Below the pieces are notes generated by a model. It was not told where the DNA came from. It made no database searches and worked only from the letters and a program-made list of their open reading frames with translations. A stretch of 64,000 nucleotides of DNA from Cellvibrionaceae bacterium (GTDB lineage Bacteria > Pseudomonadota > Gammaproteobacteria > Pseudomonadales > Cellvibrionaceae). Shown here piece after piece: positions 1 through 64,000 of this stretch. The DNA is taken from NCBI GenBank assembly GCA_050633365.1, contig JBOEGJ010000003.1, forward strand, positions 1,172 through 65,171. The letters are read 5' to 3'. The position numbers were made by a program, and so were the translations under genes. Numbering within the stretch: position 1 is the first letter of the stretch; each line of letters starts with the position of its first letter.

Positions 1-105
1 AGTGATTAGACGTATCCCATTTTCATTTGGCAGGATAGAATGAGTAGCCGGATAACTATTGCGTGTCCTTTAGCCCAGTAGCCAACCACTACACACGACT
101 CCAAT

Positions 106-405
106 ATGGCCAGTAACGATAGCTCATCCTCATCGATTACCTGCTCGAGCTGTAAAGCCTGTTGCTGTCGTTTAGAGGTGATGATAATTACCGATACCGG
201 TGTACCCGAAGAGTATATTGCCGTTGATGAATGGGGGGCGGAGACCATGTTGCGCCTGGATGACGGTTGGTGCTCCGCCCTCGATAGAGAGACGTATCTG
301 TGTACGGTCTACGACAAAAGACCTTGGATTTGTCGCGAGTTTGAAATGGGCTCCTACGAGTGTGAACAGGAAAGAGCCACAGTTGTGCACATTGTTGAGT
401 CTTAA
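106..405 (+). CDS. YkgJ-family cysteine cluster protein (putative Fe-S/Zn)
   Basis: CSSCKACCC, GWCSALD, LCTVYDKRPWICREF and YEC motifs typical of CxxCxxCC proteins. Confidence 0.85.
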   Translation: MASNDSSSSSITCSSCKACCCRLEVMIITDTGVPEEYIAVDEWGAETMLRLDDGWCSALDRETYLCTVYDKRPWICREFEMGSYECEQERATVVHIVES

Positions 406-439
406 TGGTGCTCGGTAACGCTATCGGCCTCCTGACGCT

Positions 440-598
440 TTAGCTCCCATCGGTGAACACCGGCGTTCTCTTTTCCAATAATGCCATCATCCCCTGTTGG
501 TTTTCACTGCTGCCCAAGGTGTTGATCACCGCTTCACCCTCCCTTACGACAACTTCACGGCTCTGTCAGCTTCGATAAGCTCCGGCGCAGTCGATTTT
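440..598 (-). pseudogene. Remnant of the 3' end of an enoyl-CoA hydratase/isomerase (crotonase) gene
   Basis: Minus frame ending TAA at 442-440 reads REVVVREGEAVINTLGSSENQQGMMALLEKRTPVFTDGS, resembling the crotonase C-terminal E-x2-G-x2-A-x2-EKR-x-P-x-F signature. In-frame TGA at 568-566 and no recognisable N-terminus upstream. Confidence 0.5.
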
Positions 599-1104
599 TT
601 TACACGAAACATCATGTTTAGAGAATGTTGCCGCCCCACAGGACAGGCTTACTACGGCCTGGCTCGTTGCTAACGTTCATCTTGGGGGCTGGTCTTGGCA
701 AGTATTTCCCGCAGCTTGGAGGCAGTGACAGCAATTGGTTAACACTAAATCGCATTGTTGTGTCTAAGTAATTTCATCGGCATAGAGAAATTTACGGATG
801 TTTTCTCTGGGCCAGTAGGCTCTTTGATAATCTGACCGACATGAAGAAACACTAGAAGATATTATTTTGCCGACTTAGACTCAGGTCACAACCCAAACGA
901 AAAAGGCTTCTAGGCGCGCGAGGCAATGGGTTTTGGGGTGTTGGTATTAGATTGAGGCGTTTTTTGTAAAAGCTAATGTCTGATGATTATTTGTTGATTG
1001 GTTTAATTGCTTTTACCTTTTGCCGCTGATTGTAGTAAAACGGATTTTTCTATATCTTCCTTCTATTTTTCCTGTACGTTTACTAATTTTTTTGAGCTAG
1101 GTCG

Positions 1105-1614
1105 ATGATTAAGATACCCAATAAACATAATCTCACACCAATTAGAGTATTTGGGGTTGTCTTTTTGTGTATGGGGTTGGCCGCCGTCTTCACTGAAACC
1201 CCATTCTCAATGGCGCGCTGTGTGGCGGTTGTATTGATTTCCTATATTTTTATAGGGATTTCAATCTCAACAAGTGTAGATTCCAAAAAGGTAGTGAAAA
1301 AACGCGGATGGTTTTTCCCGTTCTTTAAGACTGAGTACAGTCAACTTAAGAGAATAGAGCTTAGATCGAAATACATTTATCAGGAAGGTTATGGTATGCC
1401 ATCCTATTTCGCTTTTTATGTTGGCGTTGTCAATGGCCCGTTTAATCAGTTTGTGGATTTAAGTTGGGGCGTTGAAGAGACTGATGACGGAATGGGCTAT
1501 AGCCAGTTTGTAGATCGTCTAAAACAGTTAACCGGGCTTCCGGTCTCGATTTCAGAAGAGTTTGAGCGAGAGTTCGAGCAGCGCTATGGCTACCCGTTTT
1601 TGGAGCCCGTGTAA
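1105..1614 (+). CDS. Hypothetical membrane protein (two N-terminal TM helices plus soluble domain)
   Basis: 169-aa ORF with two hydrophobic segments; lower GC than flanks; no family recognised. Confidence 0.7.
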   Translation: MIKIPNKHNLTPIRVFGVVFLCMGLAAVFTETPFSMARCVAVVLISYIFIGISISTSVDSKKVVKKRGWFFPFFKTEYSQLKRIELRSKYIYQEGYGMPSYFAFYVGVVNGPFNQFVDLSWGVEETDDGMGYSQFVDRLKQLTGLPVSISEEFEREFEQRYGYPFLEPV

Positions 1615-1622
1615 TTGGCGAA

Positions 1623-1677
1623 CTGGCTATCAATTGCCAATTGGGGTTTTCGTTGGCGATTGATAGTCAGCGTTTTT
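1623..1677. terminator. Long inverted repeat between convergent genes, likely terminator
   Basis: CTGGCTATCAATTGCCAA (1623-1640) pairs with TTGGCGATTGATAGTCAG (1653-1670) with two G-U pairs; followed by CGTTTTT. Confidence 0.55.
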
Positions 1678-1722
1678 CTATATGGCGTTCTTCGATATGG
1701 CGTTTTCTAGATGTTGTCCGAT

Positions 1723-3951
1723 TTACGACGGATCGCTAACTGAATCGGGGTTTATCGGATGCTTACCCAGAGAGCCATAGCTGCGCTCTGACTGATTGCC
1801 GTTGTTGCGACTGGTATCGTTTCTCTGCCACTTGAAAAATCGACCTACCCAAGCGATTAAGGCCTCGGGTTTTCTCGCGCGCTTCCACTCACCGGCGACG
1901 TATTTATTCATCTCGCTCAAGGTTGGATAAATATGAATGGTTCCCAAAATTTTGTTGAGACCAATGCCGTGTTTCATCGCCAGCACATATTCAGCGATTA
2001 AGTCGCCAGCTTGTTCCCCGACGATAGTGACCCCTAGGATTTTGTCTTTCCCAGGTTTGGTCAACACTTTAATAAAGCCGTGAGCTTCTTCATCGGCGAT
2101 TGCGCGGTCCAGCTCTGCGACATCGAAAGTGGTGACTTCGTAGGCGATGTTTTGCTCTTTCGCTTCTTGTTCATTGAGTCCGACTCTGGCCACCTCGGGT
2201 TCTGTGAAGGTTGCCCAAGGGATCACTGAATAATCAACTTTGAACTTCTTAAATCGACCAAATAGCGCGTTGACGGCAGCGTACCACGCTTGGTGGGCCG
2301 AGGTGTGGGTGAATTGATAGGGGCCTACCACGTCGCCTACGGCGTAGATGTTTGGATACTTGGTTTGCAGGTATTCGTTCACCGCCAAAGTACCATTAGG
2401 GTTCGTTTCGACACCGAGCTCTTCTAGGCCAAAGCCTTGGCTGTTCGCGGCTCGACCGACGGCCACCAATACTTGATCAAACTCAATCGATACCAACTCG
2501 CCTTTGTGTTCACAAATTAGTGTCTTGACGCCATTGTCGATTTTGAATTCCAGCGCTTTGTGATCGAGGCGAAGATCTACCCCTTCTTCAACAAATCGTT
2601 TTTGCACGGCGAGGGAAACGTCCTCGTCTTCGCGAATCATCAGCCGTGGAAGCATTTCGATTTGTGTGACTTGGCTGCCCAGACGCGAAAAGCTCTGGGT
2701 TAGTTCGCAACCGATGGGGCCGCCGCCGAGCACAATTAATCGCTCAGGTTGTTGTTGCAATTGCCACAGGTTATCGGAGGTTAAGATATCGATATCTTCA
2801 ATACCTTTGATCGGTGGAACAAACGGGCGAGCGCCGGTGGCGACAACGATATTGCGGGTGGTAATGGTAGTGCCGTTCACCTCGACAGTGTAGGGCGAGG
2901 TGATCTTGCCTTCACCTTCAACCACGTTGACGCCCAGTTCACTGTAGCGCTCGATTGAATCGTGGGGCTCGATGGCTTTTATGATGCGGTGAACACGATT
3001 CATAACATCCGAAAATTCGAAGTTCGCGGTGGCTGTGCTAAACCCCAGAGCCGTTGATCGATTAACGTCGTTCATAAACTTGGCGGAACGAATAATGGCC
3101 TTGGAAGGCACACAGCCAGTATTCAGGCAGTCGCCACCCATTTGATGTTTTTCGATCAGGGTAACTTTGGCGTCTACCACGGCGGCAATGTACGAGGTTA
3201 CCAATCCTCCGGAACCCGCACCCAACACCACAAGATCTTCATCAAAATGTTTGGGTTTACTAAATTCCTTGTAAACTTGACGGCTTTTAATGGCGGCTAA
3301 GGAGCGCTTGGCGATAATCGGAAAGATGCCCAATAATACAAAGGAGGCAATAATCGCGGGGGACAAAATACCGCTGAGCGTTTCGATTTTTGCGATTTGG
3401 GTGCCGGCATTCACAAACACGGCGGTGCCCGCGAGCATCCCCACTTGACTGACCCAGAAGAAGGTTCGTGCGGGCATCTTGGTTAAACCCATAACCAAAT
3501 TAATCACAAAAAATGGAACCACAGGCACTAGGCGCAAAGTAAATAAGTAGAAAGCGCCTTCCTTTTCGATACCGGCATTGATGGACTTTAGTTGATCTGC
3601 AAAGCGCGTTTGAATCGAATCGCGCAGCAGTACCCTTGATACCAGCATGGCCAGTGTTGCGCCGATGGTCGAGGCAAAAGATACGATCAACAGCCCTTCC
3701 ATCAGGCCAAAGATAGCCCCCGCAATGAGCGTCATGATCGCCGCCCCTGGAATCGATAGAGCAGTGACGATCACATAGCCGAGTAAAAACAGCAGGGCAC
3801 TGGTCAAGTGGTTGTTGCTGACGTATTCATTGACCAGACTTTGTTGCGTTTTGAAGTATTCGAGATTCAAATACTGGCTTACATCAAAGTAGTAGATGGC
3901 GAAGAGCGCGGCCGCTAGTGCCATGATCAGAATAATCTTGCCTTTGTTCAT
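1723..3951 (-). CDS. TVP38/TMEM64 (DedA) domain fused to a dihydrolipoamide-dehydrogenase-like FAD/NAD disulfide oxidoreductase
   Basis: N-terminal SIPGA and LRLVPVVPFFVIN DedA motifs; GAGSGG, GGDCLNTGCVPSK redox disulfide, GGGPIG, HIYPT. Confidence 0.9.
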   Translation of the reverse strand: MNKGKIILIMALAAALFAIYYFDVSQYLNLEYFKTQQSLVNEYVSNNHLTSALLFLLGYVIVTALSIPGAAIMTLIAGAIFGLMEGLLIVSFASTIGATLAMLVSRVLLRDSIQTRFADQLKSINAGIEKEGAFYLFTLRLVPVVPFFVINLVMGLTKMPARTFFWVSQVGMLAGTAVFVNAGTQIAKIETLSGILSPAIIASFVLLGIFPIIAKRSLAAIKSRQVYKEFSKPKHFDEDLVVLGAGSGGLVTSYIAAVVDAKVTLIEKHQMGGDCLNTGCVPSKAIIRSAKFMNDVNRSTALGFSTATANFEFSDVMNRVHRIIKAIEPHDSIERYSELGVNVVEGEGKITSPYTVEVNGTTITTRNIVVATGARPFVPPIKGIEDIDILTSDNLWQLQQQPERLIVLGGGPIGCELTQSFSRLGSQVTQIEMLPRLMIREDEDVSLAVQKRFVEEGVDLRLDHKALEFKIDNGVKTLICEHKGELVSIEFDQVLVAVGRAANSQGFGLEELGVETNPNGTLAVNEYLQTKYPNIYAVGDVVGPYQFTHTSAHQAWYAAVNALFGRFKKFKVDYSVIPWATFTEPEVARVGLNEQEAKEQNIAYEVTTFDVAELDRAIADEEAHGFIKVLTKPGKDKILGVTIVGEQAGDLIAEYVLAMKHGIGLNKILGTIHIYPTLSEMNKYVAGEWKRARKPEALIAWVGRFFKWQRNDTSRNNGNQSERSYGSLGKHPINPDSVSDPS

Positions 3952-4016
3952 GCTGTCTCTCGTTGAATGTTAAAGATCGTTGTTTAAACCAAATCGACCA
4001 GCTATCAGAATGCTGT

Positions 4017-4466
4017 TTACTTCGTGTAGAGGGCACTAAATGATTCATAGCGTTGGCGGTTCACGCCCATGTCGGAATAGCCTGCTCGCGACTGCGACCG
4101 AAAATGAACGAGTTGGGTCTGTTCGTCGAGCAAGATTTCCACGTCATCGTGATAGCGCATGGTCGGGGTAGTGAAAATGGTATAGATATAGTGACTCTCT
4201 TGCGTTTGTATTTCGTTATTGCCCATAGCGGCTAACACTTCTGTAACTGCTGCCAAGGTTTGGCTGGTATTTCCTTGGTAGGCGAGCGCTTCAACCTGTT
4301 TGTCCTTTTGCGTGGTCTGGCTCGATACGGCATTTGGTTTCGACGGCATAGGCGCTAGCTTTCCGTTCTTATGGCCGAGGTGAGTCGGCGCTTTCATATT
4401 TTGTAGAGTAAGCATAGCGGCGAAAGCGGCCACTAGCGCGGCAATGATAATAACAGCGGTTTTCAT
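4017..4466 (-). CDS. DUF1499 family protein
   Basis: KPNAVSSQ, YHDDVE and RSQSRAGYSDMGVNRQR motifs; N-terminal membrane anchor. Confidence 0.85.
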   Translation of the reverse strand: MKTAVIIIAALVAAFAAMLTLQNMKAPTHLGHKNGKLAPMPSKPNAVSSQTTQKDKQVEALAYQGNTSQTLAAVTEVLAAMGNNEIQTQESHYIYTIFTTPTMRYHDDVEILLDEQTQLVHFRSQSRAGYSDMGVNRQRYESFSALYTK

Positions 4467-4718
4467 AGAAGCTCTCTTATGAGTGTGGTTAAAGGGTAAA
4501 GTTTAGCGGTATATTAATTTTGCATTATTTAATTGTGTACAATTTAGTTGTTTTTGTCATCGGTGTCAATAAGGTCGTATCGGGGAAACGGTGATAAGGG
4601 GGGCGAGAAAGGTGGGGGCAGATAGAGGCGAAAGGGAAGCAGGTGAGACAGATTCAGGGGGTGGATCGAGTAGATGGATGGCTGCATCCCGGTAGTTGAG
4701 ATTGGGAATTTTAAGGTT

Positions 4719-5594
4719 TTATCGATCGACGCCGGCAAATAAGGCTTCAACAAAACACTTAACGCTGGCGCTTTGCAGCCCGCGGCTGGGTAATATCAAG
4801 TTAAGGTCCACCGGTTGCATGTTGTAGTCGGGCAGCAGAGGCTTGAGACTGCCATCGGCCACAGCGTCTTGGCTGAATAGGTCGGGAAGCATACAAATAC
4901 CCACGCCTTCTAGTGCTAACTTTTTGGCGAAGCTGACGTCGGTCACCTGCACAAAGGGCTGCGGTGAAATTCGATGCTCACGAGATCCCTTCATAAAGGT
5001 CCATTGAGCAGTGTATTCAGAAACTAGGCAGCGATGGGAGCGTAAATCGCTCGGCGCCAAGGGCTCACCGTGTTCCTCTAGATAGCTAGCGCTCGCCAGT
5101 AATCGTCGTGGGCTGCTGATGATCTTTCTGGCGATGAGTGTTGAGTCTTCCAATGCCCCAAAACGAAAGGCGAGATCGAATCCCTCTTTGATCAGATCGA
5201 CGCGATTATTGGCTGAGATAAGCTGCAATTTAACCTTTGGGTAGCGGCGACTGTAATCAATGATCAGCTCGCTGAGGAAGCTCTCTGACATGGCAAACGG
5301 ACAGCTTATCCTAAGCGACCCTTGTGGTTCTTGCTGCAAACCGTGGATGAGTTGAGCTGCGTCTTCTGCGGTTTCAAGCATCTGCTGGCAGCGGGGAAGC
5401 AGTTGCCGGCCTTGTTCTGTGAGCGTGAGCTGACGGGTGGTTCTGTGTAAAAGTTTCACGCCCAGATGTTCTTCTAGCTCGCGAAGCTTCAGGCTAACGG
5501 TGGATTTGGGTAGCTTCAATCGCTCTGCCGCCTTTGAGAAGCTACCGTGAAGGGCGATCTGGGCAAAAATAGCCATGTGGTTGTAAAGTAGCAT
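4719..5594 (-). CDS. LysR-family transcriptional regulator
   Basis: HTH GSFSKAAERLKLPKSTVS, LHRTTRQLTLT and substrate-binding domain; divergent from the GST genes. Confidence 0.95.
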   Translation of the reverse strand: MLLYNHMAIFAQIALHGSFSKAAERLKLPKSTVSLKLRELEEHLGVKLLHRTTRQLTLTEQGRQLLPRCQQMLETAEDAAQLIHGLQQEPQGSLRISCPFAMSESFLSELIIDYSRRYPKVKLQLISANNRVDLIKEGFDLAFRFGALEDSTLIARKIISSPRRLLASASYLEEHGEPLAPSDLRSHRCLVSEYTAQWTFMKGSREHRISPQPFVQVTDVSFAKKLALEGVGICMLPDLFSQDAVADGSLKPLLPDYNMQPVDLNLILPSRGLQSASVKCFVEALFAGVDR

Positions 5595-5698
5595 TGTTCG
5601 TTATCTTGCACAGCTAATTCATATTTTGCATATTATCAGCGGCGCAGTGATGGAGTAAATTGTTTGCTAATGCAATAACTCGCGACAGGAAATCAAAT

Positions 5699-6505
5699 AT
5701 GAACAATGGCAAGGCGCCCGAGCTGCAATTGTGGACCGCAGCCACTCCCAATGGCTGGAAGATTAGTATTCTACTGGAAGAGTTGATTGAGGCCGGTGTG
5801 GTTCTTCCACAGCTCGATGTTCGATCGGTTGATTTGTTTTCTGGCGAGCAGTTTTCCGAAGCCTTTAGCGCCATTAATCCCAATCAAAAAATTCCCGCGT
5901 TAGTTCATGGAAATATCTCGATGATGGAGAGCTGCTCGATACTGCTGTATCTGGCTGAGACATTTCCGTCGCCGCTGCTGCCACAAGGTTCCTCGCGTTG
6001 GTCTGCGATTCAGTGGGTATTTTGGCAGGCGGCCAACTTGGGGCCGACGTTTGGCAACAAGTTGAGCTATACGCGCTATATGGACTCGGTTCCCGAGGCG
6101 CAAAAAGTTCATCCACTGCAGCGCTTTAATGCCGAAGCCCAGCGATTGCTAGGGGTGTTGGACAAACAGTTGCAGTCAGGTGGCCCCTACCTTTGTGGCG
6201 AAAATTTCACCGTTGCGGATATCGCTTGTTACCCTTGGATAAGGGGTTGGAAGTGGAGCAAAATTGATATTACTGGGCATCAATACCTTGTCGCTTGGCT
6301 GGCACGAGTGAGCGCTAGGCCCGGCGTTGAGCGAGGTGTTACCTATGGCGCGCCAAAGGGGCAGGCCCATCAGTGGAATGCCGATATCAAGGAGAAGTAC
6401 CGTCGCGCCGGCAGCCGTATCGCCTCAACCCAAAATATTACGGGGGCTGCGAGGGGCGATAATCTCGGCGATGCAAAGTCTGAACAGGGGGCCTCAAATG
6501 CGTGA
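5699..6505 (+). CDS. Glutathione S-transferase, YfcG/YghU-like
   Basis: TPNGWKISILLEE, INPNQKIPAL, ESCSILLYLAE, ADIACYPW; ATG 5699 follows CAGGA. Confidence 0.9.
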   Translation: MNNGKAPELQLWTAATPNGWKISILLEELIEAGVVLPQLDVRSVDLFSGEQFSEAFSAINPNQKIPALVHGNISMMESCSILLYLAETFPSPLLPQGSSRWSAIQWVFWQAANLGPTFGNKLSYTRYMDSVPEAQKVHPLQRFNAEAQRLLGVLDKQLQSGGPYLCGENFTVADIACYPWIRGWKWSKIDITGHQYLVAWLARVSARPGVERGVTYGAPKGQAHQWNADIKEKYRRAGSRIASTQNITGAARGDNLGDAKSEQGASNA

Positions 6506-7160
6506 AGCGATTTTCTATTTCGATTTCATTTCAAACAACGCCTATCTGGCATGGTCTCAGTTAGAGGCTTTAGGCCGCCGTTACGATCTGCGCATCAAGC
6601 CTGTTCCTGTTTTATTTGCTGGCTTACTGAAGGCCAATAACAACGTTGGGCCGGCGGAAATTGCTGCCAAGCGGCATTGGATGCTGAAGAACATACTGCG
6701 TAAAGCGAACTTGTTGGGGGTGCCCATGCGGCCGCCACTTCACCATCCATTTAATCCATTGCCCGCGCTTCGGGCTTGCACTGCGCCAATGAGTGATGCG
6801 CAGCGATGGGATCTTATCGACAAAATATTCAAAGCCGTTTGGGTCCAACGGCGACATGTCAGCGATTTAGAGGAGCTATCGAAAATCATTGACAGCCTGC
6901 AAGGCGGGGAAGTGATTGATTCGCAGTGGTCGACCTCGTCATTGGCTGCTGAAGCCTTAAAGAGAAATACTCAAGAGGCCGTAGACTTAGGCGCGTTTGG
7001 AATTCCAACGATCATTATTGAAGATGAGCTATTTTTTGGTTATGACGATTTCGAGTTCATTGAACTCTACCTGCAGGACAAAGACCCGATTAATTCCAGG
7101 ATGGTGGCCGACTGGAGTAGCGATATGATAGCGCCGTCTGCGGTACGCAAGCGAGAGTGA
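6498..7160 (+). CDS. 2-hydroxychromene-2-carboxylate isomerase / kappa-GST (DsbA-like fold)
   Basis: FYFDFISNNAYLA, PVLFAGLL, GAFGIPT, ELFFGYD; ATG 6498 overlaps the GST stop by 8 nt. Confidence 0.9.
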   Translation: MREAIFYFDFISNNAYLAWSQLEALGRRYDLRIKPVPVLFAGLLKANNNVGPAEIAAKRHWMLKNILRKANLLGVPMRPPLHHPFNPLPALRACTAPMSDAQRWDLIDKIFKAVWVQRRHVSDLEELSKIIDSLQGGEVIDSQWSTSSLAAEALKRNTQEAVDLGAFGIPTIIIEDELFFGYDDFEFIELYLQDKDPINSRMVADWSSDMIAPSAVRKRE

Positions 7161-7513
7161 AATGTTTCGAGGTATCTTGGTTTTAGGCGCGATAAAGTCT
7201 GATACTTCGATATATTTGATGTCCCTATAAATTATATTTGTCGATAAGTTTGAGCTTTTCTTAGGTTTCTTTGTATTGAAGAAAAGTAGCGATGATAAAA
7301 CCGCTCTTATGTTTGAAAAACTGGAGGGCTTAAGTATTGAGGTGTTCCACCATTGCAGTGCAAACAAACACGGCCCCCAGTGACCGAATCATTTTCTCAT
7401 TTAACGTTAAAACTCTATATTTCAGCTGGGTGGAGAGGAGTTGACATGAGTTGAAAGGAGTTGAAAGGAGTTTGAGATGGCGACGGCCTCATTAGGATAT
7501 CGCCGGTAACATC

Positions 7514-8365
7514 TTAACGAATGTGATTGTTTGAGTAAGCCGCAGCCTTATTCGCGTGTTGGAAATCTCCGTCGAATTTTCCATTAGCCAGAAAATGGTG
7601 AACCTGAGCTAGCACGGCTGGGTTGCGCATCATAAAGGTGTGGGTAGTTGGCAGTATCAGGTGGTCCGCCATGCCGTCGAGCTTGGTGCTTTCAATGGTG
7701 ACTTTGCCGTCGTCTTGACCGGGCAAGAGCAGCGACAAAATCGGATTGATACTTTTACTGCCAGCAATAATACCCAGCTCAACATCGATTCTTTTTAGCC
7801 TGTTCGGTGTGCTGTTCTCATCGGTGCCGAGTTGTCGGCCGGCAAAACCGTTAAGAGTGTTGAACCCGGGAATGGTGACAAACTTATCGACCAATTCACT
7901 GCCTTGATTGGGCGGCCCTAACATAACCACTCGACCAATTTTTGCTCTCTGATTCGGAGACACACTTTGCGCTTGCTGTAGGTACTGTCTCACCAGGATA
8001 CCGCCCAGAGAGTGAGTGACGAAATGGATTTCGTTTGAACCTTGAGGACACTGGCCGAGGGCGCTATCGATGGCCCGCGGGGCAAGCTGCTCGATAGGAG
8101 CGTCGAGTGAGTTGTATTCACTGTTTACCACATAGTACCCCTCATGGCTGAGCGACTTTTTCAGCGGCGTCATGGAATGATGGCTGCGCGCGAGACCGTG
8201 TAACAGCACCACGCAATCATTTTGTGTTGCGTCGGCTTGTACATGTGCTTCTGATTTGTCGATCGCGGCAGCTGCGACTGTTGGAACCACGACGCAGCCG
8301 CTAAACGTCACCATCAACAGGATTTTTAGCTTCTTCGTCAGTTCTGCCTTAAATCCGGCTTTCAT
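7514..8365 (-). CDS. Exported alpha/beta hydrolase (esterase/lipase-like)
   Basis: LLHGL, VTHSLGG nucleophile elbow, LGPPNQGSE, DDGKV, HTFM; N-terminal signal-like segment; start at 8365 preferred over 8449. Confidence 0.85.
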   Translation of the reverse strand: MKAGFKAELTKKLKILLMVTFSGCVVVPTVAAAAIDKSEAHVQADATQNDCVVLLHGLARSHHSMTPLKKSLSHEGYYVVNSEYNSLDAPIEQLAPRAIDSALGQCPQGSNEIHFVTHSLGGILVRQYLQQAQSVSPNQRAKIGRVVMLGPPNQGSELVDKFVTIPGFNTLNGFAGRQLGTDENSTPNRLKRIDVELGIIAGSKSINPILSLLLPGQDDGKVTIESTKLDGMADHLILPTTHTFMMRNPAVLAQVHHFLANGKFDGDFQHANKAAAYSNNHIR

Positions 8366-8436
8366 TTTTTCTTCCAAGGTCAGTATTAAAGTTTGGCTAC
8401 AGAGTTGAGACGGTATTCGCTGTATCATTTTTTGTA

Positions 8437-11400
8437 TTAACGGATACATAAAAAGCCGTCCTCATCCAAATGACCGCGGCTATGGGTGGCAAACCATTGC
8501 GCGTGGTCTTTCTCGGCGCCGAAACGTTGCATGATTTGCACGCCGCCAAACTGGATTTCACCCACAGCTCCGGTGTCTGCTTCTTGTTGGGTTTCTCTGT
8601 CGACCACTTTGACGCTGCTGCCCGGTAGTGGCATACCTAGAGTACCAGCCTTGCCGCCGAGTTGAACTCTCCAGCTGTCGAAGTCCAGTGCGTCTGGTAG
8701 GTTGATACTGATAATGGGTGACGAAGGGCTTGCGCAAAAGGCCTCCAACACGGTTTTAGAGAATGTTTGTTGGAATCTCTCTCGCAGATCTTTTGATTGA
8801 TTTTCCTGTGCGTGAACGCCAATAATCCCACGCAAACTCTCAAACATTAATGGATGCAGTTTCTCGTGCTCGAGAAAACTTTCGAGTTTCTGCGTTGGCG
8901 CACACAGCAGTGTCACCCTATAGCGTGCAATTATTTTACTGATGGTTAGGGCATCGATCGATTGCGGAATGCAAACCAAGGGAATGCCTTCGATCAGTGG
9001 CAGTAACATGCAGCTAATAAAGCCATTCGCGCTGTGGATGTCATCGCTATTGATCATCACGTCTCGCTCTTCGGTATTGAGCACATCGGACAACTGCTTG
9101 ATGTTAGAGACAATATTTTTGTGGCTGAGTTTAATACCTTCAAGCTCGCCGCTTGGAGTTTGGTTAAAGAGTATGGCGGCGGTGCGTGTTGGAGAACTCT
9201 TACGACACCACCATCGCTGTATAATTGACTGAGGCAATAGACGGAACAATACAGAGTCCACTCGTCTCGCGAGTCGCGATGGCTGAGAAACCTGATCCAA
9301 CAGTTGAATGTTGAGATCTTTACTGCGGCTCTCCCATTGAAAACCTTCGCTGATCAACTGCTCGATAAAGGTGCGACTGGTGTACAGAGTTTGGATTCGA
9401 GCCGTGGTGATCGCTTCGATCCAAGCATCAGTATTCATGGCCGGGTTGAGCGGGACCACGGTCTTGCCGCTCATCAGTAGCGCCATTGTCACTTCGGTCG
9501 CCTCGACACTTGGGGGCAGCAATAGCGCCACGTTTTTACCGGAGACTTGATGGCGAATTTGTTTGCTGAGGTGACGAGCGTTTAACAAAGTGTCCAAGCT
9601 CGACTGGCTGATTTGCGGATATAATTCAGTGCGGCTATTGGCGACGGCCATGTCGCTACTGAACTGCTTAGCGGTTTCGATCCACGCTTGCGGTAAGGTC
9701 GGTAGTGAGTCGGCGTAACCGCTCCAAGAGTCGATCGAGAGATCGAGAACCCGTCGTTTCAAAACATCCACTTCGGTGTCTTTGTCGAGTAATTCACCGA
9801 AGGAGACTATTAGGTCTCGACCGCCGGCGCGAGATCGCAAACTCTTAAGTTTGTCAGAGGAGCGAGAGAACTGACTGCCCCACAAGCCGCGAATGTAGAA
9901 TGGCTGGATAACGATATCGCTCTCGGCGGCTTGAGCGGCGCGTTCATAGCCGCGTCTGAATTCAGCTAAGTGTCCTGTGCGGCTAATGGTGCCTTCCGGA
10001 AATAGGCAGACCACTTTCCCTTGGTTGAGTAGTTCGGTCACAATTTTCAGCGATTGCTCGGCATTGGCTCCGGATTCAATTGGAACGCAGCCAAACAGAT
10101 CAAAGAACCACTTTAAGTACCAGCGTTCATAAATACTCTTTAGCATGACAAACTGGACCGGACGCGGGTAGGCAATTTGTACAATCGCCCAGTCGATCCA
10201 GCTAATGTGGTTGCCTAGTAACAGCACCCCTCCGGACTCCGGAACGTGCTTCATGCCTTGCACGTTAATTCGGTAGTGGCGGCTCATCATGTAAGTGAGT
10301 AGAAAGCGAACCAAACTCTGTGGCAGTTTATAGACGGTGTAGAGTCCGCCGACGACGGCAAATACAGCCGTTAACATCAACAGTTGTTTACTGCTGATTC
10401 CCAATAGGGCAAAGACGGCGGTCAGTACCAAAAAGCTCAGCATGCCGATATTTTGGATCAAATTGTTGGCCGCCAGTACTCGACCCATTTCGTTGTCGCC
10501 GGCGTAGAACTGAATCATGGCATTTAAGGGAACAATGAACAGCCCGCCCATGGTGCCAATCAGCAAAAAGTCGAGCCCCATCATCCAAGGGGATTCTAGC
10601 GTCGGCAGTATCCATAAGCCGATGCCAATGCCTGCCGCTCCCAAGGGAATCAAGCCAGTTTCGATATAGTTGCGCGAAAAGCGGCTGGCAATGGTTGAGC
10701 CCAATGCGATGCCAATGCCGGTAGCGGCGATGATAGCTTGAATGACTAAGGTATTGGTTTCGCCAATTTGCTCCTTGGCAAAGGCGGGAAAGCTTGCCAG
10801 CATCACCTGACCGATGGACCAAAACATGGCCAAGCCAACAATCGACAGTCTGATCACGTCTCGGCTTAACACCGGCTGTAAGTTGGTTTTTAGTAGCTTT
10901 CCTTGGCTATAGGCTTTTAGATCAAATTTTTCTTGGCTACCTTGATCGACTTGCGGTAGTCGATACATCATAAATAGCTCGGCGATGCTGCCGGCAATGA
11001 GCATAAAGCCGATGGGCACAAGGCTCTGTAAAACGGCGGCTTTGTCGGTTGTGCCTTCGGGGTACCACATCTCAAACAGCACCGACATCAACAGCGTCCC
11101 GGCAAGAATGGCAACGATGGAAATGGCTTGCACAATACCGTTGGCTTCGGCGAGATTTTGTTTGCCGAAGAATCCTTTCAGATAGCCGTACTTTGCGGGA
11201 GAGTAGATCGCCGATTGCATGGCCAGTAAAAAGGTCATGGCAAAGGCTGCCCAGAACCACCCGGCGGCATAACACAGGGTAATACCGATGGTTAGGCCCA
11301 CAGCGGCCCAAGCCGAGTAGCGCATGACGTGATTCTTGGGAAAACGATCAGAGATAAACCCGGCAGGGCTAAACAGTAGGATGAAGGGGAGCAGAATCAA

Positions 11401-11559
11401 ACCGTTGACGATGGCGGTTAGAATCACTTGTTCTTGGCCGTCATAGAGCTTAAAAATCGTATTTTGAATGACGATCTTATGGCCCAAATCGACAAAGGCA
11501 TTGAGAAATACCGCCATCATAAAGGGGATGGCGCCAGTGATTTTGAAGAGCTTATTCAT
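8437..11559 (-). CDS. Aas-like MFS + acyltransferase fusion with a degenerate acyl-ACP synthetase domain
   Basis: N-terminal LplT-like MFS, PlsC motifs NHISWID and FPEG; AMP-binding motifs are degraded and the C-terminus is truncated. Confidence 0.9.
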   Translation of the reverse strand: MNKLFKITGAIPFMMAVFLNAFVDLGHKIVIQNTIFKLYDGQEQVILTAIVNGLILLPFILLFSPAGFISDRFPKNHVMRYSAWAAVGLTIGITLCYAAGWFWAAFAMTFLLAMQSAIYSPAKYGYLKGFFGKQNLAEANGIVQAISIVAILAGTLLMSVLFEMWYPEGTTDKAAVLQSLVPIGFMLIAGSIAELFMMYRLPQVDQGSQEKFDLKAYSQGKLLKTNLQPVLSRDVIRLSIVGLAMFWSIGQVMLASFPAFAKEQIGETNTLVIQAIIAATGIGIALGSTIASRFSRNYIETGLIPLGAAGIGIGLWILPTLESPWMMGLDFLLIGTMGGLFIVPLNAMIQFYAGDNEMGRVLAANNLIQNIGMLSFLVLTAVFALLGISSKQLLMLTAVFAVVGGLYTVYKLPQSLVRFLLTYMMSRHYRINVQGMKHVPESGGVLLLGNHISWIDWAIVQIAYPRPVQFVMLKSIYERWYLKWFFDLFGCVPIESGANAEQSLKIVTELLNQGKVVCLFPEGTISRTGHLAEFRRGYERAAQAAESDIVIQPFYIRGLWGSQFSRSSDKLKSLRSRAGGRDLIVSFGELLDKDTEVDVLKRRVLDLSIDSWSGYADSLPTLPQAWIETAKQFSSDMAVANSRTELYPQISQSSLDTLLNARHLSKQIRHQVSGKNVALLLPPSVEATEVTMALLMSGKTVVPLNPAMNTDAWIEAITTARIQTLYTSRTFIEQLISEGFQWESRSKDLNIQLLDQVSQPSRLARRVDSVLFRLLPQSIIQRWWCRKSSPTRTAAILFNQTPSGELEGIKLSHKNIVSNIKQLSDVLNTEERDVMINSDDIHSANGFISCMLLPLIEGIPLVCIPQSIDALTISKIIARYRVTLLCAPTQKLESFLEHEKLHPLMFESLRGIIGVHAQENQSKDLRERFQQTFSKTVLEAFCASPSSPIISINLPDALDFDSWRVQLGGKAGTLGMPLPGSSVKVVDRETQQEADTGAVGEIQFGGVQIMQRFGAEKDHAQWFATHSRGHLDEDGFLCIR

Positions 11560-11659
11560 GAAAGGTGAGTCCTTGCCGGTTGCGTCAATCAATCCAGATT
11601 GCCGTGGGTAGCCTGATGCTACAACTAAAACGGCAATTGTAGTAGTTTATACCTCTCAA

Positions 11660-11678
11660 AGTATCGCTCGATGATACT
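11660..11678. promoter_or_regulatory. Palindromic operator candidate (AGTATC-N7-GATACT)
   Basis: Inverted repeat in the divergent promoter region between the aas-like gene and the HTH regulator. Confidence 0.4.
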
Positions 11679-11775
11679 CTCAATCCCCTAGGTCGATGAT
11701 CTTCCCTCTGTCTTGAAGAATATGGCGAGATAGGAGAGGTAAGGCCGTTGCCGTTATTGCAGAGGACGCTCGCTC

Positions 11776-12507
11776 ATGGCTCAAACCCCCGCGCTTATTG
11801 CGACGCTGAAAAAGCAGCTCAAAGCTTACGGTAAGACCTATGTCGACGTGGCTGAGGCTCTGGATTTAAGTGAGGCCTCAGTAAAGCGATTATTTGCCGG
11901 TGAAAACTTCACTTTGCAGAGGCTCGAAAGCGTTTGCCAGCTGATTGGCGTGGAATTGGCTGAGTTGGTTGCCCTGATGGCCCAGGAGCAACCGCAGCTA
12001 ACACAGCTGACGTTAGAGCAAGAAAAGCAGATCGCGGAAGACTTTATTTTACTGATGGTGGCGCTGAGCGTGATTAACGGTTACACCTTTGCGGATCTGG
12101 TGGATCACTATAAGTTATCCACAACCCGCTGCGTGCAAAAGCTGGCGCATCTCGATCGTTTGAAAATCATCGATCTATTGCCCAATAATCGCATTAAACT
12201 GAAAATATCTCCCAACTTTCGCTGGTTGCCCAATGGGCCAATACAGCAGTTTTTCCACGATAAGGTACAGCAAGATTTTTTCAATTCACGCTTCGATCAA
12301 GAGGGTGAAAAACTCATGGTTCTCAATGGATTGATGAGTCGCGCGAGCAACGCTGAAATGCAGAAGAAAATGCAAAAATTGTCGCGAGAATTTAATGAGC
12401 TCATGCAAGAGGATGCGGCCTTGCCGATGAGCGAAAAATTTGGAACCACCATGGTGTTGGCATTGCGTCATTGGAACTTTGATAACTTCAAAGGCAATAT
12501 GCGCTGA
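11776..12507 (+). CDS. XRE/Cro-type HTH transcriptional regulator
   Basis: TYVDVAEALDLSEASVKRLF HTH; conserved C-terminal WLPNGPIQQFF segment. Confidence 0.85.
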   Translation: MAQTPALIATLKKQLKAYGKTYVDVAEALDLSEASVKRLFAGENFTLQRLESVCQLIGVELAELVALMAQEQPQLTQLTLEQEKQIAEDFILLMVALSVINGYTFADLVDHYKLSTTRCVQKLAHLDRLKIIDLLPNNRIKLKISPNFRWLPNGPIQQFFHDKVQQDFFNSRFDQEGEKLMVLNGLMSRASNAEMQKKMQKLSREFNELMQEDAALPMSEKFGTTMVLALRHWNFDNFKGNMR

Positions 12508-12538
12508 CCAACACTCGTACTCTGAACTCTGTTCTGAA

Positions 12539-14041
12539 TTAATGCAGTTGCATCCCGCTTTCGGCATTGATGTGATGGTCGATGGGATAGCGATCGCGTA
12601 TGTAGCTTAGCTGCCCCGAGGTCTGTAGCTGGGTGAATCGCTGTACCAGGACCGGATCGAGATGATTTCCCGCCAGTTGCTTCAACTCCGTCAAAGCCTG
12701 TTCAATATCCCACGCGGGTTTGTAACTTCTGGCCGAGGTAAGAGCGTCAAAGACATCGACAACCGCAATCAGCCGAGCGGCCAGTGGAATCGTCTCTCCG
12801 ACCAGCCCGTGGGGGTATCCGCTGCCGTCGTATTTCTCGTGATGGAAAAGGGCAATATCTCGGGCGATTTTGAAAAACGACTTGTTGCCTAAAATATCGG
12901 CGCCCTTATGCGTGTGGGTTTGCATAATCTGCCACTCTTCTGGCGTTAACTTGCCGTTTTTGTTGAGGATGTGATCGGGAATCGCGATCTTTCCTATGTC
13001 GTGCATCATGCTTGAATAGCCAATCTCTCGAGCTAAATCTGGCGCGACTCCAGAGGCCAAGGCGAGCTCTTCTACATAGTGACGAACACGATTGATGTGC
13101 AAGGCGGTGTCTTGATCTTTATAGTCGCAGGCGACCGCCAATTTGTAGATGGTACTGATGTTGGCTTCTTGCAGCTCTTGCGTGCGCTTGCGGATCTCTT
13201 GTTCGAGATTCTGGTTGAGGGTTTCGAGCTCTTGTTGCAGTTGTTTTTGCTCTTGGTAGAGCATTCGGTTTCTTAAGCTGGAGCGCAAGCGAGCGATAAA
13301 TTCTTCGCTGCAAAAAGGTTTGGTGAGCACATCATTCACGCCGCGCTGAAGGAGTAGGTGCAACTCGCTATGATGGCTGCTGCCACTGACAACAATAATC
13401 GGGGTGGAATCAAACATAGAGTTTGAACGGATTAAATGACACAGCTCTTTGCCGTTGAGGTTGGGCATTTCAATATCGGTGAGCACTAAGTCGATCTGCT
13501 CTCGTTTTTCGATGAGGCATTCCCAGGCAGATTCACCGTCGTGGCATTGAATAAGGTGATAGCCCATGGGGGACAGCAATTCGGTGTACAGTTGTCGCTG
13601 CGAGGGGCTGTCTTCAGCTATGAGAATGGTGCATTGTGGCTGCTTGTGTCTAAGGCCGTAGGGAATGGTGCTGTGATGAAAGAGCGCGGATTTTAGCCGT
13701 TCCACCACGAAGGTAATGTTTGAGGCTTTATTGATGAAGTCAGTTGCCCCGGCATTGTATGCTTCGTCGATGGTGGTGGGGTTGCTTTTACTGGACATCA
13801 AGATCACGGGAATCAACACCGTTTTGGGGCTGCGCTTGAGCTGCGCGCAAAGATCAATGCCACTGCCATCCTGCAGTTCGATGGAGCAAAGGATCAGATC
13901 GGGGAGTTCACTTTCAAGGAGTTGGTGACAGCTGTTGACCGAGTCGCAAACATCGACGTCAAGCTGTAGATCTTTGAGGTGCATTTTGTAGAAGTGCGCC
14001 ACAGAGTGACTGGCTTCGACGATTAAAATCCTTTTGCTCAT
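12539..14041 (-). CDS. REC-REC-HD-GYP response regulator / c-di-GMP phosphodiesterase
   Basis: Second REC has AED and LTDIEMP; HDIGK, HHEKYDGSGYP and DVFDAL intact. Confidence 0.92.
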   Translation of the reverse strand: MSKRILIVEASHSVAHFYKMHLKDLQLDVDVCDSVNSCHQLLESELPDLILCSIELQDGSGIDLCAQLKRSPKTVLIPVILMSSKSNPTTIDEAYNAGATDFINKASNITFVVERLKSALFHHSTIPYGLRHKQPQCTILIAEDSPSQRQLYTELLSPMGYHLIQCHDGESAWECLIEKREQIDLVLTDIEMPNLNGKELCHLIRSNSMFDSTPIIVVSGSSHHSELHLLLQRGVNDVLTKPFCSEEFIARLRSSLRNRMLYQEQKQLQQELETLNQNLEQEIRKRTQELQEANISTIYKLAVACDYKDQDTALHINRVRHYVEELALASGVAPDLAREIGYSSMMHDIGKIAIPDHILNKNGKLTPEEWQIMQTHTHKGADILGNKSFFKIARDIALFHHEKYDGSGYPHGLVGETIPLAARLIAVVDVFDALTSARSYKPAWDIEQALTELKQLAGNHLDPVLVQRFTQLQTSGQLSYIRDRYPIDHHINAESGMQLH

Positions 14042-14371
14042 AGTATCATCCTGATAGTTTGTTGATCTTTGTCAGAGACATTTTTCGATCAATGGCGCAA
14101 CCTAATTCAATCAAGCTGATTAGGTTGTTGGGCGCCAAGGTGTTGTGGTTGTTGCTAAGCGGCATGTTACCGTTTTATGACACGGCCTCTGGTTGTCAGT
14201 TTGGTAAGTAGTATGCACACGATTACTGGAGTATAGGTTTAATCTACCGAGCAATCGGTCTGTATTAAGATCAATATGGCATAACTTTAATATACTTAAA
14301 TCGTAATCGTGTAAGCCCCAATTTTACTGTCTCAAATTGTTTTAACGTCTTTTTTTAGGGAAGGTTTAGCA

Positions 14372-14614
14372 ATGACAATAGTCGAGTTTCAAAGCTTTTT
14401 AGGGTGGTGCATCATCATTAATTTCGGTGTGTTGATGTGGTGGTTTTTATTTTTGGTGTTTGCTCACGACTGGGTTTATCACCTGCATCATCGTTGGTTT
14501 AAGATCAGCGAACCACGTTTTGATGAAATTCACTACAGCGCGATTGCCTATTACAAATTGTCGGTCTTTGTATTGATGGTGGTACCCTACTTGGCGCTGA
14601 AAATCGTATTATGA
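14372..14614 (+). CDS. Small membrane protein (DUF6868-like)
   Basis: FLGWCIIINFGVL, HDWVYHLHHRWF, YKLSVFVLMVVPYLAL pattern; GGAAGG RBS. Confidence 0.75.
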   Translation: MTIVEFQSFLGWCIIINFGVLMWWFLFLVFAHDWVYHLHHRWFKISEPRFDEIHYSAIAYYKLSVFVLMVVPYLALKIVL

Positions 14615-14637
14615 AGACTGAGCTCTAGGTTTTATCT

Positions 14638-14665
14638 CGCAGCCCGCAGCCCGCAGCTCGCAGCC
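14638..14665 (+). repeat. Heptamer tandem repeat (CGCAGCC)x4
   Basis: CGCAGCC CGCAGCC CGCAGCT CGCAGCC in intergenic DNA. Confidence 0.8.
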
Positions 14666-14753
14666 GATTCGTCAATCTAACCATTGAATAATTGAATCGC
14701 TTAATAGAAAGACGCGTATAATTTGGCCTCTTTTGGATGAATTACTCTTATAT

Positions 14754-15716
14754 ATGACTGTAACTATTACTCTGCCAGACTCACGTATCCGCCGTGAGGG
14801 ATTACCGTTAAACCAAGAGGGGGTGAGCAGTTGGCGGCTGCCCGCGGTGGCTCAGTCCGAGGTGCCTTTGGCGGTGGCGGAACAGTCTCGCTTTGGGGCG
14901 GGGGCTCGACTGCGCTTTTGCACCAATAGTTGCTCTGTCCGTCTTGCTTGCGAAGCTCGTTCACCGGCTAAGGTGCAGGGAATTGATTGTTTGGTTGATG
15001 GCCTCTATTGGCGAACACTCGCGATACCTCGTGGCGAGAATATCGACTTAATCTTATTTCAAGGCTTGGAGCGACAGTGGCGCACTGTTGAGCTCTACTT
15101 TCCCGCCGAGCAAGAAATTAGCTTGAGCTCGTTGACGCTGGGGGAAGATGCTCAGCTGACAACCGTTGAACCCTATGTGGATGAACTGCCGTTGGTATTT
15201 TACGGCTCGTCGGTGGTGCAGGGCGCCGGTGCGAGCCTGTCGTCGATGAGTTATCCGGCGATTATTTCTCGCTGTTTGAATCGAGACATTCATAACTGGG
15301 GCTTTTATGGGGCTGGAAAAGCCGAAGCCGAAGTGCTGGCTCATGTGATCGCTCGACCCGCAAGAGCGTTTATTCTGGATTTGGGCAAGTCTTATGGGCG
15401 CCAATCGGTCGATGTGTATCGGGCGATGCTCGAGCAAATTCGAGATTCTCACCCCGCGACTCCGATTGTCGTGATCACTCCGATTTTTTCAGCCCGCGAG
15501 CACTTTGATCCGCGATTTCTATTGCGTTCGCAATCTATTCGAAGCGTGATGGCTGAGGCGGCGAAAGATGTTGTGAACACCACTGTGATCGACGGCGAAG
15601 GTTTATTAGGTGTCCAAGATTGGGCGGGGCTATGCAGCGACGGGCTCCACCCCAATGAGCTGGGTTTTACCATGATCGCCGAGCGATTGTCGCAACAGTT
15701 GGAGTCGATATTATGA
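14754..15716 (+). CDS. SGNH/GDSL hydrolase
   Basis: YGSSVVQG block I, NWGFYGAGKAE, DGLHPNELG block V. Confidence 0.88.
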   Translation: MTVTITLPDSRIRREGLPLNQEGVSSWRLPAVAQSEVPLAVAEQSRFGAGARLRFCTNSCSVRLACEARSPAKVQGIDCLVDGLYWRTLAIPRGENIDLILFQGLERQWRTVELYFPAEQEISLSSLTLGEDAQLTTVEPYVDELPLVFYGSSVVQGAGASLSSMSYPAIISRCLNRDIHNWGFYGAGKAEAEVLAHVIARPARAFILDLGKSYGRQSVDVYRAMLEQIRDSHPATPIVVITPIFSAREHFDPRFLLRSQSIRSVMAEAAKDVVNTTVIDGEGLLGVQDWAGLCSDGLHPNELGFTMIAERLSQQLESIL

Positions 15717-16111
15717 GTGAGTTAGAGCTTTCAACGTTTAAGGGCAGTTGTCATTGCGGCGCCGTGGCCTTTACGGTGCGGGCGCCAGAAAATGTAGAAG
15801 TGGAAGACTGCAACTGCTCGATCTGCAGTAAATCCGGTTTCTTGCATTTGATCGTGCCGAAGATTCATTTTGAGTTGACCGCCGGTGAAGATTCTCTCTC
15901 CAGCTACCGCTTTAATACCGGTGTCGCAGAGCATTATTTTTGTAAGGTTTGCGGCGTTAAACCTTTCTACGTGCCTCGATCGAATCCCGACGGCATGGAT
16001 ATTAATTTGCGCTGCTTGGATCGTCGTCCCAACAAGGTCAAGATCGTGGCTTTTGATGGTCAAAACTGGGAGGCCAACGCCGCGGCCTTGGCCCACAAGA
16101 GTGAGGTTTAA
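15713..16111 (+). CDS. GFA family protein
   Basis: GSCHCGAV, CNCSIC, FCKVCG zinc motifs; ATGA overlap with the upstream gene. Confidence 0.93.
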   Translation: MSELELSTFKGSCHCGAVAFTVRAPENVEVEDCNCSICSKSGFLHLIVPKIHFELTAGEDSLSSYRFNTGVAEHYFCKVCGVKPFYVPRSNPDGMDINLRCLDRRPNKVKIVAFDGQNWEANAAALAHKSEV

Positions 16112-16135
16112 GCGTTACGGCATTTGCACTGGGCC

Positions 16136-17713
16136 TTAGTGTGCTGCGCTTGGCTCGATCATGGCGAGGCTTTCGTCGGCAAAACCGGTACCCGCCTCGG
16201 TGTAGAAGTTAAACACCTTATCAATACCGCCTTTTTCCAGCGCAAGGCGTTCATCTTCGTAGCGTGCGATGGCCGCGATTTGCCCCTGATACCCGGCTTG
16301 ATGTAATTGCTCGGTGATATTGGTGGCGTCTTCGATACTGGGTAGGGCCAGCAGGACTAACTTGATGTTGGAGGTATCGAAGTTCTCCCACAGATCGGCA
16401 TCTTCACCGTCGCCAAAAAAGACGTGTAAGCCAGAGGCTCTTTGACGCTGAATGCGATCGCGATCGGCGTCCATCCCCCAGACTCTATCGCCAATTTGTT
16501 GGTGCAGGGCATCGTAAGCGCCTTTCCCCACGCGGCCCAAACCGATGACCAATACCTCGGCTTGTTTGGGTTGGATAAACACATCTTGTGGCAATCGCTT
16601 GTCGCGCTCGAAGCCTCTCAGTGAATCTTTATTGCGACTGTAAATTGAATGCGCGTAGCGATAGATGATGCTGGTGAAGACAAACGAAATGGACACCGCC
16701 AGCGCTAAGATGACTAGCCACTCTTTGGTTAACCAGCCACTGTCGACACTGATGGCCGCAACGATCAAGCCGAATTCACTAAAGTTAGCCAGTGCCAGAG
16801 ATGCCAGATAGGCGGTTCGCGCTCGAATCTTTAAGCCGCCTAAAATCATCATCAGCAGTACGAACTTGATCGGCAGCAATAGCGATATTGCCAGAGCGAT
16901 GGCGAGCATGTTCCAGTCGGGTAGAGCGGTAAAACCAATCGATAAAAAGAAGCCAATCAAAAACAGGTCTTTAAAGCTCATCAGTGATTTTGTGAGTTCG
17001 GCCGATTTCGGGTGTTGACTGAGTAGCATGCCAATCAGCAGAGCGCCCAAGTCGCCTTTAATATTGACCAGATAGAAAAGCTCATAGCCTCCGAGCGCCA
17101 AGAAAAAACCGGTCAGTGGCAAAAGCTCGCCGTGGCCGGCTTTGTCGAGTAACCGTCCCAATAACGGTCTTGCGGGGATGAGCAGCAGTAATAACAGTGC
17201 CCAAATGGTAGGTGTTTTACCCGTCGCAAACACCAGAAAAAGCACGGCGATGATGTCTTGCATTACCAGGATGCCAATGGCGAGTCGGCCGTGGCGAGTT
17301 TTCATCTCGCCGCTGTCCTCGAGCAATTTAACAACGCAGACCGTGCTGGAAAAACTGCAGGCAAAAGCGATGAGTGCTGCGGAGGCAAAGGTTAACTCGG
17401 AAAAGAGCGGTAACGACAAGCTGCCGACTGCCAAGAGAAGCCCCGCGAACAGTAAAATCCAAATCCCCATAAGGCTCGATGTACTGGCCCAAATTTCGGC
17501 CTTAAAGAGATCTTTGACGTTGAGCTTCAAGCCGATACTGAACAGCATCAGGGTGATTCCGAGATTGGCTAAAGCCGTGAGGCTAACGGCGGGCTGAAAC
17601 CCCATAAAGTTCAGCGCAAAACCGGCGATCAAGTAACCAATGAGTGGAGGCATGGTGAGCAATCGAACGGCAAGGCCGCAGGTGAATGCAAAGAGAATCC
17701 AAATAAAATCCAT
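16136..17713 (-). CDS. CPA2 cation:proton antiporter (KefC-like) with C-terminal TrkA-N/KTN domain
   Basis: Multiple TM segments, FSSTVCVVK, LVMQDI, GLGRVG, FFGDGED. Confidence 0.92.
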   Translation of the reverse strand: MDFIWILFAFTCGLAVRLLTMPPLIGYLIAGFALNFMGFQPAVSLTALANLGITLMLFSIGLKLNVKDLFKAEIWASTSSLMGIWILLFAGLLLAVGSLSLPLFSELTFASAALIAFACSFSSTVCVVKLLEDSGEMKTRHGRLAIGILVMQDIIAVLFLVFATGKTPTIWALLLLLLIPARPLLGRLLDKAGHGELLPLTGFFLALGGYELFYLVNIKGDLGALLIGMLLSQHPKSAELTKSLMSFKDLFLIGFFLSIGFTALPDWNMLAIALAISLLLPIKFVLLMMILGGLKIRARTAYLASLALANFSEFGLIVAAISVDSGWLTKEWLVILALAVSISFVFTSIIYRYAHSIYSRNKDSLRGFERDKRLPQDVFIQPKQAEVLVIGLGRVGKGAYDALHQQIGDRVWGMDADRDRIQRQRASGLHVFFGDGEDADLWENFDTSNIKLVLLALPSIEDATNITEQLHQAGYQGQIAAIARYEDERLALEKGGIDKVFNFYTEAGTGFADESLAMIEPSAAH

Positions 17714-17864
17714 GGGGTTGCTGTTTTCCTTTGAGCGCGATGCTTTTGCGGCCTGAGACCAAGGTTGTGATAGCGATAAGCTTAACCGCCAATTGCCAAG
17801 CTTGCCATTATTGGGCGCGAGATTGCATGATCTTAATCAGCTGCGGGGCAGATCTCGGTTATTA

Positions 17865-18377
17865 TCATGAGCTTTTTTGTGACTGGGGGCTTCTGAGCAT
17901 TTCGACGTGAGGTATACCGTCTTCTTGGTAGGGGGGCGATACACATTCGAACCCCAATTCACCGTAGAATTTTTGCAAGTGGGCTTGTGCACTGATTCGA
18001 ATGGCTGATTTGGGCCATTGCCGCTCAATTTGTAGTATGCCTTGTTCCATTAATTGTTTCCCATAACCTTTGCTTCGTGCATGATCGGCGATGACCACTC
18101 GCCCAATGGCAATTTCCGGGTATTTCATCCCCGCCGGTACCACTCTCAAATAGGCTGCAATGCACCGACCTGTGAGCGTATCTTCGGTCGCGGGTAGCTC
18201 GCCCGCGGGCGCTGTGCTCCAGCCGATGAGATGCCAGCATTGCTGATCGGCGTTGTCACAATCTTGGTACACACAATCTTGTTCGACCGCAAACACTGCC
18301 TGCCGTAGCCGCAGTACTTGATAAAGCTCCTGAGTGCTGAGCTGGTCAAAATGACTCCATTGCCACTGAATCATCAA
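17865..18377 (-). CDS. ElaA-like GNAT acetyltransferase
   Basis: LRQAVFAVEQDC, IGRVV, ISAQAHLQKFY, EDGIPHVEM. Confidence 0.9.
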   Translation of the reverse strand: MMIQWQWSHFDQLSTQELYQVLRLRQAVFAVEQDCVYQDCDNADQQCWHLIGWSTAPAGELPATEDTLTGRCIAAYLRVVPAGMKYPEIAIGRVVIADHARSKGYGKQLMEQGILQIERQWPKSAIRISAQAHLQKFYGELGFECVSPPYQEDGIPHVEMLRSPQSQKSS

Positions 18378-18536
18378 TTGGTCTCCTACGGATGAGCGAG
18401 GGGTGATTATTGAACGAGTTAGTCGATGTAAGGATTATCATCACGGGATTGAATTATGCACCATTCAACAAGTAATGTGGTTGATCGAATAGGCCTGTGG
18501 CAAGTTTCGGGTTTTGGTATTGAATTGGAGAAGACT

Positions 18537-18833
18537 ATGGCTATTGGTGTAACGGCAAAACTCACCGTACAAGACGGTAAAAACGCAGAGTTCGAACAGG
18601 CATTTGGCCGCCTGAGCGAATCGGTAAATTCGCTCGAGCCGGGGTGCCGACTTTACGCGCTGCATCAATCGCGCAGTAATTCTCAGGTGTATATCGTACT
18701 GGAGCAGTATGACGATGAAGCCGCCTTAGCCGCTCACGGTAAAACCGATCACTATCTCGAGGCAGGAAAAGTATTGGCCACCTGTTTGGCCGCCGCGCCA
18801 GAGATAGAGTTGATGGATTCGGTGGCGAGCTAG
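18537..18833 (+). CDS. Putative quinol monooxygenase (ABM domain)
   Basis: EPGCRLYAL, LEQYDDEAALAAHGKT; GGAG RBS before ATG 18537. Confidence 0.88.
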   Translation: MAIGVTAKLTVQDGKNAEFEQAFGRLSESVNSLEPGCRLYALHQSRSNSQVYIVLEQYDDEAALAAHGKTDHYLEAGKVLATCLAAAPEIELMDSVAS

Positions 18834-18892
18834 AGACCGATAATGGGTCTTGGGATTAATCTGTGTAGCTGATGAAAAGATAGGAGAAAACC

Positions 18893-19567
18893 ATGGTCGA
18901 GAATGAGTCCAATTATTTGCGGATTGATATGGTCTCGGATGTGGTTTGTCCTTGGTGCATTATTGGTTATCAAAAACTGCTTAAAGCCCTTGATCGGGTA
19001 AAGCACTCTCGACCGGATCTAGAGGTCGAGGTTGTTTTTCAGCCCTTTGAACTCAATCCGAATATGCCGCCTCAGGGGCAAAATGTGAATGAGCACATTG
19101 CCGAAAAATACGGCGCCGATCAGCGTACCATCGATGACAATCGAGCGCGCATGAGAGAGGTGGGTGCGGAACTGGGGATTACCTTTAACTCCAATGATCA
19201 AGCGCGTATTTACAACACCTTTGAGGCGCACAAGCTTTTGCATTTCGCCCACACAATGGGTCTGCAGCTAGCGTTAAAGCTGGCGTTGTTTGACGCCTAC
19301 TTTAGCCAGCGTTTAGACGTGTCGAATCGAGAAGTGCTGATTGAACTGGCGCTAAAGGTGGGATTGCCCGAAGATCAATCGCGAGCGGTATTAGAGGGTG
19401 ACGAGCTAGACTCTGTGGTTCGAGCAGAGCTGCAAAAATACATAAATGCGGGCGTGAGCTCTGTACCGACCTTTATCTTCGAGCAAAAATACAGTATCAA
19501 CGGCGCTCAAGAGCCGCAGGTCTTGCAACAAGTCATTGAGCAGCTGCTCGATGCTCCTCGTGAATAA
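18893..19567 (+). CDS. DsbA-family oxidoreductase (FrnE-like)
   Basis: SDVVCPWCIIG, PFELNP, NTFEAHKL, SSVPTF. Confidence 0.92.
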   Translation: MVENESNYLRIDMVSDVVCPWCIIGYQKLLKALDRVKHSRPDLEVEVVFQPFELNPNMPPQGQNVNEHIAEKYGADQRTIDDNRARMREVGAELGITFNSNDQARIYNTFEAHKLLHFAHTMGLQLALKLALFDAYFSQRLDVSNREVLIELALKVGLPEDQSRAVLEGDELDSVVRAELQKYINAGVSSVPTFIFEQKYSINGAQEPQVLQQVIEQLLDAPRE

Positions 19568-19581
19568 ATACCGCTGGTGAT

Positions 19582-21102
19582 TTACATCGATAGAAATTGA
19601 TAATCCAATGTTAAACCCAGTGGTGAAAATTGCTCTTGTTCTGCGTCTAGGTCGGCACTAAACAGCGCAGCTCGTGGCTGCCAAAGAGGCTGGAACACGA
19701 TGTGTAAGTGATTGTTATGGTCTGCATCGATCTCGAAGCTGCCAAGAGTTTCGGTTTGACGAAATTGATTGAGGCGAATGGCCAACCGCAGCAGCAGTGT
19801 GATTTTCAGCAAGTCGTTGAGCTTCAGAGTGTGAAGTTCAGGCATCTGCACCATTTTCAGTGATTTTCGTTGACTCAGTAGCAAAAAAGCCAATACCGAT
19901 TGTTGCTCGTCATTGAAGCCAGCCATATCCGTCTGTTGCACAACGTAAGCGGCGTGTTTGTGGCAACTCAAGTGATTGATGTGATGGCCGATTTCGTGAA
20001 GTTGGCATGCCCAGTCGAGCAAATGACGGTAGAGCGGCAAATCCAATTGCCACTGCGGAGCGATTTGATCGTAAATAGAGAGGGCGGTCTTTTTGACTTT
20101 TAGGGCGTGGGCTTGATCGCAACCAAATCGATGGGCCAGCAGCGCGACGCTTGTGTGGCGGTTATCGTGATTGAGCAAGCGCTCTTGGGTTTCTGCCAGC
20201 AGGCCTTCACGCAACGCCGCATCGCTGTAACTGAGTGAGTCGATGTGGAGCAAATCGAATACGGCTATCAAAATCGCTAAACCGCCGCAAATGGTAGGGA
20301 TTCTATCGGTCGCTAACCCAGGCCATTGAACGCGTTCGCGGTGACCGGCTTGCAGTAATCTATACTTAAATTTTTCGAGTATTTCTGCTGTTAAGGCGCC
20401 TTCAGAGAGGCCGGCTGCTATTGCGCTGTTGGTCAACGCTTTAATCGTACCGGAGGAGCCAATGGCATTTTTCCAGCCCAATTCCATGTAGCGTAAACGA
20501 ATGCTTTCGAGTTGCTGTTCCGAATAAACAACGGCAGCGTTGAAACCGGCCTCGGTAATCTCGCCATTGGGGAAGAAGCGTTCACTCAAGCTGACGCAGC
20601 CCATGTCACAGCTGTGCAATAGCTTGGCTTGGGCTCCTTTGCCGACGATTAACTCGGTGCTACCTCCGCCAATGTCAACCACCAAGCTGTGGTTCTCTCG
20701 GTGCTGGTCAAGGGATACGCCTTGATAGATCAGTCGCGCTTCGGCGGTTCCAGACAGAACTTCAATGGGGTAAGGGAACAGTGCTTGCGCCGCTTGAGTC
20801 AGCTGGCTGATGTTCTGCGCCGCTCGAAAGGTAAAAGTGCCGACGGCGCGGACATGATCGGGATTGAAGTCTTGTAGGATTTTCCCGAACACATTTAAGG
20901 TGTCGAGTGCGCGATCGATGGCGGCCTGATCGAGCTTGCCGTCTTCACCTAAGCCCGCGGCCAAGCGTACTTTGCGCTTTTCTCGATGATAGGTTTTGAT
21001 GCCGTGCGGGCCCAATTCGGCCAAGGTCATGTGAAAGCTGTTTGAGCCCAGGTCTATCGCGGCAATACGGCGCGGCGTATCGGGGAATGCTTGTTCTGTC
21101 AC
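19582..21102 (-). CDS. ppx: Exopolyphosphatase (Ppx/GppA family)
   Basis: AAIDLGSNSFH, EARLIYQG, DIGGGSTE, ALREG, C-terminal HD-like domain; GTG 21102 has an AGGA RBS (ORF open to 21153). Confidence 0.93.
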   Translation of the reverse strand: MTEQAFPDTPRRIAAIDLGSNSFHMTLAELGPHGIKTYHREKRKVRLAAGLGEDGKLDQAAIDRALDTLNVFGKILQDFNPDHVRAVGTFTFRAAQNISQLTQAAQALFPYPIEVLSGTAEARLIYQGVSLDQHRENHSLVVDIGGGSTELIVGKGAQAKLLHSCDMGCVSLSERFFPNGEITEAGFNAAVVYSEQQLESIRLRYMELGWKNAIGSSGTIKALTNSAIAAGLSEGALTAEILEKFKYRLLQAGHRERVQWPGLATDRIPTICGGLAILIAVFDLLHIDSLSYSDAALREGLLAETQERLLNHDNRHTSVALLAHRFGCDQAHALKVKKTALSIYDQIAPQWQLDLPLYRHLLDWACQLHEIGHHINHLSCHKHAAYVVQQTDMAGFNDEQQSVLAFLLLSQRKSLKMVQMPELHTLKLNDLLKITLLLRLAIRLNQFRQTETLGSFEIDADHNNHLHIVFQPLWQPRAALFSADLDAEQEQFSPLGLTLDYQFLSM

Positions 21103-21178
21103 GGCGAATCCTAAAAGTGTAGAGACTAAACGGCCTCGTCTCTGCTGATTCACCGATGTTCTGTTGCAGATCGATTGT

Positions 21179-23344
21179 TCAGTCGAGATCTAAATCGCCG
21201 TTCTCTTTTTCAATTCTACTGAGATATTGGTGGATCGCAATTTGTGAGCGAACTTTTTTGCCTCCGCTCTCATCAATGTAGGGATTGGACTGCAATTTAT
21301 TGATTAATCGAGCCTTGGTATTATCTTTCATGTGCAGATCAAAAATATTCATGACCTGCCTGCGCAGATGACGATCGTAGATCGGAACGCCCACTTCGAC
21401 GCGATGATCGATGTTGCGTTTCATTAAGTCTGCTGAGGTGATATAGACCTTGGGGTCGCCGTCGTTGCCAAAGATCATGACGCGAGCGTGCTCTAAGAAA
21501 CGATCCACAATACTGTGAATTTGGATCTTATCACTGACGTCCTTGTCCTCCATGCGTAAGGAGCACATACCCCGCACGATGAGTTTTACCTCGACGCCAC
21601 TTTCTGCCGCTTTGCACAATAATTTGGCGATGGGGTTGTCGCAGAGGTTGTTGACCTTCATGTGAATGTAAGCGGGCTTACCCGATTGCGCCAAGCGAAT
21701 TTCATGCTTAATCAGATCTTTGATGCGTTTGCGACTGTTGAGTGGCGACACGATCAAGTGATTAAAGGTGAAGGGGCGATAACTGTGGTCGATAAAGTCG
21801 AACACTTGGGCGACTTCTTGGGTAATCTCGGGGTGAGCGGTGAAGTAGCTGTAGTCGGTGTAAATCTTTGCGTTGCCCTCGTGAAAGTTGCCGGTGCCAA
21901 TGTGTGCGTAGCGCTTGGGACCATCGCTTTCGAGGCGTTCGATAAGGCACAGCTTTGAGTGAATTTTAAGCGTGGGAATACCGAAAGCGACGCGAATACC
22001 CACGGACTGCAGCTGCTTCGAAAGCTCGATATTGTTTTGCTCATCAAAGCGCGCGTGCAGCTCGACCACCACGGTGACCTTTTTACCGTTGCGTGCGGCG
22101 TCGCATAGCGAGTGTAAAACCCGAGAGTCTTTGGCGACGCGATAAATATTAATGGTGATTTTGTTTACTCGAGGATCAAACGCGGCCTGCCTCAAGAGCT
22201 CGGTGAAATAGTCAAATGAGTGGTAGGGGTAATACAGCAATACATCTTCTTTGGCGATGGCATCGAGGGCGTTGTCGCAATTGTCGAAGGCAAAGCTGGG
22301 TACTCGAGGGAGTTTACGGTGCTCCAAGGAGACTCCACCGACATTGGGAAATTTAATGAAGTCGCGAAAGTTGCGATAGGGTCCGCCGGGCAGCATCGAA
22401 TCGTGAGAGGCAAACTTTAGGCGTTTGGTTAAAAACTGCAGCAGAGATTCTGGCATCTCTTGGTCGTACACCAACCGCACAGGTTCGGCGTTGAGGCGGC
22501 GACGCAAGCCTTTCGACATTTTGTCGAGCATACTCTGCTCGATTTCATCGCCCAAGTCCAATTCGGCGTCGCGAGTCATCTTAAATGAGAAGGCGGTGAT
22601 AGAATCGTAGGTAAAAACCGCTCCAAAGATTAAGTCGAGGCAGTGCTTTAAGGCATCGTCGAGCAGCAAGAATTGATGCTGACGATTGTTGTTGGGCAGC
22701 AGGATAAAGCGCGAGGTTTCATCGGTGGGGATTTCGACCACGGCGTGTTTACTGGTATCGCCTTCGCGCATCTCTACCGCCATGTAGAAGGCGTCGTCAC
22801 TGAGTTGAGAGCCCAAATCCATGTCGCGATGGACGATGATTGGGCAAATTAACGGCAATACCGACTTGCGGAAATACTGTTTGAGCCAAATCGATTGCGG
22901 CTCACTCATATCCTCATGGGTGGGAAGAATCGTGATGTTGTTGGCTTGTAGCTCTGTGTTGACTTGCTTGTAGAGTTTGTCGAACTGCTTGTTGAGCTTG
23001 ACCACCTTGTCTTGAATGTCTTGCATTAGGCGCTCGGCATTAACGTCGTCGTCAGAGCCTTCGGTGGCGATGTGCGGCAATAGGATACGGCGGCGCACAT
23101 CGGCGACTCGAACGCGAAAGAACTCATCCATGTTGTTGGAGAAGATGCCCAAAAAGCGCATGCGCTCGATAACGGGGGTCGAGGTGTCGGCGGCCTCCTG
23201 CAACACACGCTCATTGAATGACAGCCAGCTGATTTCACGGGGCACGATATGGATCGGCATGTGTTTGGCCGAAATCTTGTCGTCGGCTTTGGGCTCTGAC
23301 TTGTCCGCGCTGTGGCGAGAAGTCGATGTTTGGTCTTGCAGCAT
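21179..23344 (-). CDS. ppk1: Polyphosphate kinase 1
   Basis: REISWLSFNERVLQEA, ELHARFDE, KIHSK, HIGTGNF, DRFLEHAR. Confidence 0.97.
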   Translation of the reverse strand: MLQDQTSTSRHSADKSEPKADDKISAKHMPIHIVPREISWLSFNERVLQEAADTSTPVIERMRFLGIFSNNMDEFFRVRVADVRRRILLPHIATEGSDDDVNAERLMQDIQDKVVKLNKQFDKLYKQVNTELQANNITILPTHEDMSEPQSIWLKQYFRKSVLPLICPIIVHRDMDLGSQLSDDAFYMAVEMREGDTSKHAVVEIPTDETSRFILLPNNNRQHQFLLLDDALKHCLDLIFGAVFTYDSITAFSFKMTRDAELDLGDEIEQSMLDKMSKGLRRRLNAEPVRLVYDQEMPESLLQFLTKRLKFASHDSMLPGGPYRNFRDFIKFPNVGGVSLEHRKLPRVPSFAFDNCDNALDAIAKEDVLLYYPYHSFDYFTELLRQAAFDPRVNKITINIYRVAKDSRVLHSLCDAARNGKKVTVVVELHARFDEQNNIELSKQLQSVGIRVAFGIPTLKIHSKLCLIERLESDGPKRYAHIGTGNFHEGNAKIYTDYSYFTAHPEITQEVAQVFDFIDHSYRPFTFNHLIVSPLNSRKRIKDLIKHEIRLAQSGKPAYIHMKVNNLCDNPIAKLLCKAAESGVEVKLIVRGMCSLRMEDKDVSDKIQIHSIVDRFLEHARVMIFGNDGDPKVYITSADLMKRNIDHRVEVGVPIYDRHLRRQVMNIFDLHMKDNTKARLINKLQSNPYIDESGGKKVRSQIAIHQYLSRIEKENGDLDLD

Positions 23345-23630
23345 CGTTGGCTGGTCTCAACTTGTGGATCGTTAATTGATAGCGAAATGGATTGTGAAAA
23401 GGTCTTCAAAAGTATAGTTAGCTTCCGGCGAGCTTATACTCCGAGCGCGGCAGATTTGTGACAGGGCGCTAAGGATATTGGCACGTTTGGGCTGCGTTTC
23501 AGAGTCAAACCTCGACTTTTACCATGATTGTAGTGCGCTTGTGCCAGATCAACCTTCTTTTATGTCTCCATGGCATATAGTCTAATGACAGATGCACGGA
23601 ACTTCACCTGTAATTAATAAAGGAATCTCT

Positions 23631-24533
23631 ATGGCCAGTCCGCAGTCCGGTATTTTGGCGACTATACCCGCCACCGCTACTTACCTTTCATTTAATCGCC
23701 GTCCAGAAATGCGTGCTGACGATTTACGCCAGCTGCTGGCTATGTTGGGTGAAGAGGTGGACGGCAATGAGCTGGTGGTGGGAGTCGGAGCACCCTTGGC
23801 GCAGTTTTTAGCTGCCGAGGTGCCGAGCTTGAAGCCATTTCCGGCGCTAATGGGCAGTGGTATTGCGGTGCCATCGACCCAGAGCGACCTGTGGCTATGG
23901 TTGCGACGTGGCGGAGCCGGTGAGCAGTTTCACCGAGCGGCGCACCTAGTCGACACTTTGCAGGCGGGATTTGAATTGGCCCATTGTGTCGAGGCTTTCC
24001 AGTACAGTGACAGCCGCGACTTGACCGGCTACGTCGATGGTACCGAAAACCCGACCGGCAGTGATGCTTTGGCGGCGGCTATTCAGCAGACTGGAGCGGC
24101 GGGCCTGTTGGGGTCTAGCTTTGTTGCTGTGCAGCAGTGGCAGCACGATTTTTCGATGTTTGAGTCGATGAGTCAGCAACAACAGGACCACACGATTGGT
24201 CGCCGTCGATCCGATAATGTCGAGTTGGATGATGCTCCAGCCTCGGCCCATGTGAAGCGCACAGCGCAAGAGAGCTTCGACCCTGAAGCCTTTGTGGTTC
24301 GCCGCTCGATGCCTTGGCGTCAGGAGTTGGATGGCGGGCTTCAGTTTGTCGCCTTCGGTAGCTCTTTCGATGCCTTCGAAGCCCAGCTCAAGCGAATGAT
24401 GGGAATGGACGACGGGATTGTCGATGGATTGTTCAATATTTCCCGTCCCCTCACCGGTGAATACTACTGGTGCCCACCGATGACGTCCGGTCGTTTAGAT
24501 TTGTCAGTTTTGGGTATTCAATCTGAGCGCTGA
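23631..24533 (+). CDS. Dye-decolorizing (DyP-type) heme peroxidase
   Basis: DLTGYVDGTEN, IGRRRSDN, SAHVKR, VRRSMPW, GEYYWCPP; AAGGA RBS. Confidence 0.93.
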   Translation: MASPQSGILATIPATATYLSFNRRPEMRADDLRQLLAMLGEEVDGNELVVGVGAPLAQFLAAEVPSLKPFPALMGSGIAVPSTQSDLWLWLRRGGAGEQFHRAAHLVDTLQAGFELAHCVEAFQYSDSRDLTGYVDGTENPTGSDALAAAIQQTGAAGLLGSSFVAVQQWQHDFSMFESMSQQQQDHTIGRRRSDNVELDDAPASAHVKRTAQESFDPEAFVVRRSMPWRQELDGGLQFVAFGSSFDAFEAQLKRMMGMDDGIVDGLFNISRPLTGEYYWCPPMTSGRLDLSVLGIQSER

Positions 24534-24651
24534 TATCAAGGTTGTCTTAGCCAAAAAATACGAAAAAAACGGCTTGATGGCAAAATTACCCATTTAGGGG
24601 ATGCGACAAAGTCGCCACCGTGTATAATCTGCCCTCCTTTGTTGGGTAGAG

Positions 24652-25635
24652 ATGGTTATGTCCGAGGATTTCCCGGTCAAACGAGTGGCAGTATTAGCGA
24701 CGGATGACGTCTATGGCGGTAACTTAATGAGTTGTCGCGATATTCTTCATGGTATCCAGTTTCGGGCGCAGCGCCTGCCGGGCCCCGACCTCGAGTTTTC
24801 GATTCTTTCCCCCAACGGCGACAATGTTCGCAGCTACAGTGGTGCCTCCATCGGATGCGACGGCGCGCTCGACGACAGCGAGTGGGATGTGGTGATTTTG
24901 CCCCATGTCTGGTCCAAACCCGATCGCTTGAAAGCTCTAAGCCCCGCGATCACTCGCTGGTTAAAACCCCACTTAGAGCAGCGCAAGCTAACCTTAGCCA
25001 TGGGCTGTGGCGTCTACTGGATTGCAGAATTGGGCTTTCTCGACGGCCGTGAGGCCACTACCTATTGGCGTCAACACGATAACTTTACTGAGCTTTTCCC
25101 TGGGGTTCAGTGGGAAAAAGATAAGGTCATCACCGAAAGCGAGAACATATATTGCGCCGCAGGCGGCAATTCGATGGCCGACCTCATGTTGAATTTGGCC
25201 ATTCGTCTGTTTGGCGACAGTGTCGCTCGTGGCATCAGCCGCGACATCCTATTTGATATTCGTCGCAGCTATGACTTTGCGCCATTGCGAATGAGCAGTC
25301 AGCGCAGTCACGGCGATCGTCTAATCGAGCAGGTACAGGCCTGGTTAGAAAGTCGTTATTCAGAAGAGATTCGTCTGGCCGATGTGGCTCAAAGCCATGG
25401 CATGAGTCTGCGCAATTTCGCTCGCCGTTTTTCTGCCGCAACTGGTGAAAAGCCGCTGGCCTATTTACAGCGTATTCGCTTAGAGGCGGCGCGAGATTTG
25501 TTGGTCCACAGCGATAAAAGCATCAAGCATATATCCCTAGACGTGGGTTACAGCGATAGCAGTTATTTTTGCCGGTTGTTTCGAACGCAGGTGGGACATA
25601 CTCCCGCCGCTTATCGCAAACAGTTCAGTAATTAA
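24652..25635 (+). CDS. GlxA-family AraC regulator (DJ-1/PfpI + double HTH)
   Basis: GCGVYWIAELGFLDGREATT; C-terminal SLRNFARRF and GYSDSSYFCRLF. Confidence 0.92.
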   Translation: MVMSEDFPVKRVAVLATDDVYGGNLMSCRDILHGIQFRAQRLPGPDLEFSILSPNGDNVRSYSGASIGCDGALDDSEWDVVILPHVWSKPDRLKALSPAITRWLKPHLEQRKLTLAMGCGVYWIAELGFLDGREATTYWRQHDNFTELFPGVQWEKDKVITESENIYCAAGGNSMADLMLNLAIRLFGDSVARGISRDILFDIRRSYDFAPLRMSSQRSHGDRLIEQVQAWLESRYSEEIRLADVAQSHGMSLRNFARRFSAATGEKPLAYLQRIRLEAARDLLVHSDKSIKHISLDVGYSDSSYFCRLFRTQVGHTPAAYRKQFSN

Positions 25636-25757
25636 TTAAAACAAGGTCATCAGCGCTTAGCGCGATCCGGATCATTAAGCAGAAGTGATCGGGGTGGGAT
25701 CTGTAGCTCCCGGTGGTGTTAAACTCTGCGCACATTTATCCTTGGGGAACAGCCAGT

Positions 25758-26213
25758 ATGCATTGTCCATTTTGCAGTGCGGAAGATACAAAAGTGATTG
25801 ATTCTCGATTGGTAGCCGAGGGCGATCAGGTGCGTCGTCGACGCGAATGTCTGTCCTGTCATGAGCGTTTTACCACCTATGAAACGGCGGAATTGTTACT
25901 GCCAAAAGTGATCAAACAAGATGGTTCTCGGGAGCCGTTTGACGAAGCAAAACTGAGTGCCGGCTTTTTGCGGGCCCTGGAAAAGCGCCCGGTGAGTGTC
26001 GAAAAAATTGAGTCCTCTATCAGCCAAATAAAGCATGCCTTGCAAGCCACTGGCGAGCGAGAAGTTCCGGCTTTGATGATTGGCGAAAAGGTCATGGAGC
26101 AACTGCGAGCGCTCGATGAGGTTGCCTACGTTCGATTTGCTTCCGTATACCGACGCTTTAAGGATCTCAACGAGTTCCGAGAAGAGATCGATCGCTTAGA
26201 GAAAAAGCCGTAA
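25758..26213 (+). CDS. nrdR: Transcriptional repressor NrdR
   Basis: [24 protein letters not shown]-cone, YVRFASVY. Confidence 0.97.
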
Positions 26214-26260
26214 TTTACGGTCTTTTGTCTGCCCACAGATTAGAGAAAGATAGTGACACC

Positions 26261-27373
26261 ATGCCTTTAGAAGATAGCCATTACATGTCTCTCGCGCTTC
26301 GCTTAGCCGAGAAAGGCCGCTATACCACCATGCCCAACCCTCGTGTGGGTTGTGTCATTGTGCGCGACGGAGACATAGTGGGGCAGGGGTGGCATAAGCG
26401 TGCCGGAGAGGCCCATGCCGAGATTAACGCGCTGGCCGAAGCTGGTGAAAACGCTCAGGGCGCGACCGCGTATGTGACCTTAGAGCCCTGCAGCCACAGG
26501 GGGAAAACCGGTCCCTGCTGTGAGGCGTTGATAGAGGCCGGCGTCGCGCGAGTGGTATACGGGATGGAAGATCCCAATCCTCAAGTGGCCGGAAACGGCC
26601 TCAAACGCTTGACCGAGGCCGGAGTGAATGTGGACGGGCCGGTGTTGGAAAAAGAAGCCTGGGAGCTTAATCCCGGTTTTATTCGGCGCATGGAAACGGG
26701 ACGACCTTACGTTCGCTGCAAAATGGCCATGAGTCTTGATGGTCGCACGGCAATGGCCAGCGGTGAAAGTAAGTGGGTCACCGGTCCATCGGCCCGCGCC
26801 GACGTGCAAAAGCTAAGGGCGAGAAGTTGCGCGGTTATCACCGGTATCGGCTCGATCCTACTGGATGATTCATCACTCACGGTACGCGAGCCAGAATTAC
26901 GTCTCGACAATGCTCACGAGGCCGCACAACTCCAGCCACTCAGAGTGGTTTTAGACTCAAAACAACAGCTGCGAAAAAGCCATATAGTGGTACAATCGCC
27001 GCCCGCTACGCTAGTGGTCTCGGCGCAGCCAGAGTGCGACGCAGAATTGTCTGGCGCGGATGTCGAGCAAATGTCTATGCCTGGCGTCGATGGTCGAGTC
27101 GATCTCGACGCGTTACTGCAAGAATTAGGGCGCCGACAGTGCAATGAAGTACTGGTTGAAGCAGGAGCCAATCTTGCGGGCGCATTTTTACGACGCGGTC
27201 TCATCGATGAGTTGGTGATTTATATGGCGCCTAAACTCATGGGAAGCAACGCTCGTCCCTTATTTGAACTGCCCCTGCAGACCATGTCTGCTCAATTGCC
27301 GTTAACCATCAGCGATGTTCGCTCGGTGGGCAATGATTGGCGAATTACAGCGCGGCCAGACCCGGAAGGTTAG
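26261..27373 (+). CDS. ribD: Bifunctional deaminase/reductase RibD
   Basis: PNPRVGC, HAE, TLEPCSHRGKTGPCC, SLDGRTA, LVEAG. Confidence 0.97.
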   Translation: MPLEDSHYMSLALRLAEKGRYTTMPNPRVGCVIVRDGDIVGQGWHKRAGEAHAEINALAEAGENAQGATAYVTLEPCSHRGKTGPCCEALIEAGVARVVYGMEDPNPQVAGNGLKRLTEAGVNVDGPVLEKEAWELNPGFIRRMETGRPYVRCKMAMSLDGRTAMASGESKWVTGPSARADVQKLRARSCAVITGIGSILLDDSSLTVREPELRLDNAHEAAQLQPLRVVLDSKQQLRKSHIVVQSPPATLVVSAQPECDAELSGADVEQMSMPGVDGRVDLDALLQELGRRQCNEVLVEAGANLAGAFLRRGLIDELVIYMAPKLMGSNARPLFELPLQTMSAQLPLTISDVRSVGNDWRITARPDPEG

Positions 27374-27450
27374 TCCCGAATACACACTTAGTGGGCTGAC
27401 GCCATGGCGGTATCTGTCTGCACCTGCAATGAACAAGAAGTGAAAGCATC

Positions 27451-28116
27451 ATGTTTACAGGCATTATTGAAGCAGTAGGTGACATTGTTGCCGTAGAGCC
27501 CAGCGGTGGCGATTTGCGACTGCGTGTTAAAACCAACGGGTTGGATTTGAGCGATGTCGCCCTGGGCGATTCCATTGCTACCAATGGCGTCTGTTTAACC
27601 GTTATTGAGTTGCCCGGTGATGGTTACTGGGCCGATGTCTCAGTCGAGACGCTGGATAACACGACCTTGCGCCAATGGTCGGTGGGTATGCCCGCTAATT
27701 TAGAAAAGGCGCTGACCCCTCAAACCCGTTTGGGCGGGCACATGGTCAGTGGTCACGTCGACGGTGTGGGTGAAGTTGTCAGTCGCCATCGGGATGCGCG
27801 TTCGGAGCGCTTTCGCATCAAAGCGCCGGCTGAGTTAGCGAAATACATCGCCCACAAGGGTTCAATCACGGTCGATGGCACCAGCTTGACCGTAAACGCG
27901 GTGGATGGCGATGAATTTGAGCTCAATATTGTGCCTCATACCATCGAACGCACCGTCATCGGCAGCTATCAGGCCGGTTCGAAAGTCAATTTAGAGGTCG
28001 ACGTTATCGCACGTTACCTAGAGCGACTACTATTAGGGGATAAAGCGGCTGAGTCGTCATCCTCAAAGGGCATTGATCTGGCCTTTTTGGCAGAACATGG
28101 TTTTCATCGTGGCTGA
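27451..28116 (+). CDS. ribE: Riboflavin synthase (alpha chain)
   Basis: MFTGII N-terminus, GDSIATNGVCLT, GGHMVSGHVDG. Confidence 0.97.
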   Translation: MFTGIIEAVGDIVAVEPSGGDLRLRVKTNGLDLSDVALGDSIATNGVCLTVIELPGDGYWADVSVETLDNTTLRQWSVGMPANLEKALTPQTRLGGHMVSGHVDGVGEVVSRHRDARSERFRIKAPAELAKYIAHKGSITVDGTSLTVNAVDGDEFELNIVPHTIERTVIGSYQAGSKVNLEVDVIARYLERLLLGDKAAESSSSKGIDLAFLAEHGFHRG

Positions 28117-28192
28117 GTGTCGCCTCTGCGACGTTTGGTAGAGACATTTTTTAGCACCGTTTAACGGCGGCATTGATTAAGTAAGGTTGGTT

Positions 28193-29311
28193 ATGGAACT
28201 CAATACAGTAGAAGAGCTTATCGACGATATTCGTCAGGGCAAAATGGTCATCCTGATGGATGATGAAGATCGCGAAAACGAAGGTGATTTGGTCATGGCT
28301 GCCGAGCAAGTTCGGGCAGACGACATCAACTTCATGGCCACACACGCCCGCGGCTTGATTTGCCTGACCTTGTCTCCGGCTCGCTGTCAGCAGCTGGATC
28401 TGCCGTTGATGGTATCGGATAACTTGGCTCAGCATTCCACCAACTTCACCGTGTCTATCGAAGCTGCCGAGGGTGTTACTACGGGTATATCTGCCGCCGA
28501 TCGCGCTCGCACGGTTCGCGCTGCGGTTCAGCGCGATGCCAAGGCCTCTGATATTGTTCAGCCGGGTCATATCTTTCCATTGATGGCGCAACCTGGTGGT
28601 GTGTTGAGTCGCGCGGGTCATACTGAAGCGGGCTGTGATCTGTCTCGCTTGGCCGGATTTGAGCCTGCGGCGGCGATCGTCGAGATCATGAATGAAGACG
28701 GCACTATGGCGCGTCGTCCAGATCTCGAGATTTTTGCCAAAGAGCACAACCTGAAAATCGGCACCATTGCCGACTTAATCCAATATCGCTCGACCAATGA
28801 AAAAACCGTCGAGTGTGTGAATGAGCGCAAAATTCAAACCCAGTATGGCGAATTTAACTTGCATACTTACCTCGACAAAGCGCGACAAGAAAAGCACTTT
28901 GCGCTAACTCAGGGTGATTTGCGCAACGGCGAACCTGCCTTGGTTCGAGTGCACGTAGGCAGCACCGCCCGCGACGTATTTAAAGTTCATCGCGGCAGTG
29001 ATCAAGAGTTCTTACCTTGGACCTTTGATCGCGCTATCGAGATGATTGCCGAAGAAGGCCGCGGCGCTTTGGTGATGATTTGCCACAGTGAAACGGCAAA
29101 CGATATCGAAGATAGTATCGATTGGATGTTGTCCGGCAAGCAAGAGCGCCCAAGCCAAGACCTCGTATACAAACAAGTGGGTACTGGCTCTCAAATCCTT
29201 GTGGATCTGGGGGTGAAGAGCATGCGCCTTATGAGTGCTCCGTTTAAATTTAATGCTATTTCAGGATTTGATCTTGAGGTGGCCGAATATATTGATACTG
29301 GTGTGAAGTAA
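28193..29311 (+). CDS. ribB: DHBP synthase fused to a degenerate GTP cyclohydrolase II-like domain (RibBX type)
   Basis: DDEDRENEGD, GHIFPL, RAGHTEA intact; C-terminal domain lacks the zinc cysteines. Confidence 0.93.
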   Translation: MELNTVEELIDDIRQGKMVILMDDEDRENEGDLVMAAEQVRADDINFMATHARGLICLTLSPARCQQLDLPLMVSDNLAQHSTNFTVSIEAAEGVTTGISAADRARTVRAAVQRDAKASDIVQPGHIFPLMAQPGGVLSRAGHTEAGCDLSRLAGFEPAAAIVEIMNEDGTMARRPDLEIFAKEHNLKIGTIADLIQYRSTNEKTVECVNERKIQTQYGEFNLHTYLDKARQEKHFALTQGDLRNGEPALVRVHVGSTARDVFKVHRGSDQEFLPWTFDRAIEMIAEEGRGALVMICHSETANDIEDSIDWMLSGKQERPSQDLVYKQVGTGSQILVDLGVKSMRLMSAPFKFNAISGFDLEVAEYIDTGVK

Positions 29312-29353
29312 CCGCACCTTTCTTCTAACATTGATTAAAAAGAGTTATGCATC

Positions 29354-29818
29354 ATGAGCAAAGTAATTGAGGGTGATTTCACAAATTGTAACGGTAAATA
29401 CGCGTTGATCGTCAGCCGTTGGAACAGCTTTGTGGTTGAGAGTTTGAAAGAAGGGGCGCTCGATAGCTTGCGTCGCCACGGCATCAGCGAAGATCAAATC
29501 ACCATTTACTATGCACCGGGAGCCTTTGAGTTTCCGTTGTTAGCACAGCGTTTGGCCAACAAAGGCGAGTTCGATGCAATCATTGCGTTGGGCGCAGTCA
29601 TTCGTGGCGGCACGCCGCATTTCGAATATGTTGCTGGCGAGTGCACCAAAGGTTTGGCTCAGGTTTCTCTGAATTCAGATACCGTTGTGACCTTTGGCGT
29701 GTTGACTGTAGATTCCATTGAGCAGGCTATCGAGCGCTCTGGCACCAAAGCGGGTAATAAAGGCGAAGAAGCCGCGGTAACCGCATTGGAAATGGTCTCT
29801 CTGCTAAATAAAGTTTGA
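29354..29818 (+). CDS. ribH: 6,7-dimethyl-8-ribityllumazine synthase
   Basis: [28 protein letters not shown]. Confidence 0.97.
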
Positions 29819-29877
29819 GTGGTTGCTGGCCTTGCGCCAGCTCAACCCATGTTTGATTGAAAGTGGATACTACCAGA

Positions 29878-30327
29878 ATGACAGTTTCTCCTGCGGCACG
29901 CCGCAAAGCACGACACTACGCCATGCAGTCGCTGTATCAATGGCAAATGACTTCAGCAGCGATCAATGTGATCGAAGCAGAATTTCATACCGACAATGAT
30001 ATGAGTAAGGCTGACACGGCTTATTATCGTGAGTTGATTCACTCGGTGCCTAAACGCCTTGATGAAATCGATGAGGCTTATGCGACATTTTTGCAAGAGC
30101 GCGAGCAAAATGAACTCGATCCCATTACTCAGGCTCTATTGCGAATTTCCACTTATGAGTTGATGGCTCGTATCGATGTGCCTTACAAAGTCGTCATCAA
30201 TGAATCTGTTTCTCTGGCGAAGAAATTTGGGGCCACTGATAGTCACAAATTTATCAATGGAGTACTCGATAAGGTCGCGGCTCAGCATCGCGCCGTAGAA
30301 GTAAAGGCGACTCGTAAAAAGAGCTAG
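29878..30327 (+). CDS. nusB: Transcription antitermination factor NusB
   Basis: RRKARHYAMQSLYQW, PYKVVINE, FINGVLD. Confidence 0.96.
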   Translation: MTVSPAARRKARHYAMQSLYQWQMTSAAINVIEAEFHTDNDMSKADTAYYRELIHSVPKRLDEIDEAYATFLQEREQNELDPITQALLRISTYELMARIDVPYKVVINESVSLAKKFGATDSHKFINGVLDKVAAQHRAVEVKATRKKS

Positions 30328-30400
30328 TGGCAGCTGCAAACGCAACAGCGAATCGCTAAGGGAATTGGCGCTTCACGGTGAAAGTGAATCAAGGAATTTT

Positions 30401-31372
30401 ATGGCCGTAGGTGAATTTGAACTAATTGAACGGTATTTTCGTCAGGAAGCCGGCGCACTGGGTGTTGCCATGGGCATTGGCGATGACTGCGCGTTACTGA
30501 ATGTTCCCGATGGACAACAACTTGCGGTGTCTATGGACACCTTAGTTGGCGGTATTCACTTTCCAAAAAATGCAGATCCAGAGTTGATTGCAGAGCGAGC
30601 TCTGCGAGTTAACTTAAGTGATCTGGCTGCAATGGGCGCCGAGCCCATGTGGTTTACTTTGGGATTGACCTTACCCAAAGCCAATGCGCAATGGGTGAAA
30701 GGCTTCTCTCAAGGATTATTTCGAGTTGCCAACGAATACAATATCGCCCTGGTGGGCGGTGATACTACCCGTGGCAATCTGAGTATTACTATTCAGGTGC
30801 ACGGCACGGTCGATCCAGGACGTGCGTTGATGCGCGGCAATGCGTCGGTCGGCGATGAGATTTTTGTCACCGGGCCGGTGGGCAATGGTGCGGCGGCGTT
30901 GGCGGTCATTAAACAAGAGTTGGAGGTGGGTAAATCGGCCTTTAACTATTTTATGGATCATTATTATCGTCCCGAACCCCAGCTCAAAGAAGGGCAAGTG
31001 CTGCGAGGTATAGCCGAAGCGGGAATCGATATTTCCGATGGTTTAGTGGCCGATCTGGGTCATATTTGCGAACAAAGTGTGGTGGGTGCATCCATTCATT
31101 TGGAGAGAATTCCTCTGTCGGAACCTGTGTCAAAATTGGTTCCTTTTGAAAAGGGGATTCAGTGGGCTTTGAGCGGCGGCGATGACTATCAGTTGTGTTT
31201 CACTGTGCCGCCAGCCCGTATGGCGCAGCTTGAAACCTTGGTTGATCAAAAGCGTATCGAAGTTCACCACATTGGTGAAATTACCAGAGGCAAAGGCGTG
31301 ACTTGTCTCTACAACGGCGAAGAAGTTTTGTTAAACAAAGAAGGGTATCAGCATTTTGACGGCAACGAATAA
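30401..31372 (+). CDS. thiL: Thiamine-monophosphate kinase
   Basis: GEFELI, GIGDDCA, VNLSDLAAMGA, GGDTT, DISDG, GGDDYQL. Confidence 0.96.
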   Translation: MAVGEFELIERYFRQEAGALGVAMGIGDDCALLNVPDGQQLAVSMDTLVGGIHFPKNADPELIAERALRVNLSDLAAMGAEPMWFTLGLTLPKANAQWVKGFSQGLFRVANEYNIALVGGDTTRGNLSITIQVHGTVDPGRALMRGNASVGDEIFVTGPVGNGAAALAVIKQELEVGKSAFNYFMDHYYRPEPQLKEGQVLRGIAEAGIDISDGLVADLGHICEQSVVGASIHLERIPLSEPVSKLVPFEKGIQWALSGGDDYQLCFTVPPARMAQLETLVDQKRIEVHHIGEITRGKGVTCLYNGEEVLLNKEGYQHFDGNE

Positions 31373-31847
31373 TCCTTCTTGGTCGAGTTTATTGGCCAAT
31401 CCCGTTCACGCCTTAGCGTTTGGTTTTGGTTCGGGTTTATCGCCCAAGGCGCCTGGAACCGTGGGTACTTTAGCGGCAATCCCTTTGTATCTGTTGATGT
31501 CATCGCTGCCTCCTCTCGCCTATGTGATTATGTTGGTGGTGACCTTCGCGGTTGGTGTTTATCTATGCGATAAAACCTCTAGAGATCTAGGGGTTCATGA
31601 TCACCCAGGTATCGTTTGGGATGAATTTGTAGGCTATTGGATCACCATGTTTGCCGCCCCGGCTGGATGGCTTTGGGTGTTGGTTGGTTTTCTTTGGTTT
31701 CGCTTGTTTGATGTGCTCAAGCCCTGGCCGATCAACTGGCTTGATGAAAAAGTTGACGGCGGTTTTGGCATCATGATTGATGATGTGCTCGCCGGTGTGA
31801 TGGCGCTGGTCTGTGTGCAGTTGAGTTATTACTTGGTGTCGCTATGA
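31356..31847 (+). CDS. pgpA: Phosphatidylglycerophosphatase A
   Basis: GFGSGLSPKAPGT, HDHPGIVWDEFVG, FRLFDVLKPWPI, DDVLAG. Confidence 0.96.
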   Translation: MTATNNPSWSSLLANPVHALAFGFGSGLSPKAPGTVGTLAAIPLYLLMSSLPPLAYVIMLVVTFAVGVYLCDKTSRDLGVHDHPGIVWDEFVGYWITMFAAPAGWLWVLVGFLWFRLFDVLKPWPINWLDEKVDGGFGIMIDDVLAGVMALVCVQLSYYLVSL

Positions 31848-32482
31848 GAAAACTAGGCTATGGATTGGCCGTTGTTTTTGTTTTGTTGGCCAATGTTGTT
31901 GCGGCAAAAAATGTTGAGGTAAAGGGCTTGTTTTCCGGCAGTGCTCTGTTGTTAATTGATGGTAAACAAAAGCTATTGAAACAGGGTAAGAGTTTCGCTG
32001 GCGTTACTTTGCTGTCCGCCGACAGCAAAAAGGCGGTTCTCGAAATTGATGGCAAAAAACACACCTTGGGTATGTCGCGACGAATTTCGTCGAGCTATCA
32101 AAAAGCCGAAACTGCAGAGGTACGTTTACAACCGACCTATGGCGGCCACTACGTGACACCGGCAAGAATTAATAATCTGCCGGTCTCGGTAATGGTGGAT
32201 ACCGGTGCAACTACCGTGGCGATGAGCCTGCCTCAAGCGAAGGCGCTGGGTATCGATTATCGCAACGGTCGCTTGACGCCCATTAGCACGGCGGCGGGTT
32301 ATAGTGAAGGGTATTTGGTTTATTTACGAAGCGTTACTGTGGGTACAGTAACGGTGCAGAATGTAGAAGCGCTGGTGAGTGTTGGCGACTTTCCCGAGAC
32401 TATCTTATTGGGAAACAGTTATCTCAGCCGCGTCAAAATGTTTCGCGAAAATGGTGTGCTGGTTTTACAGAGTCAGTACTAA
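31844..32482 (+). CDS. Exported retropepsin-like (clan AA) aspartic protease
   Basis: VMVDTGAT catalytic motif, LLGNSYL; signal peptide. Confidence 0.9.
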   Translation: MRKLGYGLAVVFVLLANVVAAKNVEVKGLFSGSALLLIDGKQKLLKQGKSFAGVTLLSADSKKAVLEIDGKKHTLGMSRRISSSYQKAETAEVRLQPTYGGHYVTPARINNLPVSVMVDTGATTVAMSLPQAKALGIDYRNGRLTPISTAAGYSEGYLVYLRSVTVGTVTVQNVEALVSVGDFPETILLGNSYLSRVKMFRENGVLVLQSQY

Positions 32483-32535
32483 TGGCGTTTCCGACAAAAT
32501 AATTTGTTGATGGCGCGACAGTAAGAGGTTGTATT

Positions 32536-33132
32536 GTGGCCGTTCGTTACATTGAATCTTCAAAATTACCGACTTCAATGGGTATTTTTGAAATGCATGG
32601 TTTTGAAGATACTGAAACCAATAAAGAGCACGTCGTACTAAGTATGGGGCAGATCGGCAGTGACGAGCCTGTACTTGCTCGTATTCACTCCGAGTGCCTC
32701 ACTGGTGATGCACTATTTAGTTTACGTTGTGATTGCGGAGCGCAGTTGCAGGCGGCTATGCATCGCATTGCTGTCGAAGGGCGTGGTGTTATTTTCTATT
32801 TGCGTCAAGAAGGGCGTGGTATCGGTTTGCTCAACAAGATCAGAGCTTATAATCTGCAGGATAAGGGCGCTGATACTGTCGAGGCCAATGAGCAACTCGG
32901 TTTTGGCGCCGACATGCGAGATTACTCCATATTGAAGCCCATGCTTGAGCATTTGGATATCGCTGAAATCAGATTGATGACCAATAACCCTCGTAAAGTG
33001 AAGGCGCTGCAAGAGCTCGGTATCAATGTCACCGAGCGCGTTGCTCATGAGAGTGGCCGCAACCCGCACAACATCAAATACCTTGAAACCAAAAAGGGAA
33101 AGCTCGGGCACTTACTTGACGCTGGTGATTAG
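32536..33132 (+). CDS. ribA: GTP cyclohydrolase II
   Basis: [30 protein letters not shown]. Confidence 0.97.
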
Positions 33133-33379
33133 TTCAGTATTGCTGGCAGGCATTGGTAAAGGGCCGAAATATCGATGCTCAGCCCAAGGCTAGGTAGAAT
33201 GGATTTGGATTTGAGCCGCAAAGGCTCTCTGTGCTGAGTGCCTTCTCTTTTCTTTGCGTTAAGGTTGAATCTTGCGAGTATTTTAGCGTCAAAATGACGA
33301 AACAAGAGTTGCGCTGCAACACTTGTGGCTCCTGGTTTGTGTCGGAGCGATAAAGGTTACAGCGTTGATCGAGAGAGTT

Positions 33380-34216
33380 TTACCCGAAGGTATGTTCGCT
33401 GGCAGGAAAGACACCTTGCTTCACGTCATCGGCGTATTTTCTCAGCGCACCGGGAATATCATCGGCTTCTACCAAAAAGTTCTTCGAAAACTTTGGCGGT
33501 TGTTCCGTCAGTCCAAGAATGTCATTGATCACCAGTACCTGAGCATCCGTGTCTTTGCCTGCGCCTATACCGATTGTTGGCATAGAGACTGCGTCGGTAA
33601 TACGCTGCGCTAATTCACAGGGTACACACTCCAGTACCAGAAGGTCCGCTCCTGCGGCGTCTAGGGCTTTAGCGTCGGCGAGAATTTGTTCTGCCTGTTC
33701 TTCATTGCGCCCTTGTACACGAAAGCCGCCAAGTTTGTTGACCGATTGCGGTGTGAGCCCCAGATGAGCACAGACGGGAATACCCCGTTCGCCGAGCATC
33801 TGTACGGTCGGTGCCAGCCATTGACCACCTTCGAGTTTTACCATGTGCGCGCCCGCTTGCATGATGCGTGTCGCATTGATCATGGCTTGCTCTGCAGTGG
33901 CGTAAGTCATGAAAGGCATGTCGCCCATAATGAGCGACTTGTCATTGCCTCGCTTAACGGCTTCGACGTGATAAATCATCTGCTCCATGGTGACTGGAAT
34001 AGTGCTGTCGTAACCGAGTACCGTCATGCCGAGGCTGTCGCCCACTAGCAGTACTTCGACGCCGCTCTTTAAGGCCATGGCGGCCATGGGAGCATCGTAA
34101 AGAGCAACAGTGACAAACTTTGTACCCTCCGCTTTCATCTTGCGAAGTGTGAGGGTGGTGATGGCTTTGGTGAGGCCGCTGTTGGCTTGGACGGTTCCGT
34201 ATGGCATAGGTTTCAC
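33380..34216 (-). CDS. panB: 3-methyl-2-oxobutanoate hydroxymethyltransferase
   Basis: LVGDSLG, GDMPF, VKLEG, HLGLTPQS, IGIGAG. Confidence 0.97.
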   Translation of the reverse strand: MKPMPYGTVQANSGLTKAITTLTLRKMKAEGTKFVTVALYDAPMAAMALKSGVEVLLVGDSLGMTVLGYDSTIPVTMEQMIYHVEAVKRGNDKSLIMGDMPFMTYATAEQAMINATRIMQAGAHMVKLEGGQWLAPTVQMLGERGIPVCAHLGLTPQSVNKLGGFRVQGRNEEQAEQILADAKALDAAGADLLVLECVPCELAQRITDAVSMPTIGIGAGKDTDAQVLVINDILGLTEQPPKFSKNFLVEADDIPGALRKYADDVKQGVFPASEHTFG

Positions 34217-34227
34217 ATCTCAGTTAA

Positions 34228-34278
34228 TGACAACGTCGATTACTACAACGTCGATTACAGCGTTGATTACAACGTGGG
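34228..34278 (-). repeat. Four 12-nt tandem units repeating the last codons and stop of the dNK gene
   Basis: Minus strand: CCCACGTTGTAA TCAACGCTGTAA TCGACGTTGTAG TAA TCGACGTTGTCA. Confidence 0.8.
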
Positions 34279-34947
34279 GGTTGGATTGTAATAGTGCCGG
34301 CCGCTTTTGACGGTCAGCATGTATTCCACCAATTGGTGGTAGTGATCTGGATTGTTGGCCAGATCCAATTCGGTGGCATTGACGATCAGCATGGGCGCTC
34401 GATCATAATAATGGAAAAACTGCATGTAAGCATCGTTTAGCGTAGTCAGGTATCCGCTGGCAATATTGCGTTCGGCTTCGACACCGCGATTGCGAATACG
34501 CTCTTCCAGAACATTGTTTGGGGCCTGAAGATAAATGACCAAATCCGGTTCAGGGGCATCAATAGTGAGCTGGTCATAGACCTGCTGATAGATGTTGAGT
34601 TCATCGTCGTCGAGAGTTACCTGGGCGAAGAGTTGATCCTTATCCATTAAAAAGTCGGCGACGCGAGCAGTTTGGAACATATCCTGCTGACGTAAATCTT
34701 GGATTTGCTGCGCTCGTTGAAACAGAAAAAACAGCTGAGTTGGCAGTGCCGCGGCTTTTGGATTGGCGTAAAAACGCTCGAGAAATGGGTTGTCGTCAGC
34801 ACTTTCTTCGAGCAGTTCGTAGCCCAAGGTCTTGGCTAAGTGCTTGGCTAGCGTGGTTTTTCCCACACCGATAGGCCCTTCCACTGCGATAAAGCGTGGC
34901 AGGTCCAAGCCCTGTGTATCGATGGTGATGTTAAAACCGTCACTCAC
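34267..34947 (-). CDS. Deoxynucleoside kinase (dAK/dGK family)
   Basis: IAVEGPIGVGKTT P-loop, NPFLERFY, PDLVIYLQA, RIRNRG. Confidence 0.93.
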   Translation of the reverse strand: MSDGFNITIDTQGLDLPRFIAVEGPIGVGKTTLAKHLAKTLGYELLEESADDNPFLERFYANPKAAALPTQLFFLFQRAQQIQDLRQQDMFQTARVADFLMDKDQLFAQVTLDDDELNIYQQVYDQLTIDAPEPDLVIYLQAPNNVLEERIRNRGVEAERNIASGYLTTLNDAYMQFFHYYDRAPMLIVNATELDLANNPDHYHQLVEYMLTVKSGRHYYNPTPTL

Positions 34948-34960
34948 GGTTTGCTCCTAA

Positions 34961-35452
34961 TCAATCTTGGATGGGATGAAGCCCGTCATTTGAGCAATGT
35001 GCTAATAATGACTCAAGTGCCTCACCCGAGGGAAGTACTAAATCTTTTGCGATATCGGCCAGAGGATAGAGTACAAAATTTCGCTCCGTTAAATAAGCGT
35101 GAGGTACGGTGAGTCGATCAGTTTGGATGGTGTGATCTGCGAATAGCAATAAATCGAGATCCAAGGTGCGCGGTCCCCAATGGATTTTTCGCACTCGCTC
35201 ATGCTCCTGCTCGATTCGTTGCAGTTGATCGAGCAGGGCATGGGCATCGAGATGGGTTTCAATCAGGACTACGCCATTAATGTAATCGGGCTGAACGCCG
35301 GGGCCGACAGCCTTGCTTTGATACCAGCGTGACTGCTGAATAAGTCTAACGCCGTCAATGGCGTCGATCTCTTGTGCCGCGCGCATGACTTGTTCTCGCG
35401 GATTCTCGAGATTACTTCCAAGGCCTATGTAGGCCTGAATCGCCTGAGCCAT
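34961..35452 (-). CDS. folK: 2-amino-4-hydroxy-6-hydroxymethyldihydropteridine diphosphokinase
   Basis: YIGLGSN, QPDYIN, WGPRTLDLDLL, PHAYLTERNFVL. Confidence 0.97.
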   Translation of the reverse strand: MAQAIQAYIGLGSNLENPREQVMRAAQEIDAIDGVRLIQQSRWYQSKAVGPGVQPDYINGVVLIETHLDAHALLDQLQRIEQEHERVRKIHWGPRTLDLDLLLFADHTIQTDRLTVPHAYLTERNFVLYPLADIAKDLVLPSGEALESLLAHCSNDGLHPIQD

Positions 35453-35461
35453 AACCGCTAG

Positions 35462-36826
35462 CTATGAATTTTGAGGCGCGGCGGGTTTGCGTTTGCGCGG
35501 GGAGCGACGGCGTTTGCCTTGTCCTTTACCCTGTCCGAGCTTGGCGACCATGGCCTCACGCCCTTCGCTGTCTTGTTCCTGATAGCGCGTCCACCATTTG
35601 CCGAGGCCATTGAGGTTTTCTCCAGCCTCTTCTCGCATCAAGACAAAGTCGTAAGCGGCGCGAAAGCGTGGGTGCTCAAACAGTCTCTCGGCGCGTTTTC
35701 CTTGGCGGCGAGACAAGCGGTGTTGCAAGTCCCATATTTCACGCATGCTCTGTGTAAAGCGCTTGGGTATTGAGGTGGTTTGCAATTGCTGTGAGACGAT
35801 ATTCTGAGCCGCCTGCTGATGCGCCTGAACCGGTTGCATGCCTTCTTTCTGCAGCTTTTCTTGCTCTGCACAGACCGATGGCCACAGCATGGCTGCGTAA
35901 ATATAGGCTGGCGTGACACGCTGATTGTTCTTTATGCGTTTGTCTGTGTTGATCAGAGCTTGAGTAAACAGTGCCTGAGCGTAGGGAAGGTCATTCTTTA
36001 GGGCGCTGTCCGTTGCCGGCAAGATGTACTGTAAAAGGTCGTATTCGCGAAGCTTGGGTAACACGGCGCTGCCATAGCCGCCCATGAACAGCTTAAGTAC
36101 CTCTTCAAATAGGCGTGCCGCGGGGATATTGCGCAGGAGTGAGCCCAGTTTGTGAATGGGTGCTGCCGTGGCCTTGTCGATGTCGAAGTCCAATTTACCC
36201 GCGAAGCGCACCGCTCGCAGCATGCGCACAGGGTCTTCTTGGTATCGGGTTTCCGCCTTGCCGATAATACGAATTTTGCGATCAACGATGTCTTTAATTC
36301 CGCCGGTGAAATCGTGAACGCTAAATTGATCTAGGGTGTAGTAGAGAGCGTTGACGGTAAAGTCACGGCGGATGGCGTCGGATTGGATGTCGCCATAGAC
36401 GTTATCTCGAAGCAGCATGCCCTCATTGGACTTGGCGCTGTGCTTATTGCCAGCGTTGTCGCTATGGTTGTCGCGGAAGGTGGTTACTTCAATGATCTCT
36501 CGGCCAAAGCGAACGTGAACGATTTTAAAGCGGCGGCCAATAATGCGGGAGTTTCGAAATAGCTGCTTTACCTGCTCAGGAGTGGCATTGGTGGCAATGT
36601 CAAAGTCTTTGGGGCTATCGTCGAGCAGTAAGTCTCGAACGCCTCCACCCACCAAATAGGCCTCATAGCCACCGTCACCTAGGCGCTGCATCACTTTTAC
36701 TGCCGAGTGACTGATCTTGCGCCGAGAGATGTTGTGATCCTCACGCTCGATGATTTGATGTTTGATGGCCTGCGAGTTTTTCGTCAAGGCATTGATGATC
36801 GGTAGGTTAAGCAGCCGCTTCAACAT
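35462..36826 (-). CDS. pcnB: Poly(A) polymerase I
   Basis: LVGGGVRD, PKDFDIAT, IIGRRFKIVHV, RRDFTVNAL, EDPVRMLRA, HPRFRAAYDF. Confidence 0.97.
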   Translation of the reverse strand: MLKRLLNLPIINALTKNSQAIKHQIIEREDHNISRRKISHSAVKVMQRLGDGGYEAYLVGGGVRDLLLDDSPKDFDIATNATPEQVKQLFRNSRIIGRRFKIVHVRFGREIIEVTTFRDNHSDNAGNKHSAKSNEGMLLRDNVYGDIQSDAIRRDFTVNALYYTLDQFSVHDFTGGIKDIVDRKIRIIGKAETRYQEDPVRMLRAVRFAGKLDFDIDKATAAPIHKLGSLLRNIPAARLFEEVLKLFMGGYGSAVLPKLREYDLLQYILPATDSALKNDLPYAQALFTQALINTDKRIKNNQRVTPAYIYAAMLWPSVCAEQEKLQKEGMQPVQAHQQAAQNIVSQQLQTTSIPKRFTQSMREIWDLQHRLSRRQGKRAERLFEHPRFRAAYDFVLMREEAGENLNGLGKWWTRYQEQDSEGREAMVAKLGQGKGQGKRRRSPRKRKPAAPQNS

Positions 36827-36985
36827 GGTCAGAACTACTGAAATGATGGCCTCGGGGGTGCCGGGCGAGTGATAGATGGTCGCTGTTTGCGTGTCTAGCA
36901 GGCAGCGCGATGTAATGGAGGCGCAGTGTACCATGCAGAGGGCAGAATGCCAGTTGTGGGCAGAAGGCGAGAATATGACTGGTCT

Positions 36986-37019
36986 AGAAATGAAAACGGG
37001 AAAGCCTTAGCTTTCCCGT
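36986..37019 (-). terminator. Rho-independent terminator of the CrcZ-like RNA
   Basis: Perfect 10-bp stem ACGGGAAAGC/GCTTTCCCGT (36996-37019) with 4-nt loop, followed on the minus strand by TTTCATTT. Confidence 0.85.
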
Positions 37020-37283
37020 AGAATTTTTTCTTATTGTCCTAGTTTTATTGTGCCGCAAAAGTATTGGCTTCCTTGCTTTGCGGTAATTTGCTCTGTGGCA
37101 AATCCTCTCCAAGTTTTTAGTCAGTTGTAACAGTCAGTTTTAACGCTTTGTTATTATTGTTTTTTGTTGTTATTAGTTTTATCTATCTTTTTATTATTAT
37201 TTGTTGTTTTTATTATTCAGTTTTACTTTTTTATTATTATTTATTGTTGTTATTTTTATAGTTGTAATTTGTTTTTATTATGC
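36988..37283 (-). ncRNA. crcZ: CrcZ-like Hfq/Crc-sequestering sRNA (about 295 nt)
   Basis: Lies between cbrB and pcnB, bounded by a sigma54 promoter and a terminator, has no ORF and is packed with AANAANAA runs; starts GCATAATAAAAACAA. Confidence 0.85.
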
Positions 37284-37293
37284 TGACCTACAA

Positions 37294-37310
37294 AGCATTC
37301 TGCGTGCCAA
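37294..37310 (-). promoter_or_regulatory. sigma54 (RpoN) -24/-12 promoter
   Basis: Minus strand TTGGCACGCAGAATGCT: GG-N10-GC spacing, near-consensus. Confidence 0.88.
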
Positions 37311-37328
37311 CTTTGAAAACTTGTTATT

Positions 37329-37341
37329 AATCAATGGTTTG
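37329..37341 (+). promoter_or_regulatory. IHF binding site
   Basis: AATCAATGGTTTG is an exact match to WATCAANNNNTTR, located between the enhancer and the sigma54 promoter. Confidence 0.7.
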
Positions 37342-37384
37342 GGATTATTTGGTTCACTCCTTATTTGAATTTGTTATTACTACT

Positions 37385-37481
37385 CGTTACCTATTATCTC
37401 GAAAACTGTTACGAACCTATAACCTTGGTAACACTTCCTTACACTGTTTCCGATGGTGGTATCAGATTGTTACGGTGTTAC
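37385..37481. promoter_or_regulatory. Cluster of TGTTAC/GTAACA half-sites (putative CbrB enhancer)
   Basis: CGTTAC 37385, TGTTAC 37407, GTAACA 37428, TGTTAC 37468, TGTTAC 37476. Confidence 0.7.
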
Positions 37482-37690
37482 CGGGTAGGGGGCGCTAGGT
37501 GCGGGTCAGTAGCGGAGAGGCGAGTGTTTAGAGTCGAGGTTAATTGACTCTAAAGAGCACAGGTTTTGAGAGTTGATGTATAGCGGCTTTAAAAGAGGGT
37601 TCGTGTTTGAGGGAGGTGTGGGCTGGGCGGCAGGGCTTGTCTCAGTGCCACTGATTCGTGGCACTCTTACTTGTTTTTGTTCGAAACGGG

Positions 37691-39109
37691 CTATTTGGCG
37701 CCCGCTGCGGTCTTCTTGCGAGGGATCCCCAGTCGCTGGCGTCGCTCCCATAGACACTTGCGGCTCACGCCAAGCTTTCTGGCTAGCTCGGTTTCGCTCA
37801 TGGTGTCTTGATGCTCTAGCACGAAGCGTTGGAAGTAATCTTCCAGCGATAGGTCTTCGTTGGGTTCGGGGGGCATGGCGGTTGTCGATGTGTTGCTCGA
37901 GCTGTGGGCCAAATGAACCTGTTGAATGATTTCATCTGAGCTGTCGCTGATTTGTACCAAGTCCAAATCGATGGCCAGTAGATCGTGGCTGATCTCCTTT
38001 TCATCCTCACAGAGAATTACCGCCCGTTGCATGGCATTTTCGAGTTCGCGAACGTTACCAGGCCAAGTATAGGTTGTTACCGCCTGTACAGATTCTGGTG
38101 AGAGTACCAGTGTGGGTTTGTTCATTTGCTCACAGAAGCGCTGCAATAAGCTCTCTGCCAAGCTGATGATATCTTTGCCTCGGTCTCTCAGGGGCGGAAG
38201 GGTCAGTTGGACTACATTAATCCGGTAGTACAAATCTTCTCGAAATTTGCCCTCTTGGCATAGTTTTCTTAAATCTCTGTGGGTCGCCGCAACTAGGCGC
38301 ACATTGACCTTGCGGGACTCAGTTGCGCCGATGGGGCGAACTTCACCTTCTTGCAGAACCCGTAACAATCGGGCTTGTGCTTCGAGCGGTAACTCTCCGA
38401 TTTCATCCAAGAATAGAGTGCCACCATCGGCGGCGGCGACAAGGCCTTCACTCTTGGCCGCAGCGCCAGTAAAGGCACCTTTTTCGTGACCAAATAATTC
38501 TGATTCGATCAGTGTTTCTGGGATAGCGGCGCAGTTCACGGAGATCATCGCCTGGTTGTTGCGCGGGCTTTCTGAGTGGATGGCTTTAGCGACCAACTCT
38601 TTACCGGTTCCGGTTTCGCCGTGAACCAAGACTGTCGCAGGGGTAGGTGCGACTTTGTGAATTCTATTATAGAGCGTCTTCATTACCGGGCTGGTGCCGA
38701 TCATGCCGGGTATTTGATGGCTAGAGGTCTTGCTCGGTTTCTTCTGACGTGCGGCGTCAGTGGCCTTGCCGATGACGCGTTTTACCGCAGTGACCATTTC
38801 GTCATGATCAAAGGGTTTGGCGATGTAATCGACAGCACCCAGGCGCATGGAGTCCACCGCTGAGCGCAAGCTGGCGTAGCTGGTCATGATCAATACCGGA
38901 ACTTCTCCGGCGGCTTTGATCATGTCAGTGCCAGGGGCGCCAGGTAGGCGAAGATCGCTGATGATTAAGTCGTAACGGGTCAAGTCGTGACGAGTTGTCG
39001 CCTCTTTTACCGACGCAGCCTCGCTCACCGTGTACTTATTGCGCTCTAGTAGCTTGCGCAGTGCAGTACGGATAATGACTTCATCTTCAACTACTAGGAT
39101 GTTACTCAT
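37691..39109 (-). CDS. cbrB: sigma54-dependent response regulator CbrB (REC-AAA+-HTH)
   Basis: SDLRLPG REC, GETGTGKE, GAFTGA, FLDEIGE, WPGNVREL; C-terminal ETELARKLGVSRKCLWERRQRLGIPR; directly downstream of the cbrA-like kinase. Confidence 0.9.
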   Translation of the reverse strand: MSNILVVEDEVIIRTALRKLLERNKYTVSEAASVKEATTRHDLTRYDLIISDLRLPGAPGTDMIKAAGEVPVLIMTSYASLRSAVDSMRLGAVDYIAKPFDHDEMVTAVKRVIGKATDAARQKKPSKTSSHQIPGMIGTSPVMKTLYNRIHKVAPTPATVLVHGETGTGKELVAKAIHSESPRNNQAMISVNCAAIPETLIESELFGHEKGAFTGAAAKSEGLVAAADGGTLFLDEIGELPLEAQARLLRVLQEGEVRPIGATESRKVNVRLVAATHRDLRKLCQEGKFREDLYYRINVVQLTLPPLRDRGKDIISLAESLLQRFCEQMNKPTLVLSPESVQAVTTYTWPGNVRELENAMQRAVILCEDEKEISHDLLAIDLDLVQISDSSDEIIQQVHLAHSSSNTSTTAMPPEPNEDLSLEDYFQRFVLEHQDTMSETELARKLGVSRKCLWERRQRLGIPRKKTAAGAK

Positions 39110-39166
39110 AGGCGCTTTGTTACCCAAGTTGTTACGAGAATGACCAGACAGGCGCCTAGTGTTACC

Positions 39167-42130
39167 TTAGTTGACCTCAGTTTCAAGCTGACGAGGCAAT
39201 TTAATGCGGATTTGGGTGCCAATGGTGCGTCCAGGTGCCGGGCTAATAAGCTCCAGATGCCCCTCGTGCTCCTCGACGATACTGTAGACCATGGCCAGGC
39301 CAAGGCCTGTTCCTTCACCTGGATCCTTACTGGTAAAAAAGGGCTCCAATACCCGCTCTTGATGCTCTTTCGGGATGCCGCTGCCTTCATCGGTCACTGT
39401 GACGACCATGTGGCGGCCCTCGTAGGCCCCATCGACCACAATTTCGCTGTTTTCAGGGCTGGCATCGCGAGCATTAGAGAGCAGGTTGATAAACACTTGA
39501 ATCAGGCGTTGAGGATCGGCCCTCACTAGGCTGTCTTCATTGAGGTGATTCACAAACCTGACCGGTTTTTTTTCTTTTTGTAGGGACAGAAGCTGGATGG
39601 CCTCTTCCGCGCAGTCGCGCAGTGGAACGCTCATGAAATCCGCTTTTTCCTGTTGCCCGGTGTGTGAAAAGCTCACCAGTGACTGAACAATACGGCCCAC
39701 GCGATCGGTTTGGCTGAGGATTTGTTCGGCCGTTTCAATCGCCGCTTGCGGGTCGTCGGTCTCGTAGCGCAGATTCTGGGCGAGACAGGCAATACCGGTG
39801 ATGGGATTTCCGATTTCGTGAGCGACACCGGCGGCAACTCGGCCAACCGAGGCAAGGCGCTCACTGTGCACGAGCTCTTGTTCTAGTAGCTGAGTCTCGG
39901 TCATGTCCTCCAATAGAATGACCTGGCCGTCGGCGGTATTGGCGGCGGGACCGGCAATATTAGCTTTATGCAGGCTGATCCAATGGGGGCGATCGCCGAG
40001 ATTGAGTTGGTGTTTGTGTAGGTGTGGCATCGGACTGAGGGAGAAATCTTCGAGTAGTTTTCGCCAGGGCGCTTGCAGGTCATCGAGGTGCGAGCCGATA
40101 ACGCGATCCCCGGAGATTCCAGTAAGCTTCTCCATGGCGTGATTCCACATGAGAATTTCCATATCTTGGCCCAGTGAACACACTGCCATTGGCAGCTCTT
40201 CCAGTGTGTTTCGGTGGTAGAGTCGCAAGTTGTTGAGCTCGGCCGCGAGGCCGGTCAGATGGCTGCGGTACTGGGTTAAGCGGTTTTCGATCAAATTAAT
40301 ATCCGCGGTGCCCTTTGCTTCAGGCAGGTGATAGGGGATTTTTCGATCGAGAATTTCATTGGCCACCGCGGTTCCCATCAGGCCAGATAAGTTGGCCTCG
40401 AGTTTATCTCTGAGTTGGCGCAGAGCATAAGGGCGGCGCTCATGGCTGGGCAGGTTGAGCTCTTCTAGGGCTTTGCGAACTTCCTTGCGGGCGGTCGAGC
40501 CTCCTAAGCTGTCACTCAGGCGATCGCTAAATTCATCGGCGCTGTGCACATCGAGAATCATCCGCAATGGATGACTGAGTTCATCTTCGGCGCACAATTC
40601 GGCGCTGTAGCGCTCTTCGACACTGGGTTGCGTCAGCAGTGAAATGGCGACGAAGGCACTGAGATTTATGCCTAGAGACAACAGCGTGATGGTATTCCAG
40701 TGTTCCATACCCACTGGAATGGAAAGCGATAGCAGGCTGATATCAATTTGGGTGATACCGCAAAGTGTGGGGATTAGCATGCTGCCTAGCCAAACGAGGC
40801 TGCCCAGTGTTAAGCCGATGATAAAGCCGCGAGAGTTGGCGTTGGGCCAATAAGCAACCGCTAAAATACCGGGTAAAAACTGTAAGGTTTCAATAAAGGC
40901 CATTAATGCCAAATGGGTGAGGCTTAACCGATTGGCGAGAATTAGATAAAAGATGTAGCCCATGGCAAACACCGCCATGATGACAAAGCGCCGCAGCCAC
41001 AGCAGTTGGTGGTAGAGGTTGCGACCGCGGCCCAGTCGAGTCGCGGGCAGAATCCATTGATTGAGTATCATGGTGCTGAGCGCCAATCCTAAAGACACCA
41101 TAGCGCCAGTGGCCGCGGATAGGCCGCCCAGAAACGCTAAAATGGTGAGTGATGGCGATTGCGCCAGCATGGGAATACCCAGAGTAAAATACTGAGCCGG
41201 TAGCGGCACGCCTAACTCGAATCCCGCCCACAGAATCGGAAAAATCGGCAGTGCCATGAGCAATAAAAACAGAGGAAATGCCCAGCTCAATGTCGAGGTC
41301 ATTTGTTTTAGCGGGCTCTCAACCACACTCATATGGAAAATGTGAGGCATGGCCACTGCGGTCGCGAGAAAGACCAGTAACAGTGTGTGTGAAGCGGTGT
41401 CTTTAATGGGACTGTGCAACAGTTCCAGGTTTTCTGGGTAGTCGAGTAGCCATTGGTCGAGTCCGTCCATTCCGCCAAAAACACCGTAGACCGCCAATAA
41501 ACCAATGGCGCACAGGGCGATGACTTTGACCAGAGTTTCAAAGGCCATGGCCACCACTAGCCCTGGGTGATGATCACGGCTCGATCCAAACAAAATGGTG
41601 AACAATGCCAGAATTACGCAATACCCTAGTGCCATAACCTCGCGAAAGCTCCACCCGCTGAAAGCCTCCGGCAGCGCTTGTGATTTATCCAGGGTGAGAA
41701 TTTGAAGCGTGTCGGCAACCGCTTGTATTTGCAGGGCCAGCAGCGGCAGGGAGGCCAGCAGCATGCATGCCGTCGCGAGCGATCCCGCGACTTGGCTGTG
41801 GTAGCGAAACACCAATAAATCGGCGAGGCTACTGATTTGAAAACGTCTTGCCAGTTGTGCCAGCGGCGCAATGGCCACGGGGGCGAAAAAAAACAAAGCG
41901 CCGGTACCGAGATAATAAGCTAGGGCGCCGTAGCCAAACTGAAACGCTAAATCAATGACGCCGTAAAATGCCCAGGCGCTGGCAAAAATACCCAGAGATA
42001 AGACGTAGGTCAGTGGATGACGAGAAATTTTCTGAGAGATGTAGCCTTTTTCGGCGCTGAACGCGATGGTGAAGAGGACGAATAAATAGGCGATGCCGAC
42101 TAAAGCAATTTCTGCAATTTCAAAGGTCAT
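39167..42130 (-). CDS. cbrA: CbrA-type sensor kinase (SLC5 transporter-like TM domain + PAS + HisKA/HATPase)
   Basis: About 13 TM segments, YVLSLGIFASAW, AHEIGNP, QVFINLLSNARDA, GTGLGL; start ATG 42130 overlaps the cbrX stop. Confidence 0.92.
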   Translation of the reverse strand: MTFEIAEIALVGIAYLFVLFTIAFSAEKGYISQKISRHPLTYVLSLGIFASAWAFYGVIDLAFQFGYGALAYYLGTGALFFFAPVAIAPLAQLARRFQISSLADLLVFRYHSQVAGSLATACMLLASLPLLALQIQAVADTLQILTLDKSQALPEAFSGWSFREVMALGYCVILALFTILFGSSRDHHPGLVVAMAFETLVKVIALCAIGLLAVYGVFGGMDGLDQWLLDYPENLELLHSPIKDTASHTLLLVFLATAVAMPHIFHMSVVESPLKQMTSTLSWAFPLFLLLMALPIFPILWAGFELGVPLPAQYFTLGIPMLAQSPSLTILAFLGGLSAATGAMVSLGLALSTMILNQWILPATRLGRGRNLYHQLLWLRRFVIMAVFAMGYIFYLILANRLSLTHLALMAFIETLQFLPGILAVAYWPNANSRGFIIGLTLGSLVWLGSMLIPTLCGITQIDISLLSLSIPVGMEHWNTITLLSLGINLSAFVAISLLTQPSVEERYSAELCAEDELSHPLRMILDVHSADEFSDRLSDSLGGSTARKEVRKALEELNLPSHERRPYALRQLRDKLEANLSGLMGTAVANEILDRKIPYHLPEAKGTADINLIENRLTQYRSHLTGLAAELNNLRLYHRNTLEELPMAVCSLGQDMEILMWNHAMEKLTGISGDRVIGSHLDDLQAPWRKLLEDFSLSPMPHLHKHQLNLGDRPHWISLHKANIAGPAANTADGQVILLEDMTETQLLEQELVHSERLASVGRVAAGVAHEIGNPITGIACLAQNLRYETDDPQAAIETAEQILSQTDRVGRIVQSLVSFSHTGQQEKADFMSVPLRDCAEEAIQLLSLQKEKKPVRFVNHLNEDSLVRADPQRLIQVFINLLSNARDASPENSEIVVDGAYEGRHMVVTVTDEGSGIPKEHQERVLEPFFTSKDPGEGTGLGLAMVYSIVEEHEGHLELISPAPGRTIGTQIRIKLPRQLETEVN

Positions 42131-42296
42131 TGGTGTTGCTTCGCTTCTGAAAAATAAACGCGGTGGTAATGAGAGCGGCCCAAATAATGTACGGGCGATA
42201 CCAAGCACCTTCGGGATTGACCATCCAGGTGAACAGCGTCGGCGAAAATATATACGCGACCAATAAAATCAGAATCAATAACCGCTGATTGTGCAT
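42120..42296 (-). CDS. cbrX: Small membrane peptide CbrX-like (58 aa), not in the ORF track
   Basis: MHNQRLLILILLVAYIFSPTLFTWMVNPEGAWYRPYIIWAALITTAFIFQKRSNTNDL; 11-nt overlap with the cbrA start. Confidence 0.85.
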   Translation of the reverse strand: MHNQRLLILILLVAYIFSPTLFTWMVNPEGAWYRPYIIWAALITTAFIFQKRSNTNDL

Positions 42297-42367
42297 GAAA
42301 GTTAGTACTTGCTTAAAGGCTAGGAAAAGTCGATGTTACTCAACTCTGTGGTCTGTTACCAATGGGG

Positions 42368-43282
42368 TCAGTCTGGCATTGGTGTTTGGTCTAGTTCGAT
42401 TTTGGTTGTGCGCGGCACTTTTGATCGCTGCCAATTTATCACGCCCCAGTTAAGCTGGGTCTCACAGTCTTCTTTTTGCAGGTTGGGCGGTGGTGCTAAT
42501 CCAAGCCGAGCCAGCGCAAGCCAGAGGTTGTCCGATGCCTGGGCGTTCGACAGTGGCTCGGCAAATGTCTGTTTGCTCAATTTTTGCCCCTGTGAATTGA
42601 CGATCACTGGCAAGTGGCCGTAGCTAGGTTGTGGCGCTCCGAATTGTTCAAACAAATACAACTGTCTCGCCGTCGATGACATCAAGTCGATGCCGCGAAT
42701 TACCTGCGTAATACCTTGATCGATGTCATCCACCGTGACTGCCAGTTGATAGGCGAACAGGCCGTCTTTTCGATGAATGACAAAGTCACCCACTTCGCGA
42801 TTGAGATGTTGCGTTTGATGGCCTTGAAACACATCTTCAAAACGGATCTCGCTGCCGGGTTTGAGTTTGACGCGAGTGGCGACAGGCTGTGATCTCTGCG
42901 GCACATGATGTCGGCAGTGGCCGTCGTAAGCGGGCAAATTCTTTAGTCGCTGGCGGTTGCAATCGCAGGGGTAGCACAGCTGTTTGGCTTTTAGTTCGGC
43001 GAGGCGCTCGTTATAGGCATTTTGGCGTTGGCTTTGGTAGATGACCTTCTGGTCCCAATGCAATCCATGGGTTTCAAGTGCTCTTAGGATCGAGTCGGCG
43101 GCGCCAGCTTGTTCGCGAGGTGGATCTAAATCTTCCATCCGCACCAGCCATTGCCCCTGTACTTGGCGAGCGTCGAGATAGGACGCGACGGCGGTCAATA
43201 GCGAGCCTTGATGAAGCTCGCCAGTAGGCGAAGGTGCAAAGCGACCAATGTAAGGTGAGCTGCTGCTGAGAGGTGTCGACAC
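42368..43282 (-). CDS. gluQ: Glutamyl-Q tRNA(Asp) synthetase
   Basis: GRFAPSPTGELH, RMEDLDPPRE, YQLAV, VIRGIDL, KLSKQ. Confidence 0.95.
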   Translation of the reverse strand: MSTPLSSSSPYIGRFAPSPTGELHQGSLLTAVASYLDARQVQGQWLVRMEDLDPPREQAGAADSILRALETHGLHWDQKVIYQSQRQNAYNERLAELKAKQLCYPCDCNRQRLKNLPAYDGHCRHHVPQRSQPVATRVKLKPGSEIRFEDVFQGHQTQHLNREVGDFVIHRKDGLFAYQLAVTVDDIDQGITQVIRGIDLMSSTARQLYLFEQFGAPQPSYGHLPVIVNSQGQKLSKQTFAEPLSNAQASDNLWLALARLGLAPPPNLQKEDCETQLNWGVINWQRSKVPRTTKIELDQTPMPD

Positions 43283-43312
43283 GGATGCGAGTCTACTGGT
43301 TGGGGAAAAACT

Positions 43313-43338
43313 AAAAAGGCGCTCTAGAGCGCCTTTTT
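43313..43338 (-). terminator. Terminator hairpin between dksA and gluQ
   Basis: Perfect 26-nt palindrome AAAAAGGCGCTCTAGAGCGCCTTTTT. Confidence 0.8.
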
Positions 43339-43352
43339 ATCGAGCGGATGGA

Positions 43353-43796
43353 TTAACCACCGACTTGACGTTCTTTGATCTCATCCAAGGTTTTGCAGTC
43401 GATACACTGGGTTGCCGTTGGGCGAGCTTCCAATCGACGAATACCGATATTGACTCCACAGGTTTCGCAGTAGCCGTAATCATCGTCTTCGATCAGCTGC
43501 ATGGTGCTGTCGATTTTTTTGATCAATTTACGCTCGCGGTCACGAGTACGCAGCTCTAAGCTAAATTCTTCTTCTTGGCTGGCGCGATCGGCGGGATCAG
43601 GAAAGTTGGCGGCCTCGTCTTTCATGTGAGACACGGTGCGGTCAACTTCTTCCATTAGTTCAGTTTTCCATGTTTGAAGCAGGCCACGGAAGTGATCCTT
43701 CTGTGCTTCATTCATGTACTCTTCACCCTTTTTCTCTTTGTAAGGAACGAATCCTCTCAGAGTGATACTGTCGGTGTTTTTAGAGCTTTTCGGCAT
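43353..43796 (-). CDS. dksA: RNA polymerase-binding factor DksA
   Basis: FPDPADRASQEEE, CETCG, RLEARPTATQCIDCK. Confidence 0.97.
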   Translation of the reverse strand: MPKSSKNTDSITLRGFVPYKEKKGEEYMNEAQKDHFRGLLQTWKTELMEEVDRTVSHMKDEAANFPDPADRASQEEEFSLELRTRDRERKLIKKIDSTMQLIEDDDYGYCETCGVNIGIRRLEARPTATQCIDCKTLDEIKERQVGG

Positions 43797-44228
43797 CTTC
43801 GTGCGCCTCGTTGTGTCTTCCAATATTATTCGTGAGGTTGGGGCGTTTCGCCCAATTTCAAGGCCATCCTCGCCCGATCGAGCAAGCTACCAGATCTCCC
43901 TTGAAGCCGCCAGCGTTTTCCCATGAAAAGCGGCAGACCAACTAGGTGTGAATTGGCGCAGGGCGCGGATACTGCGCCTCTCGGGTAAATCTGTCAACTG
44001 TAAAAAGGTTAAATCTCGATGTCGCAAGCATTTGTTTCCTCGAGATTGCAGTTTTAGCGTCAATTCATACACTAGGGGCAAATTTCGCGCCTTCTTGGTG
44101 CAGTCCGCGTGGCAGTCGGCAGTGCAGAGGTTTCTGCCTCGGCTGATGTGCGCGATCGTTGGTGCCTGGCGGATGTCGCGAGACCGAGGCGAGTTATAAA
44201 TGAATAAAGGATAGTTAAGGAGAGTGAC

Positions 44229-44948
44229 ATGCGTTTTGACCCGCCGTTCCAGCAGGGAGTTTTATTGAGGCGCTATAAACGCTTTCTTGCTGATGTACGC
44301 CTCGACAATGGTGACGAAATCACCATTCATTGCCCCAATACTGGCTCGATGAAAAACTGCCTAGCCCCAGAGAGCCCCTGTTGGTTTTCTGAGTCCGACA
44401 ATGCCAAACGCAAATATCCCAACACTTGGGAAATTGCCACTACCCCAGAAGGTGATTTGGCGGGAGTAAATACCGGCTTGGCCAATAAGTTGGTGGTGGA
44501 GGCGATTGAATCGGGGGTGATTGCCGAGCTGAAAGATTATCAGACCTTAAAAACTGAAGTGCGCTACGGAGAAGAAAAAAGCCGCATAGATATTTTTCTC
44601 TCTCATGACAGTCGTGATGATTGCTACGTTGAAGTCAAAAATGTGACCTTGCGAGAGGACACTGATGCGATCCAGGGGCGAGGACTCTTTCCAGATTCCG
44701 TCAGCGCGCGAGGCACTAAGCATCTGCGAGAGTTGGCGTTGATGGTTGAGCAGGGGCACAGAGCGGTACTGCTCTTTTGCGTGCAGCACTCCGGCATCAC
44801 TCAGGTTTCACCGGCGCAAGATATCGATCCTTTGTACGCGAGTACTTTGCGAGAGGTGATGGCAAAAGGCGTCGAGGTCTACGCCTATCAGGCGGCGCTG
44901 AGTGCCAGTGAAATTGTGCTGCAGCGTTCGCTGCCAGTGGTGGTGTAA
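44229..44948 (+). CDS. sfsA: SfsA family DNA/RNA nuclease
   Basis: RRYKRFLADV, HCPNTGSM, SRIDIFL, VEVKNVT, RGTKHLREL. Confidence 0.95.
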   Translation: MRFDPPFQQGVLLRRYKRFLADVRLDNGDEITIHCPNTGSMKNCLAPESPCWFSESDNAKRKYPNTWEIATTPEGDLAGVNTGLANKLVVEAIESGVIAELKDYQTLKTEVRYGEEKSRIDIFLSHDSRDDCYVEVKNVTLREDTDAIQGRGLFPDSVSARGTKHLRELALMVEQGHRAVLLFCVQHSGITQVSPAQDIDPLYASTLREVMAKGVEVYAYQAALSASEIVLQRSLPVVV

Positions 44949-44964
44949 CTTTCCCTCGCAAGCT

Positions 44965-45303
44965 TCAGGAGCTTGCGGATGGCTGGTTCAGCTCAATCCA
45001 TACATCGTCGTCGATGATTTGTGTGTGCAGGGCGATTAGCGATTGTCCACTGCAGGGGCCTGACACACAGAGTCCATCATCAATGGTGAATAAGGCGCCG
45101 TGAGTTGAGCATTGAATCAGCTCCCCATCGATGTCGAGAAACCTATCGGGTAGCCATTCTAGCGCGATGCCTAGGTGGGGGCACTGATTGCGGTACACGT
45201 AGACATGGGCGTCTTGTCGCACCGCAAAGATGGCTTCTTCACCGATATTAAAGCCCTTACTGGATGGATTTTTTAAGTCATCTAAAGCGCAGAGTTTGTG
45301 CAT
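44965..45303 (-). CDS. Rieske (2Fe-2S) small ferredoxin-like protein
   Basis: NQCPHLG and QCSTHGALF motifs, GPC. Confidence 0.92.
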   Translation of the reverse strand: MHKLCALDDLKNPSSKGFNIGEEAIFAVRQDAHVYVYRNQCPHLGIALEWLPDRFLDIDGELIQCSTHGALFTIDDGLCVSGPCSGQSLIALHTQIIDDDVWIELNQPSASS

Positions 45304-45338
45304 AGTTCCATGGTTTATTGATGGCGTGAGTCGGGCGT

Positions 45339-46379
45339 TTATGGTGTCGACTTGGCTAAAGTTAACTGAGTGTGTCTGACCTTGCCGCCGCGCACAAAGT
45401 CCAGTTTAACACGATCTCCAGGCTTGTATTTCTCCAGCGCACTGAGAAGATCGTCGTAGTTTTCGACCACTTCCGACCCCAATCCAATGATGACATCTCC
45501 CAGCACTACCGATCCCCATTGATTGCGCTTTACTCCTTGCAGACCTGCCTTTGCTGCCGGTGCTCCGCGGCTCACTTTTAAGATGGGCACACCTTTGAGT
45601 CCGTATCTTTGTGCCCAGTGACTGGGACCAATTTCAATGCCCAAAGAAGGGCGTTGAAGGCGACCATTGGCGATTAGGTTCGGGACAATGCGCTTTACCG
45701 TATTGATGGGGATCGCAAAACCGATGCCTACACTGGCGCCGCTGGGACTATAAATTGCTGTGTTAATACCAATGAGTTCGCCGTTCGAATTAATCAGTGG
45801 ACCACCGGAGTTACCGGGGTTGATGGCGGCATCGGTTTGAATAACATTGCGGATGGTGCGTTGATTACTCGATTGAATTTCTCGCTCCAAGGCGCTGACT
45901 ACTCCTACGGTCAGGGTTGTATCGAGGCCAAAAGGATTGCCGATGGCCAGCACTTTGTGGCCTACGCTCAAACGATTTGAATCCCCCAGAGGCAGTGCCG
46001 AGAGTTTATCCGCCGGCGCCTGGATTTTTAGTACGGCTAGATCTTTTGAGGGGGCGATGCCGACCACCTTTGCCGGCCAGCTGCTTTGGTCTTGTAGGGT
46101 AATGGTGATTTTGTTGGCACCATCGATGACGTGGTAATTGGTAATGATGGTTCCATCTTGATTCCAGATCACCCCCGTGCCGGTACCTCGAGGTACAGCT
46201 CGCACATCGTAGCTGTAGCGATCTCGGACTATGGTTTGATTGGTAACGTAAACCACCGAAGGGCTGGCATGTTGAAAAACTTGGATGGTATTTTTTTCGT
46301 CGTCGGTAGAAAACCGCTGGGCGAAAGTCGAGGCTGCCATAAGTAACGATAGGGTGCCGATCAACAGTCGTTTTAGCAT
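45339..46379 (-). CDS. HtrA/HhoA-type periplasmic serine protease with one PDZ domain
   Basis: Signal peptide; TNYHV, DLAV, AAINPGNSGG triad; C-terminal PDZ. Confidence 0.93.
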   Translation of the reverse strand: MLKRLLIGTLSLLMAASTFAQRFSTDDEKNTIQVFQHASPSVVYVTNQTIVRDRYSYDVRAVPRGTGTGVIWNQDGTIITNYHVIDGANKITITLQDQSSWPAKVVGIAPSKDLAVLKIQAPADKLSALPLGDSNRLSVGHKVLAIGNPFGLDTTLTVGVVSALEREIQSSNQRTIRNVIQTDAAINPGNSGGPLINSNGELIGINTAIYSPSGASVGIGFAIPINTVKRIVPNLIANGRLQRPSLGIEIGPSHWAQRYGLKGVPILKVSRGAPAAKAGLQGVKRNQWGSVVLGDVIIGLGSEVVENYDDLLSALEKYKPGDRVKLDFVRGGKVRHTQLTLAKSTP

Positions 46380-46653
46380 ACGAAGTCCTTTCAGTATTTA
46401 GGGGTGAAGCGGCGCAAGAGCTTGCGAGGGGGCAAGGCTAATGCTGTTGTAACGAATTTAACGCGTTCGTGACTAGGCATCCGCCAACAACTTCATCTAT
46501 AGCCTAAGATGTGTTGTGAAGAGAAAAATTCAATCGGATTGTATGGCTAGAAGGTAAAAAAGTGTAACCCGTGGATGCTGCGGGTCAAGGTGAGCAATCG
46601 GCAGCGATGATAAGCAGGTAGATGCAGTTGCGCGATATGGACAAGATATGGCT

Positions 46654-46755
46654 AAAAAAAGGGGCCACCTTTTCGGGTGGCCCAACAACCGTGATTAGCC
46701 TGTTTAGGAGAGAAGGTCATGAGGACCTAAACTCAACCGCCTCTTTCGAAGCGAT
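46654..46755 (-). ncRNA. prrF: PrrF-like iron-responsive sRNA (about 102 nt)
   Basis: Minus-strand core CTCCTAAACAGGCTAATCACGGTT resembles the PrrF seed as I recall it; 5' GAAA-tetraloop hairpin, terminator GGGCCACC/GGTGGCCC + 7 U, Fur-box-like sigma70 promoter. Confidence 0.85.
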
Positions 46756-46761
46756 GGGGTA

Positions 46762-46809
46762 ATAATAATCGTTCTCAGTTATTTGTCAATAAAAATAATT
46801 CTCATTTGT
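46762..46809 (-). promoter_or_regulatory. sigma70 promoter overlapped by two Fur-box-like sequences
   Basis: TTGACA (46789-46784), 16 nt, TATTAT (46767-46762); ACAAATGAGAATTATTTTT and ATAACTGAGAACGATTATT match 12/19 and 11/19 of GATAATGATAATCATTATC. Confidence 0.78.
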
Positions 46810-46982
46810 ATTTGTGAGTGTTTCGAGAACAATTAGGAGTGGTATTGATGGTCGTGCGGGTACCAAGAAACCGTCAGCCTAGGGTAAGGCTGAGGGGGAC
46901 GATTGTGACAAGTCGGAAATCGCAGGCTGCCAAGTGAGTGATGGCAAAAAAACAGAGTTTTCCTTGGCGATGCCGTGTCAGC

Positions 46983-47261
46983 TTAAGTTTCGCTGGCTAA
47001 GGCTTCTTCAGCATCGGCAACCAGTCGCTGTTTCAGGTCTTGTTCTAGATCATTCCAATGAACGTCTAGCAAGGCGCCTTGAAGTGCGTACAGCATTACC
47101 TTCGAGACGTGAATGCCTCTGGCTTTGATGCGAATATAGGCTTCTACAGGGCCCATGTTATTTAAGTCGGCGTAAGAATTAACGCCTATCGCGTGCAGAA
47201 TATTAACTGAGGCTGCCCCCAGGTTTTTGAGCTGGAGCAAATCACTATGACTATCCGTCAT
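46983..47261 (-). CDS. TfoX/Sxy C-terminal-domain protein
   Basis: LLQLKNLGAAS, MGPVEAY, SKVMLYALQGALLDVHW. Confidence 0.9.
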   Translation of the reverse strand: MTDSHSDLLQLKNLGAASVNILHAIGVNSYADLNNMGPVEAYIRIKARGIHVSKVMLYALQGALLDVHWNDLEQDLKQRLVADAEEALASET

Positions 47262-47375
47262 AAAGGCGAGTCCCCAAAAAGGTTAGTTGTTATTGTTATT
47301 GTGTCTGTGGTTTAGCCCGAAGACTGTGTGGTTATAATACATGCTTCCAAGATGATCGCAAATGTGACGTAGAAT

Positions 47376-48065
47376 ATGACAAATCCTAATATAGAGCAGC
47401 TGACCGGAAAGGCGCAAAACCACCTCAACAGCTGCTGGAGCGGGAGTTTAATTCACGCAGAGACTCTTTCGTCCCTGGAGCGGTTGCGCGAGCGGGCGAG
47501 CAAGGCCGGCTTTCAATTGGCGATTGCCAGCAGCTTTCGCGATTACCATCGGCAAGCGATCATCTGGCAAGAAAAGATCCAGGGTAAGCGGCCTGTTTAC
47601 GACGATGAGGGCAATTTATTGGATGTGAGTTGTCTTTCTGACGATGAGGTTTTGTCAGCCATTTTACGCTGGTCTGCATTGCCGGGGGTTTCTCGTCACC
47701 ATTGGGGGACTGACTTTGACTTCTATGATGCAAGCGCTATCGATGACCGCTATCGACTTCAGTTGATCCCAGAGGAGTACCAAGAGGGCGGGCCTTTTAG
47801 TGACTTGTCTCAATGGCTTGCGGAGAAAGTGCAAGGCGATGACGCTGAGGGTTTTTTCTTTCCTTATGAAAAGGATCTTGGTGGTGTTGCTCCAGAGCCT
47901 TGGCATCTGAGTCATAGGCCGACTGCCCGAGCTTTTGAATCTCTTTGGAGCTTCGATCGTTTTATGGCAATGCTCGATGAAGGTATCTGGCCGTTAGAGG
48001 GAGCAATCCGCAAGCGCGCTAAAGACATCTATCACTATTATGTGGCCCCTGCGGTGAGACCTTAA
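47376..48065 (+). CDS. M15-family metallopeptidase (D-Ala-D-Ala carboxypeptidase-like)
   Basis: SSFRD, SALPGVSRHHWGTDFD, EPWHLS. Confidence 0.9.
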   Translation: MTNPNIEQLTGKAQNHLNSCWSGSLIHAETLSSLERLRERASKAGFQLAIASSFRDYHRQAIIWQEKIQGKRPVYDDEGNLLDVSCLSDDEVLSAILRWSALPGVSRHHWGTDFDFYDASAIDDRYRLQLIPEEYQEGGPFSDLSQWLAEKVQGDDAEGFFFPYEKDLGGVAPEPWHLSHRPTARAFESLWSFDRFMAMLDEGIWPLEGAIRKRAKDIYHYYVAPAVRP

Positions 48066-48136
48066 CCGCGCCCGTTCATTGATAGAGTGAAGCGAGGGCC
48101 TATGTTAAGCTTTGGCCCATTATGGAGGGTTTCCCA

Positions 48137-48991
48137 ATGGCACAAGATGCAAATCAAAATCCTGTACAGACCTCACTGCAGGGGGCGCCAACGGACAAGC
48201 CTTTGGCATCTGATTGCGCCGAGGATTTCATTTGGCAGGCGATACGAGCTGAAGCGCAAGAGGCGAGTCGCGATGAGCCAGTATTGGCCAGTTATTATCA
48301 CGCCGCTATATTGAATCACCCGACGTTTGATGCGGCGATTAGCTTTCACATGGCCAATAAGCTGGACAGTTCAACCGTTCAGGCAATGACTATTCGAGAA
48401 GTGTTTGAGGAGGCGCTCGCCGCGGACGATCAAATTGGCGAAGCCATGCGTGCGGATATCAAGGCCTACAAAGATCGTGATCCCGCCTGTGATCGATTCA
48501 CTATCCCGTTTTTATATTACAAAGGCTTTCATGCGCTGCAAGCTCAGCGAGTCAGTCATTGGTTATGGCGCCAAGGGCGAAAATCACTGGCCCTCTATTT
48601 GCAAAATCAGATTTCACAAACCTTTGGTGTGGATATTCACCCCGGGGCGCGAGTGGGTAAAGGCATTATGATTGATCACGCAACCGGCGTGGTTGTGGGT
48701 GAAACGGCGGTGATCGGCGACGATGTGTCTATGTTGCACGCCGTCACTTTAGGTGGTTCCGGTTGCCAGAGCGGCGCGCGCCACCCCAAGATTGGCTGCG
48801 GTGTGTTGATTAGTGCCGGGGCAAAGATCTTGGGGGATATTAGTGTGGGGGATGGCGCCAAGATTGGTGCCGGTAGCGTGGTACTTGAATCTGTACCTGC
48901 TCATACGACGGTGGCGGGTGTGCCCGCGAAAATTGTTGGGCGGCCGCAGTGCGATGCGCCGGCGTTGAATATGGACCACCACCTTGAATAA
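48137..48991 (+). CDS. cysE: Serine O-acetyltransferase
   Basis: RDPAC, YKGFHALQ, VDIHPGA, IDHATGVVVGETAVIG, RHPKIG; GGAGG RBS before 48137. Confidence 0.96.
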   Translation: MAQDANQNPVQTSLQGAPTDKPLASDCAEDFIWQAIRAEAQEASRDEPVLASYYHAAILNHPTFDAAISFHMANKLDSSTVQAMTIREVFEEALAADDQIGEAMRADIKAYKDRDPACDRFTIPFLYYKGFHALQAQRVSHWLWRQGRKSLALYLQNQISQTFGVDIHPGARVGKGIMIDHATGVVVGETAVIGDDVSMLHAVTLGGSGCQSGARHPKIGCGVLISAGAKILGDISVGDGAKIGAGSVVLESVPAHTTVAGVPAKIVGRPQCDAPALNMDHHLE

Positions 48992-49027
48992 CCGATTAAA
49001 TGTTATTGCTGTTAAGGGATTGAATCT

Positions 49028-50089
49028 TTGAAGTCGTCCGCTGATGAAACGCTTCTAGAGCTAGCTCGACAAAAGCTAGAAACCGCGCTAGAGCAAATGC
49101 GAGAGCATCAAGTTCCTACCACGCCAGAGAATATCATGGTCTGGTATCACTACGTGCAAGCGGATATGCCTGCGCTTGTGATCGAAGTGGATAAAGTTAT
49201 CGCTCGTAAAATATCGTTTAGCGCACAACTAAGCAGTCAGTTGTATCAACGCTTTTTTACTGAAATGGATCGTCGAAAGTTGGAGCTCTTGCAGGGAGCG
49301 ATCCGCCAGCTGATAACGCATTTCTCAGAGCATATAGAAGCTTTAACCGACGGTGTCAGTGATTTTGAATCAGTACTGGTTCAATGCATTGAGGGTTTGA
49401 GTGGCGACTTAGACGAAGCAGCCTTGTCGTCGCTTGTAGAAACCTTATTAGCGGAATCTCAGCAGGCGAAGAAAGTGGGGGTGGATGCACGCCAAAAGAT
49501 CGAAGGGCTCAAGAAAGAGATTGGTGAGTTGAGAAGCTCATTAGAAGAATTGGAGCGCAGCGCCTTAGAAGATGCACTTACCAGTGTTGCCAATCGCAGG
49601 GCATTTGATCAGGTGTTTGGCGAGCAATTATCTCTCACTAAGAGCTCTGTTAACGGCTGTTGTTTGTTGCTGATCGACATTGACCACTTTAAGAACTTTA
49701 ACGATAAATACGGTCACCAGGCTGGCGATAAAGTGCTTAGGTTTGTTGCGTCGGTACTGAAGAATATGACCAAAGGGCAGGATTTTGTTGCGCGTTATGG
49801 TGGCGAAGAATTTGCAATAATTTTGCCGTCCACGGCCTACAGTGGCGGTATGTCGTTGGCTCGCTCTCTCGCGGCTAGTATCGCAACTTCACGATTAACG
49901 ATCGACGCTAAACGCAAAATTGTGGACTTCGTCACTGTGTCTGTTGGGGTTAGTTGGAGCCGTAAAGGCGATACCACCGAAACCATGTTTCGTCGGGCCG
50001 ATGCCAGCCTTTATCAGGCGAAAGAAAGTGGCCGAAATCGAGTGTTAGGGCAGCAAGACTTGGATGGTGGTGGTCGCTCTAGGCTTTAA
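49028..50089 (+). CDS. Cytoplasmic diguanylate cyclase (helical N-terminus + GGEEF)
   Basis: DALTSVANRR, IDIDHFKNFNDKYGH, ARYGGEEF, ADASLYQAK. Confidence 0.93.
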   Translation: MKSSADETLLELARQKLETALEQMREHQVPTTPENIMVWYHYVQADMPALVIEVDKVIARKISFSAQLSSQLYQRFFTEMDRRKLELLQGAIRQLITHFSEHIEALTDGVSDFESVLVQCIEGLSGDLDEAALSSLVETLLAESQQAKKVGVDARQKIEGLKKEIGELRSSLEELERSALEDALTSVANRRAFDQVFGEQLSLTKSSVNGCCLLLIDIDHFKNFNDKYGHQAGDKVLRFVASVLKNMTKGQDFVARYGGEEFAIILPSTAYSGGMSLARSLAASIATSRLTIDAKRKIVDFVTVSVGVSWSRKGDTTETMFRRADASLYQAKESGRNRVLGQQDLDGGGRSRL

Positions 50090-50312
50090 TCACTTCTCTG
50101 ATCTGTAGCCAGTTCAATACCGACTGACGGCTTCTGAGTATACCTGCCAGATGTTGCACTTGATCTAAATTAGGTTGGTTGGTTTGCTCTAGCAAACTGA
50201 TGCGTTTGGTTAGATTTTCAACTTCATTGGTGAGCTGTTTTTCCAAGTGAATGCAGCTTATTTTGTGGTCCCCTAGAAACAGTGTTCTGGGCTTTTGTCG
50301 TCTTGTTAACAT
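50079..50312 (-). CDS. Small hypothetical protein (77 aa), paralog of the upstream gene
   Basis: Aligns without gaps to the 88-aa neighbour over 60 aa. Confidence 0.75.
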   Translation of the reverse strand: MLTRRQKPRTLFLGDHKISCIHLEKQLTNEVENLTKRISLLEQTNQPNLDQVQHLAGILRSRQSVLNWLQIREVIKA

Positions 50313-50340
50313 GGCTTCGTCCTTGAATGTGTCAACGAAT

Positions 50341-50607
50341 TTATCGGTTTATTTGTCTCAGCGAAAGTGAGTTTCTTTGTTCGTCTTCTGGCAAATACTC
50401 GGCCAACCAGTGTAGCACCGAGCGTCGACTTGAAAGCATGTCTTCGTAGGTTTTGAGGATCACTGTGTTGGGGACGGCCTGACTTTTAATGGCGAGGATA
50501 CGGTCTTCTAGAAAGAACACGTCCTGTTCAATTTTACTTGATATGGCATCAATTTTGACTCGCTTGTCGCCAATAACCAGTGATTGAATATTGGGGCTTC
50601 TATTCAT
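50341..50607 (-). CDS. Small hypothetical protein (88 aa)
   Basis: AAGGA RBS; shares L-x2-GD...RI...PN...L-x-SR-x-SVL-x-WL with the downstream gene. Confidence 0.8.
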   Translation of the reverse strand: MNRSPNIQSLVIGDKRVKIDAISSKIEQDVFFLEDRILAIKSQAVPNTVILKTYEDMLSSRRSVLHWLAEYLPEDEQRNSLSLRQINR

Positions 50608-50793
50608 TGAGATTCCTTAGCACTGTTGCCGTTGTCGATCATAAGTCGATCGGACTGAATTTCCCTATTGAGTAAAGTATGGGGCAGGAGTTCATAATCG
50701 GCCAGTCTGCAATGGCTGAATCGCTTGTGAGATTTTGCCTACAAGGGGTGCTATGATTGGCTTACATTGTCGACACCAATAACGCCTATTGCT

Positions 50794-51573
50794 ATGACTG
50801 AATCCGATTCTTCTCTATTTGACATCATCTTTCGCGGCGACATTATGCCTGGCCATCAGCTGCCAAAGGTTAAGGCAAAATTGGCTCAGCTTTTTAAGGC
50901 CAGCGAGCAAAAAATTGACGCCCTATTTTCCGGCGCTGCAGTGCCGCTGAAGAAGAACTTAGAAAGGGTCTCGGCCGAAAAATACCAAGCGGTTTTACGT
51001 CAAGCTGGCGCCGATGTGCAGATTGCGCCGGCGGGGAAGATAACCGCGAAACCGGTTCGAGCCCGCGCCGCTGAAGCGAGAGCGTCATCGAGACGTGAGA
51101 CAAGTGCAGGGTCTACCTCCAAGCCTATGACCATGCAGGAGAGGTTGGCGCAACAGCAAAGTGAGGCAGATCAAGCTAAGGCTGCAGCAAAAGCCGCCGC
51201 TCAAGCTTCGCAAAGCAACGAAATCACATTTACCTTAGCGCCAGTTGGGGCAGACTTGCTGGCTTCGTCCGAGAAAACGGTAGAGCCTGAGGTTGATATT
51301 GATGTCAGTGGTTTGAATCTCAAACCTCAGGAGGGCAATCTAGTCGACAGTGCGGAATTGGCCCATGACGACCCCGTGGTGGTTGAGCTGCAAGACTACG
51401 GTCTTAGCGAGTTGGGAGATGATCTGGTGCGAGATGACGAGCGAGGATCGGTTGAGGCCATCGAGGTGAGTCTTCTCGATGCTGATTTAGCTCCGGTGGG
51501 CAGCGAGCTGGGACAAATTCAGAAGTCGCCACCGCCACCGCCGCCAGATACCAGTTCAATCACTTTGGAATAG
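50794..51573 (+). CDS. Hypothetical protein: conserved small N-terminal domain, A/Q-rich linker, acidic repeats, Pro-rich tail
   Basis: FDIIFRG...KLAQLFK...LFSG...KY...AGA N-domain; three acidic L(A/S/K)(P/E)xGxxL-type repeats. Confidence 0.8.
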   Translation: MTESDSSLFDIIFRGDIMPGHQLPKVKAKLAQLFKASEQKIDALFSGAAVPLKKNLERVSAEKYQAVLRQAGADVQIAPAGKITAKPVRARAAEARASSRRETSAGSTSKPMTMQERLAQQQSEADQAKAAAKAAAQASQSNEITFTLAPVGADLLASSEKTVEPEVDIDVSGLNLKPQEGNLVDSAELAHDDPVVVELQDYGLSELGDDLVRDDERGSVEAIEVSLLDADLAPVGSELGQIQKSPPPPPPDTSSITLE

Positions 51574-51577
51574 CCAT

Positions 51578-51605
51578 AAAAAAACGCCGCGTGAAGCGGC
51601 GTTTT
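51578..51605. terminator. Bidirectional terminator between convergent genes
   Basis: AAAACGCCGC-GTGAA-GCGGCGTTTT. Confidence 0.8.
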
Positions 51606-51642
51606 GGTGTGCAGGCAGAAAAGCCGCCAAGACAAGCTTGGT

Positions 51643-52191
51643 TTAGAAGTTGGGCTTGTCTTTGCTGTTGTTAAAGTTGTTCTGCGCATCGATGATTTCT
51701 TTGCGGGCTTCGTCTGCGTTGCCCCAACCGTCGATTTTTACCCACTTGCCAGGCTCTAGATCTTTGTAGTGCTGGAAGAAGTGAGAAATTTGATTCAGCG
51801 TCAGCTCAGGCAGATCGCTAATGTCTTCAACGCCTTTATACAGCGGTGTGACTTTCTCGTGAGGTACGGCAATGATTTTCGCATCTTCACCGCCGTCATC
51901 GGTCATTTTCAGAACGCCGACAGGTCGACAGCGAATCACGGCACCAGAAACGACTGCTAAAGGCATGACAACCATAACGTCTACCGGATCGCCGTCACCG
52001 CATAAGGTGTGAGGCACGTAACCGTAGTTGCAGGGGTAGTGCATGGCGGTACCCAGCATACGGTCAACAAAGATCTCGCCAGAGTCTTTATCGACTTCAT
52101 ATTTAATCGGGTCGCCATTTAGAGGGATTTCAATGATGACGTTAATGTCGTTTGGTAGGTCTTTACCGGCTGAGACTTGATCGTAACTCAT
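51643..52191 (-). CDS. ppa: Soluble family I inorganic pyrophosphatase
   Basis: [36 protein letters not shown]. Confidence 0.97.
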
Positions 52192-52310
52192 GATCGGGAT
52201 TCCACTGGTCGTTTAAAAAGGCGGCGATTTTAACACAGTTTCACCATAGCTCAATTCAACCTAAGTCTAGAGTGGGAGTTTTCTGTTTTGAATTGATCGG
52301 TTTTTGAACA

Positions 52311-52339
52311 TTGCGCCCTTGCCGTGTCTTGCATAGACT
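52311..52339 (+). promoter_or_regulatory. Putative sigma70 promoter of hppA
   Basis: TTGCGC (52311), 17 nt, TAGACT (52334); implies a leader of about 115 nt. Confidence 0.45.
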
Positions 52340-52460
52340 GAATATCAGGCGGTCGAAAATAGGTACCGCGAGGATGCTGTCTCCCTCCCCGACCGTTACA
52401 GCTTATTCAGCAGGCACCACAGTGTTGTTGGTAAGTCATCATAATAAACAAGGGGTTGTT

Positions 52461-54482
52461 ATGGATATGCTACTACTGCCACCTATTCTGGGTGGTGTTG
52501 GTCTTCTGGCCGCATTAATTATTTACATGATCGTTAAAAGTTATCCCGCAGGTGAGGGTTTGGTGACAGAGATTGCCGATGCCATTCACGACGGTGCCAT
52601 GGTCTTCATGCGCCGTGAATACACGATTTTGGCGGGTTTCGCACTTCTCATCACGATTTTATTATTTTTTGGTTTCCAGAGTTGGCATACGCCGGTTGCC
52701 TTCGTGGTCGGCGCCTTATGTTCGGCGGTGGCGGGCTACATTGGTATGTACACTGCCACTCAGGCGAATGTGCGCACTACCGTCGCGGCTAACGAAAAAG
52801 GGCAGGCCGAGGCGCTTAGCGTGGCGTTTTTTGGCGGCTCGATTATGGGGTTAGTTGTGGCTTCCATGGGGCTTCTCGGCTTGGGCAGCTTGTACTTACT
52901 GTTTGGCGCTGATCCCGAGCATGCCGAAGCGATTCACGGCTTTGGTATGGGCGCTTCGACAGTGGCGCTATTTTCACGTGTCGGTGGGGGTATATTCACC
53001 AAGAGTGCCGACGTAGGCGCTGACTTGGTCGGCAAGGTCGAAGCTGGTATTCCGGAGGATGATCCCCGCAATCCCGGTGTGATTGCCGATAATGTCGGCG
53101 ATAACGTGGGGGATGTGGCCGGAATGGGTTCCGATATCTTTGAGTCTTACTGCGGCTCGATGATTGCCACCATTGCTATCGCATCAACCATGGCCATTGG
53201 CGCTGTCGAGGTGTTGGGTGGGGATAGAGGACAATTGATGTTTGCGCCTTTGGCCCTCGCGTCCATTGGTTTGATTTGTTCGGTGTTGGGCATTGTGCTG
53301 GTGAAGATGGCTTCAACAAAGGCTCCCGAGGTTGCGTTGCGGATGGGCACCATGGGTGCCACGGTATTGTTTATAGGCGCAGCGTGGTTGTTACTGGGGA
53401 GCTTTGGTATTAGCAATAACGTTTGGTTGTGTGTGGTTTGCGGTGCTGTAGGTGGCATGATCATTGGTTTGGTCACAGAGTATTACACCGGTGGCAAGCC
53501 CGTGCAGACCATCGCTGAAGGTGGTGAGACGGGGCCGGCGACGGTAATGATTTCTGGGTTGGCGGTGGGCATGGAGTCCGTGGTCATTCCGGTGCTCACC
53601 ATTGCTGGGATCATTTTTACCACCAGCGCTTTACTGCCTGAAGGATCGGGGGTTTACGGTGTTGGTATTGCCGCTGTGGGTATGTTGGCAACCGTGGGTA
53701 TAACCATGGCCATCGATGCCTATGGGCCTGTGGCGGATAATGCCGGTGGTATTGCCGAAATGGCTGAGTTGGGCGAAGAAACACGCGCGATTACCGACGG
53801 TCTTGATGAGGTGGGCAATACCACTGCGGCAATTGGCAAGGGGTTTGCGATCGGCGCCGCGGGTTTGGCCGCTCTGGCGATTATTGCCGCCTATATTGAA
53901 ACTGTGTCACTGCACGATACTTCCTTTGCGCTAAATATTAGCAATCCTGAAGTCTTGACCGGCATGTTCATCGGCGGAATCTTTCCTTTTATCGTCAGTG
54001 CTATCACCATGCGCGCTGTGGGAGATGCGGCCTTTGATATGATCAAGGAGATCAGGCGTCAATTCAAAGAAATACCAGGGTTAATGGAAGGCACGGCGAA
54101 ACCCGACAGCGAGCGCTGCGTTGATATTGCCACCAAAGCGGCATTGCGACGTATGGTGCTCCCTGGGGCCCTAGCCATTGCCGCGCCTGTGGTGATTGGA
54201 TTTGGTATTGGGCCAGCGGCGTTGGGAGGCATGTTAGGTGGTGCCTTGATTACCTGTGTACTCTTGGCGCTGACCATGGCGAACGCAGGTGGTGCTTGGG
54301 ACAACGCAAAGAAATACGTGGAGAAGGGCAATCTCGGGGGCAAAGGATCTGATGTTCACAAAGCGGTGGTGGTAGGAGACACTGTGGGCGACCCGTTCAA
54401 AGATACCAGTGGTCCGGCGATGAATATCTTAATCAACGTTATGGCTATTGTAAGCTTAGTGATCGCGCCCTTGCTGGTTTAA
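52461..54482 (+). CDS. hppA: Membrane-integral ion-translocating pyrophosphatase, K+-dependent, probably Na+-pumping
   Basis: [32 protein letters not shown] (Ala = K+-dependent), [16 protein letters not shown]. Confidence 0.95.
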
Positions 54483-54542
54483 TCAATTGCCCATCGCATA
54501 GGTGTGTTGGTTGCTATGAGCGCAGCCTATGTGTAGCGGTAT

Positions 54543-54567
54543 AAAGCGCCTTACGGGCGCTTTTTTT
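54543..54567 (+). terminator. Rho-independent terminator after hppA
   Basis: AAAGCGCC-TTACG-GGCGCTTTTTTT. Confidence 0.8.
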
Positions 54568-54676
54568 GTGCGCTGGCTTTGACTCGCTTTGCGACATTGC
54601 TTCCCTGTCGTGAGTGGACGAGAGGGAACTGGGTTGGTTGTCTGTGGTCTCAAAGCCATTGATGATGGAGTCAGTT

Positions 54677-55315
54677 ATGAAGTTGTATGGCGTTAGCGTG
54701 TATCGCGAGTTGTTTCTCAAGGTGAGTCTTTGTTTGTTTCTTGGTTTGTCTCTTGGGGCACTAACGGCACAAGTTCACGGGGAGGAGAAGGGAAAAACCA
54801 TTTCCGTGGCCACATTTGGCGGGGGGTGTTTTTGGTGTATGGAGCCACCGTTCGACAAACTGGAAGGCGTGTTAAAAACCGAATCCGGTTACAGTGGTGG
54901 GCACGTAAAAAATCCGACCTATAAACAGGTGGTTCGAGGCAACACCGGTCACGTGGAAGTGGTTCAGGTGAGCTACGATGCTAAGGTGATTTCCTATCAA
55001 GAACTGTTGGCTGTTTTTTGGCGCAACATCGACCCCTATGATAATGGTGGGCAGTTTTGTGATCGAGGTTATTCCTATCGTCCGGTAATCTTCGCCCATG
55101 ATGACGCTCAAATCGAGGCGGCCAACTTGAGTAAAGAAGCGCTCAATTTAGATGGTAACAAAACCCCGGTCGAAGCCTTCAAGAACTTTTACTCAGCGGA
55201 AAAGTATCATCAAGACTACTATCAAAAAAATCCGGTTCGCTACAAATATTATCGCTACAGCTGTGGCCGAGATCAGCGCTTAAGCGATGTTTGGGATAAA
55301 ATCGATAACAACTGA
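54677..55315 (+). CDS. msrA: Peptide-methionine (S)-S-oxide reductase, probably exported
   Basis: GGGCFWCME, SGYSGG, GHVEVVQV, AEKYHQDYY; signal-like N-terminus. Confidence 0.95.
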   Translation: MKLYGVSVYRELFLKVSLCLFLGLSLGALTAQVHGEEKGKTISVATFGGGCFWCMEPPFDKLEGVLKTESGYSGGHVKNPTYKQVVRGNTGHVEVVQVSYDAKVISYQELLAVFWRNIDPYDNGGQFCDRGYSYRPVIFAHDDAQIEAANLSKEALNLDGNKTPVEAFKNFYSAEKYHQDYYQKNPVRYKYYRYSCGRDQRLSDVWDKIDNN

Positions 55316-56139
55316 TCGTAAAAGGCGCTGGTGGGAATGGCCAGCGCTAGGGTGTTCTGGCGGGAGTCGATACTTCTTCCCGCGTGTATGCCTAGCAAAT
55401 GCCAATATCCGGCTTGTTGGATCAGTAGTGGCCCGCCTGAGTCACCCGAAAGTCCGTGGCAATTGTTGCCCAGCAAATTTCTGGGAAAATGCTTAGGCGT
55501 TGGGGATAGCTGGCACTGAGTGTCGAGACTTAATGCCTCACGAGTATCCCGCCGATAACCGGCTAGGGCGACGTGGCTTTCTGATTGCTGCAGTTGACGT
55601 TGCTGGCTGGGGCTTAAGAGTTGAAGTGAAAAATAACCCAGTAGTAACCCCAGCGGCTCCTCTAGTTCGATGAGGGCCCAATCTTCACTGAGCTGTTGCG
55701 GATCGACGCTGACTCGAAATTGGTAATTCGGATTAGGGAAGATGTTCTTTGCCCGGCTGTGCGCCACATACTCTTCCTGTTGATAACCCGCCAGAAAATG
55801 AATGAATTGAGCGGGATACCAATCCTCTGTGTTCTGATTCCAGAGGCAGTGCGCGGCGGTCACAATAACTCGGTCAGAGATTAGACTGGCAGAACAAAAT
55901 TTGCGTCCAGCGATGCTCAGGTTGCCAATACGATTCCAAGGGGATTGCTTGGCGTCAATAATGACGCGTTCGGTGGGGAAGTTGGTTGGCAGCCCCTCTC
56001 GATGCATCGGCTGAGTTACGGAGTGGCTGTTAATGTTTGTCACTGGCGTCGCGCTTTGTGCTAGTGCGAAGGCTGCAGTTAGAGTGATTAATGCAGCATA
56101 AAAAAGGCTTTTAGCAATCACAGGAAAAGTAGCGCTCAT
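55273..56139 (-). CDS. Exported trypsin-like (V8/glutamyl endopeptidase-type) serine protease
   Basis: TAAHCL, DWAL, GDSGGPL; convergent 43-nt overlap with msrA. Confidence 0.88.
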   Translation of the reverse strand: MSATFPVIAKSLFYAALITLTAAFALAQSATPVTNINSHSVTQPMHREGLPTNFPTERVIIDAKQSPWNRIGNLSIAGRKFCSASLISDRVIVTAAHCLWNQNTEDWYPAQFIHFLAGYQQEEYVAHSRAKNIFPNPNYQFRVSVDPQQLSEDWALIELEEPLGLLLGYFSLQLLSPSQQRQLQQSESHVALAGYRRDTREALSLDTQCQLSPTPKHFPRNLLGNNCHGLSGDSGGPLLIQQAGYWHLLGIHAGRSIDSRQNTLALAIPTSAFYDQLLSILSQTSLKR

Positions 56140-56917
56140 CGTCGAGCCTTAACATGGTGAGCTTTCCACCCCAAACGCAGCCGGTATCGAGCGCGAAGAC
56201 ATTATCGGTGTGAGTTTGCCCTTCAAGTGCTGCCCAGTGGCCAAACACAATTTTGTTCTTTTTGGTTTTTCGGTTTTTGTGCTCAAACCATGGGGCGAAG
56301 CCCTTGGGCGCATTGTGTAAGCCATGCTTCGATTTTAGTTCTAGCTTGCCGGTGCGATCGCAAAAGCGCATGCGAGTAAAATAGTTGGTGATAATTCTCC
56401 AGCGATCGGGCCCCTTGAGTGAACGATGCCAAACCGACGGTTGGTTTCCGTACATGGTTGAGAGATATTTGTCGAATTGATGGCTCTGGATAATATCTTC
56501 GATTTCTTTGGCGCGTTTTCGGGCTTTGCGCAGGCTCCAGCGTGGGGGAATGCCTGCGTGAATCATGGTGAAGCCAAGTTTCTTGTCGTGATGAAGCAGT
56601 GGGCAAGTGCGCAGCCAATCGTAATAGCGTTCACTATTCTTGGCGATCAAGATTTCTTCAATGGTATCGCTGTCACTGGGGAGTTTATGCCCATAGGCGC
56701 AGGCTAATAGGTGTAAATCGTGATTGCCCAAAACCGAGATGAAGTTGTCGCGGCGTTGATAGACAAAGTCCAGCGTTTCCAACGATTGCGGGCCGCGATT
56801 GATGAGGTCACCGGCGAGCCACAATTGATCTCGGTCATCGTTAAAGTTCACTTTTTCCAGTAAACATTTTAACGGTTCGAGGCAGCCCTGAAGATCACCT
56901 ACGGCGTAAGTAGCCAT
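56111..56917 (-). CDS. apaH: Symmetrical Ap4A hydrolase
   Basis: VGDLQGC, GDLINRGP, LGNHDLH, HAGI, FGHWAAL, DTGCVWG. Confidence 0.96.
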   Translation of the reverse strand: MATYAVGDLQGCLEPLKCLLEKVNFNDDRDQLWLAGDLINRGPQSLETLDFVYQRRDNFISVLGNHDLHLLACAYGHKLPSDSDTIEEILIAKNSERYYDWLRTCPLLHHDKKLGFTMIHAGIPPRWSLRKARKRAKEIEDIIQSHQFDKYLSTMYGNQPSVWHRSLKGPDRWRIITNYFTRMRFCDRTGKLELKSKHGLHNAPKGFAPWFEHKNRKTKKNKIVFGHWAALEGQTHTDNVFALDTGCVWGGKLTMLRLDDERYFSCDC

Positions 56918-56925
56918 TGTTGTCC

Positions 56926-57300
56926 TTAATGTAACCGTTGCGGATGAACCAGAGCGAAGGTCGGAATAATTACATCGAACTCCTCGCCTCTGTCGTCGCG
57001 CATCTGATAAGACCCTTCCATTGTGCCGGTGGCCGTGTCGAGTACCGAGCCGCTGGTGTAAGTGTACTGATCGCCAGCCTCAATGAAGGGCTGTTCGCCA
57101 ACAACCCCAATCCCTGCGACTTCTTGTATCTCATCGTTGGCGTCGACAATCTTCCAGCGACGACTTACCAGTTGAGTGCGCTCATCACTGTTGTTGCAAA
57201 TTGTAATGGTGTAAGAAAAAACGTATTTCTGTTGCTCTGGTTGCGATTGATCCGCGAGGTATTTGGTTTTTATTTGAATGTTGATGTCGTTGTTATTCAT
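56926..57300 (-). CDS. apaG: ApaG protein
   Basis: YTITI, QLVSRRW, GVVGEQP, YTSG, MEGSY. Confidence 0.95.
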   Translation of the reverse strand: MNNNDINIQIKTKYLADQSQPEQQKYVFSYTITICNNSDERTQLVSRRWKIVDANDEIQEVAGIGVVGEQPFIEAGDQYTYTSGSVLDTATGTMEGSYQMRDDRGEEFDVIIPTFALVHPQRLH

Positions 57301-57344
57301 GTTATCGGTCTAAAGCTGGTGAAACTGTCGGCTATAGCCGACAG

Positions 57345-58187
57345 TTATTGTGAGTCGTTGGTATCTTGCAGTTCGGCGAGCTTATCGCTTAGTGCGACAA
57401 ATTCCGCCAGGGTAATGTTCTCGGGTCTTACCGAGGTGTCGATATCTAGAGACTCTATTGCTTGTGTCGGCAGTAATTGTTTTAGGGCGTTACGCAGTGT
57501 TTTTCGACGCTGCTGAAACGCTGTGTTGACTAGGCGCTCGAGCGATTTTACGTTGCGGGCTGGATGCGGCGGTTGCTCGTAGGGGGCAAGGCGAACGATA
57601 GCTGAATCGACTTTGGGGCGTGGGTTGAAGCACTCGGGCGGTACATCGAATAGGTTCTCGACACGGCAATAATATTGCACCATCACGCTTAAGCGCCCGT
57701 AGCATTTTTGTCCGGGGCTGGCAGCCATGCGATCTACGACTTCTTTTTGCAGCATAAAGTGCATGTCTTTCACGTCGGCTTGATAGCTTAGCAGGTGAAA
57801 AATCAAAGGCGTTGAAATATTGTATGGCAGGTTGCCAACAATTCGCAGTGGGCCTTTCCTTTCTCCGTTGCTATCGGTTAGCAGGGCTCCAAAATCAAAC
57901 TTGAGTGCGTCGGTTTGATGAATCTTAAAATTTGGGTAGCTGGCGATAAACTGCGACAGTAAAATTGGGATAAGGTCTCGATCCAGTTCCACCACATTCA
58001 GCGTCGGGCAGGCGGCGAGAAGTTGTTCGGTAATGGCTCCTTTTCCGGGGCCAATCTCTACCAGGTTGTCATCGCTGGTGGGGTGGATCGACTTAACGAT
58101 ACGGCGGATGATGTTGTCATCTTCGAGAAAGTTCTGGCCGAAGCGTTTGCGGGCGCGGTGCTCGGTGCCGGGTTTGGATTTACTCAT
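57345..58187 (-). CDS. rsmA: 16S rRNA m6,6A dimethyltransferase
   Basis: KRFGQNFL, EIGPGKG, ELDRD, GNLPYNISTP, PKVDSA, QRRKTLRN. Confidence 0.97.
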   Translation of the reverse strand: MSKSKPGTEHRARKRFGQNFLEDDNIIRRIVKSIHPTSDDNLVEIGPGKGAITEQLLAACPTLNVVELDRDLIPILLSQFIASYPNFKIHQTDALKFDFGALLTDSNGERKGPLRIVGNLPYNISTPLIFHLLSYQADVKDMHFMLQKEVVDRMAASPGQKCYGRLSVMVQYYCRVENLFDVPPECFNPRPKVDSAIVRLAPYEQPPHPARNVKSLERLVNTAFQQRRKTLRNALKQLLPTQAIESLDIDTSVRPENITLAEFVALSDKLAELQDTNDSQ

Positions 58188-58258
58188 AACGTCTTGTTGC
58201 TCGCGACAGGGCGAACACTCCTGAAACTGGTTTTTAACGAGATGTCATGGTCGCGACT

Positions 58259-59260
58259 CTAAGTTCGCGACATCATCTCTTGTTTGGCTTTTGCCATGGA
58301 TTGAGCGTAGTGCAGGGCGGTCAATAAACTGCCCAAGTTGGCTTTGCCGCTACCGGCTAAATCCAGTGCGGTACCGTGATCCACCGAGGTGCGAATGATC
58401 GGCAAGCCTAGGGTAATGTTGACCGCTTGCCCGAATCCTTTGAATTTTAGCACGGGTAGGCCCTGATCGTGATACATGGCCAAGACGGCATCGGCATTAT
58501 CGAGTACTTTGGGTGTGAATAAGGTGTCGGCTGGCAGAGGGCCCACGAGATCAATCCCGCGCTGACGTAGCTGGTTCAGTGTGGGCTCTATCACTTCGAT
58601 CTCTTCGCGCCCCATATGGCCTCCTTCCCCGGCGTGAGGGTTAAGGCCGCAGACCAAAATTCTTGGAGCTTGAATACCAAATTGGGTCTGTAGATCGTGA
58701 TGCAGAATTTCAATGACTTTTGTCAGTGTGCTCGGGGTCACGGCCGCCGGCACGTCTTTGAGCGGCAGATGGGTGGTGACTAGTGCGACCCTCAAGCCTT
58801 CGGTGGCCAGCATCATAACCACTTGTGGTGTGGCAGTGCGCTCGGCGAGAAATTCCGTGTGTCCGCTAAAGTTGATACCAGCGTCATTAATAACCCCTTT
58901 GTGAACCGGGGCGGTGATATAGGCGTCGAATTGGGCGTTTACGCAGCCATCAATAGCATTCTTCAGAGTTTGTAATACGTAAGAGCTGTTGGCTGCATTG
59001 AGTTCTCCCGCCACGCTAGGCACGGCCAAAGGGGTGTGCGCAACGCAAAGCTCGCCGGCCTTTAAGGGTTTCGGGGCAAGGGTTGAGTCGTAGGCACGAA
59101 TGGCCAGTGGCAAATTGAGTTGCTGGGCTCGGCTTTTGAGAAGTTCCGCGTCGGCGATCACTACCACTTCATCGTCACAGCCCTGCTGGGCAAAAGCGAT
59201 GGTAAGATCTGGGCCTATACCGGCGGGCTCGCCGGGGGTTAACGCGAGGCGTAAAGTCAT
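58259..59260 (-). CDS. pdxA: 4-hydroxythreonine-4-phosphate dehydrogenase
   Basis: [35 protein letters not shown]. Confidence 0.97.
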
Positions 59261-59422
59261 AGTGGAAAATCTTCTTCAGCCGGAGGGGCGTGACCGTGTG
59301 TGGGAAATTGTAAAACTAGTGTCGGGGTGTTGGTGTCTGTTTAGTCTAGCCTACCGAGACGTTTTGCTTAGGATACAGGCTGTCGATGTGCGACAGCCGT
59401 ATCGAGTGGTGACCGAAGCTCT

Positions 59423-60709
59423 TTATTTGATCTCGACAAAAGCCTCGTCACGAATTTCGCGAATCCAATTCAAGCGCTCTTCTTCAAAGCGTCGGCTACG
59501 CAGCAGTCGATTGGCTTGATTGGTACGAACGGTCTCGCTCATGTCTTGCTGTCGGCGCTCTTGCACCTGAAGAATGTGCCAGCCAAATTGGCTGCGAAAA
59601 GGCTCGCTAATGTCGCCAATAGCGCTGTTGTTAATAGTGCGCTCAAATTCGGGTACGAACTTACCCGGTAAAGACCAGCCTAGATCGCCACCGCTGAGCA
59701 TGGAGCCAACGTCTTCAGAGTGCTCTTTAGCTTGTTCGGCAAAATCAGCACCATCGATAACTTTCTGGCGAATAGTCGCCAGTTCTTCTCGGGCCTCTTC
59801 GTTCGACAAAATTGCCGAAGGCTTGATCAATATGTGGCGAACTTTTGATTGCTCAATGACCTGCTCTTGGGCTCCACGTTTACCGTAGAGTTTTAAAATA
59901 TGAAAGCCAGCACCACTTTGCAGCGGCTCACTGATGGCACCTTGCTCGAGGGATTCTATGGCGTCAGCAAATAAGTCGGGCATCTGTGCTGATTTACGCC
60001 AGCCCAGTTCACCACCTTTTAACGCGTTTTGGCCCTTGGATTCGGCAACGGCCATCTGGCGAAAGTCGGCGCCATCGCGCAGTCGCTTGACCATATCTTG
60101 AGCTTTTTGTTCTGCTGCTTTTGCCTCTTCGTTACTGGCAGTGGAGGGCAGAGCAATCAAAATGTGGCCTAGATTGTAGTCCGGTGATGACCAAAACTTA
60201 CCTTGCTTTGATTTCAGGAAGTTCTCGACTTCTTGCTCGGAAATACGAATGCGTCGGTTGACGCTACCGCGTTGCACTTGATCGATGATCATGTCGCGGC
60301 GGATTTGTTCGCGCAGGCTGTTCATGCTCACGTTGTCTTGAGCAAGTTGCTGTTCAAACTCCGCATCGCTCAGCTTGTTTGCCTGCTTCATACGGACAAT
60401 CGCAGCATCGAGTTCGGCGTCGCTAATCTCAACGCCGACTCGTTGACCTATTTGCAATTGCAGTGATTCGGTGACCAACTGCTCGACAATCTGTGCGCGC
60501 AAGACATCTTCCGGCGGCATTTGTGTCTGGTTGGCCTGCAGTTGCGTGGTTACCATGCGAATGCGTTGTTGAAGCTCGCTGGCCATCACTACGTCGTCGT
60601 CGACCACGGCAATAACTTTATCCAAAGTGATGGTTTTGGCGAAGCTCAATCCGCTAAAGGCCAACATGGCCGCGCCCGCTAATAGTGTTCTCGTAGTGCT
60701 TTTTTTCAT
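59423..60709 (-). CDS. surA: Periplasmic chaperone/PPIase SurA
   Basis: DKVIAVVDD N-domain; two parvulin domains (HILI, GGELGW, GGDLGW, FGWHIL). Confidence 0.95.
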   Translation of the reverse strand: MKKSTTRTLLAGAAMLAFSGLSFAKTITLDKVIAVVDDDVVMASELQQRIRMVTTQLQANQTQMPPEDVLRAQIVEQLVTESLQLQIGQRVGVEISDAELDAAIVRMKQANKLSDAEFEQQLAQDNVSMNSLREQIRRDMIIDQVQRGSVNRRIRISEQEVENFLKSKQGKFWSSPDYNLGHILIALPSTASNEEAKAAEQKAQDMVKRLRDGADFRQMAVAESKGQNALKGGELGWRKSAQMPDLFADAIESLEQGAISEPLQSGAGFHILKLYGKRGAQEQVIEQSKVRHILIKPSAILSNEEAREELATIRQKVIDGADFAEQAKEHSEDVGSMLSGGDLGWSLPGKFVPEFERTINNSAIGDISEPFRSQFGWHILQVQERRQQDMSETVRTNQANRLLRSRRFEEERLNWIREIRDEAFVEIK

Positions 60710-60715
60710 AATTAT

Positions 60716-63427
60716 TTACTTAAAAGTCTTTTCACGTTCTTCGTAGCCGTAGATACCTTCGTTCAAAACGCCGGTTACTTTGCTGCCAATACTGCCCAGT
60801 CCCTTCAGTTGGAACTCAAAAAAGATACCTTGATCTTCTTCTAGGTCGAGACTGTTCACTGAGTCGATCAGGTCGTTGTCTAACCATTTGCGTGCTACTA
60901 AACGAAAACGATAGCAGCAGTCATTGTATTCGACGCCAAACAAGCTCTCGAGTTCACGGTTGTGGGTGAAATCGTAATTGGCGCGGCCAACGGTGCTCCA
61001 GTTGCCAAACAGCGGCCAAGAGAAAGAGATGTCCCCTTGTTCGATGGTTCTAGAAATCTCATCGGTGACATCGCCGTCGTTATCTAGGTCGTTAGGATCG
61101 CTGGTAAGTGGATCTTTACGGTTGTAGCGGTAGCTCAAATTAAACAGTCGCAGCTCGTCATCTTTATAGCGCAGACTTGCGTTACCACGGCGAACTTTAC
61201 CGCTTTCACTTTCGTCCCAAATAATATCGGAACGCAAGCGCCAGTAGTCACCAAACTGAGCACCGAATTGAGCCGCAAACTCTGAGTCATCTCGCTGGTT
61301 GAGTTCGTTGAGAAGTGCATCGTCTTCTTTTTGATTGAGGCTGATTGCACGATCTTCAAAATACAATATTTGTCCAAGACTGGCGCTAAAACGCTCAATG
61401 CCACTGTTTGGATCAATAAATCGAGTCGTCAATCCGATAGACAGGCGGTTATCATCATCGATGCGGTCGCCACCGGTAAAGCGAGTGTCGCGGAACAGTT
61501 GATTGTAAGTGAAGGTGAGCTCCGAAGTGTCGAAGTCGACGTCGGCTCCGCCCGCGGTAACGTCAATCAGTTCGTCTTGGTTTTCTCTCTCGCTGTAGAA
61601 GTAGAACAATCGGGGTTCGAAAGTTTGTAAGTAACGATTGCCAACCAGTGAGCCTTCGCGTTCAAAATAGAGGCCGGTATCGAGGCTGGCTTGTGGAGCG
61701 GTAAATGACGGCGCGTCGTTGGCCCCCGCGACCAGATACTCGTCGTCCAGCTTGTAATGCAAGCTCTTAACCATGACGCTAGGCTTGAAGAAGCCCCAGA
61801 TCCACTGTTTGTCCCAGCTAAGGCCGTAATCCAGTCGGGCGCGATCACCGGTCAGAATTGCGGTGTCGTCTTTGTCCCTATGATCGAAACTGACAAATTC
61901 GTGATCGAGTTCGAGCAACCAGTTATCGCCTAAACGGTAGTTACCGTCGATGCTAACTCTGGGCAGTTGCTTATACTGCTCAGCCGAAGTGGTTGAAATA
62001 GTCTGAAATTCTTCGGCTTTGATTTCATAGAGCCAGTTAGCGCTGCGATAGCCCAGAACGCCCGACTTCTTTAAGTGGGTGGCGCTATTGACTTGTAAGC
62101 TGGCGTTGTCGAGATCGCGGAAATAGTCGATATCGCTCACGTGAGTGTAATCAATACGTGAATACCAGCGGGAGTTGAGTCCGCCCACTTGGTCGATGCC
62201 CAACAGCCAGCGATCTTCACCTTTATGTGGGTAGGCTTGCTCTTCTGTTAACAGGCCTTGATCGATTAAATCGTCTTTATCAGCGTCTTCACCGCCTTTG
62301 TCGCTAGAGAGGAAGGCGGCGCTGACGGTAGTTTCAAAGCTCTCGGATAAATGGCGAACCTCTGCTTCGAGCATTTCACCGCGATCGCTTAGGAAGCGAG
62401 GGGTGAGTGTCATGTCGTAATTTGGGGCCAAATTAAAATAGTAGGGCACTGCCACATCTAGGCCACCGCCATCAGATGAGCTAATGGAAGGGAACAAGAA
62501 TCCTGATTGACGCTGGCTGCCTGCGGGGAAGCGAATATAAGGCGTATAAAATACAGGAATGCCCTTAATGTTAAGGCGAACGTGTTTGCCGGTACCTTGA
62601 TTGGTGTTGGGGTCGATGGTTAATTCACTGCCCTGTAAATACCATGTATTGCTGTCGGGTTCGCAGCGGGTAAAGGTACCGTCATCGAGTGTTAGTACCT
62701 TGTTGCCATCGATGTCGATGCTGTTGGCATCGCCGCGAGCGCCGGCCTCATGAACGAGGTAGCTGGCGTCTTGGATTTGCGCTTCGCCACTGTCCATATT
62801 CATGTTGGCGCTAGCGCCGGTCATCAATACGCCGGGTTCGCGCAAACGAATATTACCTTCGAGCAGTGCGGTGTTGGCATCTTGATCCAAGGTGGCTTTG
62901 TCGGACTCTAATTGGCGGTAGCCCTGGGTGAGTTTTACGTCACCTTCTAATACCGCGATGGATTCTTGAATCCACTCGGAGCTCTCTGCCGAGGCGCGCA
63001 TGGGAGCGTCTTCAGGATTGAGTTGAGCTTCGTCATCGGTGCGCACGGGTTCAATATAGGTGCCGCAGCAGCCCGAGGCTAAATCGACTTTCTGTTCGTC
63101 ACTTAATTGCTTTTCATCGACCCAGTCCACTTGTGCGGCAGGCAAGTTGCGAGGCTTTTCAGCGCTGGCGATGGTGGCGCCTGTGGCGGAGCGGCGTGTT
63201 GAATGCTGTGGGCGCTTGTAGGGCGCGCCGGGCGCGGCTTGCTCGTTGCAATCCCAGCCTTGTCCATTGGCGGCTGCTTTACAGCTCCACTCATAATGAC
63301 TATCCGCGGCGTATAGCGGCGTGATGGGTTGGCTGGCCAGTATTCCCAAAGCCAGTAACCATGGCGTTTGAGTGGGTTTGAGTGCGCGATGAATCTGCTG
63401 CCGTAACAGTGACTTCCGTGGGGCCAT
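60716..63427 (-). CDS. lptD: LPS-assembly outer-membrane protein LptD
   Basis: FTRCEP, PVFYTPY, PYYFNLAPNYD, DTRFTGGDRI, YNDCC, FQLKGLG. Confidence 0.96.
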   Translation of the reverse strand: MAPRKSLLRQQIHRALKPTQTPWLLALGILASQPITPLYAADSHYEWSCKAAANGQGWDCNEQAAPGAPYKRPQHSTRRSATGATIASAEKPRNLPAAQVDWVDEKQLSDEQKVDLASGCCGTYIEPVRTDDEAQLNPEDAPMRASAESSEWIQESIAVLEGDVKLTQGYRQLESDKATLDQDANTALLEGNIRLREPGVLMTGASANMNMDSGEAQIQDASYLVHEAGARGDANSIDIDGNKVLTLDDGTFTRCEPDSNTWYLQGSELTIDPNTNQGTGKHVRLNIKGIPVFYTPYIRFPAGSQRQSGFLFPSISSSDGGGLDVAVPYYFNLAPNYDMTLTPRFLSDRGEMLEAEVRHLSESFETTVSAAFLSSDKGGEDADKDDLIDQGLLTEEQAYPHKGEDRWLLGIDQVGGLNSRWYSRIDYTHVSDIDYFRDLDNASLQVNSATHLKKSGVLGYRSANWLYEIKAEEFQTISTTSAEQYKQLPRVSIDGNYRLGDNWLLELDHEFVSFDHRDKDDTAILTGDRARLDYGLSWDKQWIWGFFKPSVMVKSLHYKLDDEYLVAGANDAPSFTAPQASLDTGLYFEREGSLVGNRYLQTFEPRLFYFYSERENQDELIDVTAGGADVDFDTSELTFTYNQLFRDTRFTGGDRIDDDNRLSIGLTTRFIDPNSGIERFSASLGQILYFEDRAISLNQKEDDALLNELNQRDDSEFAAQFGAQFGDYWRLRSDIIWDESESGKVRRGNASLRYKDDELRLFNLSYRYNRKDPLTSDPNDLDNDGDVTDEISRTIEQGDISFSWPLFGNWSTVGRANYDFTHNRELESLFGVEYNDCCYRFRLVARKWLDNDLIDSVNSLDLEEDQGIFFEFQLKGLGSIGSKVTGVLNEGIYGYEEREKTFK

Positions 63428-63683
63428 TAGTAGGACAATCCTGTGTGTCTTATTGCTTTTGTGAAAAATAAAGAGGCTGATTCTACTTCGGATGAGGGCA
63501 TTAGGCTACCGCCCTGAACCATTCAGTTGATAAAAGCTTGAGCTCGGAGAAAAAAGCTCTAGACGCCACGGCAATCCGCCAAATTTACCTCAAATACGGC
63601 GAGATGAATCAAATCACTTGCCCCATGGCTGATGGGTTCGGGTAGAATCTCAGCCTTGTTGATGATCGAGTAAAGGTTTGAGT

Positions 63684-64000
63684 GTGAATCACGGACAAGA
63701 TTTTGAACCGGCATTATCTCAATGGGTTGAGCAGCAGTTGGCCGAGCGTAATTGGTCTCACTCGACGCCCTTGGAAATAAAATCGTTAAACGGTGATGCA
63801 GGCTTTCGTCGCTACAGTCGAGTCGACAGCGAGCCTAAATTGCTGGCTGTTTATGCGCCGGTCGAGACAGAAGACAGTCGGGCTTTTGTGGCCATTGCCC
63901 GATATTTGCGCGATCAAGGTGTGCATACGCCTGATGTCATAGCGGTAGACTTCGAACGTGGCTTTTTGTTGGTTGAAGATTTTGGCGATACTTTATACAG
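63684..64000 (+). CDS. APH-like phosphotransferase (AmgK/MurNAc kinase family), 5' partial
   Basis: GTG 63684 opens MNHGQD...LNGDAGFRRYSR...GFLLVEDFGD; divergent from lptD; runs off the window. Confidence 0.85.
   Translation, partial: MNHGQDFEPALSQWVEQQLAERNWSHSTPLEIKSLNGDAGFRRYSRVDSEPKLLAVYAPVETEDSRAFVAIARYLRDQGVHTPDVIAVDFERGFLLVEDFGDTLY

What the first reader, a model, noticed from the sequence alone, without database searches (positions are those of the whole stretch)
36988..37283. Unannotated CrcZ-like sponge RNA with an extreme A-rich, nearly unstructured 5' half
Seen: an ORF-free minus-strand unit bounded by a sigma54 promoter (37310-37294) and a perfect 10-bp terminator (36996-37019). 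The first 143 nt (37283-37141) contain 95 A and only 7 G by my count, in long AAN-triplet runs such as AAAAATAACAACAATAA, AATAATAATAAAAAA and AATAACAACAAAAAACAATAATAACAA. The 3' half has hairpins (ATTTGC/GCAAAT, CCGCAAA/TTTGCGG). Established: in Pseudomonas, CrcZ lies between cbrB and pcnB, is sigma54/CbrB-driven, and titrates Hfq/Crc through AANAANAA motifs to relieve carbon catabolite repression. Inference: this is a divergent CrcZ in an apparently non-Pseudomonas host. Its motif density looks higher than the few discrete CA motifs of pseudomonad CrcZ, so it could load several Hfq hexamers and may be too divergent for standard models.
Basis: partly seen in the sequence, partly recalled or inferred. 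Interest (0 to 1): 0.85.

Follow-up and report, generated by a model that had tools for sequence, protein, structure and literature searches.

The report
Divergent CrcZ-type Hfq-sponge RNA
Between cbrB and pcnB, this Cellvibrionaceae genome carries a conserved non-coding RNA of about 295 nt that is a distant relative of the Pseudomonas Hfq "sponge" CrcZ, so this carbon-choice circuit reaches beyond the pseudomonads and here carries an extra hairpin of the CsrA-binding type.

Summary
On the minus strand, 37283-36988 is bounded by a sigma54 box (37309-37294) and a perfect 10-bp terminator (37019-36996). Its first 143 nt have 95 A and 7 G, fold at 0 kcal/mol, and carry ARN triplet runs far beyond what the composition predicts.

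The flanks are cbrA-cbrB and pcnB-folK. The genome also encodes Crc, Hfq, RpoN and CsrA. The host is a Cellvibrionaceae member; the nearest named relative is Gilvimarinus.

The same unit lies downstream of cbrB across the family, detected in 50 of 59 loci. It consists of a CbrB palindrome at -124, a sigma54 box, usually three long ARN blocks of about 28 nt, a conserved 3' core and a terminator.

Rfam CrcZ scores only 23 bits against a cut-off of 95. However, a core box, ACUGAYU-N-UUGGAGAGG followed by a UUGC hairpin, is shared with true Pseudomonas CrcZ. I read the RNA as a divergent CrcZ homologue that titrates Hfq/Crc.

Two features are new. The ARN tracts are much longer and packed at the 5' end. 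A family-specific hexaloop hairpin, RC[ANGGAN]GY, matches the CsrA/RsmE consensus.

The parts
37407..37433 (-). CbrB-type enhancer palindrome TGTTAC-N15-GTAACA, 124 nt upstream of the sigma54 box
   Evidence: The same palindrome (N14-16) sits at -123/-124 in 44 of 52 family loci. Half-site density is 2.5 per 220 nt against a background of 0.18. TGTTAC and GTAACA are the CbrB subsites defined in P. putida (PMC6296734).
37468..37481 (-). Two further GTAACA half-sites; an additional GTAACG half-site lies at 37385-37390
37329..37341 (-). IHF-like site (matches WATCAANNNNTTR) between the enhancer and the promoter
   Evidence: A match to this pattern is present in only 16 of 52 family loci, so this part is weaker.
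37294..37309 (-). Sigma54 promoter TGGCAC-N5-ATGCT (GG-N10-GC)
   Evidence: It is the only one of 29 such boxes in the genome that is followed by A-rich sequence. A box is present in nearly all family loci. No sigma70-like promoter was found in 36700-37800.
36988..37283 (-). Predicted RNA of about 295 nt. The +1 is inferred about 12 nt after the -12 GC; the 3' end lies in the U-tract.
   Evidence: The start is inferred, not mapped.
37147..37279 (-). Unstructured ARN domain with four blocks: 37279-37268 (12 nt), 37257-37222 (36 nt), 37217-37187 (31 nt) and 37174-37147 (28 nt). It forms a module of about 41-43 nt repeated roughly three times.
   Evidence: The family consensus for the 28-nt block is AAUAANAACAAYAAAUAAUAANAANAAN.
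37119..37138 (-). Two ACUGACU boxes. The box is duplicated by a 13-nt direct repeat in this genus; one copy is usual in the family.
37104..37112 (-). UUGGAGAGG box, shared with Pseudomonas CrcZ
37085..37104 (-). Hairpin 1: GAUUUGC-CACAGA-GCAAAUU
   Evidence: 81% of cells are paired across 23 sequences; the pairs are mostly invariant.
37053..37083 (-). Hairpin 2: CCGCAAA...UUUGCGG enclosing GC[AAGGAA]GC (37076-37067), a GGA hexaloop
   Evidence: RCANGGANGY occurs in 33 of 47 family RNAs against 0.5 expected. The closing pair covaries: G-C in 13 sequences, A-U in 8.
37023..37035 (-). Short 3' ARN block AAUAAGAAAAAAU just before the terminator
36996..37019 (-). Intrinsic terminator with a 10-bp stem and 4-nt loop; U-tract 36995-36988
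   Evidence: It is conserved family-wide as ACGGGAAAGC..GCUUUCCCGU-UUUGCUUU, with changes on both sides at 4 of 10 pairs.
37691..39127 (-). cbrB, an NtrC-family sigma54 activator (478 aa)
   Evidence: It is 62% identical to Pseudomonas CbrB.
35462..36934 (-). pcnB, poly(A) polymerase. The true start is probably near 36826.
   Evidence: TIGR01942, 534 bits; for the start.

Best explanation
This is the Cellvibrionaceae version of CrcZ, a non-coding RNA of about 295 nt.

Proposed mechanism (inferred): when CbrA/CbrB is active on poor carbon sources, CbrB binds the TGTTAC-N15-GTAACA enhancer at -124 and activates sigma54 RNA polymerase at 37309-37294. Transcription runs from about 37283 to the terminator at 37019-36996.

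The first 140 nt or so are single-stranded and made of long ARN-triplet tracts (36, 31 and 28 nt, plus one of 12 nt). These tracts load the distal face of several Hfq hexamers, together with Crc. That draws Hfq/Crc off the ARN-containing ribosome-binding sites of catabolic mRNAs and lifts catabolite repression.

The structured 3' domain has the ACUGACU and UUGGAGAGG boxes, two hairpins, a short ARN block and the terminator with its U-tail. It probably gives stability and offers a second protein-binding platform.

Shown here: the anatomy, its conservation, the synteny, the presence of all partner genes, and sequence kinship to Pseudomonas CrcZ. Inferred: transcription, the start site, Hfq/Crc binding and the physiological role.
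For: 1. Synteny: cbrA-cbrB-[RNA]-pcnB-folK-panB. CbrA is 51% identical to Pseudomonas CbrA over 990 aa.

2. Promoter layout: identical to the published crcZ/crcY layout of CbrB F/R subsites, IHF and GG-N10-GC.

3. ARN tracts: they exceed composition (0 of 5000 shuffles) and the domain folds at 0 kcal/mol.

4. Family-wide conservation:
- CbrB is present in 80 of 81 genomes.
- Crc is present in 79 of 81 genomes.
- The RNA core is detected by my covariance model in 50 of 59 loci downstream of cbrB.
- It occurs once per genome.

5. Kinship to CrcZ:
- Rfam CrcZ is the best family for the window (E 6.7e-4) and for 9 of the 18 family loci searched.
- The box ACUGAYU-N3-12-UUGGAGAGG followed by a UUGC...GCAA hairpin occurs in three Pseudomonas/Phytopseudomonas CrcZ RNAs.
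- In the order sample all 10 exact matches next to cbrB fall in three families. The 7 matches elsewhere equal the control rate of 8.

6. Partner proteins:
- Hfq keeps the distal-face motif SIYLVNGIKLQG.
- The Crc candidate's best solved relative is P. aeruginosa Crc (E 1.4e-74, 48% identity).
- Two RpoN-type genes are present.

7. Precedent: the first 151 nt of P. aeruginosa CrcZ, with 3 A-rich stretches, bind three Hfq hexamers through the distal face (PMC4063720).
Against: - There is no expression evidence.
- The Rfam CrcZ score is far below the gathering cut-off (23 against 95 bits).
- My family model finds Pseudomonas CrcZ only at 14 bits (E about 0.7), so homology rests on synteny plus a short shared box.
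- No Hfq/Crc target mRNAs were identified in this genome. The other ARN clusters I inspected were mostly lysine-rich coding sequence.
Confidence: 0.8

Rival explanations
1. Dual hub. Besides soaking up Hfq/Crc through its 5' domain, the RNA binds a CsrA dimer through the conserved RC[ANGGAN]GY hairpin and the UUGGAGAGG box 33-41 nt upstream. This would couple the CbrAB-Crc network to the Csr/Rsm network. CsrA might control the RNA's stability, or the RNA might titrate some CsrA.
For: - Motif enrichment: RCANGGANGY occurs in 33 of 47 family RNAs against 0.5 expected, at a fixed 66-100 nt from the 3' end, and about 7 more RNAs have near variants.
- Conservation pattern: CA, GGA and G are invariant while the closing pair covaries (G-C 13, A-U 8).
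- Match to CsrA: the motif fits the SELEX consensus RUACARGGAUGU, with GGA in a hairpin loop (PMC4347634).
- Spacing: the distance to the upstream GGAG is 33-41 nt in 26 of 31 RNAs.
- Partner genes: the genome has three CsrA-family genes.
- Precedent: joint Hfq and RsmA action on one RNA has been reported in P. aeruginosa (PMC7705225, title listed).
Against: - There are only one or two GGA sites per RNA, against many in true Csr sponges.
- Minimum-free-energy folds leave the GGA unpaired in only 18 of 33 RNAs.
- The hairpin is absent from Pseudomonas CrcZ and from the other 30 or so families sampled.
- A separate GGA-rich candidate sponge exists elsewhere in the genome.
- There are no binding data.
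Confidence: 0.3
2. The RNA acts mainly as a base-pairing sRNA. The conserved single-stranded boxes (AAACUGACU, UUGGAGAGG) would be seeds for trans targets, and the A-rich part would only recruit Hfq.
For: The two boxes are the best-conserved unpaired sequence. An Hfq-binding module plus a terminator U-tail is the usual make-up of an sRNA.
Against: - Three to six long ARN blocks are far more than are needed to recruit one Hfq hexamer.
- The same boxes occur in Pseudomonas CrcZ, which is known as a protein sponge.
- No target search was done.
Confidence: 0.1
3. The unit is a regulatory leader of pcnB. Sigma54-driven transcription would read through the terminator to set poly(A) polymerase levels, and the A-rich RNA would have no sponge role.
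For: The RNA-pcnB adjacency is conserved across the order. Only about 60-160 nt separate the terminator from pcnB.
Against: - The terminator is a perfect 10-bp G+C-rich stem with a U-tract, and it is the most conserved part of the RNA.
- The same arrangement in Pseudomonas yields an independent RNA.
- This reading does not explain the ARN periodicity.
Confidence: 0.05
4. The element is not an RNA at all. It would be an AT-rich DNA element such as curved DNA, an unwinding element or a leftover repeat.
For: The sequence is of low complexity and contains a tandem module of about 41 nt.
Against: - Strand asymmetry is strong (95 A against 26 T).
- Triplet phasing is present.
- A promoter and a terminator are conserved on the same strand, with compensatory changes in the stems.
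Confidence: 0.02

Closest known systems
CrcZ of Pseudomonas and Azotobacter (Rfam RF01675; 407 nt in P. aeruginosa)
   Same: - Lies between cbrB and pcnB.
- Has a sigma54 promoter with TGTTAC/GTAACA CbrB subsites.
- Begins directly with an ARN tract and has several ARN tracts.
- Shares the ACUGAYU-N-UUGGAGAGG box followed by a UUGC...GCAA hairpin after the first group of ARN tracts.
- Ends in a G-rich terminator.
- The host encodes Hfq and Crc.
   Different: - Scores 23 bits against the cut-off of 95, where Pseudomonas controls score 234-350 bits.
- Is about 295 nt rather than about 400 nt.
- Has A 53% against 33%.
- Has ARN blocks of 28-36 nt packed into an unstructured 5' 140 nt, instead of six blocks of 12-15 nt spread between hairpins.
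- Has an added GGA hexaloop hairpin that is absent from Pseudomonas.
CrcY and CrcX, the paralogous sponges of P. putida, P. fluorescens, P. syringae and A. vinelandii
   Same: They have the same promoter logic and the same ARN-motif sponge design (PMC8871633).
   Different: They lie at other loci as extra copies. This genome has a single copy. Some family members, such as the MAG locus L008, appear to have a tandem second unit.
CsrB/RsmY/RsmZ-type CsrA sponges
   Same: One hairpin presents ANGGAN in a loop closed by C-G, which is the preferred CsrA/RsmE site.
   Different: There are only one or two GGA sites rather than 5-20. The promoter is sigma54/CbrB-type; a GacA-type promoter was not searched for.
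CrcZ-like RNAs noted by other agents of this scan in Pseudohongiellaceae, Halieaceae, Halomonadaceae and others
   Same: They occupy the same locus between cbrB and pcnB, and have a sigma54 box, ARN tracts and a score below the Rfam cut-off. My own survey found a sigma54 box followed by ARN blocks downstream of cbrB in 30 of 39 sampled families of the order.
   Different: By their descriptions, those RNAs are mostly miniature or differently built. The Cellvibrionaceae form has the longest ARN blocks, its own 3' core and the GGA hairpin. My model of that core does not detect the other families.

Membership tests
CrcZ (RF01675) / CrcZ-type Hfq-Crc sponge | Located directly downstream of cbrB and upstream of pcnB | tested here: met
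   The same arrangement holds in Gilvimarinus.
CrcZ (RF01675) / CrcZ-type Hfq-Crc sponge | Sigma54 promoter with upstream CbrB subsites (TGTTAC/GTAACA) and an IHF site | tested here: met
   The IHF-like match is present here but in only 16 of 52 relatives.
CrcZ (RF01675) / CrcZ-type Hfq-Crc sponge | Several A-rich ARN (AANAANAA) tracts in single-stranded context | tested here: met
   25 overlapping AANAANAA matches, four blocks in a 5' domain that folds at 0 kcal/mol, and one further block before the terminator.
CrcZ (RF01675) / CrcZ-type Hfq-Crc sponge | Score at or above Rfam's gathering cut-off (95 bits) | tested here: not met
   23.1 bits, E 6.7e-4. Family members score 20-48 bits; Pseudomonas controls score 234 and 350 bits.
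CrcZ (RF01675) / CrcZ-type Hfq-Crc sponge | Sequence kinship to bona fide CrcZ beyond composition | tested here: met
   The shared box ACUGAYU-N3-12-UUGGAGAGG plus the UUGC hairpin. 10 of 10 exact hits next to cbrB fall in three families, and the hits elsewhere equal the control rate. The box is short, so this is good but not overwhelming evidence.
CrcZ (RF01675) / CrcZ-type Hfq-Crc sponge | Host encodes Hfq with an intact distal face, and Crc | tested here: met
   Crc is present in 79 of 81 family genomes.
CrcZ (RF01675) / CrcZ-type Hfq-Crc sponge | Transcript made in a CbrB- and RpoN-dependent way and induced on non-preferred carbon sources | not testable with these tools
rpoN is present.
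CrcZ (RF01675) / CrcZ-type Hfq-Crc sponge | Binds and titrates Hfq (with Crc) and relieves repression of catabolic mRNAs | not testable with these tools
   This needs gel shifts, co-immunoprecipitation and genetics.
CsrB/RsmZ-type CsrA sponge | Many GGA motifs, mostly in hairpin loops | tested here: not met
   There is one conserved GGA hexaloop plus one single-stranded GGAG.
CsrA-bound RNA (any) | A site matching RUACARGGAUGU / ANGGAN in a loop closed by C-G | tested here: met
   GC[AAGGAA]GC lies at 37076-37067. The family motif is RCANGGANGY with a covarying closing pair. Predicted folds expose the GGA in 18 of 33 RNAs.

The most novel reading that the evidence does not exclude
The Cellvibrionaceae CrcZ is a two-protein hub. 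Its 5' ARN domain would sequester several Hfq/Crc assemblies, while its family-specific 3' GGA hexaloop, together with the UUGGAGAGG box 33-41 nt upstream, would bind a CsrA dimer. One CbrB-driven RNA would then physically link the two great post-transcriptional carbon networks, Hfq/Crc and Csr/Rsm, in polysaccharide-degrading bacteria.
Probability: 0.25. Interest if true: 0.75.

Novelty: new variant of a known kind. Interest (0 to 1): 0.55.

Why it matters
**Reach of the circuit.** Reviews describe CbrAB-CrcZ as unique to Pseudomonadaceae, known only from Pseudomonas and Azotobacter (PMC8871633, PMC6296734). This work finds the complete module (CbrA, CbrB, the RNA, Crc, Hfq) throughout Cellvibrionaceae. 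CbrB orthologues occur in 224 of 301 genomes of the order, mostly followed by a sigma54 box and ARN blocks. The circuit is therefore an order-wide device that standard RNA annotation misses.

**Relevance to polysaccharide degraders.** Cellvibrionaceae include well-studied plant- and algal-polysaccharide degraders such as Cellvibrio, Saccharophagus and Teredinibacter. I found no description of their carbon-preference control in the paper library. This RNA is a concrete handle on it.

**Natural test case.** The long, paired (ARN)5 blocks allow a test of how many Hfq/Crc assemblies one RNA can carry. The conserved CsrA-type hairpin gives a testable link between two global regulators.

Tried and rejected
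- **Rfam at gathering thresholds.** Nothing was found in the whole window. At relaxed thresholds only a sub-threshold CrcZ hit appeared, along with chance hits to sraA and BTnc060 driven by the terminator.
- **My covariance model R1.** It covers the 3' core in 134 positions, and helix 2 was entered one column off. It finds the family. It finds Pseudomonas CrcZ at only 14 bits. Outside the family it gave only weak hits, and the one inspected, in family f21, is the end of a chemoreceptor gene plus a terminator. The core as modelled is therefore family-specific, and homology to CrcZ had to be argued from the short shared box.
- **Second copy (CrcY/CrcX-like) in this genome.** None was found by BLAST, by ARN-density scan, by sigma54 box followed by A-rich sequence, or by the model.
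- **Coding potential.** Frames starting at or after the Shine-Dalgarno-like UUGGAGAGG box are 2-76 codons long and unrelated among relatives. Rejected.
- **Hfq/Crc targets.** The other ARN-dense spots of the genome were mostly Lys/Glu-rich coding sequence or simple repeats, so no target list could be made without gene calls.
- **GGA exposure.** Folding predictions were mixed, with the GGA unpaired in 18 of 33 RNAs.
- **Literature.** No paper in the library links CrcZ or CbrB to Cellvibrio, Saccharophagus, Teredinibacter, Gilvimarinus or Marinobacter. The library lacks most subscription journals.

Full report
**1. The observation**

Read on the minus strand, 37310-36988 contains three elements in order:
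- a sigma54 box, TGGCACgcagaATGCT (37309-37294);
- about 295 nt without any conserved reading frame;
- a perfect 10-bp terminator, ACGGGAAAGC-uaag-GCUUUCCCGU (37019-36996), followed by UUUUCAUUU.

This is the most A-rich stretch of the window and the most ARN-dense place in the 4.87-Mb genome. It is also the only one of 29 sigma54-type boxes in the genome that is followed by A-rich sequence.

The pattern is not mere A-richness:
- 102 nt lie in runs of four or more ARN triplets, against 39 expected from shuffles of the same letters. None of 5000 shuffles reached the observed value.
- The 5' half has a predicted folding energy of 0 kcal/mol.
- The whole RNA folds at -39.5 kcal/mol (z = -3.8), all of it in the 3' half.
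- Tandem Repeats Finder sees a module of 41-43 nt repeated about three times.

**2. Surroundings and host**

The gene upstream is an NtrC-family sigma54 activator. The gene before that is a 1013-aa histidine kinase, 51% identical over 990 residues to Pseudomonas CbrA, including the N-terminal transporter-like part. Downstream lie pcnB, folK, a kinase and panB.

The closest named CbrB is that of Gilvimarinus agarilyticus (77%), followed by Cellvibrionaceae MAGs. Pseudomonas CbrB is 62% identical.

Elsewhere the genome encodes:
- an 85-aa Hfq with the distal-face motif intact;
- a Crc-like protein whose best solved relative is P. aeruginosa Crc (E 1.4e-74, 48% identity);
- two RpoN-type genes;
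- three CsrA-family genes.

**3. Conservation in the family**

CbrB is present in 80 of 81 sampled family genomes, covering 49 of 50 genera. Crc is present in 79 of 81. I fetched about 1.7 kb downstream of cbrB from 60 of these genomes.

Nearly all show the same unit: a sigma54 box, ARN clusters starting about 30 nt later, and a strikingly conserved terminator, ACGGGAAAGC..GCUUUCCCGU-UUUGCUUU. RNA lengths are mostly 240-400 nt and the A fraction is 0.33-0.53. The window's RNA is 293 nt with A 0.53, so it is typical in size and at the top in A content.

The enhancer palindrome TGTTAC-N14-16-GTAACA sits at -123/-124 in 44 of 52 loci, and half-sites are 14-fold enriched upstream. These are the CbrB subsites defined experimentally in P. 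putida (PMC6296734).

**4. Anatomy of the RNA**

The 5' domain is built from long ARN blocks. The commonest block is 28 nt, with consensus AAUAANAACAAYAAAUAAUAANAANAAN. This amounts to two (ARN)5 runs overlapping by 2 nt. Of 47 family RNAs, 22 have exactly three blocks of 18 nt or more. The window has blocks of 36, 31 and 28 nt, plus one of 12 nt.

The 3' domain aligns well across 23 genera. It consists of, in order:
- the AAACUGACU box;
- the UUGGAGAGG box;
- hairpin 1 (UUUGC/GCAAA);
- hairpin 2;
- a short ARN block;
- the terminator.

Counting pairs on that alignment gives 91% paired cells, against 41-52% when partners are slid by 1-3 columns. Changes on both sides occur at four terminator pairs and at the closing pair of hairpin 2.

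A covariance model of this core finds full-length matches at E < 0.001 in 50 of the 59 family loci searched. It also finds the window and the loci L007 and L008. It matches once per genome.

**5. Relation to Pseudomonas CrcZ**

Rfam's CrcZ model scores the window at 23.1 bits against a cut-off of 95 (E 6.7e-4). It scores the nine family loci it hit at 20-48 bits, and two Pseudomonas controls at 350 and 234 bits. By the curated test, this RNA is therefore not a member.

Nevertheless three Pseudomonas/Phytopseudomonas CrcZ RNAs carry AACUGAUU-N5-UUGGAGAGG followed by a (G)UUGC...GCAA(C) hairpin, placed after their first three A-rich stretches. This is the same order as here.

I searched 301 genomes of the order for the exact pattern ACTGAYT-N3-12-TTGGAGAGG.
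- It matched 17 genomes.
- 10 matches lie within about 400 nt downstream of cbrB: this genome, four genomes of family f5, and five genomes of f25. Family f25 scores 334 bits with Rfam CrcZ, so it is taken here as Pseudomonadaceae.
- The 7 other matches equal the rate of the reversed-pattern control, which gave 8.

Together with identical synteny and promoter logic, I read this as common descent with strong divergence.

The differences are real:
- Pseudomonas CrcZ has six ARN blocks of 12-15 nt spread over about 390 nt, with A 33% and 20-21% of its nucleotides in ARN runs.
- This RNA has 41% of its nucleotides in ARN runs, with the long blocks packed into an unstructured 5' end.

**6. Wider distribution**

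CbrB orthologues (E <= 1e-130, 59-70% identity) occur in 224 of 301 genomes of the GTDB order, across most of its roughly 58 families.

I sampled one locus per family for 39 families. In 30 of them a sigma54 box followed by at least one ARN block of 12 nt or more lies downstream of cbrB. Of the 20 loci tested with Rfam, only one passes the CrcZ cut-off, and one more reaches 67 bits.

This contradicts the statement in reviews that the CbrAB-CrcZ arrangement is unique to Pseudomonadaceae (PMC8871633; PMC6296734). No paper in the library links CrcZ or CbrB to any Cellvibrionaceae genus.

Other agents of this scan reported CrcZ-like RNAs in several other families. I treat those notes as leads only. 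My own survey agrees with them.

**7. A family-specific extra: the GGA hexaloop**

Hairpin 2 presents the motif R-C-A-N-G-G-A-N-G-Y.
- It occurs in 33 of 47 family RNAs, where 0.5 would be expected. It always lies 66-100 nt from the 3' end, apart from two outliers.
- About 7 more RNAs have close variants.
- CA, GGA and G are invariant, and the outer pair covaries (G-C 13, A-U 8, G-U 1).
- It is absent from Pseudomonas CrcZ. Among the CrcZ-like regions of 32 other families it appears twice, which is chance level.

The motif matches the CsrA SELEX consensus RUACARGGAUGU, in which ACA and GGA are conserved and the GGA sits in a hairpin loop (PMC4347634). It also matches, from my own knowledge, the RsmE-hcnA consensus (A/U)CANGGANG(U/A).

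The UUGGAGAGG box lies 33-41 nt upstream in 26 of 31 RNAs. From my own knowledge of CsrA, a dimer can bridge that distance.

Minimum-free-energy folds expose the GGA in only 18 of 33 RNAs, and one or two sites do not make a Csr sponge. I therefore rate CsrA binding as a hypothesis at about 0.25-0.3.

**8. Mechanism and its status**

*Shown:* the sequence anatomy, its conservation and covariation, the synteny, the partner genes, and kinship with CrcZ.

*Inferred from the Pseudomonas system* (PMC4063720; PMC6422490, listed):
- CbrB and sigma54 drive transcription.
- The single-stranded ARN tracts occupy the distal face of Hfq hexamers. A hexamer has six pockets, about 18 nt.
- Crc joins the complex.
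- Hfq/Crc are thereby drawn away from catabolic mRNAs.

In P. aeruginosa the first 151 nt of CrcZ, with three A-rich stretches, gave three Hfq-shifted bands. Here about 140 nt carry three blocks, each longer than one hexamer's footprint, plus a short one. At least three to four hexamers per RNA is a reasonable expectation.

**9. Verdict**

It is a new, strongly divergent variant of a known kind of RNA rather than a new kind.

Its value lies in three things:
- it extends the Cbr/Crc circuit to Cellvibrionaceae and, by survey, to much of the order;
- it has an unusually dense ARN architecture;
- it has a conserved CsrA-type hairpin that suggests cross-talk worth testing.

Noticed in passing
own genome C3:97228-97361 (+), about 32 kb beyond the window's end: A GGA-rich stretch (CAAGGA, CACGGAUG, several AAGGA) ending in a terminator-like hairpin with GCAGGAUGC in its loop. 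It is a candidate CsrB/RsmY-type CsrA sponge RNA.
   Followed up: no
L008:5040-5230 (Cellvibrionaceae MAG); L125 (two sigma54 boxes at 468 and 882): A second sigma54-like box with further ARN blocks lies directly after the first unit's terminator. Some genera therefore seem to have tandem CrcZ/CrcY-like duplicates.
   Followed up: partly
window 37119-37144 (-): A 13-nt direct repeat, GTTACAACTGACT x2, duplicates the ACUGACU box and places a TGTTAC half-site inside the RNA. It is seen only in this genus (window, L087, L088).
   Followed up: partly
window 36824-36934 (-): The longest pcnB frame starts at 36934, but the PcnB family models align only from residue 48-61. ATGTTGAAGCGG at 36826 resembles the Gilvimarinus start MLKRLFK, so the true start is probably about 36 codons further in.
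   Followed up: no
order-wide: CbrB orthologues occur in 224 of 301 genomes of the GTDB order. A sigma54 box plus ARN blocks lies downstream of cbrB in 30 of 39 sampled families, and only one of the 20 loci tested reaches Rfam's CrcZ cut-off.
   Followed up: partly
own genome C33:13751-13859: A (GGGAAATA)n microsatellite-like array lies next to a gene end. It surfaced in the GGA scan and is probably unrelated.
   Followed up: no
L170 (family f35), about 600 nt downstream of cbrB: The CrcZ-like RNA of another family shares a GGGAAAG..CUUUCCC terminator and a UGGAGAG box with the Cellvibrionaceae form (model hit of 35 bits). This hints at intermediate forms between families.
   Followed up: partly

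What the first reader, a model, noticed from the sequence alone, without database searches (positions are those of the whole stretch)
36988..42296. Complete cbrX-cbrA-cbrB-crcZ catabolite-repression module in an apparently non-pseudomonad genome
Seen: all four parts are present in Pseudomonas order and followed by pcnB-folK. Here a deoxynucleoside kinase is inserted before panB, panC/panD are absent from the window, and GC is about 50% by eye. Established: CbrAB/CrcZ/Crc-Hfq control has been characterised mainly in Pseudomonadaceae. Inference: the circuit is conserved in a wider marine gammaproteobacterial clade and may rank different carbon sources there.
Basis: partly seen in the sequence, partly recalled or inferred. 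Interest (0 to 1): 0.65.

Follow-up and report, generated by a model that had tools for sequence, protein, structure and literature searches.

The report
CbrXAB-CrcZ carbon switch in Cellvibrionaceae
A marine Cellvibrionaceae bacterium carries the whole Pseudomonas-type carbon-preference switch (cbrX-cbrA-cbrB plus a divergent CrcZ-like decoy RNA, with Crc and Hfq elsewhere), and a genome survey shows the switch is inherited across most of the wider order, although reviews call it unique to the Pseudomonas family.

Summary
The minus strand reads dksA-gluQ-cbrX-cbrA-cbrB-[non-coding RNA]-pcnB-folK-dNK-panB. CbrA and CbrB are reciprocal best hits of the Pseudomonas proteins. In a tree, CbrB falls inside one CbrB clade, apart from 13 NtrC-type paralogues. 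CbrX (58 aa) overlaps cbrA by the same 11 nt as in Pseudomonas.

The cbrB-pcnB gap holds a sigma-54 promoter. CbrB half-sites TGTTAC and GTAACA lie 124 and 103 nt before it, as in Pseudomonas. A GTAACG subsite and an IHF consensus lie between. About 296 nt follow, with eight (AAN)n tracts and a 10-bp terminator. This is the densest AANAANAA cluster in the 4.87-Mb genome (26 per 300 nt; next best 7).

Rfam's CrcZ model does not reach threshold (23 bits against 95). I therefore call the RNA a divergent positional orthologue, not an RF01675 member. Crc (next to pyrE), Hfq and RpoN are present.

The genome is Cellvibrionaceae. Full-length cbrA occurs in 225 of 301 sampled genomes of the GTDB order and in 21 genomes outside it. 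The module is ancestral there, not Pseudomonadaceae-specific.

This is a new member of a known kind, of moderate interest.

The parts
42120..42296 (-). cbrX: 58-aa two-helix membrane peptide; its last 11 nt overlap the start of cbrA
   Evidence: ORF. tblastn finds homologues in 79 of 80 loci, 40-41% identical to Pseudomonas over the full length. The alignment shows conserved FSP...W...WYRPY...W, the same 58-aa length, and an 11-nt overlap in most families. [quoted passage not shown]
39167..42130 (-). cbrA: SLC5-STAC-PAS-DHp-CA sensor kinase ('transceptor'), 987 aa
   Evidence: Pfam finds PAS, HisKA and HATPase_c. Residues 1-601 match PDB 10ed_A, a 606-aa 'histidine kinase' (SLC5-STAC construct), at E=2.4e-162. 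Identity to Pseudomonas CbrA is 50-51% over the full length. Reciprocal best hit: 872 against 246 bits. 7 of 9 reported ligand-pocket residues and K196 are kept.
37691..39127 (-). cbrB: NtrC-family sigma-54 activator (REC, AAA+, HTH), 478 aa
   Evidence: Pfam finds Response_reg and Sigma54_activat (9e-74). No NCBIfam equivalog cut-off is reached. Reciprocal best hits: 574 against 283 bits and 614 against 320 bits. CbrB clade support is 100. GAFTGA is at residue 217, and the HTH is 83% identical to Pseudomonas.
37644..37665 (-). hairpin just after the cbrB stop, with no T-run on the minus strand
   Evidence: One search lists it on the plus strand. Its role is untested.
37380..37481 (-). enhancer: CbrB subsites F1 TGTTAC (37433-37428), R1 GTAACA (37412-37407), R2 GTAACG (37390-37385), plus two further GTAACA (37481-37468)
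   Evidence: F1 and R1 lie 124 and 103 nt before the TGGCAC box, the same offsets as in about 50 Pseudomonas loci. The subsites were defined experimentally in P. putida (PMC6296734). The exact F1-R1-sigma54 pattern occurs once in this genome.
37329..37341 (-). IHF consensus (CAAACCATTGATT, the reverse complement of WATCAANNNNTTR) between enhancer and promoter
   Evidence: The same site, 32 nt before the promoter, is in 3 of the other listed Cellvibrionaceae or Dasania loci. An exact consensus is present in only 15 of 70 loci.
37295..37309 (-). sigma-54 promoter TGGCAC-N5-ATGC
   Evidence: No sigma-70-like promoter is found in the region. rpoN is present in the genome.
36992..37287 (-). crcZ-like non-coding RNA, about 296 nt (5' end inferred from the promoter). 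It has eight (AAN)nAA tracts, seven of them in the first 140 nt, then ACUGACU and GCAnGGAnGC boxes
   Evidence: On the RNA's own strand the only listed ORF of at least 25 aa is a 42-aa TTG ORF at its 3' end. 93 of 103 motif nucleotides are unpaired in the MFE fold. Rfam CrcZ scores 23.1 bits, E=6e-4, below the gathering score of 95.
36996..37019 (-). intrinsic terminator: 10-bp stem, 6 G-C pairs, then a T-run
   Evidence: The hairpin is conserved in 12 Cellvibrionaceae sequences, and 4 of 10 pairs keep pairing through changes on both sides.
33380..36934 (-). downstream conserved context: pcnB (35462-36934), folK (34961-35452), deoxynucleoside kinase (34267-34947), panB (33380-34216)
42368..43823 (-). 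upstream conserved context: gluQ (42368-43282), dksA (43353-43823)

Best explanation
The locus is the vertically inherited orthologue of the Pseudomonas cbrX-cbrA-cbrB-crcZ module, in a Cellvibrionaceae genome.

Proposed mechanism, by analogy with Pseudomonas and not tested here:
1. CbrA, in complex with the CbrX peptide, senses carbon or energy status and phosphorylates CbrB.
2. CbrB binds the TGTTAC/GTAACA/GTAACG subsites. With IHF bending and RpoN, it activates a single sigma-54 promoter.
3. That promoter drives a roughly 296-nt, largely unstructured, A-rich RNA.
4. The RNA's eight (AAN)n tracts titrate Hfq, probably with the Crc-like protein, away from A-rich ribosome-binding regions of catabolic and uptake mRNAs. 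This relieves catabolite repression.

Shown here: gene order, orthology, cis-element architecture, motif content, the presence of crc, hfq and rpoN, and the phylogenetic spread.

Inferred: transcription, Hfq/Crc binding, and the physiological output.
For: - Synteny dksA-gluQ-cbrX-cbrA-cbrB-gap-pcnB-folK-panB is shared with Pseudomonas and more than 10 other families.
- CbrA and CbrB are reciprocal best hits.
- The CbrB clade is separated from 13 paralogues at 100% support, and its internal topology follows taxonomy.
- CbrA residues 1-601 match the solved SLC5-STAC structure 10ed at E=2e-162.
- CbrX is conserved with the same 11-nt overlap.
- The promoter and CbrB subsites sit at the same offsets as in Pseudomonas. 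Those subsites were defined experimentally (PMC6296734).
- The CbrB HTH is the best-conserved domain, at 83% identity.
- The A-rich tract cluster is unique in the genome and enriched in the window.
- The terminator is called independently and has compensatory changes.
- The Crc-like protein's best PDB hit is P. aeruginosa Crc (E=1e-74). Catalytic residues are lost (GNWGMAH, SSHLP).
- crc lies divergent to pyrE, as in Pseudomonas, Cellvibrio and Marinobacter.
- The RNA-contact patch K135-R141 is kept (residues from PMC6422490).
- Hfq is 87% identical to E. coli Hfq over residues 1-68. RpoN is present.
Against:
- Rfam CrcZ reaches only 23 of the 95 bits required.
- Outside the terminator, no conserved secondary structure was found.
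- The Crc dimer-interface residues R229, R230, F231, R233 and W255 are not conserved here or in Cellvibrio. Three RNA-contact residues also differ (R162Q, R196T; K155R is conservative). The Pseudomonas 2:2:2 Hfq/Crc/RNA assembly may therefore not form.
- Two pocket residues of CbrA differ (Y51F, F71A).
- Enrichment of A-rich motifs at start codons is only 2.1-fold over a T-rich control. That is weak evidence for a regulon.
Confidence: 0.8

Rival explanations
1. The RNA is made under CbrB control, but it works as an Hfq-only sponge, or in a different Hfq/Crc assembly, or as a base-pairing sRNA. On this reading the 'Crc' protein in this family does something else.
For: The Crc dimer-interface residues (R229, R230, F231, R233, W255) and some RNA contacts (R162, R196) are replaced in the window's protein and in Cellvibrio (roles from PMC6422490). 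The conserved ACUGACU and GCAnGGAnGC boxes in the 3' half have no known counterpart.
Against: The K135-R141 patch and E142 are conserved. The catalytic residues are lost as in Crc. crc-pyrE synteny is kept. The A-rich tracts fit the Hfq distal-face ARN rule, as in amiE and CrcZ (PMC6422490).
Confidence: 0.15
2. The A-rich stretch is not a separate gene. It is a spacer or a 5' leader of pcnB, and the promoter and terminator are chance consensus matches.
For: No expression data are available. The terminator scan finds 3 sites against 1.7 expected in shuffles. Rfam is below threshold.
Against: The motif density is unique in the genome (26 against at most 7 elsewhere). The exact F1-R1-sigma54 pattern occurs once in this genome. 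It occurs in 55 of 301 genomes of the order, next to cbrA in the matches I compared, and in 0 genomes in the reversed control. The terminator is conserved with compensatory changes. A promoter, A-rich tracts and a terminator recur in 12 Cellvibrionaceae loci.
Confidence: 0.04
3. The module was acquired from a pseudomonad by horizontal transfer.
For: None found. Reviews place the system only in Pseudomonas and Azotobacter (PMC8871633).
Against: The CbrB tree follows taxonomy: Cellvibrionaceae are monophyletic and sister to Spongiibacteraceae-type sequences. The flanking housekeeping genes are syntenic in all families. GC is like the rest of the window. All 9 sampled genomes of the family carry cbrA.
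Confidence: 0.01

Closest known systems
CbrA/CbrB two-component system with CbrX of Pseudomonas putida, P. aeruginosa and P. fluorescens, and of Azotobacter vinelandii
   Same: Same gene order and flanks. Same domain architecture: SLC5-STAC-PAS-DHp-CA for CbrA and REC-AAA+-HTH with GAFTGA for CbrB. Same 58-aa CbrX with an 11-nt overlap. Reciprocal best hits. K196 and 7 of 9 pocket residues are kept. The CbrB HTH is 83% identical.
   Different: Identity is only 50-51% for CbrA and 60-65% for CbrB. The pocket changes Y51F and F71A are shared by the four Cellvibrionaceae sequences examined. The host family is Cellvibrionaceae, and a deoxynucleoside kinase lies between folK and panB.
CrcZ sRNA (Rfam RF01675) of Pseudomonas and Azotobacter
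   Same: Same position between cbrB and pcnB. Sigma-54 promoter with CbrB subsites at the same offsets. Multiple AAnAAnAA (ARN) tracts. Rho-independent terminator.
   Different: About 296 nt instead of about 400. It has eight tracts, seven of them packed in a nearly unstructured 5' half with 52% A. It scores 23 bits against a gathering score of 95, whereas Pseudomonas scores 343-367, Stutzerimonas 296 and Halopseudomonas 119. No second copy (crcY or crcX) is detectable in this genome.
Crc of Pseudomonas aeruginosa (PDB 4jg3; Hfq/Crc/amiE complexes 6o1k-6o1m)
   Same: It is the best PDB hit (254 bits, ahead of true exonucleases at 198 bits or less). The ExoIII catalytic Asp and Asn are lost. 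It is divergent to pyrE. The K135-R141 and E142 patch is kept.
   Different: The dimer-interface residues R229, R230, F231, R233 and W255 are replaced by G, N, R, E and L. R162Q, E193Q and R196T also differ. NCBIfam would name it exodeoxyribonuclease III.
CrbS/CrbR (SLC5-STAC hybrid kinase with a LuxR-type regulator, acetate switch)
   Same: The SLC5-STAC-kinase architecture.
   Different: CrbS carries a C-terminal REC domain and pairs with a non-sigma-54 regulator (PMC5715377). The window's kinase lacks REC and pairs with a sigma-54 activator. A separate full-length paralogue, 25% identical, lies on contig C20.

Membership tests
CbrA sensor kinase | N-terminal SLC5 transporter plus STAC domain fused to PAS-DHp-CA, with no receiver domain | tested here: met
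   PDB 10ed_A (SLC5-STAC construct) matches residues 1-601 at E=2.4e-162. PAS, HisKA and HATPase_c cover residues 640-981. Pfam SSF itself gives no hit at E up to 0.1.
CbrA sensor kinase | Orthology to Pseudomonas CbrA (reciprocal best hit, conserved neighbourhood) | tested here: met
   872 bits against 246 for the next paralogue. Conserved synteny in 80 loci.
CbrA sensor kinase | Ligand pocket and Na2-site lysine as in the P. putida structure | tested here: inconclusive
   K196, S53, W55, A56, Y75, F248 and F406 are kept. Y51F and F71A differ (residues from PMC13022988).
CbrX | A hydrophobic peptide of about 58 aa immediately upstream of cbrA and overlapping it | tested here: met
   58 aa, 11-nt overlap, 40-41% identity to Pseudomonas CbrX.
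CbrB response regulator | REC plus sigma-54 AAA+ (with GAFTGA) plus C-terminal HTH, encoded directly after cbrA | tested here: met
CbrB response regulator | Falls in the CbrB clade and not with NtrC or other paralogues | tested here: met
   The branch separating 32 cbr-locus proteins from 13 paralogues has 100% SH-aLRT support. Reciprocal best hits hold. This was a quick tree with LG+G4 and no bootstrap.
CrcZ (Rfam RF01675) | Score at or above the family's gathering threshold (95 bits) | tested here: not met
   No hit at the gathering score. 23.1 bits, E=6e-4, in E-value mode. The positive controls from Pseudomonas, Stutzerimonas and Halopseudomonas score 119-367 bits.
CrcZ (Rfam RF01675) | Located between cbrB and pcnB, and transcribed from a sigma-54 promoter with upstream CbrB subsites | tested here: met
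   Promoter at 37309-37295. TGTTAC, GTAACA and GTAACG lie 124, 103 and 81 nt before it. Transcription itself was not tested.
CrcZ (Rfam RF01675) | Several A-rich CA/ARN motifs in unpaired regions | tested here: met
   Eight (AAN)nAA tracts. 93 of 103 motif nucleotides are unpaired in the MFE fold.
CrcZ (Rfam RF01675) | Binds Hfq (with Crc) and antagonises translational repression; levels rise on poor carbon sources | not testable with these tools
Crc | ExoIII-fold protein without catalytic residues, closest to Pseudomonas Crc, next to pyrE | tested here: met
Crc | Residues for RNA contact and Crc-Crc dimerisation in the Hfq/Crc/RNA complex | tested here: inconclusive
   K135, R138, K139, R140, R141, E142 and W161 are kept. 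R162, E193, R196, R229, R230, F231, R233 and W255 are not.

The most novel reading that the evidence does not exclude
In Cellvibrionaceae the ancestral Cbr circuit may have been rewired for polysaccharide scavenging, in three ways:
- a CbrA with an opened pocket gate (F71A, Y51F) senses a different ligand;
- a compact CrcZ-like RNA, with seven tandem ARN tracts, sponges Hfq;
- a Crc that cannot form the Pseudomonas-type dimer gives a different repressor assembly.

On this reading the main targets would be TonB-dependent receptor and symporter mRNAs, so the hierarchy of substrates would differ from the organic-acids-first rule of Pseudomonas.
Probability: 0.2. Interest if true: 0.6.

Novelty: new member of a known kind. 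Interest (0 to 1): 0.45.

Why it matters
Reviews and primary papers state that CbrAB/CrcZ is exclusive to Pseudomonas and Azotobacter (PMC8871633; PMC6296734 abstract). In the library I could search, no listed paper linked CbrA, CbrB or CrcZ in substance to Cellvibrio, Marinobacter or Halomonas.

The data here point the other way:
- The whole module, down to the spacing of CbrB subsites and the cbrX overlap, is ancestral to most of the GTDB order Pseudomonadales.
- It reaches some neighbouring orders.
- The standard RNA family model misses the RNA outside Pseudomonadaceae.

This makes carbon-source hierarchy in ecologically important marine polysaccharide and hydrocarbon degraders directly testable with known genetics. 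It gives an evolutionary series of natural CrcZ variants, from about 100 to about 500 nt and from 3 to 13 tracts, for studying Hfq sponging. It also argues for widening RF01675 and for adding CbrA and CbrB equivalog models to annotation pipelines.

It is an extension of a known system, not a new mechanism.

Tried and rejected
- Rfam at the gathering score gave nothing in the window. The CrcZ model is too narrow for this lineage.
- My first pattern survey used too short a gap between R1 and the promoter. It missed the window itself. I repeated it with the right spacing.
- One genome search failed, and one Rfam call exceeded the size limit.
- RNAalifold on the 3' half of 12 Cellvibrionaceae RNAs found only the terminator as a conserved structure. 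I therefore built no covariance model.
- A second sRNA copy (crcY or crcX) was sought by motif density and by the enhancer-promoter pattern. None was found.
- Pfam SSF does not detect the CbrA transporter domain even at E up to 0.1. The PDB match does detect it.
- NCBIfam has no CbrA, CbrB or Crc-specific model that reaches its cut-off.
- The target-mRNA scan is exploratory. It uses crude gene calls and shows only a 2.1-fold excess over a T-rich control.
- Horizontal transfer was considered and rejected.


Full report
**Observation**

The minus strand of the window reads as follows:
- dksA, 43353-43823
- gluQ, 42368-43282
- a 58-aa ORF, 42120-42296
- a 987-aa sensor kinase, 39167-42130
- a 478-aa sigma-54 activator, 37691-39127
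- a 756-nt gap
- pcnB, 35462-36934
- folK, 34961-35452
- a deoxynucleoside kinase, 34267-34947
- panB, 33380-34216

The ORF lister starts the kinase at a GTG at 42208. All homologues begin at the ATG at 42130 with MTF(D/E).... The small ORF therefore ends 11 nt inside the kinase gene (AATGACCTTTGA). GC is 0.45-0.54 per 2 kb. panC lies on another contig, C10. I did not look for panD.

**The two-component system**

The kinase carries PAS, HisKA and HATPase_c domains. Its first 601 residues match PDB entry 10ed_A, a 606-aa 'histidine kinase', at E=2.4e-162. I take this entry to be the SLC5-STAC construct of P. putida CbrA described in PMC13022988. Pfam's SSF model does not detect this domain.

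Identity to Pseudomonas CbrA is 50-51% over the full length. By domain it is 48% in SLC5 and 54-57% elsewhere.

Orthology tests:
- Pseudomonas CbrA finds the window gene at 872 bits; the next paralogue scores 246 bits.
- Pseudomonas CbrB finds the window gene at 574 bits against 283.
- In the reverse direction, the window's CbrB finds the cbrB locus of a complete Pseudomonas genome at 614 bits against 320.
- In a quick maximum-likelihood tree, 32 cbr-locus regulators form one clade. It is separated at 100% SH-aLRT from 13 NtrC-family paralogues taken from this genome and from Pseudomonas.

Inside that clade the topology follows taxonomy. Cellvibrionaceae are monophyletic (100). They are sister to Dasania, Zhongshania and Spongiibacter (98). 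The core Pseudomonas-type genera group together (99); Halopseudomonas joins them, paired with the Endozoicomonadaceae MAG, on branches below the 95% mark. Marinobacter groups with Oleiphilaceae.

CbrB has GAFTGA at residue 217. Its HTH is its best-conserved domain, 83% identical to Pseudomonas against 64-68% for REC and AAA+.

The small ORF is a true CbrX. It is 58 aa, 40-41% identical to Pseudomonas CbrX over its full length, with a conserved FSP...W...WYRPY...W pattern. Most families, Pseudomonas included, share the same 11-nt overlap.

**The RNA gene**

Reading the cbrB-pcnB gap in order on the minus strand:
- two GTAACA, 37481-37468
- TGTTAC, 37433-37428
- GTAACA, 37412-37407
- GTAACG, 37390-37385
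- an IHF consensus, 37341-37329
- TGGCACGCAGAATGC, 37309-37295
- about 296 nt that are 52% A
- a 10-bp terminator, 37019-36996

TGTTAC and GTAACA are the CbrB subsites F1 and R1 defined by mutagenesis and footprinting in P. putida. R2 there reads GTAACg (PMC6296734). In the window, F1 and R1 lie 124 and 103 nt before the TGGCAC box. About 50 Pseudomonas loci have the same offsets to within 1-2 nt.

The RNA has eight (AAN)nAA tracts, seven of them within its first 140 nt. 93 of 103 tract nucleotides are unpaired in the MFE fold.

The cluster is unique:
- It has 26 AANAANAA starts in 300 nt. The next best stretch in 4.87 Mb has 7, and the mean is 0.16.
- 17 of the window's 29 (AAN)3AA matches fall here, against 4.5 expected for the whole window.
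- The enhancer-promoter pattern occurs once in the genome, so I see no crcY or crcX.

Rfam's CrcZ model gives no hit at threshold and 23.1 bits in E-value mode. As controls, it scores 367 and 343 bits in Pseudomonas, 296 in Stutzerimonas and 119 in Halopseudomonas. It scores nothing in three Cellvibrionaceae loci, Marinobacter or Spongiibacter. The RNA is therefore a divergent positional orthologue, not a member of RF01675 as that family is defined.

Twelve Cellvibrionaceae loci carry the same unit. Lengths are 218-406 nt with 5-13 tracts of a recurring AUAACAACAAnnAAUAAnAA type. They share ACUGACU and GCAnGGAnGC boxes and a terminator in which 4 of 10 pairs show compensatory changes. No other conserved structure was found.

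**Rest of the circuit**

The genome encodes the following:
- A 257-aa ExoIII-fold protein whose best PDB hit is P. aeruginosa Crc (4jg3, 254 bits; true exonucleases score 198 bits or less). It has lost the catalytic Asp and Asn (GNWGMAH; SSHLP).
- pyrE, which lies divergent to that gene, as in Pseudomonas, Cellvibrio and Marinobacter.
- Hfq.
- RpoN.

Of the Crc residues that contact RNA in the Hfq/Crc/amiE complex (PMC6422490):
- K135, R138, K139, R140, R141 and W161 are kept, as is the dimer-interface residue E142.
- K155R is conservative.
- R162Q and R196T differ.
- The dimer-interface residues R229, R230, F231, R233 and W255 are not conserved here or in Cellvibrio.

The Crc step is therefore the least secure part of the analogy.

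**Distribution**

Named loci with the full synteny include:
- Cellvibrio, Marinimicrobium, Gilvimarinus, Agarilytica, Marinagarivorans and Ca. Endobugula
- Dasania, Zhongshania and Spongiibacter
- Marinobacter and Oleiphilaceae
- Bermanella, Oleispira and Motiliproteus
- Endozoicomonadaceae
- a Moraxellaceae MAG
- many Pseudomonas

The deoxynucleoside kinase between folK and panB is found only in the Cellvibrionaceae and Spongiibacteraceae-type loci.

In an even sample of the GTDB order, 225 of 301 genomes, 102 of 135 genera and 9 of 9 genomes of the window's family have a single full-length cbrA.

The exact F1-R1-sigma54 pattern occurs in 55 of 301 genomes, against none for the reversed control. 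Where I compared coordinates (own-family genomes), it lies just downstream of cbrA-cbrB (compared).

In a sample of the class, 24 of 250 genomes have cbrA, 21 of them outside the order.

Crc-like genes at 40-76% identity are present in 12 of 13 genomes tested across families.

**Literature**

Reviews and papers call the system 'unique to Pseudomonadaceae' or 'exclusive of the Pseudomonads' (PMC8871633; PMC6296734 abstract). Searches pairing CbrA, CbrB or CrcZ with Cellvibrio, Marinobacter, Halomonas or the order names returned only incidental co-mentions, judged from titles, abstracts and term counts. The library is incomplete, so absence there is not proof.

Earlier notes of this scan report the same circuit in Halomonas, Halieaceae, Pseudohongiellaceae and others. 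They agree with my survey but are not independent evidence.

**What may differ here**

Two of the nine residues lining the P. putida CbrA pocket differ in all four Cellvibrionaceae sequences examined. They are Y51F and the gate residue F71A. The Na2-site lysine K196 is kept.

I made an exploratory scan for (AAN)3AA within -45 to +15 of SD-preceded start codons. It gave 33 candidates, and I annotated 20 of them. These include four TonB-dependent receptors, two SSF symporters, a GntP permease and an M19 dipeptidase. The excess of A-rich over T-rich motifs at starts is only 2.1-fold (172 against 81 of 3093). This is a lead, not a finding.

**Verdict**

The locus is a new member, in Cellvibrionaceae, of the known CbrXAB-CrcZ system. 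Its RNA has diverged beyond the current family model.

Transcription, Hfq/Crc binding and physiological output are inferred. No read data could be consulted.

Noticed in passing
own genome contig C20:63277-66360 (outside the window): A second full-length SLC5-type sensor kinase, 25% identical to Pseudomonas CbrA over residues 8-980. It may be a CrbS-like paralogue.
   Followed up: no
G042:C17:30587-31213; G209:C5:87710-88355; G173:C6:9535-9996; G302:C13:8512-8989: Two CbrB-subsite plus sigma-54 promoters lie in tandem, 330-510 nt apart. In G042 and G209 I checked that they lie downstream of cbrA-cbrB. All four genomes belong to one family of the order (f37). This suggests duplicated crcZ-like genes.
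   Followed up: partly
L076 (Zhongshania), L084 (Spongiibacter), L078 (Cellvibrionales MAG), cbrB-pcnB gaps: Miniature versions of the RNA: only about 98-114 nt from promoter to terminator, with 3 A-rich tracts.
   Followed up: partly
L077 (Endozoicomonadaceae MAG), 10420-12136: The cbrB-pcnB gap is 1717 nt. It has no sigma-54 promoter match, no CbrB half-sites and only one AANAANAA. The RNA gene may be lost or replaced there.
   Followed up: no
window 47287-47300 (-), upstream of the 92-aa ORF 46983-47261 (-): AATAACAATAACAA lies 26-39 nt before the ATG of a small ORF. It is a CA-motif-like site and a possible Hfq/Crc target inside the window.
   Followed up: no
L023 ('Pantoea sp. Ap-967'), L047 ('Leclercia tamurae', 7.1-Mb chromosome), L071 ('Dongiaceae' MAG): Records labelled as Enterobacterales or Alphaproteobacteria carry cbr loci. 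L023 and L047 are indistinguishable from Pseudomonas ones in identity and synteny. L071 carries a divergent cbr locus (CbrA 46% identical to the window's) that groups with uncultured gammaproteobacteria in the CbrB tree. These are probably mislabelled or contaminated assemblies.
   Followed up: no
G232:C1:3310629-3313592: In one genome of the window's own family, cbrA is interrupted by a TAA stop. This may be a pseudogene or a sequencing error.
   Followed up: no
L028 (Stutzerimonas) 10418-10480: Rfam 'Pseudomonas sRNA P36' (47 bits, above its threshold) lies between cbrB and crcZ. It overlaps the crcZ enhancer region.
   Followed up: no
window 37644-37665: An 8-bp G+C-rich hairpin lies immediately after the cbrB stop codon, with no T-run on the coding strand. 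It could modulate read-through from cbrB into the RNA gene, as reported for P. putida crcZ.
   Followed up: no

What the first reader, a model, noticed from the sequence alone, without database searches (positions are those of the whole stretch)
46654..46809. Unannotated PrrF-like iron-sparing sRNA with a Fur-box-like promoter
Seen (minus strand): TTGACA-N16-TATTAT overlapped by two Fur-box-like 19-mers. The predicted 102-nt RNA is ATCGCTTC-GAAA-GAGGCGGT (tetraloop hairpin), AGGTC/GACCT hairpin, single-stranded CTCCTAAACAGGCTAATCACGGTT, then a GC-rich terminator with 7 U. Established: Pseudomonas PrrF and Azotobacter ArrF are Fur-repressed sRNAs that silence iron-using proteins. From memory the P. 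aeruginosa seed reads CUCCUCAUCAGGCUAAUCACGGUU, so the CAGGCUAAUCACGGUU core appears conserved while the 5' half differs. Inference: a single-copy PrrF ortholog in a different lineage, with no heme-uptake genes next to it.
Basis: partly seen in the sequence, partly recalled or inferred. Interest (0 to 1): 0.85.

Follow-up and report, generated by a model that had tools for sequence, protein, structure and literature searches.

The report
PrrF-type iron small RNA in Pseudomaricurvus
The stretch is a real, unannotated gene for a roughly 102-base regulatory RNA related to PrrF, the iron-starvation small RNA of Pseudomonas; it lies in a marine Cellvibrionaceae bacterium, and relatives occur in many families of the same order that the standard RNA-family threshold misses.

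Summary
On the minus strand there is a TTGACA-N16-TATTAT promoter. It is overlapped by the best Fur-box match in the whole 64-kb window (15/19) and by a second match (13/19). A 102-nt RNA follows: 5' hairpin, second hairpin, open stretch UCUCCUAAACAGGCUAAUCACGGUU, GC terminator and 7 U.

The Rfam PrrF model matches full length at 70.9 bits (E 8e-12), below its gathering score of 90, so it goes unannotated. A model built only from this genus's RNAs finds canonical Pseudomonas PrrF in return. The gene lies beside the same TfoX_C gene as above-threshold PrrF genes. Helices covary (92.5% paired against 58.7% shuffled). All 57 related promoters carry a Fur box. The genome (genus Pseudomaricurvus by inference) has one copy, plus Fur and Hfq, and no heme genes nearby.

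The genome lacks sodB, and predicted target energies do not beat shuffled seeds. Only one candidate, a gamma-carbonic-anhydrase-like gene with a GUG start, keeps its pairing across species.

Similar sub-threshold RNAs occur in at least eight further families of the order.

Verdict: a new member of a known kind, of moderate interest.

The parts
46785..46803 (-). Distal Fur-box-like 19-mer overlapping the -35 hexamer
   Evidence: It matches the Fur consensus at 13/19. The motif AAATGAGAAnnATT is conserved at this position in homologous promoters.
46784..46789 (-). -35 hexamer TTGACA
   Evidence: Promoter scan: 11/12 consensus matches with a 16-nt spacer. It is conserved at a fixed distance in 31 Cellvibrionaceae homologues.
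46758..46776 (-). Proximal Fur-box-like 19-mer overlapping the -10 hexamer
   Evidence: It matches the consensus at 15/19 and is the only match of that strength in the 64-kb window. All 57 homologous promoters score 13/19 or better, against 2.6% of random 140-nt windows.
46762..46767 (-). -10 hexamer TATTAT
46654..46755 (-). Predicted 102-nt PrrF-family sRNA. The 5' end is inferred from the -10 spacing and the 3' end from the U tract.
   Evidence: Rfam PrrF model: 70.9 bits, E 7.7e-12, model positions 1-150. Fold z-score -4.18. The RNA-only model R1 scores 119 bits here and 37-53 bits on canonical PrrF.
46736..46755 (-). 5' hairpin P1 (AUCGCUUC-GAAA-GAGGCGGU), RNA nt 1-20
   Evidence: All 8 pairs show changes on both sides across 57 distinct homologues, with 87.8% of cells paired.
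46714..46728 (-). Second hairpin P2 (AGGUC-CUCAU-GACCU), RNA nt 28-42
   Evidence: In the model alignment 4 of 5 pairs change on both sides. This region varies in length between lineages.
46687..46711 (-). Open, conserved seed: anti-Shine-Dalgarno UCUCCU, a variable triplet AAA, and the core CAGGCUAAUCACGGUU (RNA nt 45-69)
   Evidence: It is invariant in all Cellvibrionaceae copies except the triplet. The core GCUAAUCACGGUU recurs in most copies from other families. In the fold ensembles printed for nine homologues, the mean unpaired probability of the seed was 0.49-0.67 against 0.27-0.35 for the rest of the RNA; the script stopped on a tenth.
46654..46683 (-). Intrinsic terminator: an 8-bp GC stem, a 6-nt loop, then C and U7
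   Evidence: All 8 pairs covary and 98% of cells are paired across homologues.

Best explanation
This is a single-copy gene for a PrrF-family small RNA in a Cellvibrionaceae bacterium (genus Pseudomaricurvus by inference). Inferred mechanism: when iron is plentiful, Fe-Fur occupies two operator sites that cover the -35 and -10 hexamers and blocks sigma-70 transcription. When iron is scarce the promoter fires and makes a roughly 102-nt RNA that ends at its own intrinsic terminator. The RNA holds two 5' hairpins, a largely open 25-nt seed (anti-Shine-Dalgarno UCUCCU plus CAGGCUAAUCACGGUU) and a U-tailed terminator suited to Hfq binding. The seed pairs with translation-initiation regions of mRNAs and lowers their translation and stability, which spares iron. 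Shown here: the sequence anatomy, homology to PrrF, positional orthology, covariation of the helices, conservation of the Fur box, and the presence of fur and hfq. Inferred only: Fur repression, expression, Hfq dependence and the identity of the targets. The best current candidate target in this genome is a gamma-carbonic-anhydrase-like gene whose GUG start region is complementary to the seed. In relatives that have sodB, its 5' UTR is also a candidate.
For: 1. Rfam PrrF model: full length, 70.9 bits, E 7.7e-12; the next best family has E 0.55.
2. Reciprocal test: model R1, built only from 7 Pseudomaricurvus RNA sequences without promoters, finds above-threshold Pseudomonadaceae PrrF loci at 37-53 bits, E 1e-5 to 4e-9.
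3. The seed is identical to canonical PrrF except for the triplet.
4. Synteny: a TfoX_C gene lies just upstream in all Cellvibrionaceae loci and about 1 kb upstream of PrrF loci that score 127-150 bits. Rieske and SfsA genes lie downstream in many loci.
5. Structure: 92.5% of cells paired against 58.7% in shuffles; covariation score 0.719 against 0.19 in shuffles and 0.03-0.15 in slid controls; 20 of 21 pairs change on both sides.
6. Fur box: the best match in the window lies on the -10. All 57 homologous promoters score 13/19 or better and 50 score 14/19 or better, against 0.8% of random windows at 14/19 or better.
7. Fur and Hfq genes are present, and the genome holds one exact seed copy.
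8. The RNA is present in 9 of 10 congeneric genomes.
9. Function in relatives: with the same scoring, validated-type Pseudomonas PrrF/sodB pairs give -6.7 to -12.5 kcal/mol in three of four genomes. Halioxenophilus sodB gives -10.8, and Pseudomaricurvus sodB gives -5.1 to -7.8 in 4 of 7 genomes.
10. The gamma-carbonic-anhydrase-like start region (ACC GUG AUA/AUU GCC GAY UUA) ranks first of 4084 in this genome (-12.96). Its pairing is kept in 5 other species with the RNA, and G002 keeps part of the site (-3.3). It is degraded in the congener without a detectable RNA.
Against: 1. The Rfam score is below the curated gathering score (70.9 against 90), so by Rfam's own rule it is not a family member.
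3. This genome has no Fe/Mn superoxide dismutase gene, the archetypal PrrF target.
4. sdhC, bfr and the large aconitase rank only 894, 237/430 and 134 of 4084 in my interaction scan.
5. Six shuffled seeds gave top interaction energies as good or better (-9.6 to -16.8) on half the genes, so single-genome target ranks carry no statistical weight.
6. The second- and third-ranked predicted targets (a histidine kinase and a Usp-like protein) are not conserved in relatives.
7. The conserved pairing at the gamma-carbonic-anhydrase-like gene lies in coding sequence, so it is partly explained by protein conservation.
Confidence: 0.8

Rival explanations
1. It is a true PrrF homologue, but its regulon has been rewired away from classical iron sparing. 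It would control a small lineage-specific set of genes (for example the gamma-carbonic-anhydrase-like gene) rather than sodB, sdh, acn and bfr.
For: sodB is absent from this genome and from two congeners that keep the RNA. The classical targets show no strong complementarity. The complementary GUG-start site in the gamma-carbonic-anhydrase-like gene is confined to one clade of the genus; deeper orthologues start with AUG and a different N-terminus.
Against: The Fur-box promoter is strictly conserved, so the input signal is still most likely iron. The seed is invariant across families, which argues for several old, shared targets. sodB pairing is predicted in relatives. My target scan is too weak to exclude classical targets.
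Confidence: 0.12
2. It is a cis-acting, Fur-controlled leader or attenuator of the downstream DegP-like protease gene (45339-46379, same strand) and not a free-standing RNA.
For: The protease gene lies 275 nt downstream on the same strand.
Against: The terminator is strong, with 8 bp (7 of them GC) and U7. In six other Pseudomaricurvus genomes the protease gene is missing from this position and the RNA gene is followed directly by the Rieske gene. In other families the downstream genes differ, yet the RNA is conserved. Several genera carry tandem arrays of the unit.
Confidence: 0.03
3. It encodes a small protein: a 22-codon ORF (AUG at RNA nt 36, MTFSPKQANHGCWATRKGGPFF) would be the functional product.
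For: An AUG-initiated frame runs through the seed and terminator (read from the sequence).
Against: There is no Shine-Dalgarno sequence upstream. The AUG is absent in Pseudoteredinibacter and in family f5 copies. The downstream frame runs through the covarying terminator stem. The seed is invariant at all three codon positions.
Confidence: 0.02

Closest known systems
PrrF1/PrrF2 of Pseudomonas (Rfam RF00444; Wilderman et al. 2004, as summarised in PMC2851614 and PMC4211561)
   Same: It has a sigma-70 promoter overlapped by Fur boxes, a 5' hairpin with a 4-nt loop, the open core UCUCCU-NNN-CAGGCUAAUCACGGUU and a GC terminator with a U tract. It sits at the same tfoX_C-linked chromosomal position. 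The Rfam model matches full length at E 8e-12.
   Different: It is 102 nt rather than 114-116 nt, because the middle domain is shorter. The triplet is AAA instead of CAU. It is a single copy rather than two. It scores 70.9 bits against 127-159 bits for Pseudomonadaceae copies. The host is in Cellvibrionaceae, has no adjacent heme genes and has no sodB.
ArrF of Azotobacter vinelandii (Jung and Kwon 2008, cited in PMC2851614)
   Same: ArrF is a single iron-repressed PrrF homologue outside the genus Pseudomonas, reported to regulate sodB and FeSII.
   Different: Azotobacter belongs to Pseudomonadaceae, whereas this RNA is in another family. I did not fetch an ArrF sequence, so the comparison rests on the literature only.
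RyhB (Rfam RF00057) of Enterobacteria and Vibrio
   Same: It follows the same logic: a Fur-repressed, Hfq-type, terminator-ended sRNA that silences mRNAs of iron-using proteins.
   Different: There is no sequence relationship. RyhB did not appear among the Rfam matches even at E up to 10.

Membership tests
PrrF (Rfam RF00444) | Covariance-model score at or above the curated gathering score (90 bits) | tested here: not met
   The score is 70.9 bits, E 7.7e-12, with the full model 1-150 matched. All hits outside Pseudomonadaceae score 43-84 bits; Pseudomonadaceae copies score 127-159 bits.
PrrF (Rfam RF00444) | Conserved single-stranded core AUCUCCUCAUCAGGCUAAUCACGGUU | tested here: met
   This locus reads UCUCCUAAACAGGCUAAUCACGGUU. 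It differs from canonical copies fetched here only in the triplet. The stretch is mostly unpaired in folds.
PrrF (Rfam RF00444) | Fur box(es) overlapping a sigma-70 promoter | tested here: met
   There are 15/19 and 13/19 matches over the -10 and -35. The feature is conserved in 57 of 57 homologous promoters. Sequence evidence only; Fur binding was not tested.
PrrF (Rfam RF00444) | 5' stem-loop plus Rho-independent terminator, supported by covariation | tested here: met
   (92.5% paired; 20 of 21 pairs with compensatory change). The alignment was fitted to the model, which favours the structure, but the slid controls stay at 0.15 or below.
PrrF (Rfam RF00444) | Orthologous genomic position | tested here: met
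   The tfoX_C gene lies upstream both in this locus and in above-threshold PrrF loci L128-L134. Rieske or SfsA genes lie downstream in several.
PrrF (Rfam RF00444) | Transcript induced by iron limitation and repressed by Fur | not testable with these tools
No RNA data were available.
PrrF (Rfam RF00444) | Pairs with and represses mRNAs of iron-containing proteins (sodB, sdh, acn, bfr) | tested here: inconclusive
   This genome has no sodB. Other classical targets rank poorly. Shuffled seeds do as well genome-wide. sodB pairing is predicted in congeners and in Halioxenophilus at energies similar to Pseudomonas controls.
PrrF (Rfam RF00444) | Two paralogous copies, distal or tandem (typical of Pseudomonas but not strictly defining) | tested here: not met
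   This genome has one copy. Other Cellvibrionaceae have 2-3 copies.

The most novel reading that the evidence does not exclude
PrrF is not a Pseudomonas/Azotobacter RNA but an ancient family that spans the GTDB order Pseudomonadales. A Fur-box-driven sRNA with the near-invariant core GCUAAUCACGGUU is found in Cellvibrionaceae, in the Saccharospirillaceae/Oceanospirillaceae-type genera Thalassolituus, Oleispira, Oceanobacter and Bacterioplanes, and in at least six further families. Where flanks were compared (Cellvibrionaceae, f5 and Pseudomonadaceae) it sits at a tfoX_C-linked locus. It often forms tandem arrays of 2-3 copies. It persists in genomes that have lost sodB, so its regulon is rewired lineage by lineage; one example would be a gamma-carbonic-anhydrase-like gene that acquired a GUG start complementary to the seed. 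Rfam's gathering score of 90 bits hides all of these copies from routine annotation.
Probability: 0.6. Interest if true: 0.6.

Novelty: new member of a known kind. Interest (0 to 1): 0.45.

Why it matters
PrrF is one of the best-studied iron-sparing RNAs, but the papers I could read treat it as specific to the pseudomonads (plus ArrF in Azotobacter). In 8.4 million full texts I found no paper that links PrrF to Cellvibrionaceae or uses the term "PrrF-like".

Showing that the same RNA exists in marine polysaccharide- and hydrocarbon-degrading Pseudomonadales has four consequences:
- It gives these iron-limited ocean bacteria a testable post-transcriptional iron regulator.
- It provides dozens of diverged natural variants for working out which seed positions and which targets are ancestral.
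- It shows that the tandem arrangement, thought to be special to P. aeruginosa and the basis of PrrH, also occurs elsewhere.
- It gives a concrete reason to rebuild RF00444 or lower its threshold so that genome annotation picks these genes up.

It does not reveal a new kind of mechanism.

Tried and rejected
With a k-mer prefilter it gave thousands of hits at or below -20 kcal/mol, no different from shuffled seeds.
2. duplex_subopt produced unrealistic duplexes with very large loops. I replaced it with my own IntaRNA-like routine, which limits loops to 2 nt and adds accessibility terms.
3. That scan's ranks are not significant against 6 shuffled seeds. Its second- and third-ranked hits fail the conservation test. 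I therefore do not claim a regulon.
4. MAFFT plus RNAalifold on 26 Cellvibrionaceae RNAs found only 4 spurious pairs, because the 5' halves are too diverged to align by sequence. A model-based alignment solved this.
5. Regex and Pfam searches for Fe/Mn, Cu/Zn and Ni superoxide dismutases in this genome found nothing credible.
6. The weak second Rfam hit in this genome (contig C48, 22 bits, E 0.35) and three near-matches to the 16-nt core are at chance level.
8. Earlier notes of this scan held no look-alike sequence.
9. The ideas of a small ORF and of a degP leader were considered and rejected; see the rival explanations.

Full report
**Observation**

- The promoter scan finds TTGACA (46789..46784), a 16-nt spacer and TATTAT (46767..46762), 11 of 12 consensus positions. 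It also finds an intrinsic terminator: an 8-bp stem with 7 GC pairs at 46683..46662, then C and seven T.
- The 102-nt RNA from 46755 to 46654 folds at -39.5 kcal/mol. Shuffles average -27.0, giving z = -4.18, and none of 200 shuffles is as stable.
- Against the 19-bp Fur consensus, the site over the -10 (46758-46776) matches 15/19 and is the only site of that strength in the whole 64-kb window. The site over the -35 (46785-46803) matches 13/19.

**Identity**

- At Rfam's curated thresholds the window has no RNA family hit.
- With E-value reporting, RF00444 (PrrF) matches 46654-46789 on the minus strand over the whole model, at 70.9 bits and E 7.7e-12. The gathering score is 90. The next family has E 0.55.
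- The Rfam model includes the promoter, so I built a model from seven RNA-only sequences of this genus. It finds loci that score 127-159 bits with the Rfam model, that is canonical Pseudomonadaceae PrrF, at 37-53 bits (E 1e-5 to 4e-9). The homology therefore holds in both directions and does not depend on the promoter.
- In those canonical loci the core reads AUCUCCUCAUCAGGCUAAUCACGGUU. Here it reads UCUCCUAAACAGGCUAAUCACGGUU.

**Organism and distribution**

- The flanking protease is closest to Cellvibrio and Cellvibrionaceae sequences.
- An exact search of one genome per species for TCTCCTWAWCAGGCTAATCACGGTT returned 24 loci, all in Cellvibrionaceae: Pseudomaricurvus, Pseudoteredinibacter, Halioxenophilus, Marinibactrum, Sessilibacter, Exilibacterium and metagenome-assembled genomes.
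The genus name is therefore an inference.
- Nine of ten congeners and four of fourteen other genera sampled in the family carry a hit.
- In a sample of 301 genomes of the GTDB order, only one family scores above the cut-off. That family is Pseudomonadaceae, identified through Stutzerimonas stutzeri V81. Sub-threshold hits (43-84 bits, E at or below 1e-5) occur in eight further families besides this one.
- Reading those loci shows the same unit in five of them: a Fur-box promoter, hairpins...CUCAUCA(G/A)GCUAAUCACGGUU... and a terminator, often in tandem arrays of two or three. One copy each in f44 and f30 departs from the core at the 3' end, and the fetched stretches for f23, most of f47 and one f5 genome showed no seed-like match.
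- A second exact search named some carriers: Thalassolituus, Oleispira, Oceanobacter, Bacterioplanes, Bacterioplanoides, Litoribacillus and Litoribrevibacter.

**Orthology by position**

- The neighbours here are SfsA, a Rieske protein, a DegP-like protease, the RNA gene, a TfoX_C-domain protein, VanY and CysE.
- A tblastn search with these proteins shows the TfoX_C gene directly upstream of the RNA gene in all Cellvibrionaceae loci. It lies about 1 kb upstream in seven above-threshold Pseudomonadaceae loci and in family f5. Rieske or SfsA genes lie downstream in many loci.
- The protease is present at this spot in only some genomes. This excludes the idea that the RNA is its leader.

**Structure and promoter conservation**

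- Sequence alignment alone could not align the diverged 5' halves.
- On the model-based alignment of 57 distinct sequences, 92.5% of cells form standard pairs, against 58.7% in shuffles. Twenty of 21 pairs show changes on both sides. The covariation score is 0.719, against 0.19 for shuffles and 0.03-0.15 when partners are slid by 1-3 columns. The alignment was fitted to the model, which favours the structure, but the margin is large.
- Every one of the 57 promoters has a Fur-box match of 13/19 or better, and 50 have 14/19 or better. Only 0.8% of random 140-nt windows of this genome reach 14/19.
- The genome encodes a typical Fur and Hfq and holds exactly one copy of the core.

**Function: what can and cannot be said**

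- This genome has no Fe/Mn superoxide dismutase gene, although 8 of 10 congeners do.
- I wrote an accessibility-aware interaction scan over 4084 predicted start regions. The top hit is a gamma-carbonic-anhydrase-like hexapeptide protein on contig C20:113637-114161, at -12.96 kcal/mol. Its GUG start region UAACCGUGAUAGCC pairs with GGCUAAUCACGGUUG. Aconitase, bacterioferritins and sdhC rank 134, 237/430 and 894.
- Six shuffled seeds gave equally good or better top scores, so these ranks alone mean little.
- I therefore tested conservation.
  - The gamma-carbonic-anhydrase site (CC GUG AUU/AUA GCC GAY UUA) is kept, with energies of -6.6 to -13.8, in five other species that carry the RNA.
  - The one congener without a detectable RNA has AUC and CUG codons and a different -3..-1 context.
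  - The species whose RNA carries an insertion next to the UAAA segment also has CUG in place of UUA.
  - More distant orthologues start with AUG and a different N-terminus.
  - The second- and third-ranked hits are not conserved, and a cytochrome c site is only partly conserved.
- As a calibration, cognate PrrF/sodB pairs in three of four Pseudomonadaceae genomes score -6.7 to -12.5 with the same method. Halioxenophilus, a Cellvibrionaceae genus, scores -10.8 using UCCUUAUCAG against CUGAUAAGGA. Four of seven Pseudomaricurvus sodB leaders score -5.1 to -7.8 through a conserved AACCGUGAGUUAACC element.
- These results fit a PrrF-like mode of action in the family but do not prove it.

**Comparison with what is known, and verdict**

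- The literature I could read describes PrrF1/PrrF2 in Pseudomonas species, ArrF in Azotobacter, and tandem genes as a peculiarity of P. aeruginosa and two other strains.
- I found no paper that links PrrF to Cellvibrionaceae, and no use of "PrrF-like". The only paper holding both PrrF and Marinobacter is a P. aeruginosa study with a single mention of Marinobacter; I did not open it.
- The finding is therefore a real, unannotated and diverged member of a known RNA family in a new bacterial family. The wider family appears to span the order.
- The mechanism is most likely the known one: Fur-repressed, with seed pairing at ribosome-binding sites. The regulon in this genome is unknown and cannot include sodB.

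Noticed in passing
whole genome G000 (window = contig C3:1172-65171): No Fe/Mn superoxide dismutase gene (PF02777) is detectable in this 99.98%-complete assembly, and regex searches for Cu/Zn and Ni types found nothing credible. Eight of 10 congeners have one. G002 and G005, which keep the sRNA, also lack it.
   Followed up: partly
L006/L115 (Halioxenophilus aromaticivorans), L123 (Sessilibacter corallicola), L103/L105/L120 (Pseudoteredinibacter), L200 (Oceanobacter kriegii), L197 (Bacterioplanoides): PrrF-like genes occur as tandem arrays of 2-3 copies spaced roughly 200-400 nt apart. The literature treats the tandem arrangement as special to P. aeruginosa and as the basis of the heme-responsive read-through RNA PrrH. 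These arrays could give similar read-through products.
   Followed up: no
L011:1500-1618 (G002, same genus): This copy carries an 18-nt insertion that forms its own hairpin (GGGAAGUCUGACUUCCC) between the anti-Shine-Dalgarno UCUCCU and the CAGGCUAAUCACGGUU core. The same genome's gamma-carbonic-anhydrase-like gene has CUG where the others have the seed-complementary UUA.
   Followed up: partly
contig C20:113637-114161 (minus strand) of the window's genome; orthologues L146-L152: The gamma-carbonic-anhydrase-like gene uses a GUG start preceded by CC, with N-terminus V-I-A-D-L-K, only in the core Pseudomaricurvus clade. More distant orthologues start AUG with M-I-Y-x-L. The change creates a 9-nt perfect match (ACCGUGAUU) to the sRNA seed.
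   Followed up: yes
L274 (Halioxenophilus sodB) compared with L269/L271 (Pseudomonadaceae sodB): The variable triplet of the seed (UAU in Halioxenophilus, CAU in Pseudomonas) appears to co-vary with the sequence just upstream of the sodB Shine-Dalgarno: CUGAUAAGGA against GAUGAAGGAGA or CUGAGUGAGAUAGGAGA.
   Followed up: partly
window 36965-37182 (minus strand): There is a weak Rfam match to the Pseudomonas sRNA CrcZ (RF01675): 23.1 bits, E 5e-4, far below the gathering score of 95. It lies where another first-stage note places a CrcZ-like RNA next to cbrAB. This may be a second Pseudomonas-type sRNA that curated thresholds miss in this lineage.
   Followed up: partly
window 46983-47261 (minus strand) and loci L003, L128-L136: A small gene encoding only a TfoX C-terminal domain is linked to the PrrF-type gene in Cellvibrionaceae, family f5 and Pseudomonadaceae. 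I have no explanation for why this linkage has been kept for so long.
   Followed up: partly
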